Shown: positions 1 to 64,000 of the stretch, one piece after another | Layout of the letters: each line of letters starts with the position of its first letter | How positions within the stretch are numbered: the stretch's first letter is position 1 | Assembly: GCA_965246825.1 (NCBI GenBank) | Contig: OZ251990.1 | Span: 3,894,541 to 3,958,540, forward strand | DNA from: Chthonomonadaceae bacterium | Lineage (GTDB): Bacteria > Armatimonadota > Chthonomonadetes > Chthonomonadales > Chthonomonadaceae | Reading direction: 5' to 3' | DNA: 64,000 nucleotides | Notes under the pieces: model-generated | What the model saw: only the letters and a program-made list of their open reading frames with translations | What the model was told of the DNA's origin: nothing | Database searches by the model: none | Made by a program: the position numbers and the translations under genes

Positions 1-926
1 TCCGTTCGTTCTACGCGTACAAACGCCGTTTCCAGACACACGGGTTGGAGGGTCTCAAAGACCTGCCTCCGATCCACAAAAGCCATCCCGCCACCACGCC
101 GCCCGAAACGGTGGAGCGGGTGATTGCCCTTTCGCTCCAACATCCCACGCGGGGCTGCCACTTCCTGTCGCATTTGCTTTCGCTCGAGGAGGTGAGCGTG
201 TCGGGCGTTACGGTGCAGACCCTGCTCACCAAAGCGGGATTAGGCTCCCGGTATGAGCGTCTGCTTCGGCTGGAGGAGACGGCGACAAAGCAGAAGATTG
301 AACTCACGCCTGAGCAGGTCGCGCAGATCGAAAAGAACAACCCGGCGTTTCGGGAGCGTCACGTGGAGAGTTCTTGTCCGGGGGAATTGTTGTGCCAGGA
401 CACCTTTTTTGTCGGCTCCTTGAAGGGAGTGAGCAAAGTTTACCTGCAAGTGGTGGTGGACACTTTCGGTTCCCTAGCGTTTGGCTACCTGCACACGACA
501 AAGCAGCCCGAACACGCTGCCTTGCTTTTGCACAACGAGGTGCTTCCCTTTTATGAGGGGGAGGGCGTGAGGGTCAAAGCAGTGCTCACCGACAATGGAC
601 GCGAGTTTTGTGGCACGGACGCCCACCCCTACGAACTCTATCTCGCCCTCAACGACATTGAGCATCGCAAGACGAAAGTGCGTTCGCCTCAAACCAACGG
701 CTTTGTTGAACGCTTCCACCGCACGGTGCTCGATGAGTTTTTCCGCATCGCGTTTCGTACCACGCTTTACGAAAGTGTCGAAGCATTGCAAACTGACCTG
801 GACAAGTGGCTCAAGGATTACAACGAAGAGCGTCCTCACCAGGGCTATCGAAACCTCGGCAAGCGTCCGATGGAAACGTTCCAGAGCGCGAAGAAAACCA
901 CAGCCGCTGTCAGACTGGATGCCTAA
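1..926 (+). CDS. IS481-family DDE transposase (integrase catalytic core), 5' end truncated by window edge
   Basis: The reading frame is open from base 3, so the ORF runs off the left edge. N-terminal HTH-like segment (YAYKRRFQTHGLEGLKD) and rve-type core (LTDNGREF...SPQTNGFVERFHRTV...EERPHQ) are typical of IS481/IS3 transposases. Confidence 0.7.
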   Translation, partial: RSFYAYKRRFQTHGLEGLKDLPPIHKSHPATTPPETVERVIALSLQHPTRGCHFLSHLLSLEEVSVSGVTVQTLLTKAGLGSRYERLLRLEETATKQKIELTPEQVAQIEKNNPAFRERHVESSCPGELLCQDTFFVGSLKGVSKVYLQVVVDTFGSLAFGYLHTTKQPEHAALLLHNEVLPFYEGEGVRVKAVLTDNGREFCGTDAHPYELYLALNDIEHRKTKVRSPQTNGFVERFHRTVLDEFFRIAFRTTLYESVEALQTDLDKWLKDYNEERPHQGYRNLGKRPMETFQSAKKTTAAVRLDA

Positions 927-1028
927 CTAGACAAGTTAGAAGGAATAGAGTGGCAAGTGCTGGGCATCACGGGATAACGCTCGTTTAATTTCATCCTCTG
1001 CACGGCATCCATACAATAAGGAAAAACG

Positions 1029-1277
1029 ATGCAAAACGAAATTTTGACCAAAGCAGAAATGGAACAGAAATTCGATGGCGAGTGGGTGCTGATCGGCGAT
1101 CCCTACAACGACGAGGCGCATCAACTCGCAGGTGGAACCGTTCTCGCGCATAGCAAAGAGAGAAGCGAAATTCATCAGGTCGCGATGAAGCTGCTCCCTG
1201 CACGTTCCGCGTTTTTCTACTTTGGAAGAACGCCGAACCCGATCTGGATCAACTTTGGACTGCTTCACCGTGAGTAG
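1029..1277 (+). CDS. small hypothetical protein (82 aa, DUF-type), translationally coupled to downstream aspartic protease
   Basis: ORF with ATG start. Its stop overlaps the GTG start of the next gene by 8 nt. No recognisable catalytic motif. Confidence 0.4.
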   Translation: MQNEILTKAEMEQKFDGEWVLIGDPYNDEAHQLAGGTVLAHSKERSEIHQVAMKLLPARSAFFYFGRTPNPIWINFGLLHRE

Positions 1278-1653
1278 TCGTTTCGATCCCTATGCGGATT
1301 TGATTGTCGTCGAAGCCGTGCTTTATGGACGCTCCCGTTCGGCACAAGCCCGATTAATCCTGGACACGGGAGCGAATTTATCGGTCGTGCGAAAGGATCT
1401 GTTGACATTTCTCGGTTATGATCCGGACGGCTCCGAAACCCGGCTGCAAATGACAACAGGCAGCGGCACCGAAACCGTTTCACTGATCGCACTGGAGCGT
1501 ATCGAGGCTTTAGAACAAGAGCGGGAAGCTTTTCAGGTGATCGCGCACGACTTACCCCCGACCGCCGGAGTAGACGGCGTGCTCGGTCTGGACTTTTTCC
1601 GTCGCCGGGTTCTTACGCTCAACTTCGAGTTCGGTGAAATCCTTCTCAAGTAA
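1270..1653 (+). CDS. retropepsin-like (clan AA) aspartic protease
   Basis: LILDTGANLSVV motif (catalytic D-T/S-G-A) in a ~125-aa protein. Start re-picked to the in-frame GTG at 1270, which overlaps the upstream stop. Confidence 0.6.
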   Translation: MSSRFDPYADLIVVEAVLYGRSRSAQARLILDTGANLSVVRKDLLTFLGYDPDGSETRLQMTTGSGTETVSLIALERIEALEQEREAFQVIAHDLPPTAGVDGVLGLDFFRRRVLTLNFEFGEILLK

Positions 1654-1722
1654 AACCCGGCAGCCTGACGGGATGCCGCACTTGTCCTCCTTGATTTCAC
1701 GGCGTTCCAACCTGCTCCCCGC

Positions 1723-3663
1723 CTATCGTCCGCCGAGTTTCTCACAGATCGCGTCCACATCGTAGACGCAGCCGCCCCACGTTCCCCCGCTCACCCCTTG
1801 CAGAGCCGCCCACATTCGGGTGTCGTCGGGCAGGTCGGGATCGGGAGCGAGGTCGAGGCGCAGAGGACGGTTTTCCAAGCGGCGCGTCCCCTCTTCCGCT
1901 CCGTACACTTCGCCGTTTTCGCCAATCAGGTTCACCGTACCCAGAAGCTCGCTGCGGTCAATGACGATCTCGATCAGGTCGCCGTCGCGCACTTTCCCGA
2001 TGGCTCCCCCTGCCAGGGCTTCGGGGCCGATATGCCCGATGCAGGCTCCCGTCGAAACCCCCGAAAAGCGGGCGTCGGTGAGCACGGCCACCGTCTTCCC
2101 CCACGAAATGAACTTTAGAGCCGAAGTAATCTGATACGTTTCCTCCATGCCCGCGCCCATCGGCCCCCGGCAGATGAGCACCACAATGTCTCCGGGTTTC
2201 ACGGGGTTCTCGGTATGCCCCTTGATGGCGGCAATCGCGGCTTTTTCGGTGGTAAACACGCGGGCTGGCCCCCGCTTTCGATACACGTTGTCGGGGTCTA
2301 CGGTGTCAGGGGAAATCGCCGTAGACTTGATCACCGAGCCTTCGGGACAAAGGTTACCGACGGGGAAGGTGACCGTTGAAGTCAGCCCCTGCGCACGGGC
2401 GCGTTCCGGCGAAAGGATCACGTCATCGGGCGAGATGCCGTCCGCCTCCAGAAGCCGCGCCTTCAGCCGCCTTCTTCGCTCGGAAGCCTCCCAAAGTTCT
2501 AAATTCTCCCCCAGCGTTTTCCCGGAAACCGTCAGGCAGTCCAGGTGCAGCAGCCCCTGTTCGCGCAGGTGAAGCATGACTTCTGGCACACCCCCCGCCA
2601 GAAACAGGCGCACCGTCGGGTGATCGGTCGGGCCGTTTGGGAGCACATCCACAAGGCGCGGCACGGCACGATTGATCGCAGCCCAGTCGTCCACCGTCGG
2701 GCGGCGCACCCCGGCGGCAAAGGCAATCGCGGGGATGTGCAGCAGCAGGTTGGTGGAGCCGCCGCAGGCAGCATGAACCGCCATCGCATTCTCGAACGCT
2801 CTCTCCGTCAGGATGTCGCGGGACGTGATGCCGCGCTCCTCCAGTTCGACAAGAGCGCGGGCGGTTTCCCGCGCCGTCTCTTTCCAAATCGGCTGGCCGG
2901 AGGGGGCGAGCGCGGCATGGGGCAGGCTTAGTCCCAACGCCTCCGCCACCACCTGCGCAGTGGCCGCCGTCCCGAAAAACTGGCAGCCGCCCCCCGGCGT
3001 GGCGCAGGCACGGCAGCCCAGTTCCGCCGCTTCCTTCAGCGTAATCTGCCCATGTGCATAGCGTGCGCCAATCGTCTGGATTTTTCCGGCGTCCTCTCCG
3101 TTGGCGGGGGGCAGGGTCACGCCGCCGGGGACAAGGGCGACCGGAAGGTGATGCATGGAGGCCAGTGCGATGAGCATGGCGGGCAAACCTTTGTCGCAGG
3201 TAGCTACGCCGAGCACCCCCCGGCGGTTTGGCAGCGAGCGAATGAGCCGGCGGAACACCAGGGCAGCGTCATTTCGATACGCCAGCGAATCCATCATGCC
3301 GGTGGTTCCCTGCGTTCGCCCGTCGCAGGGATCGGAGACAAACCCGGCAAACGGCACACAGCCGAGGGCAGCAAATTCCTTTGCGGCGGCCTCCACCAAA
3401 AGCCCCACTTCCCAGTGCCCCGTGTGGTAGCCCAGGGCGATGGGCGAGCCGTCGGGCGCACGAACGCCGCCCTGCGTGGAGAGCAGCAAAAATTCGCGGC
3501 GGTCGGCGGTATCGGCGTTCCAGCCCATACCCACATTTTGAGAAAGCCCGAACAAGTCCCCGGAGGGACGATGCAGCAGCATCTCTTCGGTGAGGGGCAG
3601 CGAACCGGAGGGGCCGTCCGCTTTTGTAGCAACATCATAAAGGTCGGGGATCGGATTGTTCAT
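1723..3663 (-). CDS. IlvD/EDD-family dehydratase, long (646 aa) YjhG/YagF-like sugar-acid (xylonate-type) dehydratase
   Basis: Motifs [18 protein letters not shown] and [17 protein letters not shown]. Length and N-terminal extension fit the ~650-aa YjhG/YagF subgroup rather than IlvD. Confidence 0.8.
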
Positions 3664-4031
3664 CGGAAAAGACTTTCAGGCGGCGAGTTTTCGATGAAAA
3701 AGAGTATACCTTCAGAGAGATTTTCTCCGCAAAGGAAAAAGGCTCGGCTTTCACCGACCGGGCTTCCAACCCCCCCGCCCGCAGGATGGTCGGCACACAG
3801 TGCCTTCCAAACCTGGACTTCAGTCTGGGGCCTCTGCACGGACACGAAAACAGTTCGCACGGAGGCTCCCGACCTTCGCACGGGGCCTTCCGGCCTTGCT
3901 GCCAGAGGTTCTGTAGAGAAGAACTCTGCCCGAATGAAGGAAACTTTCCGAAGGAGTCTGCGTCTTTGTTTCTATCCCAATCCTGTTTCCGTCTTCCCGA
4001 AACGCGCCCTCGCCGAGAAAGGCTTTTGCCC

Positions 4032-5567
4032 ATGCGCCACTTTTTCCGCCGCCGTGCCCTCGCTCCGCTTCTCGGAGCCGCCGCTCTTGTGCCTCTCTCC
4101 GCGCCTGCTGTTCCCCCCCGTCAGGAGTCTTCCCTCCGTGTGGTGCTCGTGGGTTCCGGCCCCGATCTCGACTACAATCAAGTTGCCATCGAAAGTAACA
4201 TCCGCTATCTGAACCGAATTTTGCCGCCCTCCTCGGAACGAACCGTTTTGTTTGCCGACGGCGACGTAACCCACAAAACCGTGCTTTATGAAGACGACCC
4301 GCGAAGGCTTCCGGCAGGCGAATCCCTTTTGTTTCTGGCAATGAAAAGCCGCCGGGAACAGGAGGCGGAAACTCAGGGCCGTTACAAAACCCCCAACCTC
4401 GGCTCCCGGTGCAAGGGCGCAAACACCCCGCCCACCCTCCGAAAAGTGCTGGACGATACCGCCCAGGTTCTGCGTAAAACACCCTCGCCGCTTTTCCTCT
4501 ACTTCACGGGGCACGGCTCGATCAACCCGCGTGGGATCGAAAACAACGTCTATGAGATGTGGGGCGACAAACGCTTTTCCGTCACCGACCTCGCCGAGAA
4601 GATCGAAGCCCTGCCGTCGCAGGTTCCTGTCACCCTCGTAATGGTGCAGTGCCATTCGGGAGCCTTTGCCAACCTTCTTTTTCGCGGCGGCGATCCACGC
4701 GGGGAAGCAGTGGATCGGGACTTCGCCGGTTTTTTCGCCGCCATCAAAGAGAATGTGGCGGCGGGCTGCACGAGTGAACTCAATGAAGACGACTACCGCG
4801 ATTTCACCTCCTACTTTTTTGCGGCCCTGACCGGGCGGGATCGGCTGGGGCGCACGGTTCCCTCCGCCGATTTCAACCGGGACGGGCGCGTGGGTATGGA
4901 TGAGGCCTACTGCGATACGCTGGCGAAAGACCGGAGCATTGATGTTCCCGTCGCCACCTCCGATGTGTTTCTCCGCAAGATTTATCCGCTCACCGAAACT
5001 GAGGAAGCCGCGCTGCTGTCTGCCCCTTTCGCAGACGTGCTGCGCTGGGCTTCCCCCGCCCAGCGTTTCGCGCTCCTTGCGTTGTCGGACGAATTGAAAC
5101 TGGGCGGCGAAGACCGGCTGACGGGGGCTTATCATACGCTGCGATCCGCAAAAAGCCAGAAAGAGCGGCGGCAGGAGTTTCGGCTTTCTTCCGAAGAGAA
5201 GCACTATGACGCGCTTCAGGAGAGTGCGAAGCGGATTTTGCTGGGTCGCTTCCCGAAATTGGCCCGTGAACGGGGAAACGAGTCTGCGGGAGCGAAGCGG
5301 GAAGCGGTCGCCTTTCTTGCGCTTCATCAAAACGAGGCTCCCTACAAAAATTTGCGTGAGGCTTACTCCGCCCTTTCCCAGTCCTTTTCCGAGTCGGAGC
5401 GAAAACAGATCGAAGACGCCCATCGGCTGCGCTTGATTCGTCTGGGAAAAACGGTTTTGCTCGCCCGCAAACTCCAAACTTCCCGCCGCGAGGCCCTGAA
5501 AGCCCGCTTTGCTCGGCTTCTGGTTTCGGAGGGGAGAACGCTGCTGCCCCCGCACAGCCGAATGTAG
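4032..5567 (+). CDS. secreted clan CD cysteine peptidase, legumain-like (peptidase C13 family)
   Basis: Start moved to ATG 4032, giving a signal-peptide-like N-terminus (MRHFFRRRALAPLLGAAALVPLSAPA). His-Gly and Cys motifs (LYFTGHGS ... ~50 aa ... LVMVQCHSGAF) match the legumain pattern (YFTDHG...IEACESG). Confidence 0.55.
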   Translation: MRHFFRRRALAPLLGAAALVPLSAPAVPPRQESSLRVVLVGSGPDLDYNQVAIESNIRYLNRILPPSSERTVLFADGDVTHKTVLYEDDPRRLPAGESLLFLAMKSRREQEAETQGRYKTPNLGSRCKGANTPPTLRKVLDDTAQVLRKTPSPLFLYFTGHGSINPRGIENNVYEMWGDKRFSVTDLAEKIEALPSQVPVTLVMVQCHSGAFANLLFRGGDPRGEAVDRDFAGFFAAIKENVAAGCTSELNEDDYRDFTSYFFAALTGRDRLGRTVPSADFNRDGRVGMDEAYCDTLAKDRSIDVPVATSDVFLRKIYPLTETEEAALLSAPFADVLRWASPAQRFALLALSDELKLGGEDRLTGAYHTLRSAKSQKERRQEFRLSSEEKHYDALQESAKRILLGRFPKLARERGNESAGAKREAVAFLALHQNEAPYKNLREAYSALSQSFSESERKQIEDAHRLRLIRLGKTVLLARKLQTSRREALKARFARLLVSEGRTLLPPHSRM

Positions 5568-5787
5568 GGGCACTGCTTGAAACATTCGCCGCGCCCTTTG
5601 CTACCGTCCGGGGTTCTGCTTGCTGAACCCCTTCAATCGGGCGCAGTGAGCAGCACCCCGACGCCCAGATAAAATTGGGCCTTTCGTCCCTGTTTTCCGC
5701 GAGGCTGAACGTGCTATACTTCCCCTCAGAAACCGGCGGAAGAAAAGCCTCACACCGCCGTGAACTGGTTCAGGAGAAAAAGCAGGA

Positions 5788-7617
5788 ATGACGCAAAGTT
5801 CCGTTCAGGGCGAAAACCGCCGCACGATTTATCGAATGTTCCAGGAAACGGCGGCTCGTCACGCCGACCGCCCCGCCCTTCGCTGGAAGCCCAGCAAAGC
5901 CGCCGACTATCTCACCCTCACCTATCGGGAGTTGGAGGCGGAGGTGAAGCGGGCGCGAAAGGCTTTGTTCACGCTGGGTCTGAAACAGGGCGATACGCTT
6001 GCTCTGCTCAGCGAAGGCCGCCCGGAATGGGTGGTAACCGACCTTGCGGCGCAGTCGCTGGGGATTCGGCTTGTCGCGCCCTACACCGTTTTGCCCTCCG
6101 CACAGACCGCCGCCATCGTTTCCGATTCAGGGGCGAAGGTTTTGGTGGTTTCCGACGCGAAGCTGCTGAAGAAAGCGGGAGAAATGCGCCCTCTTACCCC
6201 TGCTCTTACCACCCTGCTGGTGTTTACGGCGGAGCCGGGGGAGGCAGAAGCCGCAAACGCATTGCTGTGGAACGACTTTTTGCGGCGCGGCGACGAAAAC
6301 CCGACCTCAGAAGTGGAACTGGATCGGCTCTCCGACCTCGTTTCCGCAGAGGAGGTCTCCACGCTCATCTATACGAGCGGGACGACCGGCGATCCAAAGG
6401 GAGCCATGCTCACCCACCGCAATCTGCTCCATACGGTAGACCACGTTTATTCGGGAAAGGTTGCGAATCTCAACGAGCAGGACGTGTTTCTTTCCTTTCT
6501 GCCGCTGTCGCACATCACGGAGCGGGACGGCTGCTACCTGGCGATCCGGGGCGGCGGCTGTACGGTCTACTCTCAGGGGCTGAGCAGCCTGGCCGACGAG
6601 CTGACGACAACGGTACGCCCCTCCGCAATCCTGTGCGTGCCGCGCCTTTGGGAAAACATTTACGAGAAGGCTCTCGACGGGCTTCAGAAGCGTGACGAAA
6701 AAACAAAGAAAAAGATTTTCTGGGCGTTGGAGATCGGAAAAAAGGTGGCGAAAGCCAACGCGAGCGGAAAGTCTCCCGGCCTGCTGACCGCCCTGCAGCA
6801 CAAACTCGCGGATGCACTGATTCTCTCGAAGGTGCGGGAAAAGATTACGGGCGGCAACCTCCGACATTGTGTGTCGGGCGGGGCTCCGCTTAGCAGTGAA
6901 GCTGGCGAATTCTTTCTCGCGCTGGGTGTCAACATTATGGAAGGGTACGGACTTTCAGAATGTAACATCATTGCCATCAACCGACCCGGACGGCAGCGCA
7001 TTGGAACTGTCGGCGAAATCATGCCCGACACCGACACGAAGACGGCTCTCGACGGGGAACTGCTGGTGAGGGGAGGCGGCGTGATGAAAGGCTACCACAA
7101 TCAGCCAGAAGCCACCCGCGAGGCGATTGATGAGGAGGGCTGGTTTCATACGGGGGACATCGTAGAGCTTTCCTCCGACGGTTATGTGAAGATCACCGAC
7201 CGCAAAAAAGATTTGCTCGTGCTCGCGAACGGAAAGAAGGTGGCTCCGCAGCCGATTGAACTGGCCCTGAAGCAAAGCCCCTACATCGCAGAAGCTGTGC
7301 TGTTTGGTGACCGACAGGCGACCGTCTCGGCTCTGATCGTGCCTGCCTTCGATAAACTTGTCGGCTGGGCCAAGTCAAACGAAATCAAGTTTCACAAAGC
7401 CGAGGAGCTGCTCGATCTCCCGGAAACGCAGAAACTCATTAAAGGCGAAGTGGACGCTCGGAACGCGGTGCTTGCGGATTACGAAAAAGTCAAACGCTTT
7501 AAGTTGATCGCCACGCCCTTCACCATTGAGGCAGGTGAACTCACCCCGTCCTTGAAAGTGAAGCGGCGCGTGGTCGCCGTGAAATACGCGCCGCTTCTGG
7601 CAGAAATGAACCGCTAA
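5788..7617 (+). CDS. long-chain fatty-acid--CoA ligase (AMP-dependent synthetase/ligase)
   Basis: AMP-binding motif YTSGTTGDPKGAMLTHRNL and the GYGLSE/TGD motifs. 609 aa. Confidence 0.85.
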   Translation: MTQSSVQGENRRTIYRMFQETAARHADRPALRWKPSKAADYLTLTYRELEAEVKRARKALFTLGLKQGDTLALLSEGRPEWVVTDLAAQSLGIRLVAPYTVLPSAQTAAIVSDSGAKVLVVSDAKLLKKAGEMRPLTPALTTLLVFTAEPGEAEAANALLWNDFLRRGDENPTSEVELDRLSDLVSAEEVSTLIYTSGTTGDPKGAMLTHRNLLHTVDHVYSGKVANLNEQDVFLSFLPLSHITERDGCYLAIRGGGCTVYSQGLSSLADELTTTVRPSAILCVPRLWENIYEKALDGLQKRDEKTKKKIFWALEIGKKVAKANASGKSPGLLTALQHKLADALILSKVREKITGGNLRHCVSGGAPLSSEAGEFFLALGVNIMEGYGLSECNIIAINRPGRQRIGTVGEIMPDTDTKTALDGELLVRGGGVMKGYHNQPEATREAIDEEGWFHTGDIVELSSDGYVKITDRKKDLLVLANGKKVAPQPIELALKQSPYIAEAVLFGDRQATVSALIVPAFDKLVGWAKSNEIKFHKAEELLDLPETQKLIKGEVDARNAVLADYEKVKRFKLIATPFTIEAGELTPSLKVKRRVVAVKYAPLLAEMNR

Positions 7618-7620
7618 GCC

Positions 7621-8202
7621 ATGACTGCTTCTTTTTCCGATCTTCGGCGTCCTGCCCTGGGGGAACCGGCTCCCGATGTCACACTCACGGCGGCAGGAAA
7701 GTCGGAGCCGCTTTTGTTGTCGTCCCTCTGGAAGGAAAGGCCGGCGGTGCTCGTTTTTCTGCGCCATCTGGGGTGTATGTTCTGCCGGGAGCACACGGCG
7801 CAGCTTCAGGAGAGCCTGCCCCTTTTTCAGGAACTGGAGGTGAGGATTGCCCTCATCAACTTCGAAAGTGAAGAGGCCACCCAGAAATTTTGTTCGGCGC
7901 GAAACCTCAACGAACCGTTTCTGTGCCTGAGCGATACAGAGCGCAATGCCTACCGCGCCTACAACCTTTCCCGCATCACCGCCACCGAGCTTTTCGCCCC
8001 GCACGTGTGGGCACGCGGATTTCAGGCGGCTCTTCATGGCCACCTGGCTTCGATCCCCAAGGGGGATCCGTTTCAGATGCCGGGCGTTTTCGTCGTGGAT
8101 ACGGCAGGAATTCTTCGCTATGCCTATCGAAGCCGGGACGCCGCCGACAACCCGCCTAACGAGCCGATACTCACCGTGCTGCGTGAACTCGTTTCGGCCT
8201 GA
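7621..8202 (+). CDS. thioredoxin-fold protein, peroxiredoxin-like (AhpC/TSA family) with CxxC
   Basis: VLVFLRHLGCMFCREH. Starts 4 nt after the fadD-like stop, so probably co-transcribed. Confidence 0.6.
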   Translation: MTASFSDLRRPALGEPAPDVTLTAAGKSEPLLLSSLWKERPAVLVFLRHLGCMFCREHTAQLQESLPLFQELEVRIALINFESEEATQKFCSARNLNEPFLCLSDTERNAYRAYNLSRITATELFAPHVWARGFQAALHGHLASIPKGDPFQMPGVFVVDTAGILRYAYRSRDAADNPPNEPILTVLRELVSA

Positions 8203-8209
8203 AAACAGG

Positions 8210-8246
8210 AAAAAGCGGACTGGGAAACTTTCCCAGTCCGCTTTTT
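8210..8246. terminator. bidirectional intrinsic terminator between convergent genes
   Basis: AAAAAGCGGACTGGGAAA-c-TTTCCCAGTCCGCTTTTT: a perfect GC-rich hairpin flanked by an A5 run and a T5 run. Confidence 0.6.
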
Positions 8247-8266
8247 CAGTAGGATTGAACTATCGC

Positions 8267-8551
8267 TTACGCTTTTCTCTTTTTGAGGTGGTGCTGCGAT
8301 TTTTTCTTGAGTTCTTTGGGCAGGGGCTTCGCGCCGGTGAGGTAATCCTGGAATTTTTCGGAGGACATCACGGAGGTGGTCACTTTCAGCCGAATGCGTC
8401 CTTCGGGGGTGGCAATGGTCACCGTTTGAAGGTTGGGCAGAAAGGTGTGGTTTTTCTTGGGGGCGCGAAGGTTCCACGCACCGGAGTGCGGGTGTCGGCG
8501 GCGATGTCCCTTGAGGGGACCCGCACCGGAAATCTGGCAAACGCGGGACAT
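8267..8551 (-). CDS. rpmB: 50S ribosomal protein bL28 (with C-terminal extension)
   Basis: MSRVCQISGAGPLKGHRRRHPHSGAWNLRAPKKNHTFLPNLQ matches the bL28 N-terminus (MSRVCQ...FLPNLQ). Confidence 0.85.
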   Translation of the reverse strand: MSRVCQISGAGPLKGHRRRHPHSGAWNLRAPKKNHTFLPNLQTVTIATPEGRIRLKVTTSVMSSEKFQDYLTGAKPLPKELKKKSQHHLKKRKA

Positions 8552-8657
8552 AATCGTCTCCTCTTTCCTCTCCGGGGAGAGGGGTTCGATCTAAAATCTA
8601 CAAAGCGGGGTGCGCGAAAAAGGATTCACACGGATTCTCTCCCGCGCAGGACAGGGC

Positions 8658-8686
8658 AGTATACTATAGGGAAAATCTTTTGTCAA
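8658..8686 (-). promoter_or_regulatory. near-consensus sigma70 promoter upstream of rpmB (minus strand)
   Basis: Minus-strand sense reads TTGACA-17 nt-TATACT. It lies ~100 nt upstream of the rpmB start. Confidence 0.45.
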
Positions 8687-8723
8687 GTTTTCGCGCTTGA
8701 AACCCTGCGGGTCGCATTCGGCT

Positions 8724-9593
8724 TTACGGTGAACCTGAAACTGCTTTTTTTCGGCGGTGCATCAGCAGTAGTCCTGGCAGCAAACCTCCAAACAGAACCG
8801 CAGCGGCAGACGGAGACGGGGCAGCGGCGGGTCGAACCGCAAGCCCGTTGATTCCAAACACGCCGGGGGTAATGCCGGTCGAAACAGCCAGTCCCGTCGC
8901 GGTATTGAACGTCACCACCGTCCCATTACTCCCTCCGAATGTGGAGTCGTGTACAACACCATAGAGGGATTGATTCACCGAAACCAGTCCAAAGATACCG
9001 CTGGCTGCGGAGCCAAACCCACTGTCCCCGATCAGCGCAGCGGCTCCCGTTGCGAGATTGCGGGTGGCCAGCGAAAAGTGGCTGGTCGTGTCCGTTCGCA
9101 AAAGCGTATAGAGCGTATTGTCTGGCCCAAATGCCATGGCGCCGCGTGTTGAGCGGGGAGAGGTCAATCCGGTTGAGCCGATTTCGGTTTTCGTTCCGGT
9201 CTGTGGATTAACCGTACAGAGAATTGCGCTGGGGTCGGTTCCTGTTGTGTTGGTATCCGCAAAGAGCGTTCCGCTGCCGCTGGAAGCCAGTCGGGTAAAA
9301 GGAACATCGTAAGTTCCGCCAATCTGGGTGCTCGCTCCGGTATCAGGATTGATCGCGTAGAATTTGGAGGCGGAATCCACCCCGTAAAGCTGATCGTGTG
9401 AAGTAAATGCAATGGCAAAAAAGCGGGGAGTTGTGGTGGAGATCGAAGTAAAATTTCCGGTGGCTAAATCCATTGTGCCAAACTGATTCTGATTTGTCAT
9501 GACATAAACGGTTTGAGCAGATACAAAAGGCCCGTTTTCGATCATCAGCCCCAGACAACCCAGTAGAAATGCCCCGCTCAGACGATAAGACAT
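8724..9593 (-). CDS. secreted protein with PEP-CTERM-like C-terminal sorting signal
   Basis: Start re-picked to ATG 9593 (MSYRLSGAFLLGCLGLMIENGPFVSAQT signal peptide). The C-terminus ...PSPSAAAVLFGGLLPGLLLMHRRKK is a PEP-CTERM variant (P-S-P, hydrophobic helix, R/K cluster). Confidence 0.55.
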   Translation of the reverse strand: MSYRLSGAFLLGCLGLMIENGPFVSAQTVYVMTNQNQFGTMDLATGNFTSISTTTPRFFAIAFTSHDQLYGVDSASKFYAINPDTGASTQIGGTYDVPFTRLASSGSGTLFADTNTTGTDPSAILCTVNPQTGTKTEIGSTGLTSPRSTRGAMAFGPDNTLYTLLRTDTTSHFSLATRNLATGAAALIGDSGFGSAASGIFGLVSVNQSLYGVVHDSTFGGSNGTVVTFNTATGLAVSTGITPGVFGINGLAVRPAAAPSPSAAAVLFGGLLPGLLLMHRRKKAVSGSP

Positions 9594-9838
9594 CGCAAAA
9601 TTCCTTTCTTGTTTGCCAGCTGCATCAGCCCGGTATGCACACTTTTTTGAGTTCAGACAGCGTGGCTGCTTCTGTTTACTCAGAACCTTACCTGCATTAC
9701 CGGCTTTGCCACAAGATAAGCGATTGCACAAAGGATGCCAAACAGGTAGGAATTTCGTCACAGACCCAGGTTTGTTCAGGCTGGTTTGGTAAAGGAAAAA
9801 TAATTACCAGACAGGACTGAACGCTTCCGTCGAAGACC

Positions 9839-9868
9839 TTGACGGCAGGCGGGTTGTGGGGTTACAAT
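9839..9868 (+). promoter_or_regulatory. near-consensus sigma70 promoter for tRNA-Arg
   Basis: TTGACG-17 nt-TACAAT, with the -10 about 42 nt upstream of the tRNA 5' end. Confidence 0.45.
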
Positions 9869-9910
9869 AAAGAGGATTGAAGGAAGAAGATTGAAGCAGG
9901 CAGCGGTTAC

Positions 9911-9983
9911 GCGCCCGTAGCTCAGTGGATAGAGCATCTGTCTTCGGAACAGAGGGTCGGGAGTTCGAATCTCTCCGGGCGTA
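9911..9983 (+). tRNA. tRNA-Arg (anticodon TCG)
   Basis: A cloverleaf folds by hand: acceptor GCGCCCG/CGGGCGT, D-arm GCTC...GAGC, anticodon stem TCTGT/ACAGA with loop CTTCGGA, T-arm GGGAG-TTCGAAT-CTCTC. No CCA is encoded. Confidence 0.75.
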
Positions 9984-9996
9984 TTACAATCTAGGA

Positions 9997-10033
9997 AAGG
10001 GTTAGAAATTTATTTTTCTAACCCTTTTTTTGG
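9997..10033 (+). terminator. intrinsic terminator downstream of tRNA-Arg
   Basis: AAGGGTTAGAAA-tttatt-TTTCTAACCCTT followed by TTTTTTTGG. Confidence 0.65.
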
Positions 10034-10168
10034 TTTCTCTTGCAGAACAAGCCTTTTCATAAATGTACTTGCTGCTTCACGACCCTAACCTAATTGCATT
10101 CCGATAACTTTCTCGTCCACCGCCAGCGTTCCCTTCAGGGCGGCATGGTTCTCTCTTTTTCGGGAATT

Positions 10169-11290
10169 TCAGGGCAGCGTGGCAGCAAAGAGAAACGCAC
10201 GGGCGGCAGAGGCTTGATCCAGCAGCGAGGTGCGCGTGCGTTTTCCGGCTTTCTCCGACCAGCGGGTGGGGAAATAGCCATCCTCCCCGCGTCCAAGCTG
10301 CCCCAAGGCCAGCAGCGCACGAAATACTCGGTTTCGCCGTGCCGAGTCTCTGTCTGCGACAGCCAGTTTCAGCAGTGCCTCGGCCAGGTGTTCTGCGAAA
10401 AATGCCTCATCTTTAATTGCGCCGGTGTTTTTGTCGAGCCACCGGGCTTCTGCTGCCGCTGCAATCCTCCTTGCTTCCACCAAATAAGCCTTTTGCTTTT
10501 CTGTTTTGGCCAGCAGAACGTTGGCTTCGATCATCAGCGCAGAGTTGTACGACCACTTCGCTTTGTCTCGTTCACCGCCCGTCTTGACATGGTCGAAGTA
10601 AAGACCGTCGCTGTCCTGCAAAGAGGTGGTTGTCCATTCATAAAGACGCAGAGCCGTCCGCCGATACCCGGCATCCCCCGTTTTTTCCCAGTAGAGGAGA
10701 GCCGCCACAATTGCGGGGGCATTCGAGCAGGTGTTGCGCGTGTTCTGCGGATGCTCGCGCCAGTAAAGCCCCCCCTCACTGCGATCTTCACCGCTCAGTA
10801 CGAAATCCAGCGTCTTTTTCGCTCTCTTCAGCGTTTCCGGGCGTTTGTCGTGCGCGTACATTTCCAAAAAGGTCAGCGCGATCCAGGCGTTGTCATCATA
10901 GTAGCGATCCGGGGGCTTCGGGAGCGGCAGTACGTCATACCCTGCCCTGCCGCCCGCGGTGCTCCAGTAGGCATCCATGCCCGCCGTCAGTGCGGCGAGC
11001 GGAGAACGATATTTTTCTGGGGAAAGAATAGCGGCGGCACTCAGCGCGGAGAGCATCGCTCCCGCTCCCCACGTAAAGGCCGGATCGCCGCCTTTGGGTT
11101 TTCCCACCGACCGCTCATCTGCGAACAAACCGGGGCGCGAAGCGGGGAATTCCGTTAAAAGGCACTGCAGAGTCGCTTCTCCCCATCGAGCGAACCGCGC
11201 CTGAACCTCATTAGGGGTACAGGAACGAACTGAGAGAAAAGACGGTGACGTTTCCATCGGGGGGGAGACGGGCAGAAACGGAAGAGGCAT
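10169..11290 (-). CDS. six-hairpin glycoside hydrolase, GH76-like (alpha-1,6-mannanase family)
   Basis: YYDDNAWIALTFLE and ALLYWEKTGD motifs resemble GH76. Start chosen at ATG 11290, after an AAGGAAA ribosome-binding site, to avoid overlap with the upstream small gene. The maximal ORF reaches 11368. Confidence 0.45.
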   Translation of the reverse strand: MPLPFLPVSPPMETSPSFLSVRSCTPNEVQARFARWGEATLQCLLTEFPASRPGLFADERSVGKPKGGDPAFTWGAGAMLSALSAAAILSPEKYRSPLAALTAGMDAYWSTAGGRAGYDVLPLPKPPDRYYDDNAWIALTFLEMYAHDKRPETLKRAKKTLDFVLSGEDRSEGGLYWREHPQNTRNTCSNAPAIVAALLYWEKTGDAGYRRTALRLYEWTTTSLQDSDGLYFDHVKTGGERDKAKWSYNSALMIEANVLLAKTEKQKAYLVEARRIAAAAEARWLDKNTGAIKDEAFFAEHLAEALLKLAVADRDSARRNRVFRALLALGQLGRGEDGYFPTRWSEKAGKRTRTSLLDQASAARAFLFAATLP

Positions 11291-11333
11291 CCGACGTTTT
11301 CCTTGAAATGAGCGATGAGAAAAAATTCTCAGG

Positions 11334-11630
11334 CTAGTGGTTGCCGACAGTTCGGATAGCAAACTCACCTCGCCCTGCCGTGATCTCGTTCACTTTCTTT
11401 TGATCGGCGGGGCTGAGTTTGGAAAAATCGCCGCTGCATTCTCTGGCTTTTTGTTTTAGAAAGTCCTGATCCTGAGTCTGCTTTTCCATCTGGGCAGCAG
11501 TAGCCGTCCCCGGCGTGTAAAACAAAGTTCGATAACCGATGCCGCCCACCAGCAAAATCGCCGCTGCAATCAGCGGAATCATTACCGCCATCGGGACCTG
11601 CGGCCCGGAGACCGTTTTTCCTTTCGCCAT
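11334..11630 (-). CDS. small membrane protein (hypothetical)
   Basis: MAKGKTVSGPQVPMAVMIPLIAAAILLVGGIGY has one TM helix. No family assignment. Coordinates may be off by 1 nt. Confidence 0.3.
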   Translation of the reverse strand: MAKGKTVSGPQVPMAVMIPLIAAAILLVGGIGYRTLFYTPGTATAAQMEKQTQDQDFLKQKARECSGDFSKLSPADQKKVNEITAGRGEFAIRTVGNH

Positions 11631-11720
11631 CACACGCTTCCTTTCCTGCAAGGAAAACGCAGATCAGAGACTTTCCGATCCGCGTTTTCTCTTAGGTCTG
11701 CTCTCTTGACGCCCTTGTGA

Positions 11721-12575
11721 TTATTTCCACTCTCGCACAGCGTTTGCCCGCTGCAGTTGTGCGCCCTGGTTGCGCCAGCCGTCGTTGACATAGGGGCTGT
11801 TGGGGCCAAAGCAGTTCCATACGTCTGAGGAAATGGAAGCAGGGCCTTTGATCGCTTTTGCGTGACCGTCGAAAAACGCAAACTGCGTCATTCCACCGGA
11901 GTGCCCTTTGACACAGGAAAAACCTGTTCCGCCAGAGGGCAGCCCGTCCTGCGTACACTCGTATCCCACGAATTCAGCAGAGACATCCGAAAAAGTCACC
12001 CTTGACTCGGCTACCATTCCGATATTGGCAGGGGCATCAATGCTGGCCAAGGCTCCGTTTCCACAGCCTCCGTCTCCAACACAGGGCCAGAATTTAGACC
12101 CATTGTTCAAGCCCGCGTCATTGTTGATCGCATAAGAGCGAGGAAAGCGGGTGGCCTCATCCCCCGGCTTTCCGGTTCCGCCAAATCCCCAGGGAATGGT
12201 GGTTGCCCAGGCCGCTGTGTTATCGGGGCACTGAAAGATTCCGCCCGACCCCGCCGAGGCATAGGCAACGCCGCCATTGTAATCGCGCCCGCCGTTTTTG
12301 ATGTAAGGCAGAATGGCGTCTTTCCAGGAGGTCATTCGCGGTGTCCACCAGTCTCCCCCGTTGGCGGTCACCCGGCGAAAGGGAGCGGTTTCGTCGTAAT
12401 CCTGCACATACATCATAAAGCCGAGACCGATCTGCTTCATATTGGACAGACAGGAAATCTGGCGGGCTTTGGCCCGCGCCTGTGCAAAGACAGGGAAAAG
12501 AATCGCTGCAAGAATGGCAATAATTGCGATCACCACAAGCAGTTCAATCAGGGTAAAACCCATTGTACGTTTCAT
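11721..12575 (-). CDS. prepilin-type N-terminal cleavage/methylation domain protein with DUF1559 C-terminal domain
   Basis: [34 protein letters not shown] (type IV pilin-like leader and helix). The C-terminal FFDGHAKAI motif is typical of DUF1559. Confidence 0.8.
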
Positions 12576-12649
12576 AACAGTTCTCCTCTCGAAAGCAGAC
12601 TTGCCGCTCTCGCTTGCGAAGGGGTAATCGAAGCCGCCTTTAGAGCGGC

Positions 12650-13687
12650 TCAGAGAGCGGAGGGCGGCAGGATAGAGCGGCCCTCCACAAGTTGGCCCGG
12701 CAGCAATAGCTGAGCTCCTGCCGGAACAGCGTGATGAATTTGTGACCAAACCTGTTTTGCGGCCTCATAGCCCATAGAGCGCACCGGCAGCAGCACACCG
12801 TTCACCGCGACGGAACAGCGAGCCAGCATCTCTGCGCTTTCCGAGAGGGCGGAAACCGAAACCTCTTCAGGCACACGCACGCCGTGATCGTCGAGCCAGT
12901 GCATCGTTCCAACGGCAATGCGTCCATTCGCACAAAAAAACGCGGTGGGACGAACCGAGGCGGGCAGGTTCATCGCAACCCCCGTGCCATAGTAGGCCGA
13001 CTCTTCCCAGTATTCGCCTTCAATAATACGCTGCGGGTCTACAGCAATCTCTGCCTCCCGGTGCGCTGCCTGAAATCCTTCAAGCCGCTGGGCACTACTC
13101 AGGAGCTCCGAGTTGCCGTTGAGCATCGCAACGCGAGTGTGTCCGGCCTCCAGGAGAGGCCGAACCGCCAGAAGTGCACAGTTTTTGTTGTCGGCATCCA
13201 CAAAGGAAATGTCTGCTTCCGAACGGCTGTCTCCAAGGGTCACAAACGGAAGTGAGGAACGAGAGAGAGCCGCAAGCAGCACGGTATCGCTGCGCGGGAT
13301 CACCACGATCAGCCCGTCACAGTGCCCGTCACAGTAGATCGGCAGGTTGGCCAGGGCTTCCTCCCAGGAGGCCTCGGCAAACAAAACTGTTTTCTGATGT
13401 TCCGTTTTATTGAATTGTAAAATGCCGTCCAGAACTGGGCCGAGAAAAGGGTCGGAGGTCACGGAGGGAAGATCGTAAGCAAGCACAACACCGAGCGAGT
13501 TCATCGGCTTCCCCGCCAGACCTCGCGCCACCGCTGAGGGGTGATAGCCCATATCGCTGGCAATACTGCGAATGCGGTCACGAGTGAGCGGAGCAACAAG
13601 AGCTTCGGTCTCGCCGTTGAGCACTCGCGAGACGGTGGCGCGAGAAACCCCGGCACGTTCGGCGACCTGACGAATGGAGATGGGCAT
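12650..13687 (-). CDS. LacI-family transcriptional regulator
   Basis: The N-terminal [28 protein letters not shown], followed by a periplasmic-binding-protein-like fold. Start at ATG 13687. Confidence 0.85.
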
Positions 13688-13715
13688 TTTCGGGTTTAGC
13701 TTCTTCTCAAAATTC

Positions 13716-13746
13716 AATGTAACCGGTTGCAGAAACCGGTTACATT
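13716..13746. promoter_or_regulatory. LacI-type operator-like palindrome upstream of the LacI-family gene
   Basis: AATGTAACCGGTT-gcaga-AACCGGTTACATT is a perfect 13-bp inverted repeat. The half-sites resemble the LacI-family operator pattern TGNAANCGNTNNCA. Confidence 0.5.
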
Positions 13747-13920
13747 GAGGATAACACAACGCAGGCTTCTTGTCAAGAGGAAATTTGCGGAGTTTTTGCC
13801 AGCAATTGCAGAAAGTGAGGGGATTATAAAAAACACAGCGGTTAAGGAGAGCAGGGAGAACGCAAACCAGAAACGGGGAGGGTATTTGTTTCTGGTTTGT
13901 GCGGCGCGAAAGTTGGCCCG

Positions 13921-14808
13921 TTACCAGTCCAGCACTGGCGGCAAAAACTCGGAGATTAAGTCTTCGTAGAAGGGGCGAAGTGCCTCCACGCTGGGTCGTT
14001 CCAGGCCTTTGGAGTACAGGTCGTAAGGATTGAAAGCCCGTACCGCTTTCAGCATTTCTCGGTCGTGCGCGTTCATCAGATGGGTGTAGGCTCCTTCTTT
14101 GTGCCCCGGATAAAAGGAGTGGTAGCGAATCATGGCGAGGGCTTCCGGCGGCAGATATTCTTTCACGACCCCATAAAGATATTCATCATGCCCCCAGGAC
14201 AGGTGAACGTTGTCCAGCCCGCACCCCGGTCTATAGACACCATACAGGGTTTGATAAACGGGATGATGCCGGTCGGGATTGTCGGCGAAAAACTCCGGGT
14301 AAACGATTTTTTCGGAATAAGCGGACCCCACCGGAAAGGTGTCCCCCACCACTGCCCACTGCGGCTCTCCGTAAAGGCAGAGCACCTTGCCGAGATCATG
14401 CAGCAGCCCCACCAGAATAAACGGGCGGGGCTGCCCGTCTTTGCGGATCGCCTCGGCGGTTTGCATCAGGTGTTCGATTTGGGTGAAGTTTACATCCGGG
14501 TCGCTGTCATCCACAAGCGTATCGAGAAATTCCATCGCTTCCCAAACGCTCATGCGGCGTTTTTGGCGTGAAAGGTACTGCTGCTTTTTCTCCTGAACAA
14601 ACGCAAAGGTCTGATATTGATGGTTCAGCCGATAAAATTCTTTTACACTGCTGCGTGCTTCGGCTTGATAGTCTCGAAACGGTTTGCCTGCCGTTTCCGC
14701 GAGCACACCGCTTTCCGGCTTCGGGTAACGCCGCTTCAGGTCGTTTTCCCACGCTTCCATCAGGTTTACTTCTGGGGCGGAGCGCACTTCTGCATTGGGT
14801 TCACTCAT
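13921..14808 (-). CDS. myo-inositol oxygenase
   Basis: HD-domain motifs [25 protein letters not shown], and the characteristic C-terminal W. Confidence 0.8.
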
Positions 14809-14827
14809 CGGTTTTTTTCGCTTTCAA

Positions 14828-15331
14828 TCACGCTTGACCTGCTGAAGATCGGTTTTGCCAAACCCAGTCCACATAGTCCGTATCTAGCGTTTCACCCCCC
14901 AATTGATCCACGAGCAAAGCAATCTGGCCGCGATGATAAAGGGCATGAAGCACCAGCTGCAAAATTTGTACCTCGGAGGAAAGGCGAAAGCGTTCTCCAC
15001 CCTCCGAAAACTCAAAGTCACTTTTCAGCTTCGCTTCGCTCAGAACTGCGAGGTAATCTGTCCACCGGGCTTCGAGAGCGGCAAAGCGAGGTTCCAGCGT
15101 TTCTAAACTGCTGTCCGTCTCCAACCCTTCCTTGAGTTCCCCGCCGTCCCCGACGAGATGCGTGAGCCAGTATTCCCGGCAGGAAGCGAGATGGGCCGCC
15201 AGGTTCACGGCCCTTTGAAATCGCTGATCGGCCTGCTGTTCTGAAGGAACAGAAGCCAGCATTGCGAACAGTTTCCGATTGGAGTCTTTTTCGTAATCGT
15301 AAAGCTCGCGGTAAAGTTCGAGGCTGGACAT
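14828..15331 (-). CDS. DinB/YfiT-family (DinB_2) metal-dependent protein
   Basis: Four-helix bundle signature with HALYHRGQ and a good AAGGAGAA ribosome-binding site. Confidence 0.7.
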   Translation of the reverse strand: MSSLELYRELYDYEKDSNRKLFAMLASVPSEQQADQRFQRAVNLAAHLASCREYWLTHLVGDGGELKEGLETDSSLETLEPRFAALEARWTDYLAVLSEAKLKSDFEFSEGGERFRLSSEVQILQLVLHALYHRGQIALLVDQLGGETLDTDYVDWVWQNRSSAGQA

Positions 15332-15535
15332 CTAAATTCTCCTTAATTCGTTTGGGTGACTTTCTTCACGCTCACTCACTGAGCAAAATCCTCCATTTCA
15401 CCGTAAAAATAAAGGGAAGGAGGGTGCAGGTCATTTTCGTCCTTTTCTTCATTTTTTCTCTGCTTTCCTGCCGTCATTTTACGTTTTTGACCGTTCGGCG
15501 GTTTGCGGGTGCTTTTGGCCGCTCGAAGTCTTTCG

Positions 15536-16072
15536 TCAAAACAGATTTTTCAGGCGTCTCCATTCCTCTTGAATTGTTTCAAAGGGGTAAATGGAAGCAG
15601 ATGAATGTTTACGGTTTTTCAGGCAGATTTTCATCTCTTCCCAGGCAGCGTCCTGCCTGCCAAGTGCTTGATAGCAATGGCTCAGGCGATAGCGGCAGTC
15701 GGTCAGCAGGCCCTTCGCCCACACGATCCCCTCGCCGCAAGGCTTGTAAGCAATAGAATTTAAGCCTCGCTCGACAAGACGGCGATACAAATCAACGGCA
15801 TTTTCGAAGCGTTCCAACATTTCCAATGCCCCGGCATAATCCCATAAAACAAGCGGGCAGTTCGGCTGAAGGGCATACGCCTGCCGCGAGAACTCCAGAG
15901 CACGCACATAGTCGAACTGCTCATAGCAGGTCAGGCTTAGGCGCGTGAGAAGCCAGTGCGGGTCTTGGGGGTTTTTCGCTAGATCCGCTTCGATAAGCCG
16001 CCGTGCCCCCTCCCAATCGTCTTCCTGAATACACTGCTCAATCGGGTTCTCTGTTGGTAAGTGCTGCCGCAC
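15536..16072 (-). CDS. tetratricopeptide-repeat protein
   Basis: TPR-like degenerate 34-mers (ALEFSRQAYALQPNCPLVLWDYAGALE...). Confidence 0.45.
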   Translation of the reverse strand: MRQHLPTENPIEQCIQEDDWEGARRLIEADLAKNPQDPHWLLTRLSLTCYEQFDYVRALEFSRQAYALQPNCPLVLWDYAGALEMLERFENAVDLYRRLVERGLNSIAYKPCGEGIVWAKGLLTDCRYRLSHCYQALGRQDAAWEEMKICLKNRKHSSASIYPFETIQEEWRRLKNLF

Positions 16073-16114
16073 GACAATCCTCCTGACCAGGAACAGAATT
16101 CCAAATTCAATCGT

Positions 16115-16930
16115 TTAGGGAGTTGAGAGCATTTTTTCGGCGGCTTTGCGCGGGACTTCGGGCAGGTGCGCAATCAGTTCCGAAATCGTGACAAAGCGAT
16201 AGCCGTCCCGTTGTAGCTGCTCTAAAATAATGGGCAAGGCCCGAATCGTCGGCGGGTAGTCGTGAAGCAGAATGATGGCTCCATTGCGGGTATTGTTTAA
16301 GATTCGCTTGACAATGACTTCCGAGGAGTTGCGGGCATCGAAGTCTCCGCCGACGGCAGAATAACTCACCGTAATGTAGCCTTTGGCTTTGAGGTCTTCC
16401 AGCACTGCTGTATTAAACTGCATTCCCGGCGGACGAAACAGCGTCAGATGCTTGCCCGTTACCTCGTAGTAGGCGATGTCGGTGTCGTTCACCTCACGGT
16501 GCAGCGATTTGCGAGTCATATGCGGCAGGCGATTGTGATACATAGAATGATTGGCGATCTCGTGCCCTTCCGCAAGGGTGCGGAGCACAAGATCGGGCCG
16601 TTCTTCGATCCGGCGTCCGACATCGAAAAACGTCCCATGCGCTCCATACTTTTTGAGCAGATCGAGCACCGCTTCCCGCCCGCCCGGATGGGGGCCGTCA
16701 TCGAAAGTGAGCGCGACTTCGGGCAGCGAACGATTGCCATGCATCAGAATCGCCCGTTCCGTATCATAAAGGTCTTCGCCGCGAAAGCGGCGCACCCAGA
16801 ACATTGGGTTGACCGCTTCCTTCAGGGTAATCGTATGGCGGCTGGAAAGACCCCAGTAAACGCCCGTCAAACCCGCGAGCAGACCCAGCAAAACCAAAAT
16901 TTTCGCTCGTTTTCGTACTGCACTCCACAT
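16115..16930 (-). CDS. polysaccharide deacetylase (CE4/NodB family), membrane-anchored
   Basis: ALTFDDGPHPGG, HSMYH. N-terminal TM helix after start ATG 16930. Confidence 0.8.
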   Translation of the reverse strand: MWSAVRKRAKILVLLGLLAGLTGVYWGLSSRHTITLKEAVNPMFWVRRFRGEDLYDTERAILMHGNRSLPEVALTFDDGPHPGGREAVLDLLKKYGAHGTFFDVGRRIEERPDLVLRTLAEGHEIANHSMYHNRLPHMTRKSLHREVNDTDIAYYEVTGKHLTLFRPPGMQFNTAVLEDLKAKGYITVSYSAVGGDFDARNSSEVIVKRILNNTRNGAIILLHDYPPTIRALPIILEQLQRDGYRFVTISELIAHLPEVPRKAAEKMLSTP

Positions 16931-16974
16931 TTTGCCATTCTTTCCCGCTTTTTCACCGATTTGCCTTTTCAATT

Positions 16975-17004
16975 TTGCACAAATCGTCACTCTCGTATTA
17001 TACT
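16975..17004 (+). promoter_or_regulatory. candidate sigma70 promoter for moaA (possibly leaderless transcript)
   Basis: TTGCAC then TATTAT/TATACT at 15-18 nt spacing. The -10 ends ~7 nt before the ATG, and there is no ribosome-binding site. Confidence 0.3.
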
Positions 17005-17010
17005 ATCTCT

Positions 17011-18168
17011 ATGCCGCTCATTGATTCTTACGGACGCACGATTGATTACCTTCGTCTCAGCATCACCGACCGATGTAATTTTCGGTGCGTTTACTGCATG
17101 CCGGAAGAAGGAGCCCCGATTTCGCCGAAATCGTGCATTCTCACCTTCGAGGAAATCGAACGGCTCGCACGGATTGCGGTTTCCCTGGGAATGACCAAAC
17201 TCCGCCTGACCGGGGGCGAGCCGCTGGTTCGACGCGACATAGACCGCCTCGTAACCTCTATCGGCTCCATTGAGGGGCTGCGTGACCTTTCCCTTACCAC
17301 CAACGGTTTTTTGCTGGATCGCTTTGCCGAAAGTTTTCAGAAGGGCGGGCTGAATCGCGTCAACATTTCTCTCGACACGCTCAAACCCGAACGCTTTACC
17401 CGCATTGCCCGCCGGGGTGACCTTGCGGGAGTGTGGAAAGGAATCAAGGCTGCACTGCAGTACGGTCTCACCCCGCTGAAGTTGAACTGTGTGGTGATGC
17501 GGGGTTACAACGAGGACGAAATCGCGGAATTCGCCCGCCTGACGCTGGAGGCTCCGCTTCATGTCCGCTTTATCGAACTCATGCCGATCAATTGGTCTTC
17601 CGGGGAGGATGCCGGGGCGGGGCTTTCCGACTTCTTTGCCCTTTCCGCCCTGCCCGGCTACACCCGCAACGCCAATGTGATGCTGTATGCCGCCCCGACT
17701 TCCGGCCCCCCTTCCCTGCTTCGCGAACGAGGGGGGGCAGAAGCCGGGATGCTGGACGCCGGACAAATGCGAAAAGCCTTTGTGCCCGCCTCGGAAATGC
17801 GGGATCGAATCGAATCCGAATGGGGTGAACTTTCTTCTGCCAACCTCCAGACGAACGGCCCAGCTTCGGCGTTTCGGCTTCGCAAACCTGATGGAACGCC
17901 TGCGCAGGGAACCGTCGGCTTTATCAGCCAGATTACAAGCGATGTGTGCCGGAACTGCAACCGCCTTCGGTTGACGGCAGACGGGCAGCTGCGTCCCTGC
18001 CTTATGGCCGATGGCGAGGCCGATCTGCGAACTCCGCTTCGTGAGGGGGCCAGTGATAAAGAGATTGCGGAGATTTTCCGATCCGTTGTTCTCCACAAAC
18101 CGTTTGAGCATCGGCTTGAAGACGGCAAGGCTCCCCAGGGAAGAAATATGAGTCAATTGGGCGGATAA
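17011..18168 (+). CDS. moaA: GTP 3',8-cyclase MoaA (radical SAM)
   Basis: YLRLSITDRCNFRCVYCMP (CxxxCxxC) and a C-terminal second cluster region. Start at ATG 17011 gives the usual ~12 aa before YLRLS. There is a ~40-aa insertion relative to typical MoaA. Confidence 0.85.
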   Translation: MPLIDSYGRTIDYLRLSITDRCNFRCVYCMPEEGAPISPKSCILTFEEIERLARIAVSLGMTKLRLTGGEPLVRRDIDRLVTSIGSIEGLRDLSLTTNGFLLDRFAESFQKGGLNRVNISLDTLKPERFTRIARRGDLAGVWKGIKAALQYGLTPLKLNCVVMRGYNEDEIAEFARLTLEAPLHVRFIELMPINWSSGEDAGAGLSDFFALSALPGYTRNANVMLYAAPTSGPPSLLRERGGAEAGMLDAGQMRKAFVPASEMRDRIESEWGELSSANLQTNGPASAFRLRKPDGTPAQGTVGFISQITSDVCRNCNRLRLTADGQLRPCLMADGEADLRTPLREGASDKEIAEIFRSVVLHKPFEHRLEDGKAPQGRNMSQLGG

Positions 18169-18371
18169 TCCTAGTTTGTTCGTTTTTAGCGCGAGTTGCG
18201 CTAAAATGAAACTGAGGTTTCGCTGTCGAAAAAGCCGAAGAGTTACTGAGTTTTGATTTTTGCTTTTGGACAACAAGCGGGATTCGAGGCCGAATCCTGC
18301 CGCTCCGTTTTTATCGAATTTCGTCTTCTCCGTGAGGTGAAACTATTAGACCACGTACCCTTCTCACGTTT

Positions 18372-19121
18372 TTGCTGGGCGTTCTCGTTGCGCTGGGAAT
18401 CGAATTCTGTTCGATGCGCCTGTTTTCGGGAACAGACTATCATCGGTGGCTTTCTGCCCGTCCGACTTCCCCGACCCTGCTTTTGTTCGACGCCTGCGCG
18501 TTGATTACTTTGCTCGGCTCCACTTTTCTGGTCAGTGCTCAAAACACGGGTTTGACTTTGGACTATGAACTCGCCACGCTTCGCAGGCAGCACGCCGAGC
18601 AAATGGAGGCCCTAATCCGCCAATCCAATGAACTCGAAGCCCAAATGGAAACTCAAACGGTCGAATTCGAGCGTGTGCTGGAGAATGCAACAATGGAACA
18701 TCAGAAAGCCGAAGCCGCCGCTCACGAGCAGCGAGCCTCCGAACTCGAAGACCTGCGCCGCGCCACTGAGCTGCGCGATGAAGCGATTCACCGCCTTAAA
18801 ACACAGATGGACGCTCAGGCCAAGCAGATGGAAGCCGTAAACCTGGCCCTTCAATATCATCGAGCGGAATTAACCCAGCTTCGGCAGGGGATGCGTGCCC
18901 TTCAGCAGCTAGAGCCGGTCAATCGTGCCGCCGTTCCCCGGCTGACCTCGGAAGAATATCAGGCGATTTCCGCACCTTCCTCCGAAAAAGCCGTTGTTTC
19001 CGAAAAGGAAAGCCCGTTCTCGTTTCTCACTACCGCCGAGGGCGGTACTTCCGAAAAGCGGCTTTCTCCGTTCAGCACCATCGAACCGCAGCGAATTGCT
19101 CCCGAAGAAAGGGCCGGTTAA
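18372..19121 (+). CDS. hypothetical coiled-coil protein with N-terminal hydrophobic segments
   Basis: Long Q/E/A/L-rich heptad region (QMEALIRQSNELEAQMETQ...). Start uncertain. Confidence 0.35.
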   Translation: MLGVLVALGIEFCSMRLFSGTDYHRWLSARPTSPTLLLFDACALITLLGSTFLVSAQNTGLTLDYELATLRRQHAEQMEALIRQSNELEAQMETQTVEFERVLENATMEHQKAEAAAHEQRASELEDLRRATELRDEAIHRLKTQMDAQAKQMEAVNLALQYHRAELTQLRQGMRALQQLEPVNRAAVPRLTSEEYQAISAPSSEKAVVSEKESPFSFLTTAEGGTSEKRLSPFSTIEPQRIAPEERAG

Positions 19122-19188
19122 AACGAACCGTGAAACCGCTGCGTATTAGAAAAGGGCTTTTTACTCCATTTTCGACAGGCACGGCTTT

Positions 19189-19689
19189 TTGATGAGGTCA
19201 ACGTTTACCTACAAGCGAATCCAACGGTTTTTGTTTCCGGCTCTCATCGGCCTCGCCGTTTTTTCCAGCATTCTTACGGGCGGAAAAGCGGGCGGCGATC
19301 TGATATTTCAGCCGTCGCTCGAAAAAGCACGAGAGGAGGCGAAGCGGCTGCATCGTCCGCTGCTTTTAGTCTTTGAGGCACCTGGGTGCGGCTGGTGCCG
19401 CAAACTCGACAACAGCACCTTCACCGATCCGAAGGTTCTTTCCGCCGAACGAAATTACCTCAACGTTCGGCTTGACAGTTCCACCGATGAAACTGAGTTT
19501 CGCCGCTATGAAGTGAGCGAAACGCCCGCCTGTCTTTTTTTGGATGCCGACGGACAAGAACTCCACCGGATCAGCGGCTATCGGACGCCCTCGCAGTTTC
19601 TGGACAGCCTTCAGGTGGCCCAGCGAAACGCCTCCCTTCCGGCAAGCCCGCGTCGTCCGCATCCTGCTCTGCCGCTTTTTCTTCCGTAG
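19189..19689 (+). CDS. secreted thioredoxin-like protein (CxxC)
   Basis: Signal peptide, then LLVFEAPGCGWCRKLD. Confidence 0.6.
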   Translation: MMRSTFTYKRIQRFLFPALIGLAVFSSILTGGKAGGDLIFQPSLEKAREEAKRLHRPLLLVFEAPGCGWCRKLDNSTFTDPKVLSAERNYLNVRLDSSTDETEFRRYEVSETPACLFLDADGQELHRISGYRTPSQFLDSLQVAQRNASLPASPRRPHPALPLFLP

Positions 19690-19715
19690 TCTTTTCAACA
19701 GAACCGAGTAAAACG

Positions 19716-20201
19716 ATGAAACTTTTTTTCCCTTTGCTGATCCTCGCGCCGCTCGCGGCATCCTCTCTGCCGGGACAAACGCCTGTTAAATCTGCTGCTC
19801 CCAAAAAGACCGTCAAGACGAAAACCAAAACCCAGGTGAGCGGAGGTAAAATCGTCTGGCGAACCGACATCAACAAAGCTTTTGCAGAAGCGAAACGGCG
19901 CAAAATGCCCGTGATGCTCGATCTCTACACCGATTGGTGCGGGTGGTGCAAAGAGCTGGACAAAAGCGTTTACCCGGCAGCGAATATTCGTCCCCTGGCA
20001 GCGAAATTCATTTGTGTTCGAGCGAATCCGGAGAAAGACCCGCAGGCAGACGCCTGGCGAAAATCGCTCGGCGTTCACGGCTATCCCTTTATTTCGTTTT
20101 TTAATTCCGGCGGCAAGCCCGTTCTCACCCTTCCGGGCTATGCTCCGGCTCCCACCTTCGAGAAGGTAATGCGTGAAGCCCTGAGCAAAGCACACGCCTA
20201 G
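19716..20201 (+). CDS. secreted thioredoxin-like protein (CxxC), tandem paralog
   Basis: Signal peptide, then VMLDLYTDWCGWCKELDK. Paralogous to 19189..19689 and 60162..60593. Confidence 0.6.
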   Translation: MKLFFPLLILAPLAASSLPGQTPVKSAAPKKTVKTKTKTQVSGGKIVWRTDINKAFAEAKRRKMPVMLDLYTDWCGWCKELDKSVYPAANIRPLAAKFICVRANPEKDPQADAWRKSLGVHGYPFISFFNSGGKPVLTLPGYAPAPTFEKVMREALSKAHA

Positions 20202-20283
20202 TCCTCTTTTCCGCTTTTCACCCCCCGGCACGGTCTTTCAGTTCATTCGTAACAAAAAAAGTTGCGTTTTTTTGGATTTGCCC

Positions 20284-20312
20284 TTGATTTCAAGGTGCAT
20301 CTGCGGTATACT
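20284..20312 (+). promoter_or_regulatory. near-consensus sigma70 promoter upstream of TetR-family gene
   Basis: TTGATT-17 nt-TATACT. Confidence 0.45.
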
Positions 20313-20375
20313 TTCTTTACTAGAACGAACCGGTACTACCTATTCGCTCAAAGAGAAAGACCGCAGGAAAACCTG

Positions 20376-20987
20376 ATGCCGAGGCCCATTGGCTCACGCG
20401 AAAAAATCCTCCAGTGCGCAATGGAGCAGTTTCACCTTCGCGGCTACCGCGAAACAAGTGTGGATGACCTGCTGCGAGACTGCGGCGTAGCGAAAAGTAA
20501 TTTTTACTACCACTTTCGCACAAAAGAGGAACTTGCTCTTGCCACTCTGGAGTCTTACTATCAGAAACACGAAGCGCAGAGCCGCGCCCTTTTGCAGAGT
20601 TCTGAGGGAACACCGCTGACGCGCATCGTTCGGTATCTTGAGGCCGTAGTCCATTCGCAGCTGGAACCCGTGAAAGCAGGCTGCCCGTTTGGAAATTTCG
20701 CCTCCAGGCTGGTCTGCGAAAGCCAGTTGTCCGGGGGAGAGATCGAAAAACAAGCCGCCCTGCGAAAATCGCTCGCACAGTTTTTCGAGAAGATCGAAGC
20801 GGAATTGGTGCCCTGTCTGCTGGAAGGACAAACGCAGGGCGAAATTCGAAATGATCTTTCCGAGAGAGCTTTGGCCGCTCTTATTCTCGCTTCCCTGCAG
20901 GGATGGATGATCTTGGCGAAAGTGAGAACCGATCTGAAATCTGCCGAAGAAAATATCAAGAATTTATCGAAAATTCTTAAAAAATGA
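20376..20987 (+). CDS. TetR/AcrR-family transcriptional regulator
   Basis: REKILQCAMEQFHLRGYRETSVDDLLRDCGVAKSNFYYHF is a TetR HTH. Start at ATG 20376. Confidence 0.8.
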   Translation: MPRPIGSREKILQCAMEQFHLRGYRETSVDDLLRDCGVAKSNFYYHFRTKEELALATLESYYQKHEAQSRALLQSSEGTPLTRIVRYLEAVVHSQLEPVKAGCPFGNFASRLVCESQLSGGEIEKQAALRKSLAQFFEKIEAELVPCLLEGQTQGEIRNDLSERALAALILASLQGWMILAKVRTDLKSAEENIKNLSKILKK

Positions 20988-21212
20988 CCCGAAGTCACGA
21001 AACTAACACCGTTTTGTTACGTCTAATTGAGTATAAGTCAACAAGTAAAGAAAACCATACGCAACTCAGGGGAACAAAGTTCGCTTCCCGTTAGTTAAGG
21101 ATGGTACGCAGCTGCGAAACGCAAAATGCAGAGTAAAGAAGCCCTGCCGGAGCCGCCCAGAGCGACCCCCGTTCCACTACGCCAACAGGTAGAAGAGAAG
21201 AGAGGGAAAGCC

Positions 21213-21869
21213 ATGAAAACCGAGATTTTAACCGATACCACCCTTGCCGCCACCCTGCCCAACGCTCCGGCCACCGTGTCCGACCGACGCGAGTTCACCC
21301 GGTTGATGGAGCGCACGCAGCGGCAGGCTTACAATATGGCCTATCGCATGACCGGCAACCGCGACGATGCCGAAGACCTCACGCAAGAGGCTTATCTTCG
21401 CGCCTATCGTTCTTTTGCCACCTACAACCGTCAGCTGCCGTTTGAGAGCTGGTTTTTCCGTATTCTCTCGAACCTGTTCATTGATCTGCTGCGCCGACGA
21501 CCGAAACAAAAGCCGCTTTCGCTCGATCAGCCGATGGGGGATGACGACGGCGACGACAACCTGCTGATGCAGATTCAGGACGACACGGCTAACCCGGAGC
21601 GCAATCTGATGGAGCAGGTAATGGACGAAAAACTCCAGGGTGCGCTTGCGACCCTGCCGGAAACCTTCCGCACCGCCGTGCTGCTTTGTGATGTCGAAGG
21701 GCTTTCCTACGAGGAGATTGCGGCTCGCATGAACTCCAGCATCGGCACCGTGCGCTCCCGTATTCACCGGGGCCGCCTGCTGCTTCGCCAAGCGATGAAT
21801 GCCGGGGCCGAAACCAAAGGCCGCCGCCGACGCGCTGTGCCGGAAACGCTGAAGCTGCAAACCGCGTAA
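21213..21869 (+). CDS. ECF-type RNA polymerase sigma factor
   Basis: Region 2 (DAEDLTQEAYLRAYRSF) and region 4 (LCDVEGLSYEEIAARMNSSIGTVRSRIHRGR). AGAGGGAAAG ribosome-binding site before ATG 21213. Confidence 0.8.
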   Translation: MKTEILTDTTLAATLPNAPATVSDRREFTRLMERTQRQAYNMAYRMTGNRDDAEDLTQEAYLRAYRSFATYNRQLPFESWFFRILSNLFIDLLRRRPKQKPLSLDQPMGDDDGDDNLLMQIQDDTANPERNLMEQVMDEKLQGALATLPETFRTAVLLCDVEGLSYEEIAARMNSSIGTVRSRIHRGRLLLRQAMNAGAETKGRRRRAVPETLKLQTA

Positions 21870-22005
21870 TTGAACCACCGTGAGCCAGGGTGCAGGGGTG
21901 AGGGGTGAAACGAAATCCTCTCTGCCTCTGCACTCTTTTCTTGTTTTGAAGAAGCGTTGTTTTCAAGGGACTGTTTCGTTCTGTTTCGAGGAACATTTTC
22001 AACCT

Positions 22006-22812
22006 ATGCTGATTGATACTCACTGCCATTTTAATCACGAACGCCTCTCCGATGTGGACGACTGCCTGCGCCGTGCCGCTGAGGTCGGCGTAGAACAGAT
22101 GATCGTGGTTGGCTACAGCCTTGAAAGCAGTCGGAAGGCGGTTTCACTCGCTGCCGACTATCCCGGCGTGTTGTTTGCAGTGGTCGGGGTGCATCCGCTT
22201 GATGCAAAAGACTGGAACGAAAGCACAGAGGCCGAACTGCAAAGGATGTGCTCCGCCCCCTCGGTGGTTGCGGTCGGAGAGATCGGACTGGATTTTCATC
22301 ACAACTTTTCTTCGCGAGAGGCTCAGGAAACCGCGTTTCGGGCGCAGATGAAACTCGCCGGAGAGGTTGGGCTTCCGGTGGTGATTCACTGCCGCGAGGC
22401 CTACCCGGAAACGCTGCAAATCCTCAAGGACGAAGGCGTGGAGAGAACGGGCGGCGTGATGCATTGCTGGGCAGGAAGCCCGGAAGAAGCGGAGCAAACC
22501 GTTTCCCTGGGGATGTCGCTTGGCTTTGGCGGAACGCTGACGTTTAAGACCGCCGATTCGATCCGGGAAGCTGCTCGGCAAATCCCTGCCGAATTTCTCC
22601 TTCTGGAGACCGATGCCCCCTATCTTGCCCCGGTTCCCTATCGCGGCAAACGCAATGAACCCGCTTACACCGCTCTGGTCTCCGCTCAACTGGGGGAATT
22701 GCGCGGCGTCTCACCAGAAGAGACTGCCGGCTTGACCACCCGAAATGCCCGCCGATTGTTTACCCGTCTTTGTCCCCGCGCCCCAGCCGCACCACTCCCC
22801 AAAGCAGATTGA
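22006..22812 (+). CDS. TatD-family metal-dependent hydrolase/DNase
   Basis: MLIDTHCHFNHE start, plus the HCR... and ETDAPYL motifs. Confidence 0.85.
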   Translation: MLIDTHCHFNHERLSDVDDCLRRAAEVGVEQMIVVGYSLESSRKAVSLAADYPGVLFAVVGVHPLDAKDWNESTEAELQRMCSAPSVVAVGEIGLDFHHNFSSREAQETAFRAQMKLAGEVGLPVVIHCREAYPETLQILKDEGVERTGGVMHCWAGSPEEAEQTVSLGMSLGFGGTLTFKTADSIREAARQIPAEFLLLETDAPYLAPVPYRGKRNEPAYTALVSAQLGELRGVSPEETAGLTTRNARRLFTRLCPRAPAAPLPKAD

Positions 22813-24787
22813 CCACATCGTCGCGGTAGATGTCGGTATGGGCTCCGCCAGAGAGCGGCGGCCCCTCGAACTCGATGTGGCTTGCATCTAAGTTCAGCAC
22901 ATACCGTTCCGTTCCGGCCCTGATTGGCTCGGGGGGGGGATCGAAATGCGGCGGCTTCACCAGGGTGGCGAACGTGCCGTTTTTTCCGTAGCTTCTGACC
23001 CCTGCCTGAAGCTTGTCGCCCAAAAACCACCCTACACTGCCGCACGCAAGCCGTCCCCCAAAGCCGAAAGGATAGATATAGCCCGTTGCCGTATCGTAGC
23101 GCGTGTAAACCGCTCCCAAAACCCGGATACGCTTTTGCACCGTTTCTTCGGGAACAAACCAGGCACTGCTCATGGCCCCCTGAAGGGTGCAAACCGTTGA
23201 AAACGGAGTGGTTTCCTCCCCTCCGAACTGGAGCGCGTAAGCCGGGTGCAAAGCCATTTTTCGCACCGCATTGCAAATCACCATTCCCCCGAAACTGTGC
23301 CCGATCAGATGAATTTTCGTTCGGTTCGGCTTGACTCCGCTTTCGCCGACCAGGGACACGAGAAAGTCGGCAAGCCGTCCGCCGGTTTCTGCTCCCAGCC
23401 GCTGCATCTCGGCAACGGCCAGCTGCTGATCTAAGGCGGAGGTCAATCGGTAGAGCAGGCTGTCGTTGGCGGAAGCTTTCATCGCCAGACGATTGGGCCA
23501 GCGAGCGATCCCGATAATCTTTTCTCGCGGAGTGATCGGGATTTCGTTTTCTCCGGCTTCTGAAGCGAGTTCGCCCTCTGTTTTCCACTTCCGAGGGTCT
23601 TGACGCTCATTCCAGAGCAGAACTCCCTTCAGCCTCTCGCCGAAGAGATAAGTGACCAAACAGAAACAAACGACGACCACAGCCGGAGGGACAAACAAAA
23701 CCACCCAGGCAGCGAAACTTAAAACGGGAATTCCGCGATTTTTACGCACTTCCGGCGTTTGGAGGTATTGATCTCGGTGTTTTCCGGCAATCACCAGATA
23801 AAACCACTCCAGAAGATAGAAGCCGACCAATCCGGCCAGAATCAATAAACCGTTTTGGTGTGAAAACCAGTTGGAAAGCGGCGTCAGCCATTTTCCCAAA
23901 AACCCCAGCATCGCGAAGGGGCCGACGGCAGCGGCAGTCAGGGAGGCTCCGATTCCGATAAGCCGCCCCGCCGCCTTTCGCATCGGAAGCACCTCCCGCG
24001 TTTCCTCGTTTTGATCGGTAAGCAGCCCTGTTGGTTCGGCTTCGTTGTAGCACCGCCAGAGCACCGCCACTTTTTCATCGGGGGTGAGATCGGTAGGAGA
24101 GTCTTTGATCCGATAGTTCTGGAGGCAGGCGTAGAGTTTGGAGGAGCGGGAAGCGTAAACGGGATTGTTCAGGGCATCGGTTCCAGGCGAAGCCAGTTCG
24201 GTGAGCAGGGCGTACATCTCCTCGAAATCGGTGGTGAAAAAACCGAGGGCAGGGTCGAGCGGCTCGAACAAGGCCCCTGCGTTTTGCAGAAACAGCGGCT
24301 TTTTCCGACGTCCGGCGGGGTCGTAAAATTCGTTGGCTCCGGGATCGGAATGCCAGTGGGCAAACAAAAACAGCGGATTGAAAGGAGGATCGGGGTCGGT
24401 CTGAAGACGGCGGCGATGCAGCAGAATTGCGGCGCGGCTCATTATGCGGTCATAGCCTGCATATGCCTGATAGAAATTTCGATGCCAGCCATGACTGATG
24501 ATGAACACATCGGTAACGGGAGTCGGCTGGGTTTCCATCCAGGCTTGGATCCGTTTTCGCGCATCCTTCACCAGCCGGTCGGGATCGCCGTTCGGGAGCG
24601 GATCAAGCGGAACCAGGAAATAGGGGCGGTTAAAGCGCAGGTCACCAAGGGGGGAAACCGGGGCCGCTTTCGAGGGAGAGGCTTCCGACTTTAGGGCGTC
24701 CAGCGATTTCGACGGTGGAGGAGGCGGGGCTTGAGGCCCGACCCGGAACTTGGGGTCGTTCTGAGCAGGAGGGGAGGTGACTTCCAA
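22760..24787 (-). CDS. membrane-embedded alpha/beta-hydrolase-fold protein (lipase/esterase-like, GxSxG)
   Basis: N-terminal oxyanion-type FIISHGWH, a central block of ~4 TM helices, and a C-terminal HLIGHSFGG nucleophile elbow. The 5' end is uncertain: the maximal ORF reaches 24946 but would overlap the upstream HAD gene. The first candidate start after that is TTG 24787. Confidence 0.45.
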   Translation of the reverse strand: MEVTSPPAQNDPKFRVGPQAPPPPPSKSLDALKSEASPSKAAPVSPLGDLRFNRPYFLVPLDPLPNGDPDRLVKDARKRIQAWMETQPTPVTDVFIISHGWHRNFYQAYAGYDRIMSRAAILLHRRRLQTDPDPPFNPLFLFAHWHSDPGANEFYDPAGRRKKPLFLQNAGALFEPLDPALGFFTTDFEEMYALLTELASPGTDALNNPVYASRSSKLYACLQNYRIKDSPTDLTPDEKVAVLWRCYNEAEPTGLLTDQNEETREVLPMRKAAGRLIGIGASLTAAAVGPFAMLGFLGKWLTPLSNWFSHQNGLLILAGLVGFYLLEWFYLVIAGKHRDQYLQTPEVRKNRGIPVLSFAAWVVLFVPPAVVVVCFCLVTYLFGERLKGVLLWNERQDPRKWKTEGELASEAGENEIPITPREKIIGIARWPNRLAMKASANDSLLYRLTSALDQQLAVAEMQRLGAETGGRLADFLVSLVGESGVKPNRTKIHLIGHSFGGMVICNAVRKMALHPAYALQFGGEETTPFSTVCTLQGAMSSAWFVPEETVQKRIRVLGAVYTRYDTATGYIYPFGFGGRLACGSVGWFLGDKLQAGVRSYGKNGTFATLVKPPHFDPPPEPIRAGTERYVLNLDASHIEFEGPPLSGGAHTDIYRDDVVNLLWGVVRLGRGDKDG

Positions 24788-24857
24788 GGTGATTCGCTTT
24801 CTCCCGGTTTCTGCCGGGGGAAAAAACCGGGCCGAGCGAACGAAGACCCCCGAAACG

Positions 24858-25511
24858 CTAAAACGTAAAGCGGGTAAAGTCCGGCTCGACCGCGATGACG
24901 TGGGGGATGCCCTGCACCTCCGGCGCGGCGAGACTGGTGGTGACAACGGCAGCTTTCATTCCAGCGCGGCGGGCGGCTTCGATCCCGGCAGGTGCGTCCT
25001 CAAAGACCAGACAGGATTGCGGCGGGACGCCCAGCAGTTCCGCACACTTGAGGAAAATATCGGGAAACGGTTTGCCCACTGGAACGAGGTGATTGCCGAC
25101 CACCGCATCGAAGACGGTTTCAAGGCCCAGCCTGCCCAGAATGAATTCGATATTTTTTTCGTTGGCGGCGGTTCCGAGGGCGAGTTTTTTTCCTTCTGCT
25201 TTGGCCTTTTCAAGAAACTCCTTCAGTCCGGCAACGGGGGCGAGATGCGGCGCGTAGAGTTCCCGGTAGTGGTCTTCTTTGCGCTCGCCCGCCTCCAGAA
25301 TTTCCGCGTCGCTCATTTGCGGGTGGACATACTGCCGCAGAATTTCGCCGTTGATTTTCCCGGAGGTGTCGCGCATGAATTCGTCGGGGCTGATTTCAAG
25401 ACCGTACCCGGCGAGCAGTTTGACCCAGGCGCGGGTGTGAAAGGGCATATTGTCCACCAGCGTTCCGTCCATGTCGAAGATATAGGCCGAGAAGGAGAAA
25501 ACGGAGTTCAT
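24858..25511 (-). CDS. HAD-superfamily hydrolase (subfamily IA, beta-phosphoglucomutase-like)
   Basis: Motif I YIFDMDGTLVDN, plus downstream K and DD motifs. Confidence 0.8.
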   Translation of the reverse strand: MNSVFSFSAYIFDMDGTLVDNMPFHTRAWVKLLAGYGLEISPDEFMRDTSGKINGEILRQYVHPQMSDAEILEAGERKEDHYRELYAPHLAPVAGLKEFLEKAKAEGKKLALGTAANEKNIEFILGRLGLETVFDAVVGNHLVPVGKPFPDIFLKCAELLGVPPQSCLVFEDAPAGIEAARRAGMKAAVVTTSLAAPEVQGIPHVIAVEPDFTRFTF

Positions 25512-26494
25512 GGGGAGTTCTGTGCCTTTTTTGCGGTGAGCTGCGCGTCGGTCATGCAGACGATATAGGTGACGAGTGCGAAAACAATGAGCATCGAAAG
25601 GTTGCCGAAGCCGCCGCCGCGATGCCGCCCCGTAAATCCGAAAGCAGACCAGCCGAGCAGATAGGTGAAAAGTGCCGTCACGCTCAGAAAGAAAATCCCT
25701 TTTCCGGTTTCACCGTTGTAGATCTGTCCTGCGCCGGGGATCAGGGCGGACAGCAGCACGGCGACAAACGGGTTTCGAGTGGCGGCTTCGGGATCGTATT
25801 GCTCGAAATTCTGCTGCTGGGTGATGAGTTCGCCGTATTTGCGCTCGGCGGAGGCGCGGCGTGAGTCGGCTTGCACGGCACGGCGGTACGCCGCCAGTGC
25901 CTCATCCACCCGTCCGACCCCCTGAGCGATGTCACCAAGCAGTTCGAGTGCCCCGGCGTCTTTGGGGGCAAGGTCGAGAGCCGCCCGGCATTTCGCTTCG
26001 GCCTCCGAGTAAAGACCCCGTTTGCGGGCGAGGTTAGCGTCGCGCTGAAGGGATTCCGATTCGATCTTTTCGGGCAGGCTCGATTCGCGAAAGGGAGGAA
26101 AGTCGCGGGAGGCTTCCACAATCGCCGCTTCCTGAATTTCGGTTTTCTTTTCTTGCAGCTGCTGAGCCAGCTGGATCATTTCGGACTGCACCGACTGAGA
26201 GCGGGCTTTGGCGTTTTTGGGGTCGGGCTTGCGGGAAACAGAAGCGGGCGGAAGCGAAGCCGCAGCGGGGGGCAGGGCTGCTTCAGGGACGGGGAGCGGA
26301 AGCAGATCGGCATCATAGGTGCGCGACGAGGCATTAAGCAGACGCTGAATTTCGGGCGGCGTCATGCCGCGAGCCAGCAGTTCCGCCTCCAGTCTGCGCC
26401 GTCGGTCGGTGTCTGCCAGCATTGCATCGGCGTCCCCTGCCCCGTCGGGGGGCTTTTCGGAATTCGTTTCTAAAGGGCGTTTGGGTTCGCTCAC
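25508..26494 (-). CDS. TPR-repeat membrane protein (hypothetical)
   Basis: TPR-like repeats (AKCRAALDLAPKDAGALELLGDIAQ...) and two C-terminal TM helices. Overlaps the HAD start by 4 nt. Confidence 0.4.
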   Translation of the reverse strand: MSEPKRPLETNSEKPPDGAGDADAMLADTDRRRRLEAELLARGMTPPEIQRLLNASSRTYDADLLPLPVPEAALPPAAASLPPASVSRKPDPKNAKARSQSVQSEMIQLAQQLQEKKTEIQEAAIVEASRDFPPFRESSLPEKIESESLQRDANLARKRGLYSEAEAKCRAALDLAPKDAGALELLGDIAQGVGRVDEALAAYRRAVQADSRRASAERKYGELITQQQNFEQYDPEAATRNPFVAVLLSALIPGAGQIYNGETGKGIFFLSVTALFTYLLGWSAFGFTGRHRGGGFGNLSMLIVFALVTYIVCMTDAQLTAKKAQNSP

Positions 26495-26502
26495 CGGAAA
26501 GT

Positions 26503-27006
26503 TTACTCCCCATCGCCCTCATCATCGTCATCGGGCTGCAGATCGAAATCGCGCAGACTGCGGGAGGGGGCATCTGCCGGGTGGAGATCGAGGGGAAGCT
26601 GAGGCGCGTCTTTCCAGAGTTCCTCAATGCGGTAGAACTGCCGCTGCTCCTCGGCCATGATGTGCACCACCACGTCGCCGTAATCCATCAAAATCCAGGT
26701 TGCTTCCTGATAGCCTTCGATCCGAAGCTTTCGGTAGCCTTCGTCGCGGAGTCGGTCTTCGATGCGGTCGGCAATGGCTCGAATTTGAATGCCGGAGTTT
26801 CCCGTACAGATCAGAAAAAAGTCGGTGACAATCGTCAGTTCGCGCAGATCGAGGGCCACTAGATCAACGGCGCGAACGGCATCTGCGGCTTCCGCCATCA
26901 AACGCACTTTTTCCTCGGAGTCGAACTCCTCTTCAATGTCTTCGGTCTCGAATTCCTCGGTTTCATCCAGGTTGGCGGGTTCTTCAATCAATTCCAGGTT
27001 GTTCAT
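26503..27006 (-). CDS. rsfS: ribosomal silencing factor RsfS (Iojap family)
   Basis: LVALDLRELTIVTDFFLICTGNSGIQIRAIADRI...HIM. Overlaps nadD by 4 nt, as in the conserved nadD-rsfS pair. Confidence 0.8.
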   Translation of the reverse strand: MNNLELIEEPANLDETEEFETEDIEEEFDSEEKVRLMAEAADAVRAVDLVALDLRELTIVTDFFLICTGNSGIQIRAIADRIEDRLRDEGYRKLRIEGYQEATWILMDYGDVVVHIMAEEQRQFYRIEELWKDAPQLPLDLHPADAPSRSLRDFDLQPDDDDEGDGE

Positions 27007-27611
27007 ACGGTTTCTTTCTCCGGGCGATAGAGGCGTGTTTTCTCGATATAGTCGCGCACGGCCTCCGGGAGCAGATAGCGGGTGGCTTTTCCTTCCCGAA
27101 AGCGGCGGCGCAGATCGGTCGAGGAAATTCCCAGCCAGGTGGTTTCAATGGGATGGATTCGTTTTCGGTACTCGGCGGGCAGGCGCGTTTCCAGCACGCT
27201 CATCTCAAAACCGGGCCGGGTGGAGGCGATAAACTCCGCGAGTTCGATCACTTCTTCGTGCCGCCGCCAGGTGAGAATATCGGCGACGGCATCCACGCCA
27301 GTGATGTAGAATAATTGCGCGGCGGGAAGCTGCATTCTCAGTTCGCGCAGTGTCTCTACGGTATACGAGAGACCTCCGCGATCTATTTCCAGAGCGGAAC
27401 AGAAAAATTCGGGATGGCTCTGAATTCCGAGTTTCACCATTTCGAGCCGATGATGGGCCGGGGTTACGGTTTCACCGGTTTTGTGCGGAGGCTGCCCATT
27501 GGGAACAAAGAGCACCTGATCGAGCGAAAACCGCTGCCGGGCCTCCTCTCCGATAAAGAGGTGACCGTAGTGGATCGGATCGAAGGTTCCCCCCACAATT
27601 CCCAGCCTCAT
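27003..27611 (-). CDS. nadD: nicotinate-nucleotide adenylyltransferase
   Basis: MRLGIVGGTFDPIHYGHL start, with ATG at 27611. Confidence 0.8.
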   Translation of the reverse strand: MRLGIVGGTFDPIHYGHLFIGEEARQRFSLDQVLFVPNGQPPHKTGETVTPAHHRLEMVKLGIQSHPEFFCSALEIDRGGLSYTVETLRELRMQLPAAQLFYITGVDAVADILTWRRHEEVIELAEFIASTRPGFEMSVLETRLPAEYRKRIHPIETTWLGISSTDLRRRFREGKATRYLLPEAVRDYIEKTRLYRPEKETV

Positions 27612-27678
27612 GGCATTCCACCTCCGTAAGTTTGCGAAAAGCGAAAAGCGAAAAGCGGTTCTCCGCTTTTGCCGCCGA

Positions 27679-29157
27679 TCATCGGCCCCATTCCAAAAGG
27701 CGAATGCCGGTTCGGTCAATCCCTACCCCGGCCACACTGGTGTCCACACTCAGCGCAAGCCGACCGAGCGGTGCTCCGTTCAGCAGGACAGTGAGGCGGG
27801 AAAGCGGCAGAGCCAGTTCGAGCGTGTTCCCGGAAACAGCGGTTTGAATGCCGAGGAGGGGAAAGGGACGCCGGTTTTGCACGGTAAAGCCAAGGGCGGA
27901 ACCCGGCGATTCGCCCTTGAAGCCAAAAGGACGCAGCACCACATAAAAGCGGGCGCGGGAGGAAAGTTCGGTTCGGGTGTCCACCCGCAGATAGAGCGTG
28001 CTCAGGTCGTGGCAGACATAAACTGCCTTTACGTCGGCTCCTCCCTGCATCGAGCGAACAAGATTATCTTCCACCGGGTCTACCAGCGCGGGCGGGATTC
28101 GGTTCCAGTCGCCGGGGCTGGCTTTGGCGGGCAGGGTTCCGTTCGGAACCCAGGGAACGGAGGAGGCTCGTATCTGCCCATAAATCTCGTTTGCCGTTAC
28201 GAAGCCGCTTAAAAACCGCTCCATCATCACCGTCTGCGAGGCATAAAGAGAAATCGCTTTTGCTTTGTGCTCGCTCTGCGCGGGGGTCAGGAGAAGGCGG
28301 TTCCACTGTGTGTCCTGCCCGCGCATGGCCGGGGGCGGAGCCAGTGCCTCCTCGTTTCCGCGTCCGCCGGGCTTGGGAGGCCAGTCGCCCCGGTGAACGA
28401 GATAATGGAGAAGGCGGATCGGTTTGGCCCAGGCGGAGGAGGCAGGATCGTCCTGGAGCTCGGCGAGGGCCAGCTGCACAAAGGCGGCGGCGGCGGCATG
28501 GTCGGAGTGATCTTCCTCCGGGTGCGTCACCGTGATAAGTGTGGGGCGAAATTCGGCGATGGCCCGCTTTACATCTTCCGTTACATTCTGGCCGGTGTAG
28601 ACCGTTCCCGGATGAAAACAGTCCCGGTAAGGCGAGGCGGTGCGCCGGGTGAAGGCGGAGGCAAAGGGCGGAGCGGAAGTCCAATTTGAGTTCCACAGGG
28701 CAAGCAGGCCGCCATCCGGGTAGCCGAGAAATTGAGCGGCATCGGCGGGCACACCCAGGGAATGAAGTGCAGTCCCGCTCTCGCTCTGGCGCAGGGTTCC
28801 GAAACGGATGTAATCGGCGGGTTCGAGGCGCAGGCGGCGGGCGGCGTGCTGAACTCCGGCGGGAAAGCCGTCGCCATTGGTGAAGATCACGGCCTTCACG
28901 GTTCCCCCGGTTTCTCGCGTCTTCTGGATCAATCCGGCACTGCCCAGCGTTTCATCATCGGGATGCGGGGCAAATACAAGCAGACGAGTTTCGCGGGTGG
29001 GAGAGGGGAGCAGCGGCAGCGGCGGCTGATCGGCCAGCGAACGATTGAGCGACCGCTGATGGGCATAAAAGGCGGCTTCTGCCGAGCCGAAGTAGACACA
29101 AAACAGAGCCGCTCCGAAGGTGACACTGCGGAGAACCAGCCGAACGTGAGGACGCAA
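27679..29157 (-). CDS. PIG-L/LmbE-family N-acetylglucosaminyl deacetylase with ~250-aa C-terminal extension
   Basis: VFAPHPDDETLGSAG. N-terminal TM helix. The maximal ORF (to 29304) overlaps tRNA-Ser, so the start was moved to TTG 29157. Confidence 0.55.
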   Translation of the reverse strand: MRPHVRLVLRSVTFGAALFCVYFGSAEAAFYAHQRSLNRSLADQPPLPLLPSPTRETRLLVFAPHPDDETLGSAGLIQKTRETGGTVKAVIFTNGDGFPAGVQHAARRLRLEPADYIRFGTLRQSESGTALHSLGVPADAAQFLGYPDGGLLALWNSNWTSAPPFASAFTRRTASPYRDCFHPGTVYTGQNVTEDVKRAIAEFRPTLITVTHPEEDHSDHAAAAAFVQLALAELQDDPASSAWAKPIRLLHYLVHRGDWPPKPGGRGNEEALAPPPAMRGQDTQWNRLLLTPAQSEHKAKAISLYASQTVMMERFLSGFVTANEIYGQIRASSVPWVPNGTLPAKASPGDWNRIPPALVDPVEDNLVRSMQGGADVKAVYVCHDLSTLYLRVDTRTELSSRARFYVVLRPFGFKGESPGSALGFTVQNRRPFPLLGIQTAVSGNTLELALPLSRLTVLLNGAPLGRLALSVDTSVAGVGIDRTGIRLLEWGR

Positions 29158-29248
29158 TTTCCGTGAAAGGGGCAATCGGCACTCCAGAGGAGGGATCAGG
29201 GGGCGGAAGAAAACCCATCCCTGACGCTTCCCCTCCTCCCTGCAAGAG

Positions 29249-29337
29249 CGGAGTGATAGGGATTCGAACCCTAGATAGGGGATTAGCCTATACACGATTT
29301 CCAATCGTGCTCCTTAGACCAACTCGGACATCACTCC
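29249..29337 (-). tRNA. tRNA-Ser (anticodon GGA), type II with long variable arm
   Basis: Minus-strand sequence GGAGTGATGTCCGAGTTGGTCTAAGGAGCACGATTGGAAATCGTG...GGGTTCGAATCCCTATCACTCCG. It has a 7-bp acceptor stem, a 3-bp D stem, anticodon loop TTGGAAA and a long variable arm. Confidence 0.75.
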
Positions 29338-29455
29338 CGGCAACGACCCTCCCTATGAGAGGGAGGGTCGTGACAACGAGGTTCAGTATAGCACGACGCA
29401 TCCGGGTCTGTCAACGATGAAATTGTCAGAATTCTCTTTCCTGTCCCTCCGCTCT

Positions 29456-29500
29456 GTTTCATTCAAGCACTGCCTTCGGGGGAACCCGCTTGAATGAAAC
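29456..29500. repeat. palindromic element, GTTTCATTCAA-core family (copy 1)
   Basis: GTTTCATTCAAGC-19 nt-GCTTGAATGAAAC is a perfect 13-bp inverted repeat. The core is shared with the elements at 29683..29738 and 30883..30938. Confidence 0.6.
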
Positions 29501-29682
29501 TTTATCAACTGGGCATCAGGCAGGAGAGGGCAGCGATGATACGGCACTGCAGCCAAGAGCGCGGGCTTGGGTTTTGCGGAGAAGGAGAAATCGCTCTTCT
29601 TCAACACACCGTCAGCGTTCTTAGGCAAATTTCGTCCTGGCGTTCTCGGCGTTTGCAGCGGTTCTCCTCCCTGCTCTTTGGT

Positions 29683-29738
29683 GATTTCAATTCTTCAAGC
29701 AGGTCTTTTCCCTAGAGGATCTTGAGATTGAATGAAAC
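29683..29738. repeat. palindromic element, same family (imperfect copy 2)
   Basis: TTTCAATTCTTCAAG ... CTTGAGATTGAATGAAAC is an imperfect inverted repeat that carries the GATTGAATGAAAC arm. Confidence 0.4.
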
Positions 29739-29857
29739 GGGAAAGCACCCGGGGGGTGGTTTGGGTTGAGAGTTTGCTCTTGAAGCGGGTAGAATGTCAG
29801 GGTATCCTAATGAGTATCAAATAGAATCGTTTTTTTCAGGGGATGAGGAGTGAAATC

Positions 29858-30763
29858 ATGAGTGAGTCGAATGGCACGGGAGCGGAAACTTCCACCTGGC
29901 GGACCAAGGTCGGACTGGCCGAGATGCTGAAGGGCGGCGTCATCATGGACGTGGCCAATGTGGAGCAGGCGGTGATTGCAGAGGAGGCAGGAGCCGTCGC
30001 AGTGATGGCCCTGGAGCGGGTTCCTTCAGATATTCGCAAGTTCGGGGGCGTGGCGCGAATGTCCGACCCGAAAATGATCCGAGAAATCATGGGAGCGGTT
30101 ACGATTCCGGTTATGGCGAAATGCCGGATCGGGCATCTCGCCGAAGCGCAGATTTTGGAAGCCCTGGGCGTGGATTTTATTGATGAAAGCGAAGTGCTGA
30201 CCCCGGCGGACGAAGAAAACCACGTCAACAAGCACGACTATCAAGTGCCGTTTGTCTGCGGCTGCCGTGATCTCGGCGAAGCCCTGCGGCGGATCGGCGA
30301 AGGCGCGGCTTTGATTCGCACCAAAGGCGAGCCGGGAACCGGAAACGTGGTGGAGGCGGTGCGTCACATGAGAACGCTGATGCGCGATCTGCGCCGGGTG
30401 CAGTCTCTGCGCGAGGACGAACTGATGGTGGCCGCAAAAGAGTTTCGCGCTCCCTACGATTTGATTCAGCAAATTCACCGCACCGGCAAACTGCCGGTTC
30501 CGAACTTCTCGGCAGGCGGGATCGCCACCCCTGCCGATGCCGCGCTGATGATGCAACTGGGCGCAGAGACGGTGTTTGTCGGCTCCGGGATTTTCAAGTC
30601 CTCCGATCCGAAAGGGTTTGCCCGCGCCATTGTGGACGCCACCCTACACTACAAAGACCCGGCGGCCCTCGCGCAAATCTCCTCCGGCATGGGAACCGCG
30701 ATGGAAAGCCTCGATGTTCGCACCCTGCCCGAAACGGAAATCATGGCGACTCGCGGCTGGTAG
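29858..30763 (+). CDS. pdxS: pyridoxal 5'-phosphate synthase lyase subunit PdxS
   Basis: [37 protein letters not shown]...[17 protein letters not shown] ribosome-binding site before ATG 29858. No pdxT gene is adjacent. Confidence 0.9.
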
Positions 30764-30882
30764 CGATTAGGGATCGGGAGCCGCCAACCGAACGAGCCTC
30801 CGAACCTCCGTTCTGCTCGTGACTTCCGATCCTCTTGATGCCCGGTCGCTCTCATGTGAGAAAAGCAACTTTGGAACGCTGG

Positions 30883-30938
30883 GGTTTCATTCAATCAGGC
30901 CGGAAGGCGGCACTGAAACAGTGATTGAATGAAACCCT
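30883..30938. repeat. palindromic element, same family (copy 3)
   Basis: GGGTTTCATTCAATCA-24 nt-TGATTGAATGAAACCC is a perfect 16-bp inverted repeat with no flanking T-run. Confidence 0.6.
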
Positions 30939-30989
30939 GGACAAGAGGTCATCCCCTTTTGCCCGCCTTCTCTGCCCTTTTCCGAACGG

Positions 30990-33011
30990 TTATCCCTTTC
31001 CGTTACTCACCGCCGGAACTTTCGCCTCCTGCACCAGGGGTACGGTTTCGACGATTACGGGCAGCGTGGGGGAAGACGGCGGCAGTGCCTCTTTGAGCGC
31101 GCTGAGAAACGCCGGGTTTTCCGCGAGCCTCTGCGCCACATTCGCGGCAAGTTCGGGCGAAACATTCGCCGTGTCGTTTCCCGTCACGCGGGCAATCGCA
31201 GGCTGAAGCAGGCTTCCCAGCTGCGCGATCAGGCCGTTTACCGCGTCCTCTTTGCCGTTTCCCGTGCCGGTTGTCGGGTTGGCCCCCTTTGCGAAACCCT
31301 CCAGCATCGAGCGGAACCCAAACCCTTTTGCCATGTTGTCCATCATCGTTGTGGCCGTTTCCGGGGTTCCATAAAGGGTCATGTGTCCATTGGCGAGAAA
31401 ACTGGCCATTGCCCGCGCAAACTCCATCTGCACATCGCGATCCGCCTGAATAGTCAATCGCTGCACCTCCAGCTGGATGCCCGCCTGAGCGAACTCCTGG
31501 CGGTTTTCCAGCTGCTGCCGCTCGACCGCCACCCGCGCTCCCTCCACATTGACCTCTTCCCGTGCAACCTCTACTGCGACCATCTGCTGTGCCCGCTCGC
31601 CTCGTGCCACCAGTTCTTTGGACGTGGCTTCCGCCTCTGCCAGCTGCCTTCGGGCATCGGCCTGCTGCTGTGCGGCCTCCCGCTCCGCCTCCGCCTGTTT
31701 GACACGGGTGTAGGCTTCCACATCCGCCCCGGTTTGCGATTGAAGTTTGCTCTGCTCGATTTGCTGCCGGGCCGCAATCAGTTTCTTGTTCGCTTCGCGG
31801 TCTGCCTCCGCCAGCTGCGTAACGGTGACAACCTGCTGGCTTGCTCGTTCGCGCTCGGCAGAAGCCAGCAGTGCCGACTCCTCCGCCTTGGCCCGGGCCG
31901 TTTCCCGCTCGGCAACAGCAATCTGCTTTTGCCGTTCCGCCAATGACACCCCTTGTTCCCGCTCGACCGTCGCCATCTGCACCTGCTGATCGCGGGCGAT
32001 CTGAGCCGTCTGCACTGCCTGTTCCTGCTGGGTACGGGCAATTTCGACCGCCTGTTCGCGGGCGATCTCCTGCGCCTGAATCTGCTTCTCCTTTTCGATT
32101 TTGGCGAGTTCGATCTGCCGCTGCTGCACAATCACGGCTTCCTGCGCCTCCCGCTCTTTGTCGGCGCGAACCTTTGCGATTTCGGTGGCCTGCTGCGCCT
32201 CCGATTCCGCCTGCTGCCGTTCGAGCTGCAAGATCAACTGCCGGGTCTCCACATCTTTTTGCTTTTTGTTGCGCTCTGCCTCCCGCTCCAGGTGGTTGCG
32301 CTCGACGGCAGCAGCGGCAGTGATTTCGGTGATCTTGCGTTTGCCCTGAGCATCGAAAACGTTGTTATCCGACAGTTCCCCCGGATCGGTTTGATCCAAT
32401 TCCGAAATCGTTACCGACTCCAGGAGAAGGCCGTTTGATTCGAGGTCTACTTTGACGTGCTCTTTCACCCGTTCGGCAAACTCATCGCGTTTGGTGTGAA
32501 TCTCGAACAAGTCCATCTGAGAAGCAATCGCCCGCAGTGCCGACACCAGTTTCTCGCTGACGAGTGCCTCGACGGTTTCGGCGTTCACGCTGTTCTCGCC
32601 CAGCGAGCGGGCCGCATTCAAGATGTGTTCTTCGTCTGCCTGGACCCGGATGTAAAACTGGGCCAGTACATTGGCACGGAGGTTGTCGCGGGTAATCAGC
32701 GCGTTCTGCCCGCGTGGGTTCACGCCCAGTTTCATCGTCCGCAGGTTGATCTCCAGAATTCGATGAAGCCAGGGATACACCCGGATTCCACCATCCAACA
32801 CCACTTTGCTGCCGCCGGAACCCGTGCGAACAAACGCTTGATCGGCACTTGTGCGCCGGTAAAACATCATCAGGGTGGCTCCGACGCCGACGAGCATCAA
32901 GACCAGCCCCGCCACCCCCAGCAAAATCTGCACCGCAAACCCGAGATGTCCGGCAAACAGACTTCCCAGCGTCACGCCCAAACCAACGATGACTAAAATT
33001 GGTCCCATCAT
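30990..33011 (-). CDS. flotillin/band-7 (SPFH) family protein with long coiled-coil
   Basis: N-terminal TM helix, SPFH core, an extended E/A/Q/R-rich coiled coil, and a C-terminal A/G-rich tail. AAAGGAGGAG ribosome-binding site before ATG 33011. Confidence 0.8.
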   Translation of the reverse strand: MMGPILVIVGLGVTLGSLFAGHLGFAVQILLGVAGLVLMLVGVGATLMMFYRRTSADQAFVRTGSGGSKVVLDGGIRVYPWLHRILEINLRTMKLGVNPRGQNALITRDNLRANVLAQFYIRVQADEEHILNAARSLGENSVNAETVEALVSEKLVSALRAIASQMDLFEIHTKRDEFAERVKEHVKVDLESNGLLLESVTISELDQTDPGELSDNNVFDAQGKRKITEITAAAAVERNHLEREAERNKKQKDVETRQLILQLERQQAESEAQQATEIAKVRADKEREAQEAVIVQQRQIELAKIEKEKQIQAQEIAREQAVEIARTQQEQAVQTAQIARDQQVQMATVEREQGVSLAERQKQIAVAERETARAKAEESALLASAERERASQQVVTVTQLAEADREANKKLIAARQQIEQSKLQSQTGADVEAYTRVKQAEAEREAAQQQADARRQLAEAEATSKELVARGERAQQMVAVEVAREEVNVEGARVAVERQQLENRQEFAQAGIQLEVQRLTIQADRDVQMEFARAMASFLANGHMTLYGTPETATTMMDNMAKGFGFRSMLEGFAKGANPTTGTGNGKEDAVNGLIAQLGSLLQPAIARVTGNDTANVSPELAANVAQRLAENPAFLSALKEALPPSSPTLPVIVETVPLVQEAKVPAVSNGKG

Positions 33012-33199
33012 GTCCGGCTCCTCCTTTAGAAGCCTTTGAGAGAAACGCGGTTCGGCGTTCCCTCCTTTGTTCCCTGTCTGCTGTTTTCCCACAAACAAGG
33101 GAACTTCTCACGTTTGCGCTTGCGGGTCGTGGTTGAGGCCGGGCTTTTCGCCCGCTCCCCCTTGCACCCTCCTATTTTTTCTCTCCACCTCACTCCACT

Positions 33200-33955
33200 T
33201 CACTCTACCGCTTCCACGATCAGCCTGCCGCCTGTATCGCGATCTACCACCATTGCCCGCCCGCCTCGTGAGATCGTTGGCCTTCCGGCCTCGACACGGC
33301 ACATTTCATCATGCAAGGTTCCAAACGAGTCGTAGACATGGATTCGCCCGCTCGTTTCGGAAACGGGAAACGCCACCTTTCCGATCAGGCCGTAAAGCCC
33401 CTCCCGCGACACCACCAGCGATTCGTCTTCGGGCATCATACGCCCCAGAACCTCCGCCGCCAGCCGTGCCCCGATCAGGCCGCCGACCAGAGCCGCCGCG
33501 ACCGACGGCAGGATTTTCGCAGGCGGCAGCCCCTCCCCGTGAATCCACATTCGGTTGGCCCAGTATCCGCACAGCCCCCACACCAGAAAAAACGCCTCCA
33601 GCACCATCGGGAGCGGTGCATTGCGTGAGCCGGTCAGGTTCCAGACAAAGTGATTGTTGATCGTCACGTTCGGGCGTTCCTGCGCTTCGGCGGCTTTCGT
33701 TTTGTGCCCCGACGCAGAAGAGTGATGGGAAGGGGGAGCGTGGGCGGGCGAATGAGCCGGGGCACGGATCGCTTCGTGCCCGCGATGTCCGGCAGAGGAG
33801 GCGTGTCCGCCGTGTGCGTGTCCGGCGTGCCCATGCCCGCCGTGCCCGCCCCGGTGTCCGAGTTTCAAGGACGAAAGCAGCAGGAGCAGGGCGGAGATCG
33901 CCATAGGAAGCAGAAAAATAAGATACTGCCACCCAAGAAGTTCTGAAGCGTTCAT
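33200..33955 (-). CDS. NfeD-like membrane protein (flotillin-associated), with His/Gly-rich tract
   Basis: Two or three TM helices and a C-terminal beta-rich domain (GLIGKVAFPVSETSGRIHVYDSFGTLHDEMCRVEAG) like the NfeD/YuaF OB-fold. It sits directly upstream of the flotillin gene. The His/Gly-rich tract is HRGGHGGHGHAGHAHGGHASSAGHRGH. Confidence 0.5.
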   Translation of the reverse strand: MNASELLGWQYLIFLLPMAISALLLLLSSLKLGHRGGHGGHGHAGHAHGGHASSAGHRGHEAIRAPAHSPAHAPPSHHSSASGHKTKAAEAQERPNVTINNHFVWNLTGSRNAPLPMVLEAFFLVWGLCGYWANRMWIHGEGLPPAKILPSVAAALVGGLIGARLAAEVLGRMMPEDESLVVSREGLYGLIGKVAFPVSETSGRIHVYDSFGTLHDEMCRVEAGRPTISRGGRAMVVDRDTGGRLIVEAVE

Positions 33956-34094
33956 GCGTCAACCTTTCTTTTCGGGCGACGTTTGCACCGGCTTCGTTGT
34001 CGGGCATTCGATGTCGTCATTCCGCATGACGGAGCAATTTTCGGCGCGTTCCATTATTTCTGAACTTTTTTTCACAAAGTTTTCCCTTGAGGCA

Positions 34095-34127
34095 GGCAAA
34101 GAAAAGAGGAGGCGGCGGCCTCCTCTT
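34095..34127 (-). terminator. intrinsic terminator after the GspE-like ATPase gene (minus strand)
   Basis: Stem AAGAGGAGGC/GCCTCCTCTT with loop GGCG. On the minus strand it is followed by TTTTCTTTG. Confidence 0.5.
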
Positions 34128-34159
34128 TTCCGGGTCTGGTTTTCTTCGGGGCGGTGTTT

Positions 34160-35422
34160 CTAGCTGATGCTCATCGTCGAGTACACGGCGTTGAAGACCT
34201 CTTTGGGCGTGGTCAGTCCCTCGGCGATTTTCTGGTAGCCGTCTTCAAGCATGGTTCGCATCTGCTGCTTTGTGCGGACATAGGCGGTGATGTCCTGCAT
34301 CGTGCTTTTTTTGGCGATGAGTTCGCGAAATTCCGGCGTGGAGATAATCACCTCAAACAGTCCGAGCCGGCCCTTGAACCCCGTCTGGCGGCAGGTTTCG
34401 CAGCCGCGCCCGTGCATGAATTTCACCTGCGTACAGCGAGCTGGGTCCAAGCCGATTTCGATGAGTTCGTCGGGGTTGGGCGTATAGGCTTCCTTGCAGT
34501 TTTTGCAAATGGTACGCACGAGCCGCTGCGCCATGATCGCCTGCACCGTCGAGGCAATGAGATAGGGCTCGGCTCCCATGTCCTGCATTCGTCCGACCGT
34601 TTCGAGCGCGTTGTTGGTGTGCAGCGACGAGAGCACGAGGTGACCGGTGAGGCTGGCTTGAATTCCGATGCCCAGGGACTCCGCATCCCGCATTTCCCCG
34701 ACGAGCATCACGTCCGGGTCCTGCCGTAAAAACGAACGCATCACTCGCGGAAAGTTCATTTTTTCGGTGACCTGAACCTGGGTGATATGATCCTCGAACT
34801 CATATTCGATGGGGTCTTCGACGGTGACGATGTTGCGTTTTTCCCGATCCAGTTTGTTGAGCGAGGCGTAGAGTGTGGAGGTTTTGCCGCTTCCGGTAGG
34901 GCCGGTCACAAGGGCCAGTCCATAGGAGGACTGAACCGCGTTTTCCCACTTTTTGAGTACATCCGGGGGCATTCCGAGGCGATCCAGTTCCACTTTCGCG
35001 CCGACGGGATCGAGCAGACGCATCACGATTTTTTCCCCGTTCAGCATCGGCAGGCACGACATACGGGCGGAAAGGCGGCGGGTGCTGTACTGCATATCGA
35101 GGCGTCCGTCCTGCGGTTCGCGCCGTTCATCAATGTGCATTCCGGCGGCGAGTTTAAGGCGGGCAATGATATTGGGGGTGATTTCAGGGGAAATCTGCCC
35201 CACGTCGTGCATCACGCCGTCAATGCGGTAGCGCACGAGCATCCGGGTGCGTTCCGGCTGAAGGTGAATATCGGAGGCGGAGAGGTCGAGGGCTTTGCGT
35301 AAAATATAATCGGTATCGGAAACCGCCTGAGTGAGTTCGCCGCCCATTTCGCGCTGAACGCCGCCGTCTCGCATGATAAGCTTGAACTGGGTGAGTGCGC
35401 CCGATTTTCCTACCTGAGTCAT
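34160..35422 (-). CDS. GspE/PilB-family secretion ATPase (short form lacking N1 domain)
   Basis: Walker A LVTGPTGSGKTSTLYASL, plus Asp box, Walker B, His box and the tetracysteine motif CKNC...CETC. AGGAGAA ribosome-binding site before ATG 35422. Confidence 0.8.
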   Translation of the reverse strand: MTQVGKSGALTQFKLIMRDGGVQREMGGELTQAVSDTDYILRKALDLSASDIHLQPERTRMLVRYRIDGVMHDVGQISPEITPNIIARLKLAAGMHIDERREPQDGRLDMQYSTRRLSARMSCLPMLNGEKIVMRLLDPVGAKVELDRLGMPPDVLKKWENAVQSSYGLALVTGPTGSGKTSTLYASLNKLDREKRNIVTVEDPIEYEFEDHITQVQVTEKMNFPRVMRSFLRQDPDVMLVGEMRDAESLGIGIQASLTGHLVLSSLHTNNALETVGRMQDMGAEPYLIASTVQAIMAQRLVRTICKNCKEAYTPNPDELIEIGLDPARCTQVKFMHGRGCETCRQTGFKGRLGLFEVIISTPEFRELIAKKSTMQDITAYVRTKQQMRTMLEDGYQKIAEGLTTPKEVFNAVYSTMSIS

Positions 35423-35778
35423 CTGTTTCGGTTCTCCTGGGGCTTTGGCGAAGGGGCCGCCAAATTCGGTGATCTTTGGTGATGACGGGCTATTCGGCAG
35501 CAAACGTCCGTTTTCCTGTTTGATCCGTTTCCGTCTTTCCCGGATTCGCCGTGACAGGTTTGACTTTCGCTTCGGCGGGCGGGCAGCGGTTCCTTATTTT
35601 GCAGAGAGCACGAGAGAAGATTGCAGCGGAGTTAGAGGCGAGGTAAGAAAGGCTTTGAGGAAAGAATTTCGCTTTTTCGCTGTGTCGGGGGCTTGTTGAG
35701 GCATTGCTGAGCGGCATACCCGCTTTCCGAAGAGTCGGTGTTGAGGGTATACTCCCCTAGAGATCATTTCCGCCTTTT

Positions 35779-36228
35779 ATGTTTTGGGGACAGGAGACCA
35801 AAGCCATCAAGCCCGACCCGCCGACTTTCGACACTTCCCTCCCCCCTGAAACCCGCCTTACCGTTTTCGCTGGGGCAGTCTTTGCCTTTTGTGCGGTCGC
35901 ATTCGGAGCGTTTGGGTCTCACGCCCTCAAAGCCGCCTTGGACGCCAACGGAACCGCCCAAACCTTTCAGACCGGGGCGCACTATCATCTCACCCACGCG
36001 CTCGCGCTTTTGCTTGTGGCCGTTCTGCCTCTTCCGGCTCGGTTTCAACGCCGTCTGCGGCTTCTATTCTCGATTGGAATTCTCATTTTCTCCGGCTCTT
36101 TGTACCTGCTGGCGATAACGAATGTGCGCTGGCTCGGAGCCATTACCCCCCTTGGCGGCCTCTGTTTTCTTTCCGGCTGGCTTACCCTGGCCTATGCCTC
36201 GCTTCGTGCGCCCGCTTCCGTGAGCTGA
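35779..36228 (+). CDS. DUF423 (YgdD/TMEM256-like) membrane protein
   Basis: FGAFGSHALK...GAHYHLTHAL with four TM helices. The 3' end overlaps the convergent regulator gene by 37 nt. Confidence 0.6.
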   Translation: MFWGQETKAIKPDPPTFDTSLPPETRLTVFAGAVFAFCAVAFGAFGSHALKAALDANGTAQTFQTGAHYHLTHALALLLVAVLPLPARFQRRLRLLFSIGILIFSGSLYLLAITNVRWLGAITPLGGLCFLSGWLTLAYASLRAPASVS

Positions 36229-39218
36229 GCCGATTCTGCTGCCCCAACCACCCGTAGGGCATAGGCGACGGCTTGCGGCTCGTCCATTCGTACCCCGGTT
36301 TCCCAGGCGCACCGATAATCTGCCTCTCCAATCTGTTCGCGCAGTTCTTCGAGGTACGCTCTCTGAGCAGGGCGTTCTGCGGGCGGTGTCAAATAGCCGG
36401 TCGCTTCTCGCAGGGTAGCGACGGCCCCCTCAATGGTCACGGCTTCCGCCACCTGCCCCCGTTTCCAGGCCAAATTCGCAAGGTCTTTCAGGGAAAGAGC
36501 GACTGCCCAGAAAACCTGTGCGCCATGAAATCGCTGCAGCGTTTCGCGGACATACTCAAGTGCATCTTCGTCCCGTCCCCGTTGACGTGCCAATTGTCCC
36601 AACGCGCCCAGCGAATAGGCAGACGCGATCTCGTTTCCGTTTTTGTGCCGCAGGCTCAGGGCACGCTCGAAGAAACCCTGGGCCGCACCAAAGTTTTCTT
36701 CACGCATCTCCACGTTGCCCAGGCTGTGACAGGACGCGGCAATTCCCAGCTCATCCTCCAAGGCTTCACGAATGTCGAGGCTTTGCGTGTAGAACTCGCG
36801 GGCAAGCGAAAAATGCTGCTCATAAAAGGCCGCATTGCCCAGCCCTTGCAGAGCCGAAGCCTGCCCTTTCCATCCGCAGCCCTCCTGCGAAATCCGCAGG
36901 GCTTGCCGGTAGTACACTTCGGCTGCCGGGTAATCGGCGCGAAGCTGCGCCAGCACACCCGCCCCCTGAAAGGCTCTGGCCCTTTCCTCGCTCAATCCCT
37001 GTGCTTCCGGGAGGGCCAAAACGGTTTTCAGCCAGTCGTCCCCCTCCCGCAGGCCGCCGTTCAATTCCCAGAACCGACAAAGATTGGCCGCCAGTTTCAG
37101 GGCCAGCGGCGGGTCGTTTCGGACACTCCACCGCAGGGCTTCACGCAGATTGTCCTCGTCCCTTTTCAGGCAGGCGAGGTGGCAGCGTTCCTGCGGCGTA
37201 TGATACGCTTCCTTCGCTTTTTCGGCGAGTGTACTGAAAAATCGGGCGTGAAGTTTTCCGGCGTTTTCGGTTAGTCCCGATTCTTCGAGTTTTTCAAGCC
37301 CGAACTCCCGAAGCGGCTCTAGCATCCGCATTCGCTCCTCGCCTTCGGCCTCTGGAGTTTGGAGGGAGTGCGCCGCCTGAAAAATTAGAGAACGCTCTTG
37401 TAACTCTTCGATCAGAAAAGGAGTTTCTTCGCCCAGCACCGCTTCTGCCGCCTCCAGCGTCCAGCCGCCGCGAAAAACGCTCAGCTTCACAAAAGCAGCC
37501 CGCAGTTCGTCGGACAACTGCTCGCAGCTCCATTCGCAGGCGGCCCGCAGGCTCTGCTGACGGGCAGGCAGGTCTTTGCGGCGGCTCACCAGAATTCTCA
37601 GTTGATCTTCCAGTTTTTCCAGCATCCGGGCCGGGGGAAGGGTTTTAATCCAGGCCGCCGCCATCTCAATTGCCAGCGGCATCCCCTCCAGCCGACGGCA
37701 AAGTGAGATGACTGCTTCCGTATTGTGAGAAGTCAGGAGAAAGTCGGCTTTTGCTTTTTGGGCCCGATCCACATAGAGGGCAACCGAGGCACAGGCGGAG
37801 GCCGGGTCGAGGCCGACGTTTTCCGGCAGCGCAAGCGGCGGAAGCACAAAGACCTGTTCGCCCTCCAGACGAAGAGTCTGCCGCGAAGTCACCAGACATT
37901 TCAAGCCGGGGGCTGATTCCAAAAGCCGCCGAATCACCGACCGCCCCCCAGCCCCAAGCGGGTTTTCGGCTTTGGTCTCTTCGTCGGAAAGCAGGTGCTC
38001 CATGTTGTCCAGAACGAGCAGAGACGGAGCCTCCTGCAATTTTGTAAAAACGGCTTGAAGCGGATCGGCCTGTGAAGCCGAAAGATGAAGAGCATTGCGC
38101 AGCAGCATCGGAATCAGGGAGGGAGCCGGAATGTCCGCCAGCGAAACAAACCAGACCCGCCCGCTGAACTGCGGCGAAATGCGGCGGGCGACCTCCAGCG
38201 CAAGGCGGGTTTTACCGGCTCCTCCTGCTCCCAGAATCGTCACGAGCCGAGTCGAGCCGTCGAGAAGAAAATCTTCGAGTTTTTTTTGTTCCTCCTCTCG
38301 CCCGAAAAATTTTGCCAGCGGCTTCGGCAGCGAGGCCGCATCATCCGGGGAAGCCGCAGAGAAGGGAAGCAGAGAGGACGGAGCCGAGGGGGAGGGAAGC
38401 GTGGCCGCAGGGGTCTTTTTCGTTAAGACGGAGGGACGCGCCTGAACCTCAGCGCAACGCAGCACATTGGCGTTACTTTGGCGAACGGCCTCCTTGAGGG
38501 AAACCGTTTCCGGGTGCGGCGAAGCCCCGAACTCGGAGCACAGGGCCGTCTCCAGCCGTCCATAGGCTTTGAGCGCGGCCTCTCGAAGTCCCTGCATCGC
38601 GCTCGCCTTCATCAACAGGCGGCAGGCTCGCTCATCACAGGGGTCGCTTTCCAGCAAAGCCTCGGCGTCCTGCTGCGCTTCCTGAAGGCGTTCTTCTTCC
38701 AAAAGCAGTTCGGCCCGCTCAAGCAGGGCAGCCGTTCTCTGTGCAGCTGTGCGCGTCTGCGCTCCAATCGCCCACTCGTCATAAAACGACGGCAGCAAGG
38801 GAGAGGCGGAAAGTGCAAGGGCGATGGAAAGCGGGGTGAGGCGGGCGTGTAGGTCGGTTTCACGGCGGGCTGCACGAAGCGCGGCCTCGAACTCGTGAAC
38901 GTCCACCTGAACCGAGGCTGCGTTGAGTGAAACCGACTGGCGATCTGCCCTAAGCACCGATCCGGCAGAAGTGCCTGCCGGTTCGAGAACCCGACGCAAA
39001 AAACTGAGATGGGTACTGAGATTGTTGCGGCCTGCGTCGGCTTCCATCTCCGGCCAGAGCAAATCCATGAGCTGCTCTCGCGAAGGCGTCTGCCCTAGAG
39101 AAAGGGCAAGGTAGGCCAGCAGGTGTCTTGCTTTCTGAGAGGGAAAGCGGGTCACCGCTTCGCCGAACCGAACCAGCCTCAATCCGCCGAAAAGCTCAAT
39201 GCGACAATCGCTTTCCAT
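36192..39218 (-). CDS. STAND-class regulator: OmpR/PhoB-type winged-helix + BTAD domain, NB-ARC-like P-loop NTPase, and TPR repeats (AfsR/SARP-like)
   Basis: N-terminal ELFGGLRLVRFGEAVTRFPSQKARHLLAYLAL (SARP-type wHTH), P-loop LVTILGAGGAGKTRLALEVA, an LVTSRQTLRLEGE (hhhhTSR) motif, and C-terminal TPRs. GGAGGAA ribosome-binding site before ATG 39218. Confidence 0.75.
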   Translation of the reverse strand: MESDCRIELFGGLRLVRFGEAVTRFPSQKARHLLAYLALSLGQTPSREQLMDLLWPEMEADAGRNNLSTHLSFLRRVLEPAGTSAGSVLRADRQSVSLNAASVQVDVHEFEAALRAARRETDLHARLTPLSIALALSASPLLPSFYDEWAIGAQTRTAAQRTAALLERAELLLEEERLQEAQQDAEALLESDPCDERACRLLMKASAMQGLREAALKAYGRLETALCSEFGASPHPETVSLKEAVRQSNANVLRCAEVQARPSVLTKKTPAATLPSPSAPSSLLPFSAASPDDAASLPKPLAKFFGREEEQKKLEDFLLDGSTRLVTILGAGGAGKTRLALEVARRISPQFSGRVWFVSLADIPAPSLIPMLLRNALHLSASQADPLQAVFTKLQEAPSLLVLDNMEHLLSDEETKAENPLGAGGRSVIRRLLESAPGLKCLVTSRQTLRLEGEQVFVLPPLALPENVGLDPASACASVALYVDRAQKAKADFLLTSHNTEAVISLCRRLEGMPLAIEMAAAWIKTLPPARMLEKLEDQLRILVSRRKDLPARQQSLRAACEWSCEQLSDELRAAFVKLSVFRGGWTLEAAEAVLGEETPFLIEELQERSLIFQAAHSLQTPEAEGEERMRMLEPLREFGLEKLEESGLTENAGKLHARFFSTLAEKAKEAYHTPQERCHLACLKRDEDNLREALRWSVRNDPPLALKLAANLCRFWELNGGLREGDDWLKTVLALPEAQGLSEERARAFQGAGVLAQLRADYPAAEVYYRQALRISQEGCGWKGQASALQGLGNAAFYEQHFSLAREFYTQSLDIREALEDELGIAASCHSLGNVEMREENFGAAQGFFERALSLRHKNGNEIASAYSLGALGQLARQRGRDEDALEYVRETLQRFHGAQVFWAVALSLKDLANLAWKRGQVAEAVTIEGAVATLREATGYLTPPAERPAQRAYLEELREQIGEADYRCAWETGVRMDEPQAVAYALRVVGAAESAQLTEAGARSEA

Positions 39219-39527
39219 GCCGCTTCCTCCACCCGCGTTTTTAATCCATCGCTCCCTGTTGCAAATTCCTGAACGGTCTCTTTATTTTACTCTGTTTTCT
39301 TTTTTTTGAGAGTGTGAATTTTTTAGGAGTTGCTTAGGAGTCGTGTGATATTCTTCTCCAGAAGCGATCTCATTGCACCGATTGCAAAGGCAGGAAGCCC
39401 CCCAGGCTTTTGCCGAGCGATGCACGCTCGTGACGCTTTCCGTTCGGGCAGAACCCAGCGTTGTCTTCACGAATTTGGCTGCTTCCGAACCTGTTCCACT
39501 CTCTTTTTTCACTCCGTAGGAGGAACT

Positions 39528-42485
39528 ATGTACCGTCCCCTTCGAAATGCGCTTTGGATGATGACGCTGTTGGTCCTCATCCTCACCCGGAATCCTGCCT
39601 GCGGGCAAACTCTTTCGATTCCCGCTCCCCAGCTCAACAAAATCATCTATGTTGCCAATGCGCTCTCGCACATTGACACCGACAAAACCCGCGAGAAAGC
39701 GGCGCAGGCGTTCTATGTTGTACAGCAGTACACTCAGTATCCCAATTCCGACCCGCGATTGGTGCTGAAATTGCTGAATCGCGCTCAGGACACCTTCGAC
39801 AAAAAGTACCGCTCGAACGCCAATTACAATGCTTATCGCTACCGCATGGTCTCTTATGAGGTTGTGGCGAATATGCTGAGTATTTTGGCGGCACAGCCGG
39901 GAAACGAAGTGCCGATTTCGCTGGTGAAAGAAGCCACCAACTTCGCCACCCTCGATGCAAACGGGCTGGGCGATCCGCAGACTCAGTATCTGGAAGCCAG
40001 CGCAATCGTCGGCAACAGCCGCATTGCAGGACGCTTTCAGAAATATCTGAACACCCAAATCGAAAACCTTTACGACCTGGGCCTCAGCAATCCCCGCGCT
40101 CAGGTGGTAGCCGATGTCTTTTTCGGGTCTTCGTTCAATGCCTACGTCGGCAACACCGCCTTGATGACCCTGAACGCCAACCCCGCGTTTCGGGACAGCG
40201 CGAACTTCCGCCCCCTCTTCCTTAAAATTGATCCGATTACCGGAGCCTTGAATGCCACCCGGGCCCAGATCAATCAAATCATCGCGGATTACCGGGCGCG
40301 AATGGCACAGGTCTTCACCGATAACATCGCCGTTCTCTCCACCTTGACCGCCCACCAGAAAACGGACTATTCGAGCTACCCTGCTTCCGCCCAGGCCGTC
40401 AGCGATCAGGCGGCAGTGGACGCCCGCAAAGCCCCCAATCTCGCCGCGCTTCAATCGGCCCCCGCGTTCAGTTATGTCACTCCGTTCACCATCGAACCCG
40501 ATCCGAAACACCAGGCTTACGAGCAGGCACGCGCTGTGCTTGATTTGGCCTCTAAAGTTGCCACTTTCGCTGCCGATGTGACGGAGGCGGCCTCTCCTGC
40601 GGGCTTGCTCGAAAGCGAAGCCCCCGCCGTTCGCGCCGTCGCTTCAGGAATTGATGTGGCGGGAGCCGCGATGGATGTGGCGGAAGCCTTCGGTGCATTC
40701 GGCAAATCCAATGATGAAGTCATCATGGACGGCATCAATCAGCTCAGCAGTCAGATGGCATCTTTTCAAAACCAGATCAATGGCCGCCTCGACATCATTG
40801 ACCAGAATATCGCCAATCTTTACAGCGCGGTCAACACGCAGTTTGCCGGAATTCGCGATACACTGGCGAACATCTCCAGCACCCTCGCCCAGCTCCAAAG
40901 CCAGGTCATCGGGATGCAGAGCAGTCTGTTCAACCTTCAATCCAGTCTGGATCGCCTGACGCAGAATATCTATGAGTTTGCAAGCCAAGCGGTACGTCAG
41001 CCGCTTAAAAACGACCTCGCAACGATTGATACCTATGTCCGCAACTCGCTCACGATCACGCAGTCGGACTACACCGGGCTTTACAGCCGCACGAAACAGT
41101 ACGCCACCGGAACCGTTTTCGATGCCGCCGAGATTGGAACGGCCCTGAACGGAAGGGCCTACGACGATCTGAGCGTCAAAAACGAACTCAACAGCCCCAA
41201 TCCCGAATGGAACCTGAACTACGCGCTGGAGTTTGCCCGCCGCCGCTTCGGGCCAGGACGCACCGGAACCGATGCCGCCAATTTCAGTGCTGTAACGGCC
41301 CTCGGCCCCTCCGGTCAATTGATTGCCAACCCACGCGGCTGGGAAATGAGCGTGTCGGGCATGATCCGTCTCGCCTCTCAATATCCCGATCTCTATGCCG
41401 CGACCACACTCACGGATACGCCCAACTCCAATCAGGGCTTTTTCGGAACCCAGCTGGTCGGTGCTCAGATTCAAGGGGCGGCGGCAGGAACGACTCTGCA
41501 AACCGCAGCGGGCGGGGCCACCGTGCTCAGTCCCCTTTTTCCAAACCTGCTGAAACACCAGAGCCTTCAGGCACAGCGGCTGATTACCGCACTCCAGGCT
41601 CTTGCGGCGGAAACGCCCACCGACCTCACCAGCGTGGTCGCCCGGGTGAGAACGCAGTGGACAACCACCAGTCCCACACCGAACGGCATCAATCTGCAAA
41701 CCGCGATCAAAGCCCTCAGCGGCAGCCGATCCCTGCTCAACACCTTTGTGACCTTCGGACTTTCCCGCACCCTCTCCAGCAACGATCTGCTCAGTTCCCT
41801 GCTCTACAGCCCGCAGCGGCTGCCCGACGATGAACTGGTTAAATCGCTTTACGACGGCTGGGCTTCAGGACAGCCTGATCCGCTGACCATTTTCCAAAGC
41901 TCTCAGTCAACGCGGCAGGCGAACTTCACCGCCTTGCTGAACACGATTCTGACTGGGCTTTTCGCTCAAACCGCAGGACGACCGGCAGCGGGCGAAACGG
42001 TTCCGTCGGTGGAGATTATGCTGCGCCGCCTCGATCCCTTCACCAATGTGAAGGTCACGATGACGGTCACCCCCGGTTCGGGTCAATTTATTGCGGGCGA
42101 CCCCCTCCTGTTCACCTTCCGCTCCTCGGATGCCGTCTACCCGGTTTCTCTGCTTCCCGATCCCGTCAGCGGCAAATACAGTGTTTCGGTTCCTCCGGGC
42201 TACTACAGCGTTGCCATCAAAGCCAGCCGCTTTCTGCAGCGGGTAATCGCCGATGTCAATACGCTCACCGGGCCGAAAGCAATTTCCGCCAGCCTGCTGG
42301 TCGGCGATGTTTTCAACGATAACCGCATTGACAATCGGGATCTGATCGCCCTCCGCAATGCCCTCGGCTCCAGCGCGAACAGTCCGAATTGGAACCCGCT
42401 CGCCGACCTCAACGGAGACGGCGTAGTGAACATGACCGACTTCAATCTGCTGCGCACCAACTACGGGCGCGTCGGCGACCCGTAA
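39528..42485 (+). CDS. large secreted protein (985 aa) with coiled-coil region and C-terminal dockerin-like domain
   Basis: Strong AGGAGGAA ribosome-binding site. Signal peptide MYRPLRNALWMMTLLVLILTRNPACGQ. C-terminus DNRDLIALRNALGS...DLNGDGVVNMTDFNLLRTNYG (paired dockerin-type Ca-binding repeats). Confidence 0.55.
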   Translation: MYRPLRNALWMMTLLVLILTRNPACGQTLSIPAPQLNKIIYVANALSHIDTDKTREKAAQAFYVVQQYTQYPNSDPRLVLKLLNRAQDTFDKKYRSNANYNAYRYRMVSYEVVANMLSILAAQPGNEVPISLVKEATNFATLDANGLGDPQTQYLEASAIVGNSRIAGRFQKYLNTQIENLYDLGLSNPRAQVVADVFFGSSFNAYVGNTALMTLNANPAFRDSANFRPLFLKIDPITGALNATRAQINQIIADYRARMAQVFTDNIAVLSTLTAHQKTDYSSYPASAQAVSDQAAVDARKAPNLAALQSAPAFSYVTPFTIEPDPKHQAYEQARAVLDLASKVATFAADVTEAASPAGLLESEAPAVRAVASGIDVAGAAMDVAEAFGAFGKSNDEVIMDGINQLSSQMASFQNQINGRLDIIDQNIANLYSAVNTQFAGIRDTLANISSTLAQLQSQVIGMQSSLFNLQSSLDRLTQNIYEFASQAVRQPLKNDLATIDTYVRNSLTITQSDYTGLYSRTKQYATGTVFDAAEIGTALNGRAYDDLSVKNELNSPNPEWNLNYALEFARRRFGPGRTGTDAANFSAVTALGPSGQLIANPRGWEMSVSGMIRLASQYPDLYAATTLTDTPNSNQGFFGTQLVGAQIQGAAAGTTLQTAAGGATVLSPLFPNLLKHQSLQAQRLITALQALAAETPTDLTSVVARVRTQWTTTSPTPNGINLQTAIKALSGSRSLLNTFVTFGLSRTLSSNDLLSSLLYSPQRLPDDELVKSLYDGWASGQPDPLTIFQSSQSTRQANFTALLNTILTGLFAQTAGRPAAGETVPSVEIMLRRLDPFTNVKVTMTVTPGSGQFIAGDPLLFTFRSSDAVYPVSLLPDPVSGKYSVSVPPGYYSVAIKASRFLQRVIADVNTLTGPKAISASLLVGDVFNDNRIDNRDLIALRNALGSSANSPNWNPLADLNGDGVVNMTDFNLLRTNYGRVGDP

Positions 42486-42591
42486 CCGTTTCTCTTTGTT
42501 CTTGACTTTTTTCTTTCGCGGCTCCGGTTTTTTGCCCAGGCAGCCGATCCGTCCAAAGGAGAAAAGTCCAACCCTGAAAGCGAATTTTGAA

Positions 42592-43221
42592 ATGCTGACA
42601 AGAAAAATTCATCTCATCGGCGGGAGTGCGCTGGCACTACTCGGCATGGGAATCGGAGCGAACGCGCAGGTGCTGCAATTCACCCCGCCCCGTGCCTCCG
42701 ACAACACAAATCACCTGATTACCTTCAGTTTGACGGTGGACAGGGGGGCTGCGCCTGCAGTCGCTTGGGGAACCGACCTTACCCTGGCCGACCCTTCCAC
42801 CCTGCAATTCGTTTCCGATTTCGGCGGAGCGGGAAAGCCGTTTCTTTCCACACAGCCGTTTTTCGATCTCGACCTCAGCAGTGCCTTCACCCCTGGCAGT
42901 GCAACGCTGAATCTGAACTTTCTCAATTCCGTCTCCGGGCTGACGCTGGGGGGAACCGGCTCGGTGGTTTTAGGCCAGTTTCAGGTGCGCGTCTTAAAAG
43001 ACCCCGGTCTTTCCGGTTCGGTGATTTCGATTGCCGACCTCGCCACGCCTCCGCTCGGCTCCGCGCTGGAAGACGCCGACGGCAACAATCTGCTCGTCGG
43101 CGTCTCCAGCGGGCTGGTGACCCAGAAGTTCCCCTCCCCGGAACCGGAGGGGTGGCTTGCGATGGCCAGTGGTTCCGCGATGTCCCTGTACCTGCTCCGC
43201 CGCAAGCGAAGCCGGGCCTGA
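42592..43221 (+). CDS. PEP-CTERM sorting-domain protein
   Basis: Signal peptide, then C-terminal ...FPSPEPEGWLAMASGSAMSLYLLRRKRSRA (PEP motif, TM helix, basic tail). Confidence 0.6.
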   Translation: MLTRKIHLIGGSALALLGMGIGANAQVLQFTPPRASDNTNHLITFSLTVDRGAAPAVAWGTDLTLADPSTLQFVSDFGGAGKPFLSTQPFFDLDLSSAFTPGSATLNLNFLNSVSGLTLGGTGSVVLGQFQVRVLKDPGLSGSVISIADLATPPLGSALEDADGNNLLVGVSSGLVTQKFPSPEPEGWLAMASGSAMSLYLLRRKRSRA

Positions 43222-43298
43222 TCGGTTTTTGGGATGCCTTTCAAGTGCTATTTCTGTGTTTTGTCTGAGTGATGTGTTTCAGTAAAAGGAGTTCTATT

Positions 43299-45920
43299 GT
43301 GCAGCGCAAACTTTCTCTTCTCGCCCCTCTGATGGCTTTGGCCGCCTCCGGCGTCGCCGCTCAAACCGTGGCCCCGGTTCCTTCTCTGATGAATTTTCAG
43401 GGACGTCTCGCCAAGCCCGACGGCACTCCCGTTGCCGACGGGGTTTACAGCATTCGCTTTTCTCTTTGGGATGCCGCGACGGGTGGAAACGAAAAGTGGA
43501 ACCAGACCGTTTCCCCCGTCAATGTTCGTAACGGCACGTTCGCGACCCTGCTCAATGTGGGCAGCGGGCCTTCCGACCTCTTTGCCGACAACCGCTGGCT
43601 GGAAATAAAAATCGGCACAAATGCCCCGCTGACAAACCGGCAGCAGCTTGTGTCGGTGGCGTTTGCCCTTAAAGCGAACACGGTTCCCGACAATTCAATT
43701 ACCGCTGCCAAAATCGCCGACGGTACGATCACTGCCACCAAACTTTCCACCGGCCTGACGGTTACACCCGGCGGGGCGGCGGGCGGTGACCTCACCGGCA
43801 TCTATCCCAACCCCACCCTTGCCACGCTGGGCACTTCCCTCTACAAAGTCTCCGGTACGCTGATGTCGGCGACCAATACGAGCCTGACGGTGGATCAATC
43901 GCAGACAAACGCGCCGCTGCTCATCACCGATTATGGCTGGCAGTCTTTTACGCCCGCCGCAAACAGCAAACTGACGAGCCTCGACATCTGGATCGGAACC
44001 TCCACCGGAGTCGCCCATGGAGCCACTCTGACGATTTACGCCGGAGAGGGAAATACCGGAACGGTGCTTCAGTCGCAAACGGTGAACGTTCAGCCGACAA
44101 TCGGTTTTCAGCATTTCGATCTCAGCACCTCGGTCGCTTTGGCGGCGGGTCTGAAATACACTTACTCGATTGGCTCTTATGCCCCGCTCCGTCTGGGCTA
44201 CTCCACCGGCAATCCCTATCCCAATGGGAAAGCCGATGCTGGGGACACGCTGGACTACGCCTTCCGAACCTACATTCAGGCCTCTGCCAGTTCCCAGCTG
44301 ACGGCACTGGCTCCGTTTCTTTTCTCGAACACCACGCAGGCTTCCGAGCGTTTCCGATTGAGCGGGCAGGAGTATTATCAGGCATCGAACACCTCGGCAG
44401 ACGGCATCTCGTTTATTCTGGGCTTAAACCGCGCCAACAACCGTCAGCTGTGGATTATGGACAGTGCCCGCCTGACCCCCAATATGGTCAACTCTTCGCT
44501 GCAGCTCTCTCCGGGCGGAGACCTCTATCCCTCGGCGATCAATGCGATGTCCTCGGACGGAAACACCCCTCAAACGCTCACGCTTCAGCCCGGCGGCGGC
44601 AGTCTCGGAATTGGAACCTACTCGCCGACCACCAAACTGGACGTGAACGGCAACCTCTCCCTGACGGACACCGGAAGCATCGCCATCGCCTTTAAGGGCA
44701 ACGGCGAAATCAGCGCGGATACGGGCATCGGGCATCCCGGTGACGGGCAACTCACCTTCTGGGCCGATGCAGGGGAGCAGATGCGCTTGAAGGGAGGGAA
44801 CTTCGGCATTGGCACGAACAACCCGGAAAAACGGCTTCATGTGGCGGGCGATGTTTTGCTGAACAACACCAATATCCTTTATGGAAAAAACTCTGCCGGA
44901 GCGAACGAAGGGGTGCTCTGGCCCCGCTGGAGCGACAACGGAACTTACCTCAACTTTGGAACAGGCGGCTTTTTCATCCGCTCCAACGACAGCATCCCTC
45001 GGATGTTCGTCACCAATTCGGGAAACGTTGGAATTGGAACAACTAGTCCGGGCGCGAAATTCGATGTGCGCGGCGGCAGTGCCGTCGTCACCAATGCTTC
45101 CGGGGCGAATCGCGTTATCAGCGGGCTGAATACCGGGGTAGACGCGGGCTATTTCCAGATCATCAACGGCAATAACAATCTAATTGCCGGTTTCGGTGGA
45201 GACAACAACGGCGGCAGTCTGTATGTACGGGACGGGGCGAATGCGACCAAATTTTCTGTTGACGCCAGCGGGTATGTCAATGCAGCAAATGGAGGCAGCT
45301 TCGGTAATGTCACCTTGCACAATGCGGGCAACTACAGCGCGATCCGCGCTTACAACAGCTCTCCCATCGTGAACGGAGTGAGCTACCCAACCATTTACGC
45401 CCAAAACTACAGCGGCGGACTGGCACTGTTTGCCGTTGGAGCGATTGGTTCCAGCATCAAAAACTTCATCATTGACCACCCGCTCGATCCGGGAAACAAA
45501 TACCTCGTTCATGCGAGCGTAGAAAGCGACAAGGCGCAAAATATGTACAATGGAACCGTTAAACTTGACGCAGAAGGCAAAGCCTGGGTGAAACTCCCCG
45601 ATTGGTTTGAGGCTCTCAACAAAGATTTTACCTATCAGCTGACCTGCATCGGCGGCTATGCTCAGGTTTATATCGCGCACGAAGTAAAGGACAATCAATT
45701 CCAGATTGCGGGCGGAGGGCCGAACATGAAGGTTTCCTGGCAGGTGACCGGGGTTCGCCACGACGCCTACATCAATGCTTACCCGATGAGTGTGGTGCAG
45801 GACAAAGGCGCGGATCGCGGCAAATATCTGAACCCTGTCCTGTTCGGGCAGCCCGCCTCCAAAGGCGGCGTCATGCAGGCCCCCGCAGCCCCGATCACCC
45901 CCGCACAGGAAAATAAATAG
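43299..45920 (+). CDS. large secreted protein (873 aa), fibre/adhesin-like, function unknown
   Basis: Start set to GTG 43299, 7 nt after an AAAGGAG ribosome-binding site, which gives signal peptide KLSLLAPLMALAASGVAAQ. Gly/Asn/Thr-rich beta-type repeats and a distinct ~150-aa C-terminal domain (IIDHPLDPGNKYLVHASVESD...). Confidence 0.5.
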   Translation: MQRKLSLLAPLMALAASGVAAQTVAPVPSLMNFQGRLAKPDGTPVADGVYSIRFSLWDAATGGNEKWNQTVSPVNVRNGTFATLLNVGSGPSDLFADNRWLEIKIGTNAPLTNRQQLVSVAFALKANTVPDNSITAAKIADGTITATKLSTGLTVTPGGAAGGDLTGIYPNPTLATLGTSLYKVSGTLMSATNTSLTVDQSQTNAPLLITDYGWQSFTPAANSKLTSLDIWIGTSTGVAHGATLTIYAGEGNTGTVLQSQTVNVQPTIGFQHFDLSTSVALAAGLKYTYSIGSYAPLRLGYSTGNPYPNGKADAGDTLDYAFRTYIQASASSQLTALAPFLFSNTTQASERFRLSGQEYYQASNTSADGISFILGLNRANNRQLWIMDSARLTPNMVNSSLQLSPGGDLYPSAINAMSSDGNTPQTLTLQPGGGSLGIGTYSPTTKLDVNGNLSLTDTGSIAIAFKGNGEISADTGIGHPGDGQLTFWADAGEQMRLKGGNFGIGTNNPEKRLHVAGDVLLNNTNILYGKNSAGANEGVLWPRWSDNGTYLNFGTGGFFIRSNDSIPRMFVTNSGNVGIGTTSPGAKFDVRGGSAVVTNASGANRVISGLNTGVDAGYFQIINGNNNLIAGFGGDNNGGSLYVRDGANATKFSVDASGYVNAANGGSFGNVTLHNAGNYSAIRAYNSSPIVNGVSYPTIYAQNYSGGLALFAVGAIGSSIKNFIIDHPLDPGNKYLVHASVESDKAQNMYNGTVKLDAEGKAWVKLPDWFEALNKDFTYQLTCIGGYAQVYIAHEVKDNQFQIAGGGPNMKVSWQVTGVRHDAYINAYPMSVVQDKGADRGKYLNPVLFGQPASKGGVMQAPAAPITPAQENK

Positions 45921-45928
45921 GGCAGCGC

Positions 45929-45977
45929 AGTCAGCGGTTTTCTCCTCACGAAAACCGCTGACTCTGCACATTTTTTT
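45929..45977 (+). terminator. terminator-like hairpin after the 873-aa secreted protein gene
   Basis: AGTCAGCGGTTTT-ctcctcacg-AAAACCGCTGACT, with a T7 run 7 nt downstream. Confidence 0.4.
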
Positions 45978-45999
45978 CAGATTGTGTCTGTGTTCCCTC

Positions 46000-46059
46000 C
46001 TTGGGCAAAGAAACACCGCAAACGCAGGCTCCTTTTCTCGCGGTGTTTCTTTGCCCAAG
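46000..46059. repeat. 20-bp perfect inverted repeat (CTTGGGCAAAGAAACACCGC / GCGGTGTTTCTTTGCCCAAG)
   Basis: The arms are separated by a 20-nt loop. It ends ~20 nt before the start of the dockerin-protein gene. Confidence 0.6.
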
Positions 46060-46078
46060 ACCCTCCAGGAGATTTGCC

Positions 46079-46831
46079 ATGTTTCGACATTCTCATTTTT
46101 CTTTGCGCGTTCTCAGCCCGATTGCCCTCAGTCTCCCCGTGCTGGGAGGGCTTACCCTTTCGCCCGCTGCGTTCGCGCAGGCTCCCGGCATTGCGTTTTA
46201 CGAGTTTTCGTCCTGCGCCCTCGACTTCGCTCCCTCAGGCACGCCGCCCCTCTCCCTCCAAGCCACCCTCGGCCAAACCTTGGTCACCGTTGACCCGCCC
46301 ACCCCTCCCGACCAGACCCGCGCCGCCCTCGGCTTTTGGGAAACCGGCGTTCCCTTTCTCTACCAAACCCAGGTTGACCTCGAAGGCTTTGTCGGCAGAA
46401 CCGCCGCTCCCCTCCGCTCCCTTCCCTTCACCTTTCAGCTTCTCGACGCTTCCGGCACACTGATCGACCAGATCGAGGCCTTCCCCGCTTCCACCAACGC
46501 CCAAAACTCCGCCAACTTCGCCGTCTCCTCCTGGGCCAACCCCGCTTTTGTCGCTTCCCTCACCGCCAAAGGCGACCGCTGGCTGAGGCAGAAAAAGGCG
46601 AGCACCCTTTCAGCCGCTGGCTCTCCGGGAGCGGCGTTCGCGCTTTTGGCGGGCGACGCGAACAACAACAATGTCGTGGATGTAGACGACCTCACCCTTT
46701 TGCTCAACCTCTACAACACGGCGGCGGGGGACGGTCTTTATCTTGCCGCCGCCGACTTCACCGGAAACGGAACGGTGGATGTGGACGACCTCACCCTTTT
46801 GCTCCACAACTACAACACCAACGGAAACTAA
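46079..46831 (+). CDS. secreted protein with C-terminal dockerin repeats
   Basis: AGGAG ribosome-binding site, then ATG 46079. Signal peptide, then GDANNNNVVDVDDLTLLLNLYN and ADFTGNGTVDVDDLTLLLHNYN (dockerin type-I-like duplicated repeats). Confidence 0.55.
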   Translation: MFRHSHFSLRVLSPIALSLPVLGGLTLSPAAFAQAPGIAFYEFSSCALDFAPSGTPPLSLQATLGQTLVTVDPPTPPDQTRAALGFWETGVPFLYQTQVDLEGFVGRTAAPLRSLPFTFQLLDASGTLIDQIEAFPASTNAQNSANFAVSSWANPAFVASLTAKGDRWLRQKKASTLSAAGSPGAAFALLAGDANNNNVVDVDDLTLLLNLYNTAAGDGLYLAAADFTGNGTVDVDDLTLLLHNYNTNGN

Positions 46832-46863
46832 ACCGATCCGAAAGAGGACATTTCGACTAGAAA

Positions 46864-46896
46864 AGCGAGCGGCTTCCAAAAGGGAAGCCGCTCGCT
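46864..46896. terminator. bidirectional hairpin terminator between convergent genes
   Basis: AGCGAGCGGCTTCC-aaaag-GGAAGCCGCTCGCT flanked by AAAA and TTT. Confidence 0.5.
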
Positions 46897-46925
46897 TTAG
46901 CAAAGTGCCGATAAAGTTTCTTCTC

Positions 46926-48461
46926 TTAAATGGGCTGGGAGAGGCGGGTGATCTCGGCGAAATCGGCTTTGAGATGGGTGTACAGCGAGCGGTAAAGCGG
47001 ATAATAGGCGTCGTAGCGGGCTTTGTTCGCGGCGTTCGAGGCCGTTTCGCTGTTGACGCGAATGGTGGTTCGGCAGGCTTCCTCGACCGAGGGGTAAACC
47101 CCGGTCCCCACCCCGGCCAGCAGAGCCGCTCCCAATGCAGGGCCTTCGTCCACATCAATCGTGACATGAGGATAGCCGGTGACATCCGCTTGAATCTGCC
47201 GCCAGAGCGGGCTTCGCGCCCCGCCGCCGGACGCCCTCACCTGCGTGATGGGAATTTGCATTTCTTCCATGATCGCAAACGAGTCGCGCAGCCCAAACGA
47301 AACGCCCTCCAGCACGGCGCGGGCCGTATGCGCTTTCGTGGTTCGGCGAGTCAGCCCGAAAAAGACGCCGCGAGCATTGGCATCGGGATAGGGGGTGCGC
47401 TCACCGGTGAGGTAGGGCAGAAAAATCAATCCCTCTGCTCCGACGGAGACGGTGGCGGCTTCATCGCAGATAATCTCATAAGGGTCTTTGAGAAGTGTGG
47501 AAGCAATCGCTTTTTCCGGGTGGCAGAAGGTGTCTCGATACCACTGCAGCGATCCGCCTGCCGAGAGCATAACGCCCATGAGATGCCATTTGCCGGGAAC
47601 CGCATGGCAGAAAGTGTGCATTCGCAGGTCTTTATCTACGGTCGGGGCTTCGCTGAAAGCAAATACCACCCCCGATGTTCCGGTGACCGCCGACACGATC
47701 CCGCTTTCGACAATGCCGTTTCCGACGGCTCCCGCCGCCTGATCGCCGCCGCCGCCGACTACCGGAGTGCCGGGCTTCAGCCCGGTGAGTGCCGCTGCCC
47801 GCTCCGAAATTTTTCCGCTGACCTCGACCGACTCAAAGGAGCGCGGCATCCAGTCTTTTGGAATTCCCACTGCTTCGAGCACCTCTTCAGACCAGTTTCG
47901 CTTTTTAACGTTAAACAGGGCCGTGCCCGATGCATCCGAAACTTCGGTGGCGTATTCCCCGGTCAGCGTTAAGCGGACGTAATCTTTCGGCAGCAGAACT
48001 TTCGCAACCCGTGCGTACTGCTCCGGTTCGTGCCTGCGCAGCCAGAGGATTTTCGGAGCCGTGAAGCCGGTGAGTACGGGATTGGAGATTTCTTCTGTAA
48101 GACGATCCTCCCCCACCGTGCGGGTCATCTCCTCACACTCCGCCTGAGTGCGCTGATCGTTCCAGAGTATCGCGGGCCGGATCACTTCGCCGTCGGCATC
48201 CAGAAAAACGGAGCCGTGCATCTGTCCCGATAATCCGACACCGCGAACTTCTGCCGGGGAAACCGCCGACTTTTCCAGCACTTCCCGGATCGTGGCAAAG
48301 GCGGCATCACGCCAGTGGTGCGGGTTTTGCTCGCTCCAGAGCGGACGGGGAGAATCAAGCGGATACTCGCGCAGGGCACGTGCCTTCACCTGTCCGGTTT
48401 CGTCAATCAGAATGGTTTTGGTTCCACTCGTGCCAATATCAACTCCGATGAGAAAGGGCAT
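46926..48461 (-). CDS. xylB: xylulokinase (FGGY carbohydrate kinase)
   Basis: MPFLIGVDIGTSGTKTILID and the FGGY N/C signatures. Confidence 0.8.
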   Translation of the reverse strand: MPFLIGVDIGTSGTKTILIDETGQVKARALREYPLDSPRPLWSEQNPHHWRDAAFATIREVLEKSAVSPAEVRGVGLSGQMHGSVFLDADGEVIRPAILWNDQRTQAECEEMTRTVGEDRLTEEISNPVLTGFTAPKILWLRRHEPEQYARVAKVLLPKDYVRLTLTGEYATEVSDASGTALFNVKKRNWSEEVLEAVGIPKDWMPRSFESVEVSGKISERAAALTGLKPGTPVVGGGGDQAAGAVGNGIVESGIVSAVTGTSGVVFAFSEAPTVDKDLRMHTFCHAVPGKWHLMGVMLSAGGSLQWYRDTFCHPEKAIASTLLKDPYEIICDEAATVSVGAEGLIFLPYLTGERTPYPDANARGVFFGLTRRTTKAHTARAVLEGVSFGLRDSFAIMEEMQIPITQVRASGGGARSPLWRQIQADVTGYPHVTIDVDEGPALGAALLAGVGTGVYPSVEEACRTTIRVNSETASNAANKARYDAYYPLYRSLYTHLKADFAEITRLSQPI

Positions 48462-48559
48462 AAAAAACTCCAGAGTAGGGAACAGGGGTAAGGGAGCAGG
48501 AAAAACTCAGTGCCAGGACTCGATCTGGCTTCTGATCCCTTATTCCCAACCCCGATTCC

Positions 48560-50047
48560 CTACAGAATGTAGCGGCTGAGGTCTTCGTTTTTGGCAATCG
48601 TTTCCAGTTTCTCGCGGACATAGGCTCCGTCGAGGTGAACAGTTTTGTTGTCGAGGTCGGGAGCATCGAAAGAAAGGTCTTCGAGTAATTTTTCTATCAC
48701 GGTGTGCAGCCGCCGCGCCCCGATGTTTTCGGAAGTTCGATTGACCTCCGCAGCGATCCGGGCGAGTTCGTTGATCGAATCGTCGGAAAAGTCGAGCGAT
48801 ACGCCTTCGGTGGCGAGCAGGGCGACATACTGCCGGGTGAGGGCGTTTTTCGGCTCGGTAAGAATGCGCTTGAAGTCCGCTTCCGTCAGCGACTCCAGCT
48901 CCACGCGGATCGGCAGCCGCCCCTGAAGTTCGGGTATCAAATCGGAGGGCTTGGAAACATGAAACGCACCGGCAGCAATAAACAAAATATGATCAGTTTT
49001 CACCGGCCCAAATTTCGTGGTGACCGTCGAGCCTTCGATGATAGGCAGAATGTCGCGCTGCACCCCCTCGCGGGAAACATCCGGCCCTCCGCCGCCGTTT
49101 CCTGCCGACTTTCCACCTGCAATTTTATCAATTTCGTCAACAAAAATAATGCCGCTCTGCTCGGTGCGTTCAATCGCTTCGCGGGTCAGGGCATCCCGGT
49201 CAATCAGCAGTCCGGCCTCTTCTTCGGCAAAAATCTTTTTCGCCTCTCCAATCGTCACATTCCGCTGTTTGCTTTTACGGGGCATCAGGTTGCCGAGCGC
49301 ACTCTGCATATCCATCCCCATTTCTTCCATGCCGCCCGGTGAAAACACTTGCATAAAAGGCATATTCGGGGACTCTTCGACGGTGACATTCACTGGGTCT
49401 TCGTCTTTGACGCCGGATTTTACCTGATCGAGCAGCACTTTGCGGATGCGCTCGTAGCGGGCATGATCTTTTTTTTCTTCTTCGTCGTCCTGCTCTTTTT
49501 CTTCCGGTTCCGGGGGAGGCGTGGGAAGGCTCATTCCGCCGCCGGGATTGAAGAACTGACGGATCGCTTCCGCCATGTCTTTCGTGCCCTCTTCCGTGCG
49601 TTTACGGGCGGATTTGCGCGGCGCAGGCTGCAAAATATCCACGATGCGCTCGACGGCCCGGCGTTCGGCTTCCTCGCGCACCTCTTCTTTCTTTTCGTTT
49701 TCAACCAAGCGGATGGCGACTTGAACTAAATCACGGATCATGCTGTCCACATCGCGCCCGACATACCCGACTTCTGTGAATTTCGTGGCTTCCACCTTCA
49801 CAAAGGGAGCACGGGCGAGGGTTGCCAGACGACGGGCGATTTCGGTTTTGCCGCACCCGGTAGGGCCGATCATCAAGATGTTTTTGGGAATCACTTCGTC
49901 ACGCAGGTCTTCGCCCAAAAGTCGGCGGCGGTAGCGATTGCGGAGCGCAATCGCCACTGCCCGTTTCGCGCCATGCTGCCCCACAATATAACGATCCAGT
50001 TCCGCGACAATCTGAACCGGTGTTAAGTTCTCAATCATTTCTGCCAT
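48560..50047 (-). CDS. hslU: ATP-dependent protease ATPase subunit HslU
   Basis: [21 protein letters not shown]...[16 protein letters not shown], plus sensor and I-domain. No hslV is adjacent on either side. Confidence 0.9.
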
Positions 50048-50077
50048 CCCCGCACTGCTCCCTCATTTGGTGTCCTT

Positions 50078-51250
50078 TTAGTATAGCACGGAGGGGAAAC
50101 GGAATTCGCTTCGATCCAGGGTCGGTTTCTCCTCCGCTGCCCACTGCGCCAGAGCCTCGCCGATGGCGGCGGAGTGCTTGAACCCGTGCCCCGAACAGGG
50201 TGACGCCACAAAAACTTGTGGAAATTCCGGCAGGGCATCCAGTAGAAAGCGTGCATCGGGGGCAGCGGTATAAAGGCAGACGCGGGTCGCAGCACATTCG
50301 GTGCTCAAGGCGGGAAAGAAGGGCGCGATATTCTGACGGTGCATTGCCTCGATCTCTGCCTCCGAAACGCTGCGATCCACCGTTTCGGGGGTGGTGGTTT
50401 CGAGATAGGTTTCGGAGGCCGCCTTGACCAGATCGCCCGTTTCATTGAGAGCCGGAAAACCGTAAATCCCGGAGCCGCCGCGATCCTGCTCCCAGATGAA
50501 TACGGGAAAGCGTTCCGGGGAAAAAAGCGCGGGGTTTTCTCGAACCCGAAACCAGTACATCACCTGCCGGTAAACCGAAAGGGAAGCCCGCAGGGAAGGC
50601 AGCAGCTGCGAAACCCAGGCCCCGGCTCCAACGATCACCTTTTCCGCCCGATAAACCTCTCGTTCCGTTCGGATCGTGACGCCCCTCCCCGACGGTTGGG
50701 GAAGAATTTCCAGCACCTGCTCGTTGTAAGCAAGAACGGCTCCCAGCGATTTTGCCCGCTCCAGCTGCGCTTCCACACACGCTTCCGGGCGCACAAACCC
50801 GGCTCCAGGTTCATAGTAGCCGCGTTCGTCCCCGGAAAGCGAGAAGGCAGGAAATCGCGCATTGATGTCGGCGGCGGTCAGCCGTTCGTGCGGAATATGA
50901 AACGCTTCTGCCGTGCGGAGGGTTTGCTCGAAAAAGTTGGGCTTGCCATGAAGCCCTGCTGTTTTCCCGCCCGCAGCAAGAATCAGACCGCCGTTCTGCG
51001 TAAGAAGTGTGCGCCCGGTTTCTGCTTCGAGTTCGCGCCAGAGTTCGTGGGAGCGCAGCACAAACGGAACGTAGGCTGCCCCCTCGCCAATGGCCTGCCG
51101 CGTGACCCGGCTTTCGCCCTGCGTGGAACCGAGTGAATGCGGCGGCGTATACTGATCGAGTCCGATGACGCGCCCTCCCCGCCGGGCCATGTGATAGACG
51201 GCGGCAGCCCCCATCGCTCCCAGCCCCACCACAACGCAGTCGGCGTTCAT
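50078..51250 (-). CDS. FAD-dependent oxidoreductase (DAO/sarcosine-oxidase-like family)
   Basis: N-terminal VVVGLGAMGAAAVYHMARRGGRVIGLDQ (GxGxxG Rossmann) and a C-terminal SGHGFK motif. Overlaps the upstream CHAT gene by 4 nt. Confidence 0.75.
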   Translation of the reverse strand: MNADCVVVGLGAMGAAAVYHMARRGGRVIGLDQYTPPHSLGSTQGESRVTRQAIGEGAAYVPFVLRSHELWRELEAETGRTLLTQNGGLILAAGGKTAGLHGKPNFFEQTLRTAEAFHIPHERLTAADINARFPAFSLSGDERGYYEPGAGFVRPEACVEAQLERAKSLGAVLAYNEQVLEILPQPSGRGVTIRTEREVYRAEKVIVGAGAWVSQLLPSLRASLSVYRQVMYWFRVRENPALFSPERFPVFIWEQDRGGSGIYGFPALNETGDLVKAASETYLETTTPETVDRSVSEAEIEAMHRQNIAPFFPALSTECAATRVCLYTAAPDARFLLDALPEFPQVFVASPCSGHGFKHSAAIGEALAQWAAEEKPTLDRSEFRFPSVLY

Positions 51251-54156
51251 CGCGGGTCTCCGAGCAAAATAAAGGGAGACCAGTAATAAGGGTGGCTGTG
51301 TTTACCGTCCTCTTTCAGATAGAGGGCGGCATTTCGCAGAGCTTCACTTTTTCTCTGTTTCTTCAGAATGAGATTTCGATAGAATGAAGTCATCAAAGCG
51401 GCGGTGGAGGCGTCATCTACCGACCATTGACTGACCACCTGGGTGGGGCAGCCCGCCACAAACAAAGCCCAGGTCAGACCGATGATCCCCTCCCCCTCTT
51501 TGTTTTCCCCGCGTGCCGTATTGCAGGCGGAGAGAACCACCATTTCGGCGTTGAGGTGAAGTCCGGAAATCTCTCTCGCCGTAAGAAAGCCGTCCTCCTG
51601 AGCGTCTTCCGGCTGTGCCAGCACCACCGACGACAACAGCGGTGCGGCGTCGTTGACAAACCCATGCGTGGCAAAATGCACGAATCGGTAATCGCCCATG
51701 CTTTGTTTGACTGTGGTTTCCTGCGCCTTTTTCCCCGTCAGAACGAGGGACGCGGGAAAAAGATCCTGAAGTTCTTTGGCTTCGCGCTGAGTTCCAGGCA
51801 GGGCGGAGATTGCTCCTCCGCGATCTGAGGCAGCAATGAGACGCGCCGGGGTGTCCAGGGGCCGAGCGGGAGAGTCGAGAGGGCGGGAAGGCAGATCGAG
51901 AGGGCGCTGCGCTGAAACACCCTCTGGATCGCCGAAGCGGGCGGTAGTTCCAAAATCGGGGTCGGCACATACCAGCAGGTTTTTGGCGGCTTTGCGGCGG
52001 GCTTTGGAGGTCAGCATGAACTGCGCCCCCGTTGCAGAGTGAGCATAAGCGACCTCAAACCGATTGAGCAGACAGATTTTTTTCGTTCGGTTGGGCAGCA
52101 GGACGGCAAAGGGAACCTCCCACAAAACCCCGTCCGGGCAGATCAGCAGCCGCATTTTGCCTTTCAATTCCGGCTCCACAGGCTTGATGAGAACCCGGTA
52201 AAGTGCCTCGGCCTCGCCCTGAAACGCATTTTTCGGATTGGTGCAGTCCTTGCGAAGAGCACGGCAGCGTTTTTCCAGATCGGAGTGCTGGATTTTGACC
52301 GAGTAGGTTTTCAGGTGCGGCCTGCCGTTGTGCCGGGTGACTACAAACACGGCAAAATAATCTTCTGCCAGCGTTACATATTCCAGCAGGGCCGTTTTGT
52401 CTGGAAGCCACTTTCCAACCTCGTCGAGCGAGGCCGTTTTTGCAATCCGTTTCTGAACCAATTCCGGGTGACGGGCATAGAGAGTTTCGGTCAGCGTTTG
52501 GAGTTGATCTTCCGTTTTTTTGAGCTGCCCCTGAAGCGCAGCAAACCGCTTTTTGGCTCCCACCTCGTTTTCCACGCCTTCTTTCACCATCCGGGCGTTG
52601 AGTGCGTCGGCTTTGCGGCGCAGTTCCTGGTCTTGAAGCCGCTCCTGCGGGGTCAGGGAAGAATCGAGGTTCACTCTGCCGGAGGTAAGTAAATCGAGCA
52701 GCGAACGCGCCTTTGTTTTTTGTGCCAGCTCAAAAGCCTGCGTTTCCTTTTTCAATTCGATCAAGAGGTGCAAATAAGTATAGTAAGCGTCAATGTTGAG
52801 GGCGAGGCTGGAAGTTTTCGCTTCGGAATAGCCTCCGAGATTGGTGCGGTACTGTTCTTGCAGTGCCACAGCCTGCTGAGCATACACAAGTGCCGCTGCC
52901 GGACGCAGGCGAAACCGCTCCGTTTGCGCGGCGTTCTCCAGAGCCTTGGCTTGAATTCGGATTTCGTTGATACGGCGGGTCAGGGCAATGCATTGATTGA
53001 AATAAAGGAGGGCCTGCCGATGGTCTTTTTTTGCGGAATAAGTGAGACCAATTGAGTTGAGTTCGACTGCAGTCTCGGTATTTTTGTGAAGCTCCCGCTG
53101 GATCGCCAGGGCACGAAAAAGATAGGTCAAAGACTTCGCGTAATCTTTGGCGTCGCGGAACTCGCCGCCTAAATTCGCGAGGGAGGCCGCTTCGCCGACC
53201 CGATCCTTTGTTTCCAAAAAGATGGACAGAGATTTCTCGTAAAACTCCACCGCCTTCTTCGAGTTCTTCAACTCGGTGTTCAGTGTTCCGAGGGAAAGAT
53301 AGGTGCGGGCAATCCAGGATTTTTCGCCGAGTTCCAGGCGGATTTTAAGGGCTTGCTGATAATATTCCATCGCCTGAGCGTATTCGCCCAGGTCTTCATA
53401 AAGAACACCGATATTGTTGAGGGTTCCTGCCTGATCCTGCTTGCTGCCGGTTTCCCCGAAAATTGCTGCAGCGGACTGAAAGTACTCCAACCCTTTGCGA
53501 ACATTACCGAGGGTGTTCCAGAGCGTTCCGGCACGAAGATAGATCGTCCCCTTAATCCGCTTGTTGTCAACTTTGGGGAAAATCGAGACTACCTCTTCAT
53601 AGGTTGCTGCCGCTTGTGTTAGGGCTTCCCGCTGAAGTTGCATCAGTCCGAGCTGCTCCAGCGCATAGAGAAAATTGAGGGGATTGTTTTGCTGCCGAAA
53701 AAGCGATACGGCTTCCGCATAGTCTGCCTCCGCTTTTGCCGTCCGGCCCAATTCGAGTTCCATCAGCCCGCTTTTGTACAGGAAAAGCGCGATGCCTTCC
53801 GGGTAGGGGATTTTACGGGAGAGGGCCAGTGCCTGATCGTAGAGGTGCAGTGATTCTTCCCAGTGTTTGCGAAGGTAGGCGAGGTCGCCCAGCCCGCGAG
53901 TCGCTTCGGCCTCTCCCACCGGGTCGTTCAGTTCGCGGGCTTGGGTTAAGGCTTGCTGATCGAGTTTTTCCATGTCCTCCAGTTTCCCGGCTCTTCCGGC
54001 GTCGGCTCCCGCTTTGAGCAGAGTGCGGATTTCGGGTCGCATTTCTTTTTTCGGCGGAATTTGAGCCGAAATCGAAGCCGGGAAGGAAGAGCCGAGAAAA
54101 GCGAAACACCCGGTGATCGCCGAGCACAACAAAGACTGAGGGCGGCAGTGAGGCAT
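51247..54156 (-). CDS. TPR-repeat protein with C-terminal CHAT (caspase-like) protease domain; N-terminal signal peptide
   Basis: Signal peptide MPHCRPQSLLCSAITGCFAFLGSSFPASISAQ, many TPRs, and a C-terminal FVHFATHG...VVLSACNT (His/Cys dyad of CHAT). AGGAG ribosome-binding site before ATG 54156. Confidence 0.75.
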   Translation of the reverse strand: MPHCRPQSLLCSAITGCFAFLGSSFPASISAQIPPKKEMRPEIRTLLKAGADAGRAGKLEDMEKLDQQALTQARELNDPVGEAEATRGLGDLAYLRKHWEESLHLYDQALALSRKIPYPEGIALFLYKSGLMELELGRTAKAEADYAEAVSLFRQQNNPLNFLYALEQLGLMQLQREALTQAAATYEEVVSIFPKVDNKRIKGTIYLRAGTLWNTLGNVRKGLEYFQSAAAIFGETGSKQDQAGTLNNIGVLYEDLGEYAQAMEYYQQALKIRLELGEKSWIARTYLSLGTLNTELKNSKKAVEFYEKSLSIFLETKDRVGEAASLANLGGEFRDAKDYAKSLTYLFRALAIQRELHKNTETAVELNSIGLTYSAKKDHRQALLYFNQCIALTRRINEIRIQAKALENAAQTERFRLRPAAALVYAQQAVALQEQYRTNLGGYSEAKTSSLALNIDAYYTYLHLLIELKKETQAFELAQKTKARSLLDLLTSGRVNLDSSLTPQERLQDQELRRKADALNARMVKEGVENEVGAKKRFAALQGQLKKTEDQLQTLTETLYARHPELVQKRIAKTASLDEVGKWLPDKTALLEYVTLAEDYFAVFVVTRHNGRPHLKTYSVKIQHSDLEKRCRALRKDCTNPKNAFQGEAEALYRVLIKPVEPELKGKMRLLICPDGVLWEVPFAVLLPNRTKKICLLNRFEVAYAHSATGAQFMLTSKARRKAAKNLLVCADPDFGTTARFGDPEGVSAQRPLDLPSRPLDSPARPLDTPARLIAASDRGGAISALPGTQREAKELQDLFPASLVLTGKKAQETTVKQSMGDYRFVHFATHGFVNDAAPLLSSVVLAQPEDAQEDGFLTAREISGLHLNAEMVVLSACNTARGENKEGEGIIGLTWALFVAGCPTQVVSQWSVDDASTAALMTSFYRNLILKKQRKSEALRNAALYLKEDGKHSHPYYWSPFILLGDPR

Positions 54157-54188
54157 GGAACTACTCCTAAACAGTAAATGAGACCGGA

Positions 54189-56972
54189 TTAATGAGGCTG
54201 TTCTTCGGGAGCGGGCTGCGTTTGTGCGAGAGCCTCCGAAATCACTCTCTCCAGCGACTGAGTTTTCAGAAACTCTCTCAAGCGCTCTCTTTCTTCCTGC
54301 GAAGCCCCAGTCGTTTCTGTCATTCGCTGCACTTCCAAAACCACCGGGTCGGGGGAGCGAATTTCACGCAGCAGTCGTTCGGCGGAAAGGAGAAGCAAAA
54401 CGGCGCGGTCGGTGTCGCCGAGCTGCGCGACTGCCTCTCCGAGATTGGCGAGCGCGAACGCAATGCCAGGGACATGGCGCAGGTTGTGCTCGTAGCCCAA
54501 TGCTTCGGAGTAGTGATCCCAGGCCGCCCGGTACTTTTGCTGATAAAATGCCCCGACCCCCAGATTATTGAGGGTTTCGGCAATTCCTCGGCGGTCATCG
54601 AGCCTGCGCCGCAGCTTCAAGGCTTCCTGCAGGTGGGTTTCTGCTTTGACAAAGCGGTCGGGGCCATGCGCTGCATCGCGATGAAACAGCACCCCCAGAT
54701 TGTTATAAACAATAGCAATGCCTACCGTATTTCCGGCAATCTGGAAAAGTTTCAGGGACTGAATAAAATGCTCTTCCGCTTTAGAAAAGGCTTTTTCCTG
54801 CATTTTCACCTGCCCCAGCAAATTTTCTGCTTTGGCAAGCCCGCCGATTTCCTGAGACTCCATCAGCAGCGTTTTCGCCTCCGCGATCAGCTTTCCGGCC
54901 TCTTCCCCCTGTCCATAATCGAAATGAAGTCCAGCGCGTTCCAGCATCAACCGTGCGGTCAGCGAGGGGAAATCGGCTTTGCAGGGATGGATTTGCTCCA
55001 GCCCTGCCTGGAGGGTTTCGGCGGCATCTTGAAGAAATCCCTGCCGGGTCAAGGCAGTTCCTACAGCGAGGGCCAATTCTGCAAACAGCTCCGGGCTTTC
55101 CGATAGGCTCGCCCAATCCAGAGCGGCTTTCAGATTGCTGCGATTGACCTCCAATTCTCTCAGGGCTTCGGCTTCACGTGCGGTACGAGCCTGCCCCAGC
55201 CGTTCCTGAGCAAACCGCAGAAAGTGAGCGGCATGGCGATGACAGACCGCGTTTTCCTGCTGCAATTCCATCAGCTTTTCGGCGGCGTACTCACGCAGGC
55301 TTTCCAGCATCAGAAAGCGTGTTTCTTCTTGGGAGGCATCCATTTCCAGGCGAAAAAACGACTGCTGCCGAAGGGCGATCACGCTCTCGAACACATCGAA
55401 GGCTTCGCACACCGCTTCGGCGTCCGCGAGTGTAAACCCGCCAACAAACACCGACACCTGCGCGAAAACCGATTTGTCTTCGTCGGTAAGAAGGCAGTAA
55501 GACCAGTCAATCGCTCCGCGCAGGGCACGCTGACGGGGAGAAAGGTCGGGCGAACGCGACTGAAGCAGCCGAAAACGTTCATTTAATCGTTGCAAAATCT
55601 GTTTCGGCGTCATCCCCACAATTCTCGATGCGGCCAGTTCCATCGCCAGTGGAACCCCTTCAAGCCGCTCGCAGAGGGTTTCCACCTCGGTTCGGTTTTC
55701 ATCCGTCAGGGTAAAATCGGGCCGAAATTCCGCCGCTCGCTCCACAAAGAGACGGGCAGACTCCACCCGGCTCATCGGCATGAGTTCCAACACCGTTTCG
55801 CCCCGCACCTCCAAGGCCCGCCGGGAAGTGACCAGACATTTGATTTGCTGGGCGGCACTGAGCAGGTCGCGCACGATGAGGGCGGCGTTTTGGATTTGTT
55901 CGAGGTTATCTAAGATCAGCAGAGCGCGTTTGTCACGCAAAGCCCCAAAAATCTGCTCTTTAATGCTGGGGGTCGGCTGGAGGATCAAAGCCAGGTGTTC
56001 GGCAATGCGGCGCACCATTTCGTCGGCGGTTCGCGTTTGTTCCAGGTCAAACCACCAGACCCCATCGGAAAATTGTTCGATCACCCTTTCCCCGATTTGC
56101 ATAGCGACGCGGGTTTTTCCAATTCCGGCAAACCCAGTCACCGTAAAAAGGCGGTGCGTGGCCTTTTTTACCAGATCGGCCCACTCGGAAATTTCGGTTT
56201 CGCGTCCGACAAAAGCCGTCAGCTGCTGGGGCAGATTCTGGATCGTTGTTTTTTGCGCCTGAAGAGAGGGAAAGTCTGCTCGAAGCCCTGCGTGAACGAG
56301 CTGGTAAATACGGATTTGTTCGATGTCACGAAGCCGATGGGAGCCGAGGTCGCGAAGCGACGCGCCCTGCGGAAGCCCCTCCCGCAACAGCGCAAAAGTG
56401 GTATCGGAAAGCAAAATCTGCTCTCCGTAAGCCAATTCAAGCAGCCGGGAAGCCCGGTTCAGAGGCTGTCCATAATAGTCGCTGCCCCGCAGTTCCGCCG
56501 AACCGGTGTTAAGGGCCATTCGTACTTTCAGAGAGGTGCGGGCATCCCACGCCTCTTTTTGCAGTTCTGTTTGTGCGGTCCAGGCTCCCGCTACGGCAGA
56601 GCGCACATCGGCGAACACCGCATAAAACGCATCTCCCGCCGTTTTGAAGATTTGGCCGTCGCACCCTTCAACGGCCTGACGAATGATTTCATCGTGGCGT
56701 GCCAAAGCAGTTCGCATTGCTTCCGGGTAAAACTCCCAGAGCCGCGAACTTCCTTCGATGTCGGTAAACAAAAAAGTGAGGGTTCCGCTTGGTAAAAGCA
56801 CAAACTTTCCTCTGCTCGCGCCAGCGCGATGGATCCTTCGAGATACCGCTCTATTCGGCACACCGAAAGGGTTTTCCTTTTTAGAACGGAGGGGCACACG
56901 GCTTAAACTCACTCGGCGAGAAAAACCGAACTTATTTTCGAGGTTTGTGCGGTTAAGCGAAAGAGCGTACAT
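54189..56972 (-). CDS. class III adenylate/guanylate cyclase domain fused to NB-ARC-like STAND NTPase and TPR repeats
   Basis: Cyclase motifs FLFTDIEGSSRLWE, KTAGDAFYAVF and LNTGSAELRG. P-loop LFTVTGFAGIGKTRVA, an LVTSRRALEVRGE motif, then TPRs. Start uncertain: ATG 56972 is used here, and the maximal ORF reaches 57029. Confidence 0.7.
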   Translation of the reverse strand: MYALSLNRTNLENKFGFSRRVSLSRVPLRSKKENPFGVPNRAVSRRIHRAGASRGKFVLLPSGTLTFLFTDIEGSSRLWEFYPEAMRTALARHDEIIRQAVEGCDGQIFKTAGDAFYAVFADVRSAVAGAWTAQTELQKEAWDARTSLKVRMALNTGSAELRGSDYYGQPLNRASRLLELAYGEQILLSDTTFALLREGLPQGASLRDLGSHRLRDIEQIRIYQLVHAGLRADFPSLQAQKTTIQNLPQQLTAFVGRETEISEWADLVKKATHRLFTVTGFAGIGKTRVAMQIGERVIEQFSDGVWWFDLEQTRTADEMVRRIAEHLALILQPTPSIKEQIFGALRDKRALLILDNLEQIQNAALIVRDLLSAAQQIKCLVTSRRALEVRGETVLELMPMSRVESARLFVERAAEFRPDFTLTDENRTEVETLCERLEGVPLAMELAASRIVGMTPKQILQRLNERFRLLQSRSPDLSPRQRALRGAIDWSYCLLTDEDKSVFAQVSVFVGGFTLADAEAVCEAFDVFESVIALRQQSFFRLEMDASQEETRFLMLESLREYAAEKLMELQQENAVCHRHAAHFLRFAQERLGQARTAREAEALRELEVNRSNLKAALDWASLSESPELFAELALAVGTALTRQGFLQDAAETLQAGLEQIHPCKADFPSLTARLMLERAGLHFDYGQGEEAGKLIAEAKTLLMESQEIGGLAKAENLLGQVKMQEKAFSKAEEHFIQSLKLFQIAGNTVGIAIVYNNLGVLFHRDAAHGPDRFVKAETHLQEALKLRRRLDDRRGIAETLNNLGVGAFYQQKYRAAWDHYSEALGYEHNLRHVPGIAFALANLGEAVAQLGDTDRAVLLLLSAERLLREIRSPDPVVLEVQRMTETTGASQEERERLREFLKTQSLERVISEALAQTQPAPEEQPH

Positions 56973-56978
56973 TCCTTT

Positions 56979-58286
56979 GTGTCGGCGCGAGAAAAGGAAA
57001 CGGAATTGAGCGATTTGCAGGACGGACAATTGATAGAACGCTACGTGGAAGCAGGCTCAGAGCGAGCCTTCAGTGAGCTGGGGAGGCGCTACGCTCGGCT
57101 CGTTTACTCTACTTGCCTGCGTGAACTCCATGACCGCTCGCTGGCAGAAGAGGCTTCTCAGGCGGTGTTTCTCCTGCTCGCCCGCAAGGGGAAATCACTC
57201 ACCCGTCAGGCTTCAGTTGCGGGATGGCTTTTCACGGCATCCCGGCTTGTGTCGCAAAATCTGCGAAAACAGGAGAGGCGGCGCAAATTCATGGAAGAGA
57301 GGGCAGCAGGCGAAATGACCGATCCCCCGATCCCCCCGGAAAACGCGCTTTGGGAAGGCTTGGAACCCCACCTCAATACCGCTCTGGCTCACTTGAAACC
57401 GGGGGATCGTGAGGCGATCCTTCTGCGCTTTTTCGAGGAGCGAAGTTTTGCGGAGACCGGAGCCGCCTTGGGATTATCGGAAAATACTGCCCGAATGAAA
57501 GTGACTCGTGCCCTCGACAAACTGAGGCGGCAGCTTGCAAAGGCCGGGGTTGTCGTCTCCGTCACTGTGCTGGCGGCTCTGCTTCCGCAGTATGGGGCGC
57601 GGGCTTCCTCCTCCGTATTGGCTCAGGCGATCCCGCAAATTGCCGCAGGCATGGCCGCCTCCTCCCTGGCTCCTTTTTCGGGGCGGGCGCAGGCTCTGGC
57701 TCGCACCGCTCAACGGGCTCAGCAGTTCTCTTTTTCCAGAAAGGCCGCTTTTTATCTGGTGCTCGGCACTTCGGGAGCACTGCTGGGCGGAGCAAAACTC
57801 AAGACGTACCGAGAGCCGCTCGTTCTGGCTGAAACCCGGCGGGCGGCTTTCGCCTCCCTCGCCGGAACCTGGAGTGGAACCCTGGAATACGCCGATGACG
57901 GAGACGGAGCGCACCACACCTACCCCACCACCCTTGTTCTGTCCGCCGACCCAGCAGCGGGAACGCTTCAATACCGCGCCGCCTATGCGGGTTCAAGCCG
58001 CGTGGACGCCTGGACGGGATCGCTCGACCTTAAATCGGGGCAGTTCACCACCAGTGGAATTCAAGACGGCAGGCCAAAACGTCTGGTCTACCTTGTGGAG
58101 GGACTGGAGGCGTTCGTCAAAAAAACCGGGGGATTCATCATGACCACCCATGATCCTTTTGCTCACTGGGATACCCGGCAGACGATTGTCCAAAAGGGCA
58201 GCCGCCTGACCTGGAGCGAAGAAGTGCGACCGAACGACGGGCAGTACCGTTTTCGCAACCGCTTCGAGCTTGTCCGTACCTTCTGA
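56979..58286 (+). CDS. ECF sigma factor fused to a transmembrane helix and ~230-aa C-terminal extracytoplasmic domain
   Basis: Region 2 (RAFSELGRRYARLVYSTCLR...EEASQAVFLLLARK), region 4 (ILLRFFEERSFAETGAALGLSENTARMKVTRALDKLR), TM helix AGVVVSVTVLAALLP, then an unrelated C-terminal domain. GTG start. Confidence 0.65.
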   Translation: MSAREKETELSDLQDGQLIERYVEAGSERAFSELGRRYARLVYSTCLRELHDRSLAEEASQAVFLLLARKGKSLTRQASVAGWLFTASRLVSQNLRKQERRRKFMEERAAGEMTDPPIPPENALWEGLEPHLNTALAHLKPGDREAILLRFFEERSFAETGAALGLSENTARMKVTRALDKLRRQLAKAGVVVSVTVLAALLPQYGARASSSVLAQAIPQIAAGMAASSLAPFSGRAQALARTAQRAQQFSFSRKAAFYLVLGTSGALLGGAKLKTYREPLVLAETRRAAFASLAGTWSGTLEYADDGDGAHHTYPTTLVLSADPAAGTLQYRAAYAGSSRVDAWTGSLDLKSGQFTTSGIQDGRPKRLVYLVEGLEAFVKKTGGFIMTTHDPFAHWDTRQTIVQKGSRLTWSEEVRPNDGQYRFRNRFELVRTF

Positions 58287-58346
58287 CATTCACGTTCGCC
58301 CCTCTAGGGCCGTTTCATTTTCTACAAACTCGACAAAGGAACTTCG

Positions 58347-59219
58347 ATGCTTTTCAAGTCCTGCCTTGCCATTGGCTTATTTTTGTTGTCCCGGCCCGGT
58401 TTTGCGGCCCCGCAGAGTTTTGATTTCAGAGACCCAAAGGCGACCAATACCATCTCGATCACGATTGATTCGGCGTGGGAGCCGATTACCGGCAGTGCCG
58501 CTGGAATCAGCGGGACCGTTTTCTTCGATCCTAAAAACCCGGCCCTGACCACCGGCAAAATCGAGGTTGCGGTGTCCAGCATCGAATTTCCCAACAAGGG
58601 CTATGGATTTACGGCGCGTGCTTCCTACGGGTTGTATGCCGAAAAATACCCCGCAATTACCTTTGCGCTGAAGAAGGTGCGTACCGTTAAAGAAATTCGA
58701 CCAGGGCATTACCGTGCCGTTGTCGAAGCGGATTTTACCTGTCGCGGGATTACCCGCCCTTTGATTGTGCCCGTTCTCGCCGCGTACCTTCCGGGCAAGG
58801 CAGGGCCGCGAGGCGGGGGAGTGGAGGGCGATCTGCTCACGCTTCGCACCAATTTCGTGGTGCATCGTAACGACTACAAAATCGCTCAGGGCGTGGAGGA
58901 AGAACTGGTGGCTCAAGATGTGGAGGTGCGGGTCGCGGTCGTCGGCATCCACCAAACCAAATCTGTGAAGCCTGCTCTCGCTCCAAAGCCCAAACCGAAA
59001 TCCTCTTCTCAGAAAGGCCCTACGATTAAAGCAAACCGCTTGGCGGGGATGGCGAAAAAATCTCAGAAACCTGACGCGGCGGCACCGGGATTCACGGTTC
59101 TTTTGCCGAAACCTTGGAAAAGGCGGAACGTTGGGGAGGTTGAACGGAACTTTTGGGCCTTTCTTCCCCGTTATTCAACTGACTGCCGAAGGGACGTATC
59201 CTCCGCAGCGCGTTTTTGA
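58347..59219 (+). CDS. YceI-like secreted protein with Lys/Pro-rich C-terminal tail
   Basis: Signal peptide, then a YceI-like beta-barrel region (ISITIDSAWEPITGSAAGISGTVFFDP...KIEVAVSSIE). Confidence 0.65.
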   Translation: MLFKSCLAIGLFLLSRPGFAAPQSFDFRDPKATNTISITIDSAWEPITGSAAGISGTVFFDPKNPALTTGKIEVAVSSIEFPNKGYGFTARASYGLYAEKYPAITFALKKVRTVKEIRPGHYRAVVEADFTCRGITRPLIVPVLAAYLPGKAGPRGGGVEGDLLTLRTNFVVHRNDYKIAQGVEEELVAQDVEVRVAVVGIHQTKSVKPALAPKPKPKSSSQKGPTIKANRLAGMAKKSQKPDAAAPGFTVLLPKPWKRRNVGEVERNFWAFLPRYSTDCRRDVSSAARF

Positions 59220-59241
59220 GACCGTCTCAGGAGAAACTTAC

Positions 59242-59832
59242 ATGAATCGAATCAGCCAATTATCGGCGGCGGCATTGGCCGGAACCCTCGCCATTGCTGG
59301 AGCCTCCCTCAGTTCTGCCCTCACCGGAGAATTGAATTCAGGAGTGGAAAAAGGCGGGATGTTGTCGGCATTTCACCCCAAACACATTTCCGGCCCGGAC
59401 AAAAAAACGAGTACCTGCCCGGTGTGTAAGTACCCACAAAATCCGGCGGTGCAAATCTGGGTGAACAACGACGACCCCCAAAATGTGGAGACGCTCGTCA
59501 ACACACTGGAAAAATCACTGAAAGCCAACTCCGACAAAAAAATGAAGGCGTTCGTCATTTACCTGAACCCGACGAAAAAATCAGCCAAAACGTTGACTTC
59601 CGATCTCGAAGGAGTCGCCAGGAAAAACAAAATCGAGCGCGTCTCTCTCGCTTATCTGGCCAGCCCGAAAGATGACGCCATCAAAGAGTACAAAATCAAC
59701 ACCGACGCCAAAATCAAAAATACGGTGTTTGTGTACAAAGAGCGCGAAGTAAAGTCGAAGTTCGTCAATCTGGTGGCCGACGAAAAAGGGCTGGAAGAAT
59801 TGAACTCCGCCATCAGCGAAGTTCTTCACTAA
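59242..59832 (+). CDS. secreted hypothetical protein
   Basis: AGGAGA ribosome-binding site before ATG 59242. Signal peptide. Single CPVC motif. No family recognised. Confidence 0.4.
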   Translation: MNRISQLSAAALAGTLAIAGASLSSALTGELNSGVEKGGMLSAFHPKHISGPDKKTSTCPVCKYPQNPAVQIWVNNDDPQNVETLVNTLEKSLKANSDKKMKAFVIYLNPTKKSAKTLTSDLEGVARKNKIERVSLAYLASPKDDAIKEYKINTDAKIKNTVFVYKEREVKSKFVNLVADEKGLEELNSAISEVLH

Positions 59833-59887
59833 GCAGCGACTCAGAGTAAGTTCTTCGTTTTCGCCCCTAGCCCTTTTGACCGGGGAT

Positions 59888-60040
59888 GCGGGCCGGGCAT
59901 TAAAGTACCCATCAAGGGCACACCAGCGGTAGCACCGACACGCCGGGCATCCAATTCCCCGTCGAGGACGCCTCGATACGCCGGGCATTAAAATACCCGT
60001 CGAGGACGCCTCGACACGCCGGGCATTAAAATACCCGTCT
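59888..60040. repeat. tandem direct repeats, ~38-bp unit, ~3.5 copies, each containing a 7-bp hairpin (GTCGAGG-acg-CCTCGAC)
   Basis: Unit is ACGCCGGGCATTAAAATACCCGTCGAGGACGCCTCGAC. Copies at 59940-59977 and 59978-60015, a partial copy from 60016, and a degenerate copy at ~59888-59939. The units are contiguous with no spacers. Confidence 0.7.
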
Positions 60041-60161
60041 GGGGAGCCTTCGGCGAAACGTCCTGCGGACGGAACGGCGAGTTCGGACACGTTCGCAAAC
60101 CGACAAGACCATTTTGCGCCTTTGCTGAGTAGAGTTCAGAAAGCAGGGAGGAGAAGAGTCC

Positions 60162-60593
60162 GTGCGAAATTGGGGTTTAGCGGCTTTTGCCGCACTGGTG
60201 CTCACCGGATTTGCCTTACCGTCCGATAGTCTTCCTTCTCCCTCAATCCCCTGGGAAACGAATCTGGATGCGGCCCAGAAACGAGCCGCCAAAGAAAACA
60301 AACCGCTTTTCCTGGATTTTTCGGCGCAATGGTGCACCCCCTGCCAGAAAATGCTTGCTACTACCTACAAAGACAAAAAAGTGGTGGCAAAAATGAAGCA
60401 GTTTATTCCCGTGCTCCTCGACTACGATCAAAGCAGACCGACCGTCAAAAAGTACGGCGTGGATTCCCTGCCGACCTTTCTCTTTTTCGCTCCGAACGGC
60501 AAAGAGATCAAACGGATCACGAAATTCCAAAGTCCGAAGGCTTTGCTCCAGCAGATGCAGTCCTCCCTCAAGAAAGCTGCAGCGAAGTCCTAA
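60162..60593 (+). CDS. secreted thioredoxin-like protein (CxxC), third paralog
   Basis: Signal peptide, then LFLDFSAQWCTPCQKM. Confidence 0.6.
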   Translation: MRNWGLAAFAALVLTGFALPSDSLPSPSIPWETNLDAAQKRAAKENKPLFLDFSAQWCTPCQKMLATTYKDKKVVAKMKQFIPVLLDYDQSRPTVKKYGVDSLPTFLFFAPNGKEIKRITKFQSPKALLQQMQSSLKKAAAKS

Positions 60594-60694
60594 CAAAGGC
60601 CGACAAAAACGCCCCTCTTAATCTCAGAGGGGCGTTCTCATTTTTTGGCTGCGTTTGCTTTGCAATGCAGGCTCTCAAATCGGTTCACTCAACT

Positions 60695-62170
60695 TTACCC
60701 AACGCTTTTGAGAAAGCGAGCCGCCTCTTTCTCATAAGTATGGAAGGGGTTTTTGAGATCGAGCTGCTTGTTGCGTTCCACATAAATGGCGTCCCAGTCA
60801 ATGACGTAACGGGCATTCGGTTTGGTGAGCAAAGTAGAGATGATCTGTCCCCGCCCGGCGGCGCGGGTGTCCGTCGGCGGGCAGGTGATCGCTTTTTGCA
60901 CCTCTTCGTCGGTCACGAGCCGGCGGATCGCCCCCGCCTCTTCCAGCCCATAGTAAAGCCCCTGGGTCGGGTTGACGTTGTGGTATTCGAGATCGAGGCT
61001 TTGCAGCATATCGTCGTGCCAGGTCACGCCGTTTTCTTGAATATAGTCCCGGTAAAGCAGGAATTTCGCCGACCAGTCTAAACGGTCTGCGGTTGAGAGC
61101 GGATCGGTTTCAAGAGCGTCAAGAATCGTTTCCCACTCGCGCAACACGATGTCGGTTTGTTCACTTTTCTGGCCCTGGTATTTTTTGGCGGCATCCAAAT
61201 ACCGACGCTGAAGATCAATCGCCGAGATGGTTTTTCCGTTTCGGAGTTTCACCGTCCAGCGGAATGTAGGGTCACGGGAAATCGAGCGCAGCGTTTCCAG
61301 CGGGTCGGCCACCTCCACATCCTGCGGCACAATTCCCTCTTCGATCAAATCGAGCACCAGACTTGTCGTTCCAACCTTCAGCATCAGCGCGTATTCACTC
61401 ATATTCGACTCGCCGTAGAGAATATGAAGCCGGTGCAGATTGCTGTAGGAATAGTAGGAATCCCATTTCGGGTTGATGATTGCCCGATTGAAACGCACCC
61501 GTGACGAGATGGTTTTGACAATGTGGTCGGCCCGCTGCGACAACTGAAAATCTACCGTTTTGTCAATTTCGACCCCGTAGAAGTTGGAAACCCAAACGTA
61601 ATCCACTTCATGTTCGCCAAGGGTCATGATATTGTTTTTGGAGGAGGGACGAGTTAAACGATGCCCCCCCACCCTGCCGATTCCCGCGAAGATTTGCCGG
61701 GTAACGAGAAAAGGCAGCAAATAAGTGAGGGCGTCGGTAAAAAACCGATCTTCGATTTGTACAAGATAGTTTTCGTGACAGCCGAAGGTGTGCCCGCCAA
61801 AGTGGTCAATGCTGTTGTTATGAAAACTGACCGCCTCATCGAGATCGAGTTCCTGCAGGAGTTGAGCGAGCAAAATGCGTCCTGCCCGGTCGTGGCGCAC
61901 AAGATCGAGCAGATCGGAGCACTCTGCCGTAGCGTATTCCTCGTGGCTCCCGACCGCATCAATGTAGAGACGCCCGCCGTTAGTGAGAAAGCCGCCTGCC
62001 CGCGCCGGTTCAAATGCATAGTCGCGGGCATGAAGATCAATCACGCCCAGTTTCTTTTCATAAAAGGCGTAATCTTTGACCTGCTCGACAATTTCTTCTG
62101 GCGTTCCTACAGAAGGGTCGCGCACCATACAGCCGAATTCCGTCTCAATGCCAAAAATTCGCTTTTCCAT
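60695..62170 (-). CDS. Pup ligase/deamidase family protein (PafA/Dop family; PafA-like by position)
   Basis: MEKRIFGIETEFGCM...GGRLYIDAVGSHEEYATAEC closely parallels the PafA/Dop N-terminus (M..RIMGIETEFG...YLDVGSHPEYATAEC). AGGAA ribosome-binding site. Confidence 0.75.
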   Translation of the reverse strand: MEKRIFGIETEFGCMVRDPSVGTPEEIVEQVKDYAFYEKKLGVIDLHARDYAFEPARAGGFLTNGGRLYIDAVGSHEEYATAECSDLLDLVRHDRAGRILLAQLLQELDLDEAVSFHNNSIDHFGGHTFGCHENYLVQIEDRFFTDALTYLLPFLVTRQIFAGIGRVGGHRLTRPSSKNNIMTLGEHEVDYVWVSNFYGVEIDKTVDFQLSQRADHIVKTISSRVRFNRAIINPKWDSYYSYSNLHRLHILYGESNMSEYALMLKVGTTSLVLDLIEEGIVPQDVEVADPLETLRSISRDPTFRWTVKLRNGKTISAIDLQRRYLDAAKKYQGQKSEQTDIVLREWETILDALETDPLSTADRLDWSAKFLLYRDYIQENGVTWHDDMLQSLDLEYHNVNPTQGLYYGLEEAGAIRRLVTDEEVQKAITCPPTDTRAAGRGQIISTLLTKPNARYVIDWDAIYVERNKQLDLKNPFHTYEKEAARFLKSVG

Positions 62171-62221
62171 TTCGTTCCTGTACCGATTCGTTCTCTCTGC
62201 GTCGGAGAAAACGGAGAGACA

Positions 62222-63016
62222 CTATTGATGCTTGTAGTCAGCGAGCAAAAGGGTCAGGTCTTCTTCCGTCAGCAGACGAAACCGGCTTTCCCGCTTTGTG
62301 TCGCGCTCTAAAATTCCAACCTCGACGCTGCCCGTTTTCAGTTCGTCCAGCAAAAACGCCCGGTTTGCCTCGGCTTCGTCCAGGTCGCGAAGCGGATTGA
62401 GGTCTTCCTCATCGCGGGCGTACTGCGGCTTGATGGCTTCTCGCGCCCCGACAATCCAGGCACTGAGAGCTTTCTGAAGAGCCTCTTCACGCCCAAGGCT
62501 GTGGGAAGCCCCTTCCAGGCGTTCCAGCATTTTGTCCTCGGCATCTTGGCTTCCGGCGATCACGGCGTACTCAGGGTAAATACGAAATTCGCCATCATAA
62601 TTGAGCGTGTAAAATCCGTCACCTTCCGGCTTTTTGCCAATTTCAGCAAAAAGGGCCCGGATGACATAGGGGACGCCGGAGAACATATCTCCATACGATT
62701 GTTTAAGCGAGGGACTGAGCACAAACCCAACTAGACGCTGAAGGGTCACATCGTCGGGGCTGCGCTCAAATCCTTCCTGATGGGCAATTTGAATGGTTTT
62801 GACCCGGACGTTTTCGATGTCGGACTGCATTCCGATGGCCGAAAACATCTGCCGATCATACAATTCATACACTTTTCGCTGCGAGCGGCGCACCGTTAGC
62901 AACAGCATTCCTTTATCGAAACTCACCCCGACAACGGGCGAGCCTTCGCGGAGGCGGTTTTCAACATTGTCTTTTCGGTAGCCAGCGGCTTCCTCACGGT
63001 CATAAGGGGTAAACAT
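62222..63016 (-). CDS. prcA: 20S proteasome alpha subunit (PrcA-like)
   Basis: Start chosen at ATG 63016 (MFTPYDRE... aligns with the PrcA MSFPYF... start). ELYDR and YDG motifs. The maximal ORF starts with GTG at 63043. Confidence 0.7.
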   Translation of the reverse strand: MFTPYDREEAAGYRKDNVENRLREGSPVVGVSFDKGMLLLTVRRSQRKVYELYDRQMFSAIGMQSDIENVRVKTIQIAHQEGFERSPDDVTLQRLVGFVLSPSLKQSYGDMFSGVPYVIRALFAEIGKKPEGDGFYTLNYDGEFRIYPEYAVIAGSQDAEDKMLERLEGASHSLGREEALQKALSAWIVGAREAIKPQYARDEEDLNPLRDLDEAEANRAFLLDELKTGSVEVGILERDTKRESRFRLLTEEDLTLLLADYKHQ

Positions 63017-63158
63017 CAGTGACAATCTTTCATTCTTATCCACAGTTCGGCACAGAAGAGCACAGATTAAAACGCAAATTACGAGAGCATCTCTACTTTT
63101 ATTCGGAATTGGTCATCTCTGTTTTGCTGTACCGGTCTGGGGATCAATCTTCAAACCA

Positions 63159-63989
63159 CTATCTTTTGCGACCGCCGGTTTCGCGGTCAATGGCATCCAT
63201 GACACGAGACAGTTCCTCCTCGGAAACGTCCTCAATGCCGTCTGCGGTGATGGTTTTGGCGAGCGGGAAAACTTTCTGAAAGCCTCCCGTGGCGGCGTCG
63301 AGATCGGCGGCAATATCAAGCAAAAATAAGGCTTCTTTCAGGGCTTCGTCGCGGGTCATATCGTGAAAGGGCTTTTTCGTTTTCACAATATAATCAAAAA
63401 TTCCGCGTATTTGAGTGGAGCCAGACCCCGCCGCGCCGTATTCGGTGCTCTCAAAACGTGCCCCCGCGCCATCATAGAAGAAAATCCGTCCTTCGTTCGT
63501 TTCGCGATCAAAGGTGGTTAGGATCGGAATAAAGCCGCCGATGCCGCTCATCGCTTCGGCGATTCCGGCGCGAACCACTTTGGCGAGTTCGGCGAGTTTC
63601 CCATCAAGGCTCATCTGCTGAAGGTAGGTGCGCTCAAACAGCTTGAAGGTGGTTCGGAGGTAGCGTACTACTTCCATCGCACGCGCAAAGGAGCCGGAAA
63701 TGGCGAGCAGGGTGTAGTCGTCAATCGGCAGAACTTTTTCGGATCGGTCGTACATCACGGCAAAGCCCGCCGTTGCCCGACGGTCGCCGACGGTAATCAC
63801 GCCGCTGTCGAACTTAACAGCAATCACGGTCGTTCCGTGCGTATCAATCACACCTGGCCCGGCGTGGCTGTCGTTTGGGCGCACACCGGGAGTTTGAGCG
63901 GGAAGCGCGAGAGACCGGGTCAGCGGATGACCACTTTGCTCCAGCAATTCCCACAAGCCGCGTTGAATCTCCATTGAAATTTTTGTCAC
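63159..63989 (-). CDS. prcB: 20S proteasome beta subunit (PrcB-like) with propeptide
   Basis: Ntn-hydrolase motif ...DTHG/TTVIAVKFDSGVITVGDRRATAG with a ~50-aa propeptide. Start is GTG 63989 or ATG 63974. The frame may extend past the right window edge. Confidence 0.7.
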   Translation of the reverse strand: MTKISMEIQRGLWELLEQSGHPLTRSLALPAQTPGVRPNDSHAGPGVIDTHGTTVIAVKFDSGVITVGDRRATAGFAVMYDRSEKVLPIDDYTLLAISGSFARAMEVVRYLRTTFKLFERTYLQQMSLDGKLAELAKVVRAGIAEAMSGIGGFIPILTTFDRETNEGRIFFYDGAGARFESTEYGAAGSGSTQIRGIFDYIVKTKKPFHDMTRDEALKEALFLLDIAADLDAATGGFQKVFPLAKTITADGIEDVSEEELSRVMDAIDRETGGRKR

Positions 63990-64000
63990 TTCCTCATTAA

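Follow-up and report, generated by a model that had tools for sequence, protein, structure and literature searches.

The pdxS locus

The vitamin-B6 gene pdxS, encoding the lyase subunit of PLP synthase, lies in a 64-kb stretch of DNA from a member of the Chthonomonadaceae (Armatimonadota) that was analysed as a whole and is referred to here as the window. It is bracketed by three short palindromic elements, designated E1, E2 and E3, with a tRNA gene beyond them on one side and a flotillin gene on the other. The features of the locus are as follows:

29248-29337, minus strand: tRNA-Ser(GGA), at the far end of the 520-bp gap upstream of pdxS
29385-29414, minus strand: strong promoter-like site assigned to tRNA-Ser, with TTGACA-18-TATACT and a TG extension, reading away from pdxS
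29456-29500, no strand: E1, a perfect hairpin, GTTTCATTCAAGC - 19 nt - GCTTGAATGAAAC, with 13-bp arms that are 100% complementary
29683-29738, no strand: E2, an imperfect inverted repeat, apparently a decayed copy
29766-29795, plus strand: promoter-like site for pdxS, TTGAGA-18-TAGAAT, identified by promoter scan
29858-30763, plus strand: pdxS (PF01680; 91% identity to Chthonomonadaceae PdxS), bracketed by the elements and outside the repeat
30771-30832, plus strand: imperfect inverted repeat of 24 nt that follows the pdxS stop codon directly, unrelated in sequence to E1-E3
30882-30937, no strand: E3, a perfect hairpin, GGGTTTCATTCAATCA - 24 nt - TGATTGAATGAAACCC, with 16-bp arms that are 100% complementary
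30990-33011, minus strand: SPFH/flotillin gene (PF01145), convergent with pdxS

The assigned start of pdxS is backed by the lengths of its homologues (298-304 aa). The protein with which its product shares 91% identity comes from a Chthonomonadaceae MAG, and many further matches at 82-88% carry Chthonomonadaceae or Chthonomonas as their source name. An earlier note on this DNA had pointed out that pdxS has no pdxT beside it, and indeed none was found in the window or in the corresponding loci of relatives when these were searched by tblastn with an approximate Bacillus subtilis PdxT sequence. All relatives examined have pdxS without pdxT, and Chthonomonas genomes have been described as non-operonic, with pathway genes scattered (PMC4959169); taken together, these observations indicate that a lone pdxS is ordinary for the lineage.

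The earlier note had also drawn attention to an unusually long region upstream of pdxS. A length of about 520 bp is correct, but since the gap contains two divergent promoter-like sites it is not one long leader. A second promoter-like site for pdxS, overlapping the first, could be recognised by eye (TTGAAG-17-TATCCT). The divergent promoters of tRNA-Ser and pdxS lie on either side of E1, which stands 42 bp upstream of the -35 hexamer of the tRNA gene, and E2 stops 28 bp before the -35 hexamer of pdxS. Because E1 and E2 are thus upstream of both predicted starts, they probably sit in DNA that is not transcribed. Of the three, E3 alone stands in transcribed DNA, on the 3' side of the two convergent genes, 119 nt past the pdxS stop codon and 52 nt past that of the flotillin gene; a site between convergent genes is the classic position of a REP. 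The separate inverted repeat at 30771-30832 is a candidate for the 3'-end structure of pdxS itself.

Sequence, pairing and distribution of the elements

Three hairpin elements with a common arm core had been reported at this locus in the earlier note. All three are present, E1 and E2 at exactly the coordinates given there; E3 is the perfect 16-bp inverted repeat that had been described, but it runs from 30882 to 30937 and not from 30883 to 30938, a difference of one base. The core is the 11-mer GTTTCATTCAA, which occurs exactly five times in the window when both strands are counted, and every occurrence falls within 29456-30935. Dinucleotide shuffles give an expectation of 0.05, and none of 100 shuffles reached five.

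The arms follow the consensus (G)GTTTCATTCAA(K)C, with two inverted copies placed around a non-conserved spacer of 19-24 nt. The distance between the arms is 19 nt in E1, about 21-25 nt in E2 and 24 nt in E3. With three G+C in 11 positions the arms are AT-rich (the window is 57% G+C); they begin with GTTTC, and are built of a TTCA-TTCA direct repeat with no small palindrome. The elements are 45-56 nt in length. When they were aligned locally with 60-nt flanks in both orientations, the part common to all three amounted to 11-17 nt of the arm, and neither the loops nor the flanks shared any sequence. The best pairwise match was between E1 on the plus strand and E3 on the minus strand (GTTTCATTCAAKCACTG, 16 of 17 bases), which means that the two perfect copies stand in inverted orientation on either side of pdxS.

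Both perfect elements fold considerably better than shuffled sequences. As RNA, E1 reaches -21.3 kcal/mol (z -4.7) and E3 reaches -34.4 kcal/mol (z -6.4); as DNA, the values are -13.9 kcal/mol (z -5.6) for E1 and z -5.9 for E3. The fold of E2 is not better than that of shuffles (z +0.4 as RNA, z +0.8 as DNA). Its right arm, GATTGAATGAAAC (29726-29738), is intact, its left arm, GATTTCAATTCTTCAAGC, carries insertions, and the covariance-model evidence for it stands at 31.8-47.1 bits. From its sequence, E2 looks like a decaying copy that has lost its pairing.

The stems of E1 and E3 continue beyond the shared 11-mer. The extension is GC/GC in E1, and in E3 it is TCA/TGA on the inside and GG/CC on the outside, so that together they supply seven extra complementary positions at which the bases differ between the elements. 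By our own arithmetic, seven extra pairs would arise in independent sites for a protein or other duplex-binding factor with a probability of about 4^-7. Since the stems are extended by different yet complementary bases, it appears that hairpin pairing, and not merely the motif, has been maintained, whether as RNA, single-stranded DNA or a cruciform, or else that the elements were created as palindromes. The repeats are real and non-random, they form hairpins, they are confined to the arms and they are extragenic. None of the three is followed by a T-tract on either strand, as the earlier note had said; this was seen on reading the sequence, and the terminator scan lists none of them. No target-site duplication and no shared flanking target could be read at E1-E3.

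Further copies of the elements were sought at several scales. No motif copy was found in the remaining ~62 kb of the window, where the 13-mer with up to three mismatches gave 21 matches outside the locus against 17.6 expected for the whole window, which is chance level. About 78 kb of DNA from relatives contained no motif copy beyond single one-mismatch chance matches, and a covariance model built from E1-E3 recovered nothing but these three in 142 kb, with no diverged members. A scan of species genomes with the pattern TTTCATTCAA-N10-40-TTGAATGAAA returned at least 120 loci, and those among the matches listed were all from unrelated taxa and without similarity to the window. A stricter pattern applied to JGI metagenomes gave six matches, all unrelated, and a viral scan gave one, an irrelevant AT-rich palindrome at a contig end. 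In the literature the motif strings retrieved only unrelated shRNA and primer sequences. Finding no further copies in ~62 kb is compatible with up to ~230 loci in the 4.86-Mb genome (Poisson, 95%).

The closest PdxS relatives share 84-93% identity, and their genes have different neighbours and lack the motif. The arrangement is cinA-pdxS-PMT in one relative locus (L121) and recR-pdxS-ispDF in two others (L124 and L125). For flotillin the closest relatives are at 78-83%, the best match outside the source genome being 83%, and the flotillin gene keeps just its upstream partner in these genomes. The motif was found in neither the pdxS nor the flotillin loci of relatives, which points to a lineage-specific element, as is the case for REP and MITE families. 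The intergenic DNA of relatives, including the regions upstream of pdxS, could not be aligned.

Origin and possible roles of the repeats

We tentatively favour the explanation that E1-E3 are copies of a low-copy palindromic repeat resembling a REP, REPIN or MITE, with E3 perhaps doubling as a transcript-end hairpin. This architecture is the best fit because the elements are extragenic and free of a T-tract, combine conserved arms with unrelated loops, include a degraded copy and have no counterpart in the relatives examined. A repeat that selection does not preserve would be expected to degrade as E2 has. Most likely, then, the elements form a small family of selfish or structural repeats and are not a dedicated pdxS switch.

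If so, E1, E2 and E3 would be copies of one short hairpin-forming repeat with the architecture of a REP/REPIN or a very small MITE. They may have spread, or been duplicated locally, in the form of single-stranded hairpins or through recombination; copies would settle in extragenic DNA and later decay, E2 being such a decayed copy, and the family would be dispersed elsewhere in the 4.86-Mb genome. They would not constitute a sensor specific to pdxS, and any present-day function would be a by-product of the hairpin. E3, situated where transcription of the two convergent genes would be expected to end, may serve as a 3'-end or stabilising stem-loop.

Several observations sit uneasily with this explanation. 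Three copies around one gene and none elsewhere in the window is odd for a randomly dispersed family, and it counts against a repeat that no copy was found outside the 1.5-kb locus in the window, in the ~78 kb from relatives, in the metagenomes or among the matches listed in the species scan. A REP/MITE-like family had been among the candidates of the earlier note; it is the best architectural fit but is unproven, there being no copy outside the locus in 64 kb. Enzymes that could mobilise such a repeat were also sought. Among the 40 window ORFs scanned against Pfam there was no RAYT, no IS200/IS605 or other Y1 transposase, and no recombinase, tyrosine recombinase or TnpB. The sole transposase in the window is an rve DDE enzyme (45-923) located 29 kb away, with an end sequence unrelated to the elements.

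An unlikely but still substantial alternative is that the elements act as hairpins in RNA, E3 being a bidirectional terminator without a T-tract, or a protective 3'-end stem-loop, for pdxS and the flotillin gene, and E1 and E2 being insulators against read-through. Such a role is compatible with an origin as a repeat family, and the two can coexist. The position of E3 shortly after both stop codons agrees with it, as does the fact that E3 dominates the predicted fold of the RNA between the two genes on both strands. Relatives, moreover, have a hairpin at the matching position after flotillin (8074-8117 in L133, and also in L134) and after pdxS (4930-4954 in L121 and 5942-6004 in L125). However, no U-tract follows the elements on either strand, and canonical terminators with an A-tract, stem and T-tract do exist in this genome, for example at 8209-8247, 34101-34130 and 46862-46898; the AU-rich stems of E1-E3 are unlike these. 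The location of E1 and E2 upstream of both predicted promoters, where they are probably untranscribed, speaks against insulation, and the arm sequence shared by E1 and E3 is left unexplained by a hairpin acting in RNA.

A riboswitch or structured pdxS leader is not supported, since 29501-29860 folds at z +0.5 and both E1 and E2 are upstream of the promoter-like site. On the other strand, the spacer between E1 and E2 folds no better than shuffles (z -1.3), and Rfam at E <= 10 returned only the tRNA and noise. Control of pdxS through RNA structures, which had been suggested in the earlier note, is disfavoured for E1 and E2 by their position upstream of the predicted promoter, by the unstructured region and by an Rfam search empty save for the tRNA.

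The same note had raised the possibility of binding sites for a shared regulator. In this scheme E1-E3 would be operators through which a DNA-binding protein regulates pdxS, and perhaps also the divergent tRNA-Ser gene, with looping across pdxS. Within the 64 kb the motif is confined to the surroundings of pdxS, and the nearest arms precede the predicted start of pdxS by ~64-74 bp and that of tRNA-Ser by ~78-90 bp, each a plausible position for an activator. The widely spaced half-sites recall regulators of the MocR/PdxR type; MocR-type regulators recognise repeats several helical turns apart. Yet the spacing of the arms differs among the elements, and complementarity that extends past the shared motif with different bases is not needed by a protein that binds duplex DNA. 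It is also the degraded copy, E2, that is closest to the pdxS promoter, while E3 is downstream of pdxS, and relatives with PdxS proteins 84-93% identical are without the motif. The Pfam scan of 40 window ORFs turned up no MocR/GntR gene, and the motif is not known to resemble the PdxR boxes of the literature. The variable spacing, extended complementarity, downstream copy and lack of the motif in relatives together make a set of operators rather improbable.

It is very unlikely that the palindromes are recombination sites, or breakpoint scars, left by movement of pdxS between the tRNA-Ser block and the flotillin block. What prompts the idea is that pdxS has a different neighbourhood in each relative examined, that synteny with the flotillin block stops exactly at the 3' end of flotillin, the site of E3, and that the perfect copies E1 and E3 flank pdxS in inverted orientation. 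Synteny is poor throughout the Chthonomonadaceae, however (PMC4959169), and a breakpoint that coincides with the elements therefore carries little weight. Neither a recombinase nor an HUH enzyme is encoded nearby among the window ORFs scanned, and the elements fail the attC R-box pattern. A centre of 19-24 nt is too long for the core site of Xer or a tyrosine recombinase. Databases hold no closer relative that could show an empty site, the best flotillin outside the source genome being at 83%.

A more far-reaching variant, to which we give barely any credence, would make the palindromes the ends of a mobile unit carrying one gene. An enzyme that recognises hairpins, encoded at another site in the genome, would act on GTTTCATTCAA stem-loops by cutting or recombination and in this way relocate housekeeping genes equipped with their own promoters, such as pdxS. 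By analogy, the mechanism would be cassette-like and functionally akin to attC or pdif modules, though unrelated to them in sequence. If true, it could help to explain the scattered, non-operonic gene order of the Chthonomonadaceae.

Finally, chance similarity among unrelated hairpins has next to nothing to recommend it: several other long hairpins of unrelated sequence do occur in the window, but the fivefold exact presence of the 11-mer and the outcome of the shuffles refute it.

The consequences depend on which explanation is adopted. If E1-E3 are ordinary palindromic repeats, as we favour, the value of recognising them is mainly for annotation, in that it keeps them from being labelled as a B6 riboswitch or as an operator of pdxS, and they add a type of repeat for the poorly studied Armatimonadota. 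If such hairpins systematically bracket single genes or mark synteny breakpoints, they would be candidates for the mechanism behind the well-known 'disorganised' arrangement of genes in Chthonomonas-like genomes.

Comparison with known systems

A number of identities can be set aside. The ends of IS200/IS605 elements, or PATEs, were rejected because the flanks lack a shared 4-5 nt target, E1 and E3 are inverted, and neither a Y1 transposase nor TnpB is present in the scanned ORFs; IS ends were rejected because the end sequence of the rve transposase is unrelated. E1 resembles a pair of parS half-sites in its outer 8 nt, but these are separated by 29 bp, and there is no real parS in the window. 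A remnant of an att site was considered because an inverted match to the 3' end of tRNA-Ser (16 nt, 88%) abuts E1; in 2.5 kb, however, chance alone would produce about one match of this quality. Similarity to HAIR/HspR, the ARG box or Xer/dif was considered, and in each case the orientation or the spacing was wrong.

The operators of pdxST that are bound by PdxR, a MocR-family protein, are likewise found upstream of the pdxS promoter and consist of repeats several helical turns apart. The present elements differ from them in several ways: pdxR is not adjacent, the motif bears no relation to theirs, the arms are variably spaced, E3 is downstream of the gene and the elements are not conserved in relatives. 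Intrinsic (Rho-independent) terminators resemble E3 in being stable stem-loops after stop codons, whereas E1-E3 combine AU-rich stems with loops of 19-24 nt and lack a U-tract, and neither E1 nor E2 follows a gene.

The attC sites of integrons and of CALINs, which are attC clusters lacking an integrase, are also imperfect palindromes in which conserved outer boxes enclose a variable centre, and they occur at roughly gene-sized spacing, so that pdxS looks like a cassette. The attC boxes R'' (RYYYAAC) and R' (GTTRRRY) are absent, however. The nearest reading is ATTCAAG/CTTGAAT in E1 and ATTCAAT/ATTGAAT in E3, with AAC/GTT replaced by AAG/CTT and AAT/ATT, respectively. In further contrast to attC, the stems of E1 and E3 are perfect and have no extrahelical bases, pdxS has its own promoter, and no IntI was found among the scanned ORFs.

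Bacterial MITEs such as Correia, ERIC and RUP share with E1-E3 their terminal inverted repeats, their extragenic and non-coding nature and the ability to form a hairpin when transcribed. A MITE usually measures 100-400 bp, has an interior that is conserved between copies and is bordered by target-site duplications; in E1-E3 the interiors are unrelated and there is no consistent duplication.

REPs and REPINs, which are mobilised by RAYT and typically number tens to hundreds of dispersed extragenic copies per genome, differ from the present elements in several respects. The arms of E1-E3 are not small palindromes and are without the GTAG/GTGG head of RAYT-linked REPs; the elements are short (45-56 nt), the three copies are at one locus and no RAYT gene was seen in the window. 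The likenesses are nevertheless extensive. Both are extragenic and consist of two inverted conserved units around a poorly conserved spacer that together form one long hairpin. REPs and REPINs, moreover, are lineage-specific, occur also as decayed copies and are often found between convergent genes, as is E3.

Hairpins bracketing pdxS in relatives

The closest relative (locus L121, order cinA-pdxS-PMT) encodes a PdxS protein that is 91% identical to that of the window organism, with different neighbouring genes. Here, too, pdxS is bracketed by two hairpins, at 3569-3592 (after cinA) and 4930-4954 (after pdxS), which have the stem core CCTCCCCC/GGGGGAGG in common and are the only hairpins with this core within 9.9 kb. 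Neither of them has a T-tract. Hairpins at L132 936-960 and L122 1216-1240 are listed together with this pair. The L121 pair may be a parallel to E1 (29456-29500) and E3 (30882-30937), the perfect hairpins carrying the window motif on either side of pdxS (29858-30763, + strand); alternatively, it may simply be the usual C-rich terminator type of that genome.

Two further relatives have the order recR-pdxS-ispDF, with ispDF convergent to pdxS, and the interval separating these genes holds a composite hairpin of great length, ~100-145 nt (L125 5921-6023; L124 about 5923-6067). It includes the arms GCGGATGAAACAGAT / ATCTGTTTCATCCGC, whose sole overlap with the window motif is the 7-mer GTTTCAT.

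Comparison of the regions upstream of pdxS in the window (29803-29822) and in L121 (3876-3893) gave a sole similarity, a -10-like hexamer followed 3 nt on by GAGTATCA. The window version of this stretch is TATCCTaatGAGTATCA and the L121 version TATAATaaaGAGTATCA; it may represent a conserved start or leader motif.

Other inverted repeats and a transposase gene in the window

Further features of the window are as follows.

45-926, left edge: rve-type DDE transposase ORF (PF00665, PF13683)
13714-13748: perfect 15-bp inverted repeat, arms TCAATGTAACCGGTT / AACCGGTTACATTGA, spacer gcaga
29343-29371: perfect 12-bp hairpin, arms ACGACCCTCCCT / AGGGAGGGTCGT, loop atgag
46000-46059: perfect inverted repeat, 20-bp arms CTTGGGCAAAGAAACACCGC / GCGGTGTTTCTTTGCCCAAG, spacer 20 nt

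The transposase ORF is the only mobile-element gene found when 40 window ORFs were scanned against Pfam, and the sequence at its downstream end is unrelated to the E1-E3 palindromes.

The hairpin at 29343-29371 is situated in the leader of tRNA-Ser(GGA) (29248-29337, minus strand), between the promoter-like site (29385-29414) and the mature tRNA 5' end. Directly adjoining E1, the 16 nt at 29440-29455 show an 88% inverted match to 29245-29260, which comprises the tRNA-Ser 3' end plus 4 nt. Since 2.5 kb of sequence should contain roughly one match of this quality by chance, we did not adopt this segment as an att-site remnant.

The repeat at 13714-13748 extends over the start of an ORF for a LacI-family regulator, adjoined by a myo-inositol oxygenase gene, and is probably the LacI-type operator.

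No other perfect inverted repeat of the window is as long as that at 46000-46059. It resembles E1 and E3 in architecture (a stem with a loop of ~20 nt) but is unrelated to them in sequence, and when folded as DNA gives -24.2 kcal/mol (z -7.3). A canonical terminator (45929-45963) just precedes it, and 20 nt past its end is the ATG (46080) of a 276-aa ORF that had no match in a Pfam search.

Palindromes in unrelated MAGs

The species-genome scan for paired arms of the window motif (at least 120 loci) also matched two other palindromes.

Loci of the two palindromes among the matches listed
ATAGTTTTTCATTCAAATAAATTC...GAATTTATTTGAATGAAAAACTAT, Victivallales: L008, L027, L052, L069, L088, L091, L095, L109, L115
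TGAACATTTCATTCAATCGG-N5-7-GATTGAATGAAATGTTCA, Syntrophus and other Deltaproteobacteria: L022, L065, L096, L103, L104, L118

Among the matches listed, the first comes from several Victivallales MAGs, in which it recurs on many contigs; it is a genuine dispersed repeat, and the 10-mer that it has in common with the window motif is a coincidence. The second, a conserved 45-nt palindrome present once per contig in at least six MAGs, has no relation to the window organism; its appearance is that of an operator or an RNA hairpin conserved in the Syntrophus/Deltaproteobacteria clade.

Follow-up and report, generated by a model that had tools for sequence, protein, structure and literature searches.

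A single stretch of DNA, the window of 64,000 nucleotides analyzed here, encodes two large minus-strand proteins that were first read as one P-loop NTPase-TPR chassis carrying different N-terminal output domains. The locus raises the question of whether the two proteins, ORF A and ORF B, are built on one signaling core, and what each N-terminal head would control. Their features are as follows.

36192..39218, minus strand: ORF A, wHTH-BTAD-NOD-TPR protein of 1008 aa (uninterrupted frame, Pfam)
38973..39137, minus strand: ORF A OmpR-type winged helix, aa 28-82 (Trans_reg_C)
38481..38906, minus strand: ORF A BTAD, aa 105-246 (PF03704)
37257..38327, minus strand: ORF A NOD, a STAND P-loop NTPase, aa 298-654 (phmmer with the ORF B NOD, motifs)
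38208..38231, minus strand: ORF A Walker A, GAGGAGKT, residues 330-337
37995..38021, minus strand: ORF A Walker B, LLVLDN
37878..37898, minus strand: ORF A sensor-I, CLVTSR
37665..37685, minus strand: ORF A GMPLAIE
36414..37151, minus strand: ORF A TPR array, about aa 690-935, repeat span estimated (Pfam, aligns with the ORF B TPR)
54189..56801, minus strand: ORF B, adenylate cyclase-NB-ARC-TPR protein of 870 aa, probable start GTG 56801 (Pfam, start-codon argument)
56277..56801, minus strand: ORF B class III cyclase domain, aa 1-175 (alignments to Ma1120 and GRESAG4.1/4.3; alignment A1)
56751..56768, minus strand: ORF B D14 in FTDIEG
56628..56648, minus strand: ORF B K53 and D57 in FKTAGDA
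56469..56486, minus strand: ORF B D108 in GSDYYG
56445..56462, minus strand: ORF B N115 and R119 in LNRASR
55242..56231, minus strand: ORF B NOD, aa 191-520 (NB-ARC, motif coordinates)
56112..56135, minus strand: ORF B Walker A, GFAGIGKT, residues 223-230
55896..55922, minus strand: ORF B Walker B, LLILDN
55818..55838, minus strand: ORF B CLVTSR
55638..55658, minus strand: ORF B GVPLAME
54297..55124, minus strand: ORF B TPR array, about aa 560-835, repeat span estimated (TPR_12, aligns with the ORF A TPR)

The domains were assigned with Pfam. The head of ORF A is an OmpR-type winged helix (Trans_reg_C, residues 28-82, 33.9 bits, cut-off 26.2) followed directly by a BTAD domain that covers the full PF03704 profile (1-146) with 70.3 bits (cut-off 22.1, E 2.9e-19). 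ORF A can also be aligned to the solved AfsR and EmbR structures, SARP domains included. By these above-threshold scores and this alignment, ORF A is a member of the SARP family. The head of ORF B matches Guanylate_cyc with 41.8 bits (cut-off 21.9), so the two heads named at the outset, wHTH plus BTAD and class III cyclase, both score above their cut-offs. The NB-ARC assignment holds for ORF B (47.3 bits, gathering threshold 23.5) and falls just short for ORF A (23.0 bits, slightly below the 23.5 cut-off), in which residues 303-382 match AAA_16 with 34.7 bits (threshold 32.6). TPR_12 matches ORF B with 62 bits, and TPR_12, TPR_2, TPR_1, and TPR_10 match ORF A over a Pfam span of residues ~787-896. 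Pfam returned no GerE match in ORF B. A protein identical to ORF A is on record (P0001, from a 4.86 Mb contig), and the ORF A N terminus agrees with those of its orthologues. Both minus-strand frames are uninterrupted as initially annotated, but the ORF B start requires correction. Translation most likely begins at GTG 56801, not at ATG 56972, because AGGA lies 6 nt upstream of this GTG, most of the 24 homologues in alignment A1 start ~2 to 13 residues ahead of the TFLFTDIEGS motif, the best ORF B match is 872 aa long with 99% coverage, and the 57 extra residues from ATG 56972 have a counterpart in no ORF B homologue.

BLASTP aligned ORF A with ORF B at 31% identity over 665 aa (E = 4e-64), spanning the NOD and the TPR. 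The two NODs alone are 37% identical over 352 aa. The Walker A, Walker B, sensor-I TSR, and G(M/V)PLA motifs are common to both proteins, and the LVTSR-type motif reads CLVTSRQTLRLEGE in ORF A from residue 441 and CLVTSRRALEVRGE in ORF B from residue 322. Alignment A1 shows little or no variation at the Walker B, sensor-I Arg, and GxP positions. These data confirm the P-loop, LVTSR motif, and TPR arrays originally noted in both proteins and place the central regions in the same P-loop family rather than in unrelated ones. The window contains only these two copies of the NOD. By homology, both proteins belong to a single large family of STAND signaling proteins, in which they fall into two old sub-clades and are not recent duplicates.

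Exchange of heads is frequent among the 240 homologues compared. There are 115 cyclase-NOD, 87 SARP-NOD, and 34 SARP-cyclase-NOD proteins, and 1 kinase-NOD protein. Homology supports one core with different output heads, but the idea is not new; the SARP-head and cyclase-head layouts are both already known, and large SARPs and Rv0386-type cyclase-ATPases are established families. Describing the heads as swapped is too simple for a family in which 34 of 240 members are triple fusions and kinase-headed forms exist. The cyclase catalytic set is broken in every one of the 34 triple fusions, where N115 is replaced by H, D, E, or Q. Pseudo-cyclase modules therefore exist in the STAND family.

The ORF A gene lies divergently to an island of genes for secreted proteins. 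The intergenic region and the island contain the following features.

39323..39340, plus strand: predicted SARP box TTAGGAG-TTGC-TTAGGAG, tandem heptamers with an 11-bp period
39349..39354, plus strand: -10-like hexamer TATTCT, following the 3' heptamer after 8 nt, toward the dockerin-protein gene
39528..42485, plus strand: predicted target gene 1, 985 aa, secreted; signal peptide, dockerin at the C terminus
42592..43221, plus strand: predicted target gene 2, encoding a small protein that is secreted and ends in a PEP-CTERM-like tail
43269..45920, plus strand: predicted target gene 3, fibre-like secreted protein in which GIGT motifs recur
46079..46831, plus strand: last island gene, secreted protein with C-terminal dockerin-like repeats (weak Dockerin_1 match, translation)

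The first predicted target has a signal-peptide-like N terminus, an AGGAGG Shine-Dalgarno sequence, and a Dockerin_1 match at 992-1042 of the longer ORF. The translation of the second ends ...PSPEPEGWLAMASGSAMSLYLLRRKRSRA. The three predicted target genes are syntenic in loci L087 and L088, which carry homologues of the first at the same position, homologues of the second, and homologues of the third that are 43-46% identical and in the same order. The box is the sole match in the 64 kb window at ≤2 mismatches, with 0.13 expected. It occurs at the equivalent divergent intergenic site in L087, L088, L089, and L090, and so every one of the five orthologous loci has it; the regulators at these loci share only 45-54% identity. 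In all five the heptamers lie on the strand of the divergent gene, and a TAnnnT hexamer follows the box at 8 nt, but at 7 nt in L088. A near-exact search (one variable base in the second heptamer) found the box in L088 and L089 only and in 0 of 85 loci fetched for other reasons; a looser search picked up the L087 box, which deviates at another base. The recognition-helix stretch DAGRNNLST(H/L)LS(F/L)LRR is nearly invariant in the five box-carrying orthologues. According to the published rule for SARP promoters, direct repeats are spaced at 11 or 22 bp, and 8 bp separate the 3' repeat from the -10 element (PMC10936776). In silico, the geometry of 39323..39354 fits this rule and is conserved in the five orthologous loci. 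The suggestion that the BTAD protein regulates the divergent island thus gains comparative support from the divergent layout and the conserved box of SARP geometry, and we infer DNA binding and activation by ORF A at this site. The -10-like hexamers are weak, and the intergenic region contains no consensus -35/-10 pair. The AGGAG within the heptamer resembles a Shine-Dalgarno sequence, with no conserved start codon after it.

The TTAGGAG repeat could instead be an autoregulatory operator or upstream element of ORF A, or the site of another regulator, and the secreted operon would then be no SARP target. Autoregulation is possible because in three loci the box precedes the ORF A start by a near-constant distance (104, 101, and 99 nt), and its distance to the start of the divergent gene ranges from ~100 to 435 nt. 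However, in five loci the heptamers point toward the divergent gene, as does the TAnnnT hexamer that follows them by 8 nt, with SARP-promoter geometry, whereas the ORF A strand has nothing -10-like after the box at the same spacing. Both roles of the box could also coexist. We consider it unlikely that the box serves ORF A or another regulator to the exclusion of the secreted operon, and activation of this operon by ORF A is the preferred reading.

The ORF B cyclase domain was aligned to Ma1120 (4wp3) and GRESAG4.1/4.3. All six canonical catalytic residues are kept: D14, K53, D57, D108, N115, and R119. The metal Asp pair consists of D14 (FTDIEG) and D57 (AGDAF); alignment A1 has D14 in every sequence and D57 in ≥90% of them. 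From established knowledge of class III cyclases, we take K53/D108 to be the ATP-specifying pair and N115/R119 to be transition-state residues. The earlier cyclase assignment holds up, with both the metal Asp pair and the substrate-specifying residues present. These residues predict catalytic competence for ORF B as a class III adenylate cyclase, from which we infer cAMP synthesis. The broken catalytic set in 34 of 34 triple fusions raises the alternative that the ORF B cyclase is a non-catalytic dimerization or regulatory module, as it apparently is in those proteins, with no second-messenger output. This is very unlikely for a domain with D14, K53, D57, D108, N115, and R119 all in place; 67 of the 115 cyclase-NOD homologues likewise keep the full six-residue set, and the four core residues (the metal Asp pair, Asn, and Arg) are intact in 105 of them. 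A competent cyclase is the reading retained for ORF B.

The gene next to ORF B encodes a putative protease.

51247..54156, minus strand: TPR-CHAT (caspase-like) protease of 969 aa, exported, 32 nt downstream of ORF B

The CHAT domain (PF12770) scores 246 bits in Pfam. Its dyad motifs, HFATHG with the His (from residue 827) and LSACNTARGE with the Cys (from residue 874), are conserved in alignment A4. The protein carries a Sec-type signal peptide that is common to its homologues. A TPR-CHAT gene adjoins ORF B and all six closest ORF B homologues examined. The cyclase-NOD/CHAT pairing was also recovered by a search from the CHAT side, in both gene orders, and in that search a NOD gene was adjacent in only 6 of 77 related loci. 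The sole terminator-like site near the ORF B/CHAT junction (54127..54106) falls within the CHAT gene, and terminator-like sites in this region are no commoner than in shuffled sequence. ORF B is very probably co-transcribed with the exported protease. ORF B, unlike its partner, has no signal peptide, which argues against a direct complex; any functional link between the two is hypothetical. The least probable of the alternatives, and a very improbable one, is that ORF A and ORF B are conflict or anti-phage STAND sensors (Avs/NLR type) rather than housekeeping signal transducers, with the heads and the CHAT protease as infection-fired effectors: many bacterial STAND-TPR proteins are immune sensors, CHAT proteases are type III-E CRISPR effectors, and the ORF B cyclase has a faint PycC-like score (E 0.0085), but PADLOC gave no meaningful match, whether for the two ORFs (nothing beyond a generic TPR model and scores of E 7e-4 or weaker) or for the CHAT protein (besides generic TPR, only an oxidoreductase model at E 1.1e-4), the ORF A head is of the transcription activator type with a conserved candidate operator before secreted-protein genes, the ORF B cyclase has an ordinary ATP-specifying Lys/Asp pair, the CHAT protein is exported, and the neighboring genes are metabolic and housekeeping.

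We think it probable that ORF A is a large SARP that activates the divergent operon through the box, and that ORF B is a competent cyclase with the same kind of switch and a co-transcribed protease. The common core would consist of an ATP-binding oligomerization domain (the NOD) and a TPR sensor array, with the N-terminal head as the output. By analogy with other STAND proteins, a signal acting on the NOD and TPR of ORF A may release the SARP head. The released head would bind the tandem TTAGGAG heptamers at 39323..39340 as a side-by-side dimer. The box would replace the -35 element. With ORF A bound there, RNA polymerase would be drawn to the -10-like TATTCT and would transcribe the divergent operon (39528..~46831), which encodes the secreted dockerin, PEP-CTERM, and fibre-like proteins. 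Class III cyclases form active sites only when cyclase domains come together. In ORF B, NOD-driven oligomerization would bring the cyclase domains together and lead to cAMP.

A further reading is speculative and unlikely. The cyclase-NOD-TPR protein and the exported TPR-CHAT protein might form a hitherto undescribed cross-envelope signaling pair, and the SARP-[dead cyclase]-NOD proteins might be the record of a conversion that ends in ORF A. In such a pair, the periplasmic caspase-like protease might make or destroy a peptide ligand for the cytoplasmic TPR sensor and so turn on cAMP synthesis. The conversion would run stepwise, turning a second-messenger STAND protein into a transcription factor, and ORF A would be its final form.

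As far as we found, the literature holds no earlier description of the promoter box of ORF A and the exported protease gene of ORF B as conserved partners. A recent review places SARPs only in actinobacteria and treats them as antibiotic-cluster regulators (PMC10972967). ORF A is a large SARP in a Chthonomonadales genome, contrary to the actinobacteria-only statement of that review. ORF A homologues number thousands in metagenomes and genomes, and the named ones are from Armatimonadota. To our knowledge, what the NOD and TPR of large SARPs sense is not established, even for AfsR. ORF A with its conserved candidate operator before dockerin/PEP-CTERM genes offers a simple system for the study of this sensing. 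Output-module exchange on a STAND core is illustrated concretely by the series active cyclase-NOD, SARP-dead-cyclase-NOD, SARP-NOD, and the conserved pair of cyclase-STAND protein and exported CHAT protease is a new lead. The current understanding of STAND proteins is not overturned by these findings.

The closest known system for ORF A is AfsR of Streptomyces coelicolor (PDB 8K60, 8JKE). The domain order is alike (OmpR-type wHTH, BTAD, P-loop NOD, TPR), as are the NOD motifs GxxGxGKT, hhhLDN, LVT(A/S)R, and xPLAI, and ORF A aligns with 8k60 over residues 6-616. In the AfsR target site and in the predicted ORF A box alike, the -35 position is overlapped by two direct repeats with a spacing of one helical turn. 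ORF A was rejected as an AfsR orthologue by the NCBIfam AfsR model (NF053617, 68.5 bits against a 1430 cut-off). The AfsR mechanism applies by analogy and not by orthology, because the ORF A NOD alone did not retrieve AfsR from the PDB at E < 0.01. The activation switch of AfsR is an F/Y-HD motif with H603 and D604 (bioRxiv preprint). The phmmer alignment ends at ORF A residue 616 (AfsR residue 596), and the corresponding sites, assigned by position only, are RMRMLEPLREF in ORF A and RFLMLESLREY in ORF B, which lack the His-Asp and apparently have M-L-E instead. AfsR belongs to an actinomycete, whereas ORF A belongs to Armatimonadota and its predicted targets encode secreted surface proteins; neither an antibiotic cluster nor an afsS-like gene is among them. 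For the SARP-LAL regulators (PimR, SanG, FilR), compared by description only, the relationship described in PMC10972967 is that of ORF A to ORF B, and the described members are all cluster-situated regulators in Streptomyces.

ORF B shares an N-terminal cyclase followed by an NB-ARC-type ATPase with Rv0386, Rv1358, and Rv2488c of Mycobacterium tuberculosis, and Rv0386 is cited as a proven adenylate cyclase in PMC3466318. Across ORF B residues 3 to ~630 (cyclase plus NOD), identity to the mycobacterial relatives is 35-38%. The Rv0386-type proteins have a C-terminal LuxR/GerE HTH, as in the one relative scanned with Pfam (L036, Mycobacterium asiaticum: Guanylate_cyc, NB-ARC, and GerE at 66 bits), whereas ORF B ends in a TPR array without this HTH. 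Rv0386 reportedly has a Gln/Asn substrate pair (Castro et al. 2005), in contrast to the canonical Lys/Asp of ORF B. ORF B has a conserved TPR-CHAT neighbor, whereas CHAT was found within 8 kb in none of the 80 genome loci searched, mycobacterial ones included. DdvA of Myxococcus xanthus is a membrane anti-sigma factor with a fused CHAT domain, its TPR-CHAT portion lying outside the cytoplasm. DdvA and the ORF B locus both associate a TPR-CHAT unit with a cytoplasmic regulator. In DdvA the CHAT domain is part of the same protein, whereas at the ORF B locus the TPR-CHAT unit is a separate exported protein and its neighbor is a STAND cyclase.

Two long minus-strand ORFs with a common core were reported in the initial annotation, and both were found where it placed them. 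In each, a different N-terminal output module (head) precedes a STAND P-loop NTPase core (NOD) and a TPR array.

36192..39218, minus strand: ORF A, 1008 aa; Trans_reg_C at residues 28-82, BTAD at 105-246, P-loop region, TPR (Pfam)
54189..56801, minus strand: ORF B; Guanylate_cyc, NB-ARC (47.3 bits), TPR_12 (Pfam)

The HMM searches returned the domains expected from that first reading, BTAD and Trans_reg_C in ORF A and Guanylate_cyc and NB-ARC in ORF B. AAA_16 passes its cut-off in the P-loop region of ORF A, and NB-ARC falls slightly under its own. BLASTP aligned 665 residues of the two proteins at 31% identity (E = 4e-64), from shortly ahead of the P-loop on through the TPR arrays, and the NODs alone align over 352 aa at 37% identity. 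Both proteins have Walker A, Walker B (hhhLDN), the CLVTSR sensor-I, G(M/V)PLA, and the winged-helix start SVF.GG(W/F). The alignment and these motifs bear out the proposed kinship of the central regions, and the resemblance is real and well above chance. The 64-kb window holds no third NOD copy.

The ORF B start first proposed, ATG 56972, was abandoned for GTG 56801. The N-termini of 24 homologues in alignment A1 lie a few residues (mostly about 2 to 13) ahead of TFLFTDIEGS, the closest homologue has 872 aa with 99% coverage of the 870-aa version, and AGGA stands 6 nt upstream of the GTG. On these grounds the gene is taken as 54189..56801. The longer frame, 54189..57029 (minus strand), has a best protein-collection match of 51% and none at or above 90% identity; ORF A, the CHAT protein, the dockerin protein, and the Pup ligase of the same contig have 100% matches there. 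The source annotation may have passed over ORF B or marked it as a pseudogene, despite its intact frame.

As queries, ORF A and ORF B each retrieved thousands of homologues. The named ones are Armatimonadota (Chthonomonadaceae, Armatimonas, Capsulimonadales, and Abditibacteriaceae), and remoter cyclase-NOD relatives occur in Chloroflexota, Actinomycetota (including Mycobacterium), Betaproteobacteria, Ignavibacteria, and others. A first metagenome scan with ORF B as the lone query gave no relative, and a contig scan with the ORF B alignment gave, among the matches listed, distant relatives only (31-42% identity). The best homologues were then grouped by head.

Architectures of the best 240 homologues (top 120 of each query)
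Cyclase-NOD: 115
SARP-NOD: 87
SARP-cyclase-NOD (triple fusion): 34
Kinase-NOD: 1
NOD only: 3

One extra sequence labeled NOD-SARP is probably an artifact of overlapping matches. Pfam bears out the triple fusions P0215, P0038, and P0083 and the kinase form P0222. A neighbor-joining tree of the NODs puts ORF A and ORF B in two deep clades, partly by construction from the top 120 per query. In the A clade, triple fusions and SARP-NOD forms are intermixed, the 18-member ORF B sub-clade includes one SARP-NOD and the kinase-NOD, and the tree requires at least 24 architecture changes. The idea of one core with swapped heads thus stands insofar as several heads sit on one NOD-TPR core, but the heads are not two only, as the triple fusions and the kinase form show.

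Class III cyclases use two metal-binding Asp residues, an ATP-specifying Lys/Asp pair, and a transition-state Asn/Arg pair. ORF B retains D14 (FTDIEG), K53 and D57 (FKTAGDAF), D108 (SDYYG), and N115 and R119 (LNRASR), which we take to be these six residues and which match up in alignments to Ma1120 and GRESAG4.1/4.3, cyclases of solved structure. The initial assignment of a cyclase domain therefore holds, with the metal-binding Asp pair and the substrate-specifying residues both present. Among the cyclase-NOD homologues, the four core residues are conserved in 105 of 115 and the full set of six in 67 of 115. The cyclase domain is degenerate in all triple fusions (34/34), and the transition-state Asn is kept in none (0/34). 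Besides this Asn, members of the P0024-P0120 set (e.g. P0038, P0215, and P0083) have usually lost other residues too. Judged by its residues, the triple-fusion cyclase is a pseudo-cyclase module. One possible direction of change that fits this pattern is that a cyclase-NOD-TPR protein gained a SARP head, after which its cyclase decayed and was later lost. No earlier description of a uniformly dead cyclase in triple fusions was found in the literature searched.

ORF A lies divergent from an operon of secreted proteins.

39528..46831, plus strand: secreted-protein island
39323..39340, strand of the divergent gene: tandem heptamer TTAGGAG-TTGC-TTAGGAG, window copy of the box

The island products carry signal peptides, C-terminal dockerins, and a PEP-CTERM-like tail. 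The small secreted protein at 42592..43221 (plus strand) ends in PEPEGW, a hydrophobic helix, and RRKRSRA; this PEP-CTERM-like sorting signal implies an exosortase system in the organism. Each of the two closest ORF A homologues, at 54% and 50% identity, is transcribed divergently from a homologue of the 39528..45920 operon in which the order dockerin protein, ~234-aa protein, and fiber-like protein is kept. For another two homologues, at 49% and 45% identity, the divergent genes encode different large proteins, with CBM_2 domains in one and TIG domains in the other; these are probably secreted too. In-frame upstream starts for the dockerin gene at TTG 39330 or GTG 39345 were rejected because ATG 39528 has a signal peptide and a strong AGGAGG, and the upstream DNA is conserved at the box only.

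The box is present in five of five intergenic regions, always in the orientation of the divergent gene, and the rest of those regions is unalignable. It varies at one or two positions in L087 and L088 and in the spacer in L090. A TAnnnT hexamer follows 8 nt past the box (7 in L088), reading TATTCT, TATTCT, TATACT, TACGTT, and TATGGT in the five loci. The box is the sole match in the 64-kb window, with 0.13 expected at up to 2 mismatches. Of 89 loci searched for near-exact copies, L088 and L089 alone had one, and 0 of the 85 loci collected for other reasons did; the one-base variant in L087 was picked up by a looser search. Box spacing and hexamer distance agree exactly with the SARP promoter rule of direct repeats 11 bp apart, the 3' repeat 8 bp from the -10 (PMC10936776). 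The five regulators have almost the same putative recognition helix, DAGRNNLST.LS.LRR, from which that of remoter ones differs. A promoter scan of 39150..39600 found no consensus sigma-70 -35/-10 pair, which weakly favors a promoter without a -35 element. Rfam has no family in the ~170-nt island leader or near ORF A or ORF B.

The box could also, or instead, serve ORF A autoregulation, since in three loci the ORF A start is ~100 nt away from it. Synteny, the conserved box, the hexamer spacing, the recognition helix, and the missing -35/-10 pair lead us to favor, with moderate confidence, activation of the island by ORF A from the TTAGGAG box, with a leader of ~170 nt. A conserved TTAGGAG box with secreted-protein targets in a non-actinobacterial phylum was not found described in the literature searched.

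ORF B has a different kind of partner.

51247..54156, minus strand: TPR-CHAT caspase-like protease, 969 aa; CHAT 246 bits; 32 nt downstream of ORF B

Its His and Cys dyad motifs are intact. The one terminator-like site near the junction falls inside the CHAT gene; sites of this type are not enriched in the region over shuffled sequence. In each of the six loci that hold the closest ORF B homologues (49-53% identity), a TPR-CHAT gene adjoins the cyclase gene, downstream in five and as an upstream C-terminal fragment at a contig edge in one. As a negative control, among the matches listed, 80 distant loci with a cyclase-NOD gene were scanned, and CHAT was detectable within 8 kb in none of them. 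A search that began with CHAT turned up a nearby NOD gene in 6 of 77 related metagenomic loci; this gene abuts CHAT directly in three, with both gene orders represented, and in one of the three it is a SARP-cyclase-NOD fusion. The pairing loci are 51247..54156 (minus strand) of the window and L001, L003, L084, L085, L086, L092, L099, and L131. These data establish the ORF B-CHAT link as a gene neighborhood. A Sec-type signal peptide is carried by the CHAT partner and is clear in at least three homologues, and ORF B has none; a direct cytoplasmic complex of the two is unlikely. The pairing of a cyclase-STAND protein with a predicted exported TPR-CHAT protein was not found described in the literature searched. 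PADLOC made no defense-system assignment.

A DAO-family FAD oxidoreductase gene (50078..51250, minus strand) begins 4 nt ahead of the CHAT stop (ATGA overlap), so the transcription unit may reach further; this neighbor is not kept in the homologue loci. At L086 3360..8640 (plus strand), two tandem cyclase-NOD-TPR genes with an 8-nt overlap precede a single TPR-CHAT gene, and fragments of a third cyclase and a TPR gene lie further upstream, pointing to local duplication of the module. An ECF-type sigma factor ORF (56979..58286, plus strand), with a ~250-aa C-terminal extension lacking a Pfam match, is divergent from ORF B. Its link to ORF B was rejected, with a sigma gene immediately upstream of the homologue in 0 of 6 loci. 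Elsewhere, a PafA-type Pup ligase (60695..62170, minus strand; Pfam 450 bits) shares 82% identity with the Chthonomonas calidirosea enzyme, which places the source organism in the Chthonomonadales and shows that pupylation genes are present in that order. ARAGORN placed a tRNA-Ser (GGA) at 29248..29337 (minus strand), overlapping the 5' end of ORF 27679..29304; Rfam at the gathering threshold reported tRNA-Arg 9911..9983 only.

By analogy with studied STAND proteins (AfsR), we infer that NOD and TPR would keep the head inactive until a signal permits ATP-dependent oligomerization. The SARP head of ORF A, freed or multimerized, would then bind both heptamers and recruit RNA polymerase, and the cyclase domains of ORF B would pair and make cAMP. 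The solved AfsR structure aligns with ORF A residues 6-616, but ORF A scores far below the AfsR equivalog threshold, and a search with its NOD alone did not retrieve AfsR. The AfsR F/Y-HD switch motif is apparently M-L-E in both ORF A and ORF B, by position alone. The Rv0386 architecture (cyclase, NB-ARC, and LuxR) is that of L036, the sole mycobacterial relative scanned with Pfam. The parallel with SARP-LALs is drawn from their published description (PMC10972967). Since STAND proteins of modular build, headed by SARP, cyclase, or kinase domains, have been familiar for a long time, and the SARP-LAL literature already has the relationship to 'guanylate cyclases' (PMC10972967), the finding on ORF A and ORF B is a correct account of proteins of known kinds.

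Follow-up and report, generated by a model that had tools for sequence, protein, structure and literature searches.

Genes of the cluster and their spacing

Five genes lie co-oriented on the minus strand of the window, by which we mean the whole 64-kb stretch of DNA that was analyzed. All five ORFs are present, and Pfam and NCBIfam agree on their identities, as the preliminary description had it. In coordinate order, they are the xylulokinase gene xylB (46926-48461; TIGR01312, 583 bits); hslU, encoding a canonical AAA+ unfoldase (48560-50047; TIGR00390, 630 bits against an equivalog cut-off of 362); a solA-like gene for an FAD-dependent amine oxidase (50078-51250; NF008425, 428 bits); a gene for a 969-aa TPR-CHAT caspase-like protease (51247-54156; PF12770, 246 bits, and several TPR families); and an ORF, called mechanically at 54189-57029, for a cyclase/NB-ARC/TPR STAND NTPase (PF00211, PF00931, and PF13424).

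The junctions measure 32 nt between the STAND and CHAT genes (previously given as 33), a 4-nt overlap (ATGA) between CHAT and solA, 30 nt between solA and hslU, and 98 nt between hslU and xylB, the last three as earlier described. The overlap suggests that solA may be cotranslated with the STAND-CHAT pair in this genome. It had also been proposed that such tight packing marks an arrangement not due to chance. However, short gaps and co-directional runs are common in the window, and the arrangement does not exceed what chance predicts. By crude greedy ORF calls, coding density is ~91% and same-strand gaps have a median of ~56 nt; 63% of these gaps are no longer than 100 nt and 40% no longer than 35 nt. 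Other parts of the window contain runs of 5 and 10 co-directional genes.

For the STAND gene, the most likely start is GTG 56801 and not TTG 57029. Because the TTG start overlaps a divergent sigma-factor ORF (56979-58286) and adds 76 residues that are found in no homologue, we preferred the GTG, which is preceded by a putative ribosome-binding site, GGAAAG. The resulting product has 870 aa (54189-56801, minus strand) and begins with the cyclase domain; its homologues (850 to 890 aa) likewise start at that domain.

A putative STAND adenylate cyclase and a probably exported TPR-CHAT protease

The class III nucleotidyl cyclase domain of the STAND protein (aa 1 to 175; 56277-56801) scored 41.8 bits with PF00211, named Guanylate_cyc, against a gathering threshold of 21.9. 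All six catalytic positions are intact (D13, K52, D56, D107, N114, and R118 in the numbering of an alignment with 25 homologues) and comprise two metal-binding Asp, the adenine-specifying Lys and Asp, and the transition-state Asn and Arg; the Asp, Asn, and Arg are kept in 24 to 25 of the 25 homologues. In the PDB, the domain is closest in sequence to the adenylate cyclases GRESAG4 and Ma1120, with which the catalytic residues align. Reading substrate specificity from the catalytic residues, a check proposed in the preliminary description, gave the adenylate cyclase type through the Lys/Asp pair, and synthesis of cAMP is predicted.

The NB-ARC/STAND NTPase core (55602-56204) scored 47.3 bits against a Pfam cut-off of 23.5 and carries a Walker A motif (GFAGIGKT) and a Walker B motif (LLILDNLE), both conserved in the STAND alignment. 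It is followed by the C-terminal TPR array (54195-55124; Pfam TPR_12 and TPR_1), the presumed sensor. The protein also has partial NCBIfam matches to AfsR. Its family is large and paralogous, and the window holds a second STAND gene that has no CHAT partner.

Translation of the neighboring CHAT gene would start at an ATG with an AGGAG ribosome-binding site 7 nt upstream. Residues 1 to 31 (54064-54156, minus strand) form a predicted Sec-type signal peptide (MPHCRPQSLLCSAITGCFAFLGSSFPASISA, followed by Q) with a charged n-region, a hydrophobic core, and an ISA-Q junction, a pattern that 13 of 14 clade members retain; in the structural model, this segment is disordered. These features support the signal peptide noted earlier and indicate that the CHAT protein is probably Sec exported and, with its predicted protease activity, would act outside the cytoplasm. 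The compartment mismatch already pointed out, between a cytoplasmic nucleotide signal and an exported CHAT protein, is real and is conserved with the signal peptides of the clade.

Behind the signal peptide, a TPR array (aa 41 to 440; 52837-54036) appears as regular helix pairs in the model and matches the TPRs of LGN/Pins in the PDB. The catalytic dyad, His831 (FATHGF) and Cys878 (LSACNT) (51523-51666), occupies invariant columns of a 13-sequence alignment. The AF2 model has a mean pLDDT of 80, and Foldseek matched it to DdvA (the best, E value of 3e-17), separase, and Csx29. Pfam matches of the protein were confined to TPR families and CHAT, with no SAVED or cNMP-binding domain among them. 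The same genome carries another TPR-CHAT gene besides the cluster copy.

A disordered loop inside the CHAT domain contains an Arg heptapeptide repeat, RPLDLPS RPLDSPA RPLDTPA R (51841-51906, minus strand), and residues 742 to 782 of the model have pLDDT values below 50. Heptad repeats occur in 57 of the 151 nearest cluster representatives, as arrays of 3 to 12 Arg-delimited heptapeptides whose number and unit sequence vary among homologues; repeat units that encode an identical peptide differ at ~5 of 21 nt. The array is clade specific, lies beside the active site, and, judging from these nucleotide differences, is held by purifying selection. It is most likely a pseudosubstrate or self-processing loop.

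Conservation of the pair and dispersal of the downstream genes

A STAND gene followed by a TPR-CHAT gene on the same strand, with gaps of 32 to 241 nt, was found in the window and at L003/L004, L001, L089, L090, and L174/L175, that is, on at least six independent Armatimonadota contigs whose flanking genes are all different. Looser arrangements occur at L088, L002, L006, and L094, and a STAND neighbor was present at every CHAT locus of the clade that we examined (~10 loci). The output domain varies among these loci, being a cyclase in five of them and a SARP/BTAD domain in L174 and L088; across NB-ARC and TPR, the SARP version P0050 and the window STAND protein share 48% identity. Since sister loci swap the cyclase for SARP and keep the CHAT gene, the constant link is between CHAT and the STAND chassis and not the output domain. 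No transporter or membrane relay is conserved beside the pair at the ~10 loci. Among more distant STAND loci, a similar CHAT gene was missing in 79 of 80, and 80 distant TPR-CHAT loci contained a cyclase in none and a STAND gene in 1. The association is thus clade specific, confined to matching subclades of the STAND and CHAT families.

The other three genes do not share this conservation. No hslU, solA, or xylB gene was found at any of 173 related loci; neither the 84 STAND-family loci nor the 80 TPR-CHAT loci had hslU, the FAD oxidase gene, or xylB nearby. In relatives that include Chthonomonas calidirosea, hslU (89%, 72%, and 69% identity) is solitary and its neighbors are entirely different. 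The preliminary description had noted that no hslV gene flanks hslU, and tblastn with HslV queries found none in the whole 64-kb window or at the relatives' hslU loci, where Pfam lists included no proteasome-family gene. The synteny check proposed there gave a divided answer: the genes are scattered independently in relatives, but hslU stands beside hslV nowhere that we saw, because the gene is a solitary one across the lineage.

The HslU protein itself resembles its counterpart in HslUV (ClpYQ). It is a full-scoring equivalog with Walker motifs, a GYVG pore loop at aa 94, and the C-terminal tail EDLSRYIL; the HslV-activating tail of E. coli HslU is EDLSRFIL. Among the 120 closest homologues, 100 have exactly the EDLSRYIL tail and the others have conservative variants of it, and GYVG is present in 119. 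Differences from HslUV are an I-domain ~50 aa longer than that of E. coli, with an acidic insert, and hslV not being adjacent to hslU either here or in related Chthonomonadales. The conservation of the HslV-docking tail speaks against the earlier suggestion that an orphan HslU works with a non-HslV protease. Because hslU is solitary, has varying neighbors, and retains a canonical docking tail, we regard it as a dispersed housekeeping gene. Standing alone is the usual state of hslU in this lineage, and the gene probably serves an hslV encoded elsewhere. Armatimonadetes genomes have been documented as nonoperonic (PMC4959169), and solA, hslU, and xylB would be ordinary housekeeping genes that follow the pair in a compact genome whose operons are scattered.

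Taken together, these results very probably define a two-gene module of STAND and CHAT, with solA, hslU, and xylB as bystanders. The signaling/proteolysis module proposed earlier therefore survives in its core, a linked cyclase-STAND and TPR-CHAT pair that recurs with varied flanks, and loses HslU, the oxidase, and xylB, which lie outside it.

Related systems and possible modes of action

The best fold match, DdvA, is a periplasmic TPR-CHAT anti-sigma factor that controls a CBASS-CRISPR defense island and has been proposed to sense a periplasmic signal (e.g., a phage protein) and relay it to a cytoplasmic regulator (PMC11506125). DdvA and the window CHAT protein have in common an extracytoplasmic TPR array and, behind it, a caspase-like CHAT fold that includes a His-Cys dyad. 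However, DdvA is anchored by a transmembrane helix, has an N-terminal zinc anti-sigma domain, and is partnered with the ECF sigma factor DdvS, whereas the window protein has only the ~31-aa signal peptide and a soluble STAND NTPase as its partner. The two are 13 to 14% identical with low TM-scores (0.25 to 0.28), and for DdvA no Arg heptad array has been described. With only 31 residues before the TPR array, and neither a zinc anti-sigma domain nor a transmembrane helix, the window protein was rejected as a DdvA-type anti-sigma factor. The window does have a sigma gene at a distance of two genes, but none of the partner loci examined has one.

Craspase TPR-CHAT (Csx29, type III-E CRISPR) and SAVED-CHAT (type III-B) share the TPR-CHAT architecture and fold with the window protein (target-normalized TM-scores of 0.46 to 0.59, 12 to 14% identity) and are a precedent for CHAT proteases under the control of a neighboring signaling machine. 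They are cytoplasmic and CRISPR associated, whereas the window protein is predicted to be exported, and membership in Craspase/Csx29 (with Cas7-11/gRAMP and Csx30/Csx31) was rejected since no cas genes were found near the window pair or in the partner loci. Predicted conflict systems (eLife 2020 and 2021) link a STAND NTPase to a separate caspase-superfamily protease, occasionally with a cNMP cyclase (PMC8195603). In these systems of Kaur, Burroughs, Iyer, and Aravind, coupling is cytoplasmic, via shared effector-associated adaptor domains (PMC8195603); in contrast, no adaptor domain was found in the window pair, and its protease has a signal peptide. Against PADLOC v2, neither protein had a specific match to a known antiphage system. 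A generic TPR-repeat model matched CHAT (84 bits, 2e-24), other matches were marginal (E values of ~1e-4 to 1e-3), and no Avs, bNACHT, or CHAT-effector model matched either protein. A Pycsar/CBASS-like cyclase-effector pair was likewise rejected, as the partner is predicted to be exported and has no CNB, SAVED, or STING sensor domain in Pfam.

The STAND protein is laid out like AfsR/SARP and MalT regulators and mycobacterial cyclase-ATPases such as Rv0386, with an output domain at the N terminus, an NB-ARC-type NTPase in the middle, and TPRs at the C terminus, and its sisters carry the SARP/BTAD domain of AfsR/SARP regulators itself. It is set apart by its output, a class III cyclase that has the adenine-specifying Lys/Asp pair. 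To our knowledge, and in the literature searched, a conserved partnership with an exported CHAT protease has not been described for such STAND regulators.

The product of the first gene would be a cytoplasmic STAND switch ATPase, with the TPR array as sensor and, at the N terminus, a class III adenylate cyclase as output. Class III cyclases need their cyclase domains to be brought together for catalysis, and ligand-driven nucleotide exchange and oligomerization would unite them and yield cAMP. The second gene, 32 nt downstream and probably cotranscribed, would supply a Sec-exported TPR-CHAT cysteine protease acting outside the cytoplasm. We place this protease on the input side, where it might sense or process an item in the envelope, the outcome being reported to the cytoplasmic STAND protein. 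This account of module and mechanism together is our best explanation, held at somewhat better than even confidence, and its specific mechanism and direction of signaling, which we infer, are tentative. Because direct contact is impossible between the STAND protein in the cytoplasm and a protease outside it, and no relay is conserved, the direction of information flow is a guess. The opposite order, with STAND as the regulator and CHAT as the product under its control, agrees just as well with the SARP variants.

Two broader alternatives fare poorly. That all five genes form one signaling and proteolysis operon, with the orphan HslU working with or under the STAND/CHAT pair, would account for the co-orientation, the short gaps with one overlap, and the lack of hslV within 64 kb. 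It is highly improbable, given the 0 of 173 related STAND and CHAT loci with the downstream genes, the different neighbors of hslU even at 89% identity and also at 72% and 69%, a cytoplasmic HslU set against a CHAT protein with a signal peptide, the conserved docking tail, and spacing that is typical of the window; synteny has largely refuted it. Still less credible is chance adjacency of two abundant, paralogous TPR-containing families. Both are indeed large (6,698 and 1,870 matches), and the genome has another gene of each, but order and strand are repeated in at least six independent contexts and the association is limited to matching subclades of both. Additionally, the second STAND gene in the window lacks a CHAT partner, so adjacency is not a general property of these genes.

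Two functional alternatives are each unlikely, and to a similar degree. The pair could be an NLR-like antiphage or conflict system in which STAND senses an invader and CHAT or cAMP executes defense or cell death, or in which periplasmic CHAT senses a phage protein, as proposed for DdvA. A STAND NTPase with a caspase-like protease is a recurrent theme of conflict systems (PMC8195603), the best fold match controls a CBASS-CRISPR island (PMC11506125), the heptads vary in count and unit sequence between homologues, and the STAND family is large and paralogous. However, there is no specific PADLOC match; the outputs are regulatory (cyclase or SARP) and not toxic effectors; the flanks of the window pair and partner loci hold no other defense, mobile-element, or CRISPR genes; neither an anti-sigma domain nor a conserved partner sigma factor is present; and, being exported, the protease has no role as a cytoplasmic executioner. 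Alternatively, STAND could control CHAT expression, SARP acting directly at the promoter and the cyclase acting via cAMP. SARP/AfsR-type and MalT-type STAND regulators usually adjoin their target genes, and in L174 the SARP-STAND gene is immediately upstream of the CHAT gene. Yet gaps of 32 to 54 nt leave scant space for a regulated promoter, and a diffusible global messenger needs no adjacency to its target.

Returning to the preferred two-gene module of a cytoplasmic STAND switch and an exported protease, the heptad array allows one further reading, which we consider improbable and which rests on analogy. CHAT may carry its own signal: Arg heptapeptides would be freed extracellularly, either through self-cleavage or by a different protease, reimported, and bound by the STAND TPR sensor, and the peptide-bound STAND protein would then make cAMP or, in the SARP variants, activate transcription. 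RRNPP-like peptide signaling, in which a cytoplasmic TPR receptor is encoded beside a secreted precursor whose peptide product returns to the cell, has a comparable layout: the pair combines a TPR receptor that bears its output at the N terminus with a Sec-exported protein, encoded downstream, that contains repeated peptide units. If this reading is true, the pair would be a quorum- or kin-signaling circuit, analogous to RRNPP but with a STAND NTPase and a caspase-like protease as its parts, in which the unit sequences that differ among homologues could define pherotypes.

Gene run and its packing

Five minus-strand genes were proposed in the preliminary description to form one signalling and proteolysis module with an orphan HslU. 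Their positions were confirmed, and their identities were upheld by matches to family models: xylB (46926-48461; TIGR01312, 583 bits), hslU (48560-50047; TIGR00390, 630 bits against a cut-off of 362), a solA-like FAD amine oxidase gene (50078-51250; NF008425, 428 bits), a TPR-CHAT gene (51247-54156; PF12770, 246 bits) and a gene which, by domain composition, encodes a class III cyclase/NB-ARC/TPR STAND protein (54189-57029 as first called). The junctions also stood as a 4-nt overlap (ATGA) between the CHAT and oxidase genes and gaps of 30 and 98 nt on either side of hslU, but the gap between the STAND and CHAT genes is 32 nt, not 33. Furthermore, the STAND ORF had been over-extended: the TTG at 57029 overlaps a divergent sigma-factor ORF, and the first 76 codons from that TTG have no counterpart in homologues. 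The probable start is GTG 56801, with GGAAAG upstream, which gives an 870-aa protein that begins at the cyclase domain, like its relatives. An AGGAG ribosome-binding site precedes the ATG of the CHAT gene by 7 nt, and therefore the hydrophobic N-terminus belongs to the CHAT protein.

The divergent ORF (56979-58286, plus strand) encodes an ECF-type sigma factor with regions 2 and 4 within amino acids 36 to 183 and a fused C-terminal extension of about 250 amino acids that includes a hydrophobic stretch; this gene was not kept beside the STAND/CHAT pair in the other loci examined. Elsewhere on the plus strand, large ORFs at 39330-45920 are 1051, 241 and 883 aa long; the 1051-aa product ends in a dockerin type I domain, the sole Pfam match among them. 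These ORFs may encode surface or secreted proteins.

By crude greedy ORF calls, on which all spacing figures for the window rest, coding sequence fills about 91% of the window and same-strand gaps have a median of about 56 nt; 63% of these gaps are 100 nt or shorter, 40% are 35 nt or shorter, and other co-directional runs contain 5 and 10 genes. Because the window is dense, its gaps are short and other long runs occur, tight packing and co-orientation are uninformative, and synteny alone can decide. A promoter/terminator scan gave 26 terminator-like sites in the window against 18.7 expected and no convincing terminator at the junctions of the gene run.

Synteny of the STAND and TPR-CHAT genes

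The best matches of all three large proteins were in Armatimonadota (Chthonomonadales, Armatimonas, Capsulimonas and Abditibacteriaceae). Scanning genomes with a single STAND protein as the query gave no relatives, which were found when the alignment was used as the query. Among the loci fetched from related genomes for the closest STAND homologues with usable contigs, a TPR-CHAT gene lies directly downstream of the STAND gene in L001 and, across a 33-nt gap, in L003/L004. The cyclase-STAND gene is followed by a TPR-CHAT gene in L090 and by two tandem TPR-CHAT genes in L089 (10001-16666; 1181 and 1001 aa), and a SARP(BTAD)/NB-ARC/TPR gene (L174 7028-9946) precedes TPR-CHAT by 54 nt in L174/L175. 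The C-terminus of a CHAT gene lies directly upstream of the STAND gene in L002. In L088, two small ORFs separate a SARP-type STAND gene (5218-8106) from the CHAT gene downstream of it. The flanks of the pair differ from locus to locus (ABC transporter, HIT protein, glycosidases and beta-propeller proteins), and none of the 173 related STAND/CHAT loci contains hslU, solA or xylB. Thus, the conserved unit is two genes, not five. The module claim survives for the cyclase-STAND and TPR-CHAT genes, which recur together with varying flanks, but not for hslU, solA and xylB. The view that the five genes are arranged beyond chance placement is contradicted by packing typical of the window and by this count; the five-gene cluster is mostly ordinary gene packing. 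The STAND and CHAT genes are a conserved pair and are probably co-transcribed.

The link is clade-specific. A similar CHAT domain was present in 1 of 80 GTDB loci (L006) fetched with the STAND family alignment, mostly 30 to 40% identical. A metagenome scan with the CHAT alignment, used as a negative control only, returned mostly distant TPR-CHATs (25 to 34% identity), whose loci contained a cyclase in 0 of 80 cases and a STAND gene in 1 of 80.

The window has a second STAND gene, a paralogue of the cyclase-STAND gene (36192-39218, minus strand; Trans_reg_C/BTAD/NB-ARC/TPR, 1008 aa), and the next gene encodes a T2SSE secretion ATPase (34160-35503), not a CHAT protein. The source genome carries a second CHAT-clade member elsewhere (P0243, 46% identical). 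Uma2-family (PF05685) endonuclease-like genes occur near several loci (L088 13712-14203, L002 8634-9263 and L085 5217-5864), in one locus directly after the CHAT gene, and probably reflect just a family abundant in the phylum.

The hslU gene and its context

The description of hslU as an orphan is consistent with the lack of any tblastn match to HslV query sequences in the 64-kb window or in any fetched locus, but its proposed recruitment to the caspase-like protease or the STAND pair finds no support in the neighbours of hslU in relatives or in a canonical HslV-type tail. In a relative with an 89% identical HslU, three divergent unknown genes lie upstream of hslU and a DUF433 gene lies downstream; in one at 72% identity, hslU is flanked by ydjC and small unknown ORFs, and in Chthonomonas calidirosea (69%) by genes for an altronate-dehydratase-like protein and a fructose-bisphosphate aldolase. 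None of these three relatives has an hslV, CHAT, STAND, solA or xylB gene in the vicinity of hslU. The protein itself is canonical, with Walker A, a GYVG pore loop and a C-terminal EDLSRYIL, which is exact in 100 of the 120 closest HslU homologues and conservatively varied in the other 20. The equivalent tail of E. coli, EDLSRFIL, docks into HslV and activates it. Recruitment of an orphan HslU by a caspase-like protease, which would have been unexpected, is not borne out. Most simply, hslU can be read as a housekeeping gene that is dispersed in the genome. Its solitary position reflects the loose gene order known from this phylum, where C. calidirosea is documented to scatter genes that are grouped in operons in other bacteria (PMC4959169). 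Nearly every bacterial phylum has HslV, and a single organism often contains more than one proteasome homologue (PMC5666114). We found nothing specific on orphan hslU in the literature.

The I-domain of HslU (about amino acids 140 to 235) is some 50 amino acids longer than that of E. coli and contains a Pro- and acid-rich insert; homologues in the clade are of similar length (480 to 527 aa). A 20S proteasome cluster of the Gram-negative type (60695-63989, minus strand) lies about 11 kb away from hslU; in it, a Pup-ligase family gene (PF03136, 450 bits) adjoins two proteasome-subunit genes (62222-63043, a weak match, and 63159-63989). Docking of HslU onto this proteasome (63159-63989) was considered and rejected: the HbYX motif requires Tyr in the penultimate position, and in the HslV-type tail ending in RYIL the Tyr is not penultimate. 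Such clusters have already been reported for Armatimonadetes (PMC5666114).

The two proteins and their proposed interplay

The STAND protein retains all six catalytic positions of a class III cyclase (a pair of metal-binding Asp, the adenine-specifying Lys and Asp, and transition-state Asn and Arg), and the metal-binding and transition-state residues are kept in 24 to 25 of 25 aligned homologues. Among proteins of solved structure, two active adenylate cyclases, GRESAG4 and Ma1120, come nearest to this domain in sequence. The substrate specificity, left to be read from the catalytic residues, is predicted by the Lys/Asp pair to be that of an adenylate cyclase. The NTPase motifs are also intact (Walker A GFAGIGKT and Walker B LLILDNLE), and because the protein has no hydrophobic N-terminus, it should be cytoplasmic. 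Close relatives of its NB-ARC/TPR chassis, including P0050 (48% identical over the chassis) and the close homologue P0102, which has a protein kinase domain, bear a SARP domain or a protein kinase in place of the cyclase. In five loci the CHAT-paired STAND protein has a class III cyclase, and in two (L174 and L088) it has SARP/BTAD. Such exchanges on a similar chassis imply that the output domain is modular.

The signal peptide first noted on the CHAT protein was borne out by its pattern (charged n-region, hydrophobic core and a small-x-small site before Q), which is conserved in 13 of 14 clade members and also begins the L003 and L001 partners; the protein is thus predicted to be exported. 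A lipoprotein signal at ITGC17 was rejected because the hydrophobic stretch before it is not long enough and homologues do not conserve the motif. An AlphaFold model (mean pLDDT 80, pTM 0.64) contains about ten TPR pairs, a helical linker and the CHAT domain, with disorder at 1-34, the signal peptide, and at 742-782. His831 and Cys878 are invariant in the CHAT alignment, leaving the catalytic dyad intact. The best fold match is the periplasmic TPR-CHAT of DdvA (PMC11506125), with separase and Csx29, the TPR-CHAT of Craspase, next.

The disordered 742-782 loop of the CHAT domain carries an Arg heptad repeat, RPLDLPS-RPLDSPA-RPLDTPA-R (51841-51906, minus strand), and repeats of this kind also lie at L003 15986-16289 and L088 12874-13030. 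Each unit (consensus R-[PA]-[ILFV]-x-x-x-[SAD], period 7) has Arg always, then Pro or Ala, then a hydrophobic residue, and its other positions vary between proteins and are uniform within one. Period-7 units, in 3 to about 12 copies, occupy the same site in 57 of the 151 nearest 50%-identity cluster representatives, and among 120 word-index matches the repeat is confined to the closest, the clade adjoining STAND genes. Since units encoding an identical peptide differ at about 5 of 21 nucleotide positions, the peptide is held by purifying selection rather than being a result of recent slippage. In the window CHAT gene the three units are too degenerate as DNA for Tandem Repeats Finder, which detected no repeat there; it was recognised in the protein sequence instead. 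Lying next to the active site, the array may serve as a pseudo-substrate or be a loop for self-processing. We found no description of this array in literature of incomplete coverage, and it offers a concrete handle for the biochemistry of CHAT specificity and regulation.

The STAND protein should be cytoplasmic and has intact cyclase and NTPase motifs, its outputs are interchangeable, and its predicted exported partner has an intact dyad. Because the STAND output changes while the CHAT partner is constant, the CHAT protein would most likely feed the input of the pathway, sensing or processing something in the envelope. Ligand binding to the STAND TPR sensor would lead to oligomerisation, pairing of the cyclase domains and production of cAMP; in the SARP variants, it would activate transcription instead. 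Two other explanations are live, one in which the STAND protein is a regulator and the CHAT gene its target, and one in which the pair is a defence system. A pairing of STAND and caspase-like proteins resembles the predicted STAND-caspase conflict systems (PMC8195603), but PADLOC matched neither protein to a specific defence component and assigned no defence system, its sole strong match being a generic TPR-repeat model. A five-gene module with HslU is effectively excluded, as is chance adjacency of the STAND and CHAT genes.

The pair also resembles DdvA-type periplasmic TPR-CHAT signalling (PMC11506125). It differs from the conflict systems and DdvA in that its protease is predicted to be exported without an anti-sigma domain, no adaptor domain joins its proteins, and the output of the STAND protein is regulatory. 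Each component fully belongs to its own family. As far as we found in incompletely covered literature, the STAND-cyclase/CHAT pairing is undescribed, and nothing specific was found on CHAT-CHASE2 neighbourhoods. What remains is a recurrent pairing of a cytoplasmic NLR-like switch, with interchangeable outputs of cAMP synthesis or DNA binding, and a caspase-like protease predicted to be exported. If the pairing holds, it would be the second case, after DdvA, of a TPR-CHAT domain in signal transduction outside the cytoplasm and the first tied to a STAND NTPase rather than to an anti-sigma factor.

Follow-up and report, generated by a model that had tools for sequence, protein, structure and literature searches.

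Distal genes of a probable UBact-proteasome operon at the edge of a 64-kb sequence from a Chthonomonadaceae bacterium

The window, by which we mean the whole 64-kb stretch of DNA analysed, holds at its right edge three co-directional genes on the minus strand in the order prcB-prcA-pafA (Table 1). They lie where the initial annotation had placed a proteasome beta subunit, an alpha subunit and a PafA/Dop-family enzyme, and their products matched PF00227, TIGR03690, TIGR03691 and PF03136 far better than by chance; all three scored below the NCBIfam equivalog cut-offs. The prcA gene begins 142 nt downstream of prcB, and upstream of the prcB ATG the window extends for a further 26 nt. The start codons given for these two genes are probable ones: that of prcB follows the homologous 271-aa genes in two related loci (L001 and L060), its reading frame being open up to GTG 63989 (63159..63989, 276 aa), and the frame of prcA is open up to GTG 63043 (62222..63043, 273 aa).

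Table 1 Features at the right edge of the window
Feature	Position	Strand	Description
prcB, 20S proteasome beta subunit	63159..63974	minus	271 aa from ATG 63974; PF00227, TIGR03690
prcA, 20S proteasome alpha subunit	62222..63016	minus	264 aa from ATG 63016; TIGR03691
pafA-type gene, predicted UBact--protein ligase, carboxylate-amine ligase fold	60695..62170	minus	491 aa, MEKRIFGIETEFG...; PF03136
G+C-rich hairpin, 11 pairs	60608..60636		terminator-like consensus match only; T-run on plus strand

The hairpin lies between the 3' end of the pafA-type gene and a convergent thioredoxin-like gene (60162..60593, plus strand) and probably ends the operon as its terminator. No matches in 59 related loci were obtained for the thioredoxin-like, YceI, sigma-factor and cyclase-NB-ARC-TPR genes that follow downstream of pafA, and conservation is thus confined to the proteasome cluster. 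The Rfam search of the window returned only a tRNA, and ARAGORN predicted two tRNAs and no rRNA. Genes for Mpa, Dop and UBact were not found elsewhere within the 64 kb, in agreement with the earlier statement that pup and Mpa/ARC are not in the window.

The prcB product matched PF00227 (Proteasome) with 103.7 bits (E = 1.2e-29) in the profile search, above the Pfam gathering score of 22.4, and the bacterial 20S beta model TIGR03690 with 155.5 bits (E = 1.7e-45), below the NCBIfam equivalog cut-off of 191.9. TIGR03690 is tuned to actinobacterial sequences and is still the best-scoring family for PrcB by a wide margin; the best solved relatives are the PrcB proteins of Rhodococcus and M. tuberculosis (E = 1e-29). 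Indeed, the propeptide and the TTVIAV Thr1 motif noted initially are both present: a propeptide of 47 aa precedes Thr1 in HG/TTVIAV (the slash stands before Thr1), which aligns with HGTTIVAL of the Rhodococcus beta subunit, and Asp17 and Lys33 are in place. HslV, Anbu and BPH proteins have in common with PrcB the Ntn-hydrolase fold and a nucleophilic Thr at the N-terminus, but the window locus differs in having a dedicated alpha subunit gene adjoining prcB. An HslV/Anbu identity, named at the outset as the alternative, was ruled out by the HMM scores (16–21 bits for the HslV models vs 155 bits for bacterial 20S beta). An hslU gene is present elsewhere in the window (48560..50047), with no hslV adjoining.

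The prcA product matched the bacterial 20S alpha model TIGR03691 with 71.5 bits (E = 6.6e-20; NCBIfam cut-off 139), and its PF00227 score of 22.1 bits fell just below the gathering score of 22.4. Its only solved relatives in the PDB are PrcA of M. tuberculosis and Rhodococcus (E = 3e-11), and it is 93% identical at the amino acid level to the homolog in L001. By these matches we classify PrcA as a divergent member of the bacterial alpha-subunit family.

Since no rRNA was found in the window, protein homology served to place the phylum. The best matches of the PafA-type protein, PrcB and a xylonate dehydratase encoded 58 kb away all came from Chthonomonadaceae/Armatimonadota. The PafA-type protein was 100% identical to a public-database protein and 82% identical to that of Chthonomonas calidirosea; the dehydratase, encoded at the opposite end of the window, had a 100% database match as well, and its named matches were Chthonomonadaceae. 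The identity of PrcB was 66–94% within Chthonomonadaceae/Chthonomonadales, about 56–70% to other orders of Armatimonadota, 53–60% to Bipolaricaulota/Fraserbacteria and 34% to Nonomuraea. Judged by homology, the source belongs to Armatimonadota, family Chthonomonadaceae, and not to Actinobacteria, as the initial annotation had suspected when it spoke of a non-actinobacterial genome.

The layout of 58 related non-actinobacterial loci was (Mpa)-Dop-UBact-PrcB-PrcA-PafA. A UBact ORF lay directly upstream of prcB in all 55 testable loci and Dop upstream in 45 of 46, PafA was found downstream of prcA in 28 of 31 (with a gap below 300 nt in 22), and Mpa was present within 10 kb in 16 of 22 loci and not found there in the other six. 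The order prcB-prcA-pafA, correctly described before as unlike the mycobacterial layout, is thus no local peculiarity, being kept in those 28 loci. In the closest relatives, L060 and L061 (PafA 94% identical in amino acids) and L001 (PrcB 94%), Mpa, Dop and UBact stand exactly where the window ends; L060 has, all on one strand, Mpa, three small ORFs, Dop, UBact, PrcB, PrcA and PafA. The Dop-loop paralog of the relatives scored 478–482 bits on TIGR03688, and their Mpa-like protein, which has both proteasomal-ATPase OB domains, 422–436 bits on TIGR03689. The UBact gene encodes 64 aa with the C-terminus YRQRSG[E/Q] and matched PF20513 (E = 5.8e-22) and NF033388 (80 bits, cut-off 35); of 56 UBact ORFs, 32 end in YRQRSGE and 24 in YRQRSGQ, the same E/Q split as in Pup. 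The prediction that a tag, dop and Mpa/ARC lie past the right edge was therefore borne out in the nearest relatives, but the tag there is UBact ending in RSG[E/Q] and not a Pup ending in GGQ or GGE. In some Chthonomonadaceae relatives, mpa and dop, or prcA and pafA, are separated by unrelated genes. The cluster is conserved across Armatimonadota (Chthonomonadales, Armatimonadaceae, Capsulimonadales and Abditibacteriaceae), where its inheritance is apparently vertical, and MAGs of Bipolaricaulota and Fraserbacteria share it.

We conclude that the right edge of the window very probably cuts through a UBact-proteasome operon belonging to a bacterium of Armatimonadota (Chthonomonadaceae), and that the window holds the distal genes of this operon, for PrcB, PrcA and the PafA-type ligase; ubact, dop and mpa would be present in this genome as they are in the relatives. 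By homology with the mycobacterial Pup-proteasome system, PrcA and PrcB would assemble into an alpha7-beta7-beta7-alpha7 20S particle, and the beta propeptide would be removed autocatalytically, exposing Thr1. The tag would be the disordered 64-aa UBact encoded just upstream of prcB in the relatives, ending ...YRQRSG-E or -Q, the latter form needing prior deamidation by Dop. With ATP, the PafA-type enzyme would phosphorylate the gamma-carboxylate of the C-terminal Glu of UBact and then move the tag onto a substrate lysine, producing an isopeptide. An Mpa/ARC-like AAA+ hexamer would recognise the tag, unfold the substrate and feed it into the 20S core, and Dop would remove the tag. A literature search found no biochemical study of UBact conjugation, and to our knowledge the UBact system has never been tested biochemically.

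The 491-aa PafA-type protein matched PF03136 (Pup_ligase) over profile positions 1–440 of 441 (E = 8.6e-135, 450.5 bits). It scored 331.5 bits on TIGR03686 (PafA), below the equivalog cut-off of 551.3, vs 307.9 bits on TIGR03688 (Dop), where the match was split into two stretches. Its GhExE motif reads G7-I-E9-T-E11 and is, together with D71, invariant in 45 homologs. The catalytic Asp71 lies within LYID-AVGSH-EEYATAEC, so that the protein has D-AVGS-H-E-E-Y in place of the Dop context D-H-[AG]-H-P-E-Y, and the full Dop-loop of ~37–40 aa is absent (24–30 residues short); the upstream Dop paralog of the relatives has both the loop and the context. The spacing from GhExE to Asp is 60 residues, compared with 46 in actinobacterial PafA, 84 in actinobacterial Dop and 88–90 in UBact-locus Dop, and the segment is thus 14 residues longer than in actinobacterial PafA and not identical to it.

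The positions discriminating PafA from Dop were taken from Table 1 of Hecht et al. 2020 (PMC7947786). The PafA state was found at 11 of them (positions 7, 10–15, 25, 29, 30 and 46 of that table), seen as F61, the V73-G74-S75 insertion, A80-T81-A82, H216, S222-S223 and D458; the Dop state was found at position 6, neither state at positions 5, 9, 26–28 and 31–33, and positions 3 and 4 were not alignable. The majority is PafA-like, the alpha-loop partly so. In M. smegmatis PafA, Thr183/Thr184 and Arg193 of the alpha-loop are important for ligase activity (PMC7947786); the window enzyme has V225, R226 and K235 instead, which are invariant in its subfamily, and it has a conserved ~30-aa insertion specific to this subfamily at about residues 169–205. 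Judging by the missing full Dop-loop and by the PafA signatures about the catalytic Asp and at the C-terminus, the protein is probably PafA-type and belongs to a divergent subfamily with the insertion and altered alpha-loop residues. The proposal to decide between ligase and deamidase by Dop-loop and PafA signatures was in this way answered for the loop, and only in part for the signatures.

Overall similarity, the fold search and a crude tree did not separate PafA from Dop for this protein. It is equidistant from actinobacterial PafA (35.3% identity) and Dop (35.0%), and among solved proteins its sequence matched Dop (4b0r/5lrt, 247.6 bits) best, with PafA (4b0t) scoring 206.9 bits. The AF2 model was good overall (pLDDT 84, pTM 0.88), but with pLDDT below 50 at residues 171–199, 217–226 and 234–239, which include the alpha-loop; used in Foldseek, it matched Dop and PafA structures equally at TM 0.72–0.79 (0.78 vs 0.79 for the two enzymes), so that ligase and deamidase were not told apart by alpha-loop conformation. 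In a neighbour-joining tree, actinobacterial PafA paired with actinobacterial Dop in 187 of 200 bootstraps and PafA with PafA in 13; this tree of UBact-locus PafA and Dop with one actinobacterial reference pair, built by a distance method only, is little trusted owing to likely compositional bias and long branches.

The closer solved Dop match, the indifferent fold search, the replaced Thr-Thr and Arg193, the longer segment before Asp71 and the low model confidence exactly at the alpha-loop would all fit a second deamidase/depupylase (a Dop-like hydrolase) or a catalytically altered paralog in place of a ligase. We nevertheless regard such an enzyme as improbable: most of a Dop-loop is missing, ~20 alignable discriminating positions give the PafA state 11 times and the Dop state only once, the PafA model outscores the Dop model, and in the relatives a genuine Dop-like paralog is already encoded upstream of UBact. 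Moreover, a conserved G-[EQ] tag and a de-conjugating enzyme need a ligase, for which the conserved cluster holds no other candidate. It is conceivable, if rather unlikely, that the UBact-locus enzyme is no simple ortholog of actinobacterial PafA with the same working; its active site or substrate gate may be built differently, and it may even owe its origin to a separate duplication, at which the crude tree hints. The features behind this thought are the ~30-aa insertion, V-R for Thr-Thr, Lys-Trp for the essential Arg193-Asp and the 14 additional residues before Asp. If it were true, then, given also an Mpa that has no GQYL tail, tagging and docking in the Armatimonadota system would follow rules unlike the mycobacterial paradigm.

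Tagging and the 20S particle could also be uncoupled, UBact conjugation being non-degradative and the proteasome working with another activator or none, much as corynebacteria have pupylation without a proteasome and mycobacteria have ATP-independent activators. The Mpa of UBact loci ends in ...RRNII and lacks the penultimate Tyr that the GQYL docking motif of Actinobacteria has; in several loci unrelated genes stand between mpa and dop, in the six loci mentioned above no mpa was found within 10 kb, and Pup/PafA occur without proteasome genes in Plesiocystis and Rhodopirellula (Iyer et al., PMC2588565). We consider this very unlikely in view of the tight linkage of UBact, prcB, prcA and pafA, conserved across several phyla (55/55, 28/31), and of the Mpa-like protein, which keeps both OB domains with its TIGR03689 score and could still, by a conserved hydrophobic C-terminus, dock into pockets of the alpha ring. 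As for the source of the genes, an actinobacterial origin with subsequent transfer to other phyla was proposed by Hecht et al. (PMC7947786), and two loci of the related set, both from MAGs, bear the labels Actinomycetes (L041) and Chloroflexota (L056). Recent horizontal acquisition from Actinobacteria, or an actinobacterial or chimeric contig, is however effectively refuted by the identity of only 34–35% to actinobacterial proteins, by identities that drop in step with Armatimonadota taxonomy, by the even G+C across the window (0.53–0.63) and by the housekeeping-type dehydratase gene 58 kb away, which points to the same lineage.

The mycobacterial/actinobacterial Pup system resembles the UBact operon in its 20S alpha and beta subunits, which are homologous and include Thr1/Asp17/Lys33 and a propeptide in the beta subunit; in its two paralogous enzymes of carboxylate-amine-ligase fold, one with and one without the Dop-loop; and in having a short tag with G-E or G-Q at its end and an AAA+ ATPase with double OB domains. 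It differs in that Pup ends in GG[EQ], whereas UBact of the relatives ends in YRQRSG[EQ]; in that pafA lies apart from prcA (in the Nonomuraea control locus L059 about 1 kb containing other ORFs separates prcA from the start of pafA), whereas in the window it follows prcA directly; in a protein identity of only about 35%; in the PafA subfamily of UBact loci, with its ~30-aa insertion and INPKWDSY for INTRDEPH; and in the Mpa tail, GQYL vs RRNII. From the UBact-proteasome locus, on the other hand, nothing substantive distinguishes the present genes, of which the window shows the last three only: the closest relatives have the Mpa-Dop-UBact-PrcB-PrcA-PafA set in this order, and their UBact scores above the PF20513/NF033388 cut-offs. 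The 2017 description by Lehmann and colleagues is said to name Armatimonadetes among its phyla and reportedly gave exactly the gene order of the present cluster.

The genes in the window very probably belong to the standard, already described UBact-proteasome cluster of non-actinobacterial bacteria. Outside Actinobacteria, reports of Pup-like tagging linked to proteasome genes go back to 2008 (PMC2588565), UBact-proteasome loci of Gram-negative phyla were described by Lehmann, Udasin, Livneh and Ciechanover (BBRC 2017, doi 10.1016/j.bbrc.2017.01.037, as cited in PMC5751360), and together with PMC7947786 these papers already cover the system in non-actinobacterial bacteria, Armatimonadetes among them, so that the novelty implied at the outset is not supported. 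The discovery value is small, since the UBact variant was described in 2017, Pfam and NCBIfam models exist and the protein is already in public databases. What the locus offers is a record of cluster conservation across Armatimonadota and, in the subfamily features of the ligase and the ATPase, concrete handles, for example in the cultured Chthonomonas calidirosea.

The three ORFs that lie on the minus strand in the same direction at 60695-64000 had been proposed in the initial annotation to encode a proteasome beta subunit, an alpha subunit and a PafA/Dop-family enzyme, and family models confirmed all three assignments. For the prcB ORF, PF00227 (proteasome domain) gave E 1.2e-29 and TIGR03690 (bacterial 20S beta subunit) gave E 1.7e-45 with 155.5 bits, whereas HslV models reached only 16-21 bits. 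Homologs of 94% identity begin at the ATG equivalent to the start listed in the table, and the resulting protein has a 47-aa propeptide, the cleavage site G/TTVIAV, and Thr1, Asp17 and Lys33. The nearest solved structures are PrcB of Rhodococcus and Mycobacterium. PrcA is a divergent bacterial alpha subunit scoring slightly below the Pfam gathering score; the only relatives with known structures are PrcA of mycobacteria and Rhodococcus. The prcA gene is followed after a compact 51-nt gap by the gene for a 491-aa protein that covers the Pup_ligase family PF03136 from end to end. A G+C-rich hairpin separates this gene from a convergent thioredoxin-like gene.

Features of the window discussed in the text
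Feature	Coordinates	Strand	Assignment
Xylonate dehydratase gene	1723..3663		
Dockerin-tailed protein, 1051 aa	39330..42485		
hslU	48560..50047	-	TIGR00390, 630 bits (cut-off 362)
Two large signalling/STAND-type genes, side by side	51247..57029	-	
G+C-rich hairpin	60608-60636		
PafA-type gene, 491 aa	60695..62170	-	PF03136, E 8.6e-135
prcA	62222..63043, start probably ATG 63016	-	TIGR03691, E 6.6e-20
prcB, 271 aa	63159..63989, ATG start at 63974	-	PF00227, TIGR03690

The initial annotation had left it to a later check whether the 491-aa protein is a ligase or a deamidase. For this distinction, we relied on the positions that Hecht et al. 2020 list as discriminating (Table 1, PMC7947786) and on alignments that included 41 PafA-type and 46 Dop-type proteins of related loci; the verified actinobacterial reference pair came from a Nonomuraea locus (L059; Dop 780 bits with TIGR03688, PafA 759 bits with TIGR03686). 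The check favoured a ligase. The GhExE motif and the catalytic Asp are 60 residues apart, compared with 84 in actinobacterial Dop, 88-90 in the Dops of UBact loci (UBact is a Pup-like tag) and 46 in actinobacterial PafA, and the full Dop-loop is absent. The context of the catalytic Asp, LYID-AVGSH-EEYATAEC, follows the PafA pattern (inserted Val, Gly-Ser, Ala-Thr-Ala) and not the Dop pattern D-H-A-H-P-E-Y-S-T-P. Phe61, His216, Ser222-Ser223 and Asp458 are further PafA states; overall, the alignable discriminating positions show the PafA state in 11 cases, the Dop state in 1 and neither state in 8. With the TIGR models, the protein scored 331.5 bits for PafA vs 307.9 bits for Dop, and in related genomes a clear Dop (478-482 bits with TIGR03688) is encoded as a separate paralog.

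However, several observations weaken the assignment as PafA. The protein is nearly equally identical to actinobacterial PafA (35.3%) and Dop (35.0%), its best solved sequence match is a Dop, and in a Foldseek search with its AlphaFold2 model (pLDDT 84, pTM 0.88) Dop and PafA structures matched equally. In a crude neighbor-joining tree of the related loci and L059, actinobacterial PafA paired with actinobacterial Dop, and not each with its presumed ortholog from the UBact loci, in 187 of 200 bootstraps, which could be a compositional or long-branch artefact or hint at separate duplications. Furthermore, V225, R226 and K235 stand in place of the alpha-loop Thr-Thr and of Arg193, residues of M. 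smegmatis PafA that are important for its activity (PMC7947786), and these substitutions are invariant in the subfamily. The UBact-type PafA subfamily also has a conserved insertion of ~30 residues at roughly 169-205 (GGHRLTRP..KNNIMT.GEHEVDYVWVSNFYGVEID) and carries INPKWDSY (residues ~233-239) where actinobacterial PafA, actinobacterial Dop and UBact-locus Dop share INTRDEPH. AlphaFold2 confidence fell below 50 exactly at this insertion, at alpha-loop residues 225-226 and in the 233-239 segment. On balance, the sequence features indicate that the 491-aa protein is very probably the ligase of the system, belonging to a divergent UBact-type PafA subfamily.

The genes for the tag, a Dop paralog and the Mpa/ARC ATPase had been expected just past the right edge of the window, and related genomes support this expectation well by proxy. 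In the locus with a 94% identical PrcB (L001), a 64-aa ORF ending in ...RKYRQRSGE lies upstream of prcB, preceded by a Dop-like gene. In the locus with a 94% identical PafA (L060), a single strand first encodes an Mpa-like AAA+ ATPase, which has both of the proteasomal OB domains; three small ORFs follow, and then come Dop (508 aa), UBact (64 aa), PrcB (271 aa), PrcA (265 aa) and, last, PafA (491 aa). The 64-aa ORF of the relatives matched Pfam PF20513 (E 5.8e-22) and the NCBIfam equivalog NF033388, "ubiquitin-like protein UBact" (~80 bits, cut-off 35). Across 58 non-actinobacterial loci, each feature being counted over the loci where it was testable, a UBact ORF was located directly upstream of prcB in 55/55, a Dop paralog upstream in 45/46, an Mpa-like gene at most 10 kb upstream in 16/22, and a PafA-type gene downstream of prcA in 28/31 (with a gap <300 nt in 22). 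Because of these counts, we conclude that the compact order prcB-prcA-pafA is the standard layout of UBact-type loci. Several Chthonomonadaceae genomes have unrelated genes between mpa and dop (L003:5375-7700; L060:2199-3883), for example for a HEPN-domain protein or a weak methyltransferase match, and inserts of 0.6-1.7 kb between prcA and pafA occur in L002, L005, L007, L015, L017 and L021.

The suggestion that the genome is not actinobacterial was borne out. Since the window contains no rRNA genes, its placement rests on protein homology. One database protein is 100% identical to the 491-aa protein, a Chthonomonas calidirosea protein is 82% identical, and the remaining named relatives are mostly from Chthonomonadaceae, Chthonomonadales or Armatimonadetes. 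A search with PrcB that took a single genome for each species yielded 59 loci. PrcB of Chthonomonadaceae and Chthonomonadales was 66-94% identical, that of other Armatimonadota families ~56-70%, that of Bipolaricaulota and Fraserbacteria MAGs 53-60%, and that of Nonomuraea, the sole actinobacterial locus, 34%. The xylonate dehydratase encoded at the other end of the window also has a 100% database match, its best named matches being from Chthonomonadaceae and other Armatimonadota, and G+C content is uniform over the whole window. These homologies place the contig in Armatimonadota, not Actinobacteria, and the proteasome cluster does not appear to have been imported recently.

UBact is covered by curated models in Pfam and NCBIfam, which gave matches in the relatives. 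Lehmann and colleagues are reported to have described the locus Mpa-Dop-UBact-PrcB-PrcA-PafA in 2017 in Nitrospirae, Verrucomicrobia, Armatimonadetes, Nitrospinae, Planctomycetes and candidate phyla. The cluster of the window is thus an already known system, which the initial annotation read correctly: clusters of Pup, PafA and proteasome genes in non-actinobacterial genomes have been on record since 2008 (PMC2588565), Hecht et al. (PMC7947786) mention Dop and PafA homologs from Armatimonadetes, the name UBact goes back to Lehmann et al. 2017 (as referenced in PMC5751360), and the curated models are available. In the literature searched, we found no experimental studies of UBact conjugation.

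All enzymatic steps of the UBact system are inferred here by homology with the Pup-proteasome system, whose chemistry was predicted by Iyer et al. (PMC2588565). PrcA and PrcB would form the 20S particle, with self-processing of the beta subunit exposing Thr1. The PafA-type enzyme would use ATP to ligate the gamma-carboxylate of the C-terminal Glu of UBact to substrate lysines; Dop would deamidate tags ending in Gln and strip tags off substrates, and the Mpa-like ATPase would recognize the tag, unfold the substrate and feed it into the 20S core. At the sequence level, a conserved chemistry is best supported by the C-termini of the tags: YRQRSG is invariant in 56 UBact ORFs, with E as the last residue in 32 loci and Q in the other 24, a dichotomy (YRQRSG[E/Q]) like that of GGE and GGQ in Pup. 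The ends differ even between closely related Chthonomonadaceae.

Mildly new are the insertion and active-site substitutions of PafA, the RRNII tail of Mpa and the presence of hslU without hslV. All 29 Mpa/ARC-like ATPases of UBact-type loci (L002-L056; e.g., L060:309-2114) have a basic stretch near the C-terminus and then, as their last residues, [NSKHG]-[IV]-[IVLM], with RRNII or a close variant in 13; therefore, they lack the Tyr that is penultimate in the known motif for docking to the 20S particle, in contrast to the Nonomuraea Mpa, which ends in GQYL. No hslV-like ORF was detected beside hslU or anywhere in the 64 kb by tblastn with an E. coli HslV sequence as query. The hslU gene is located ~10.6 kb from the proteasome genes, flanked by an N-methyltryptophan-oxidase-like gene and a xylulokinase gene. 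The signalling/STAND-type pair encodes a TPR-CHAT protein of 969 aa and an adenylate/guanylate-cyclase-NB-ARC-TPR protein of 946 aa.
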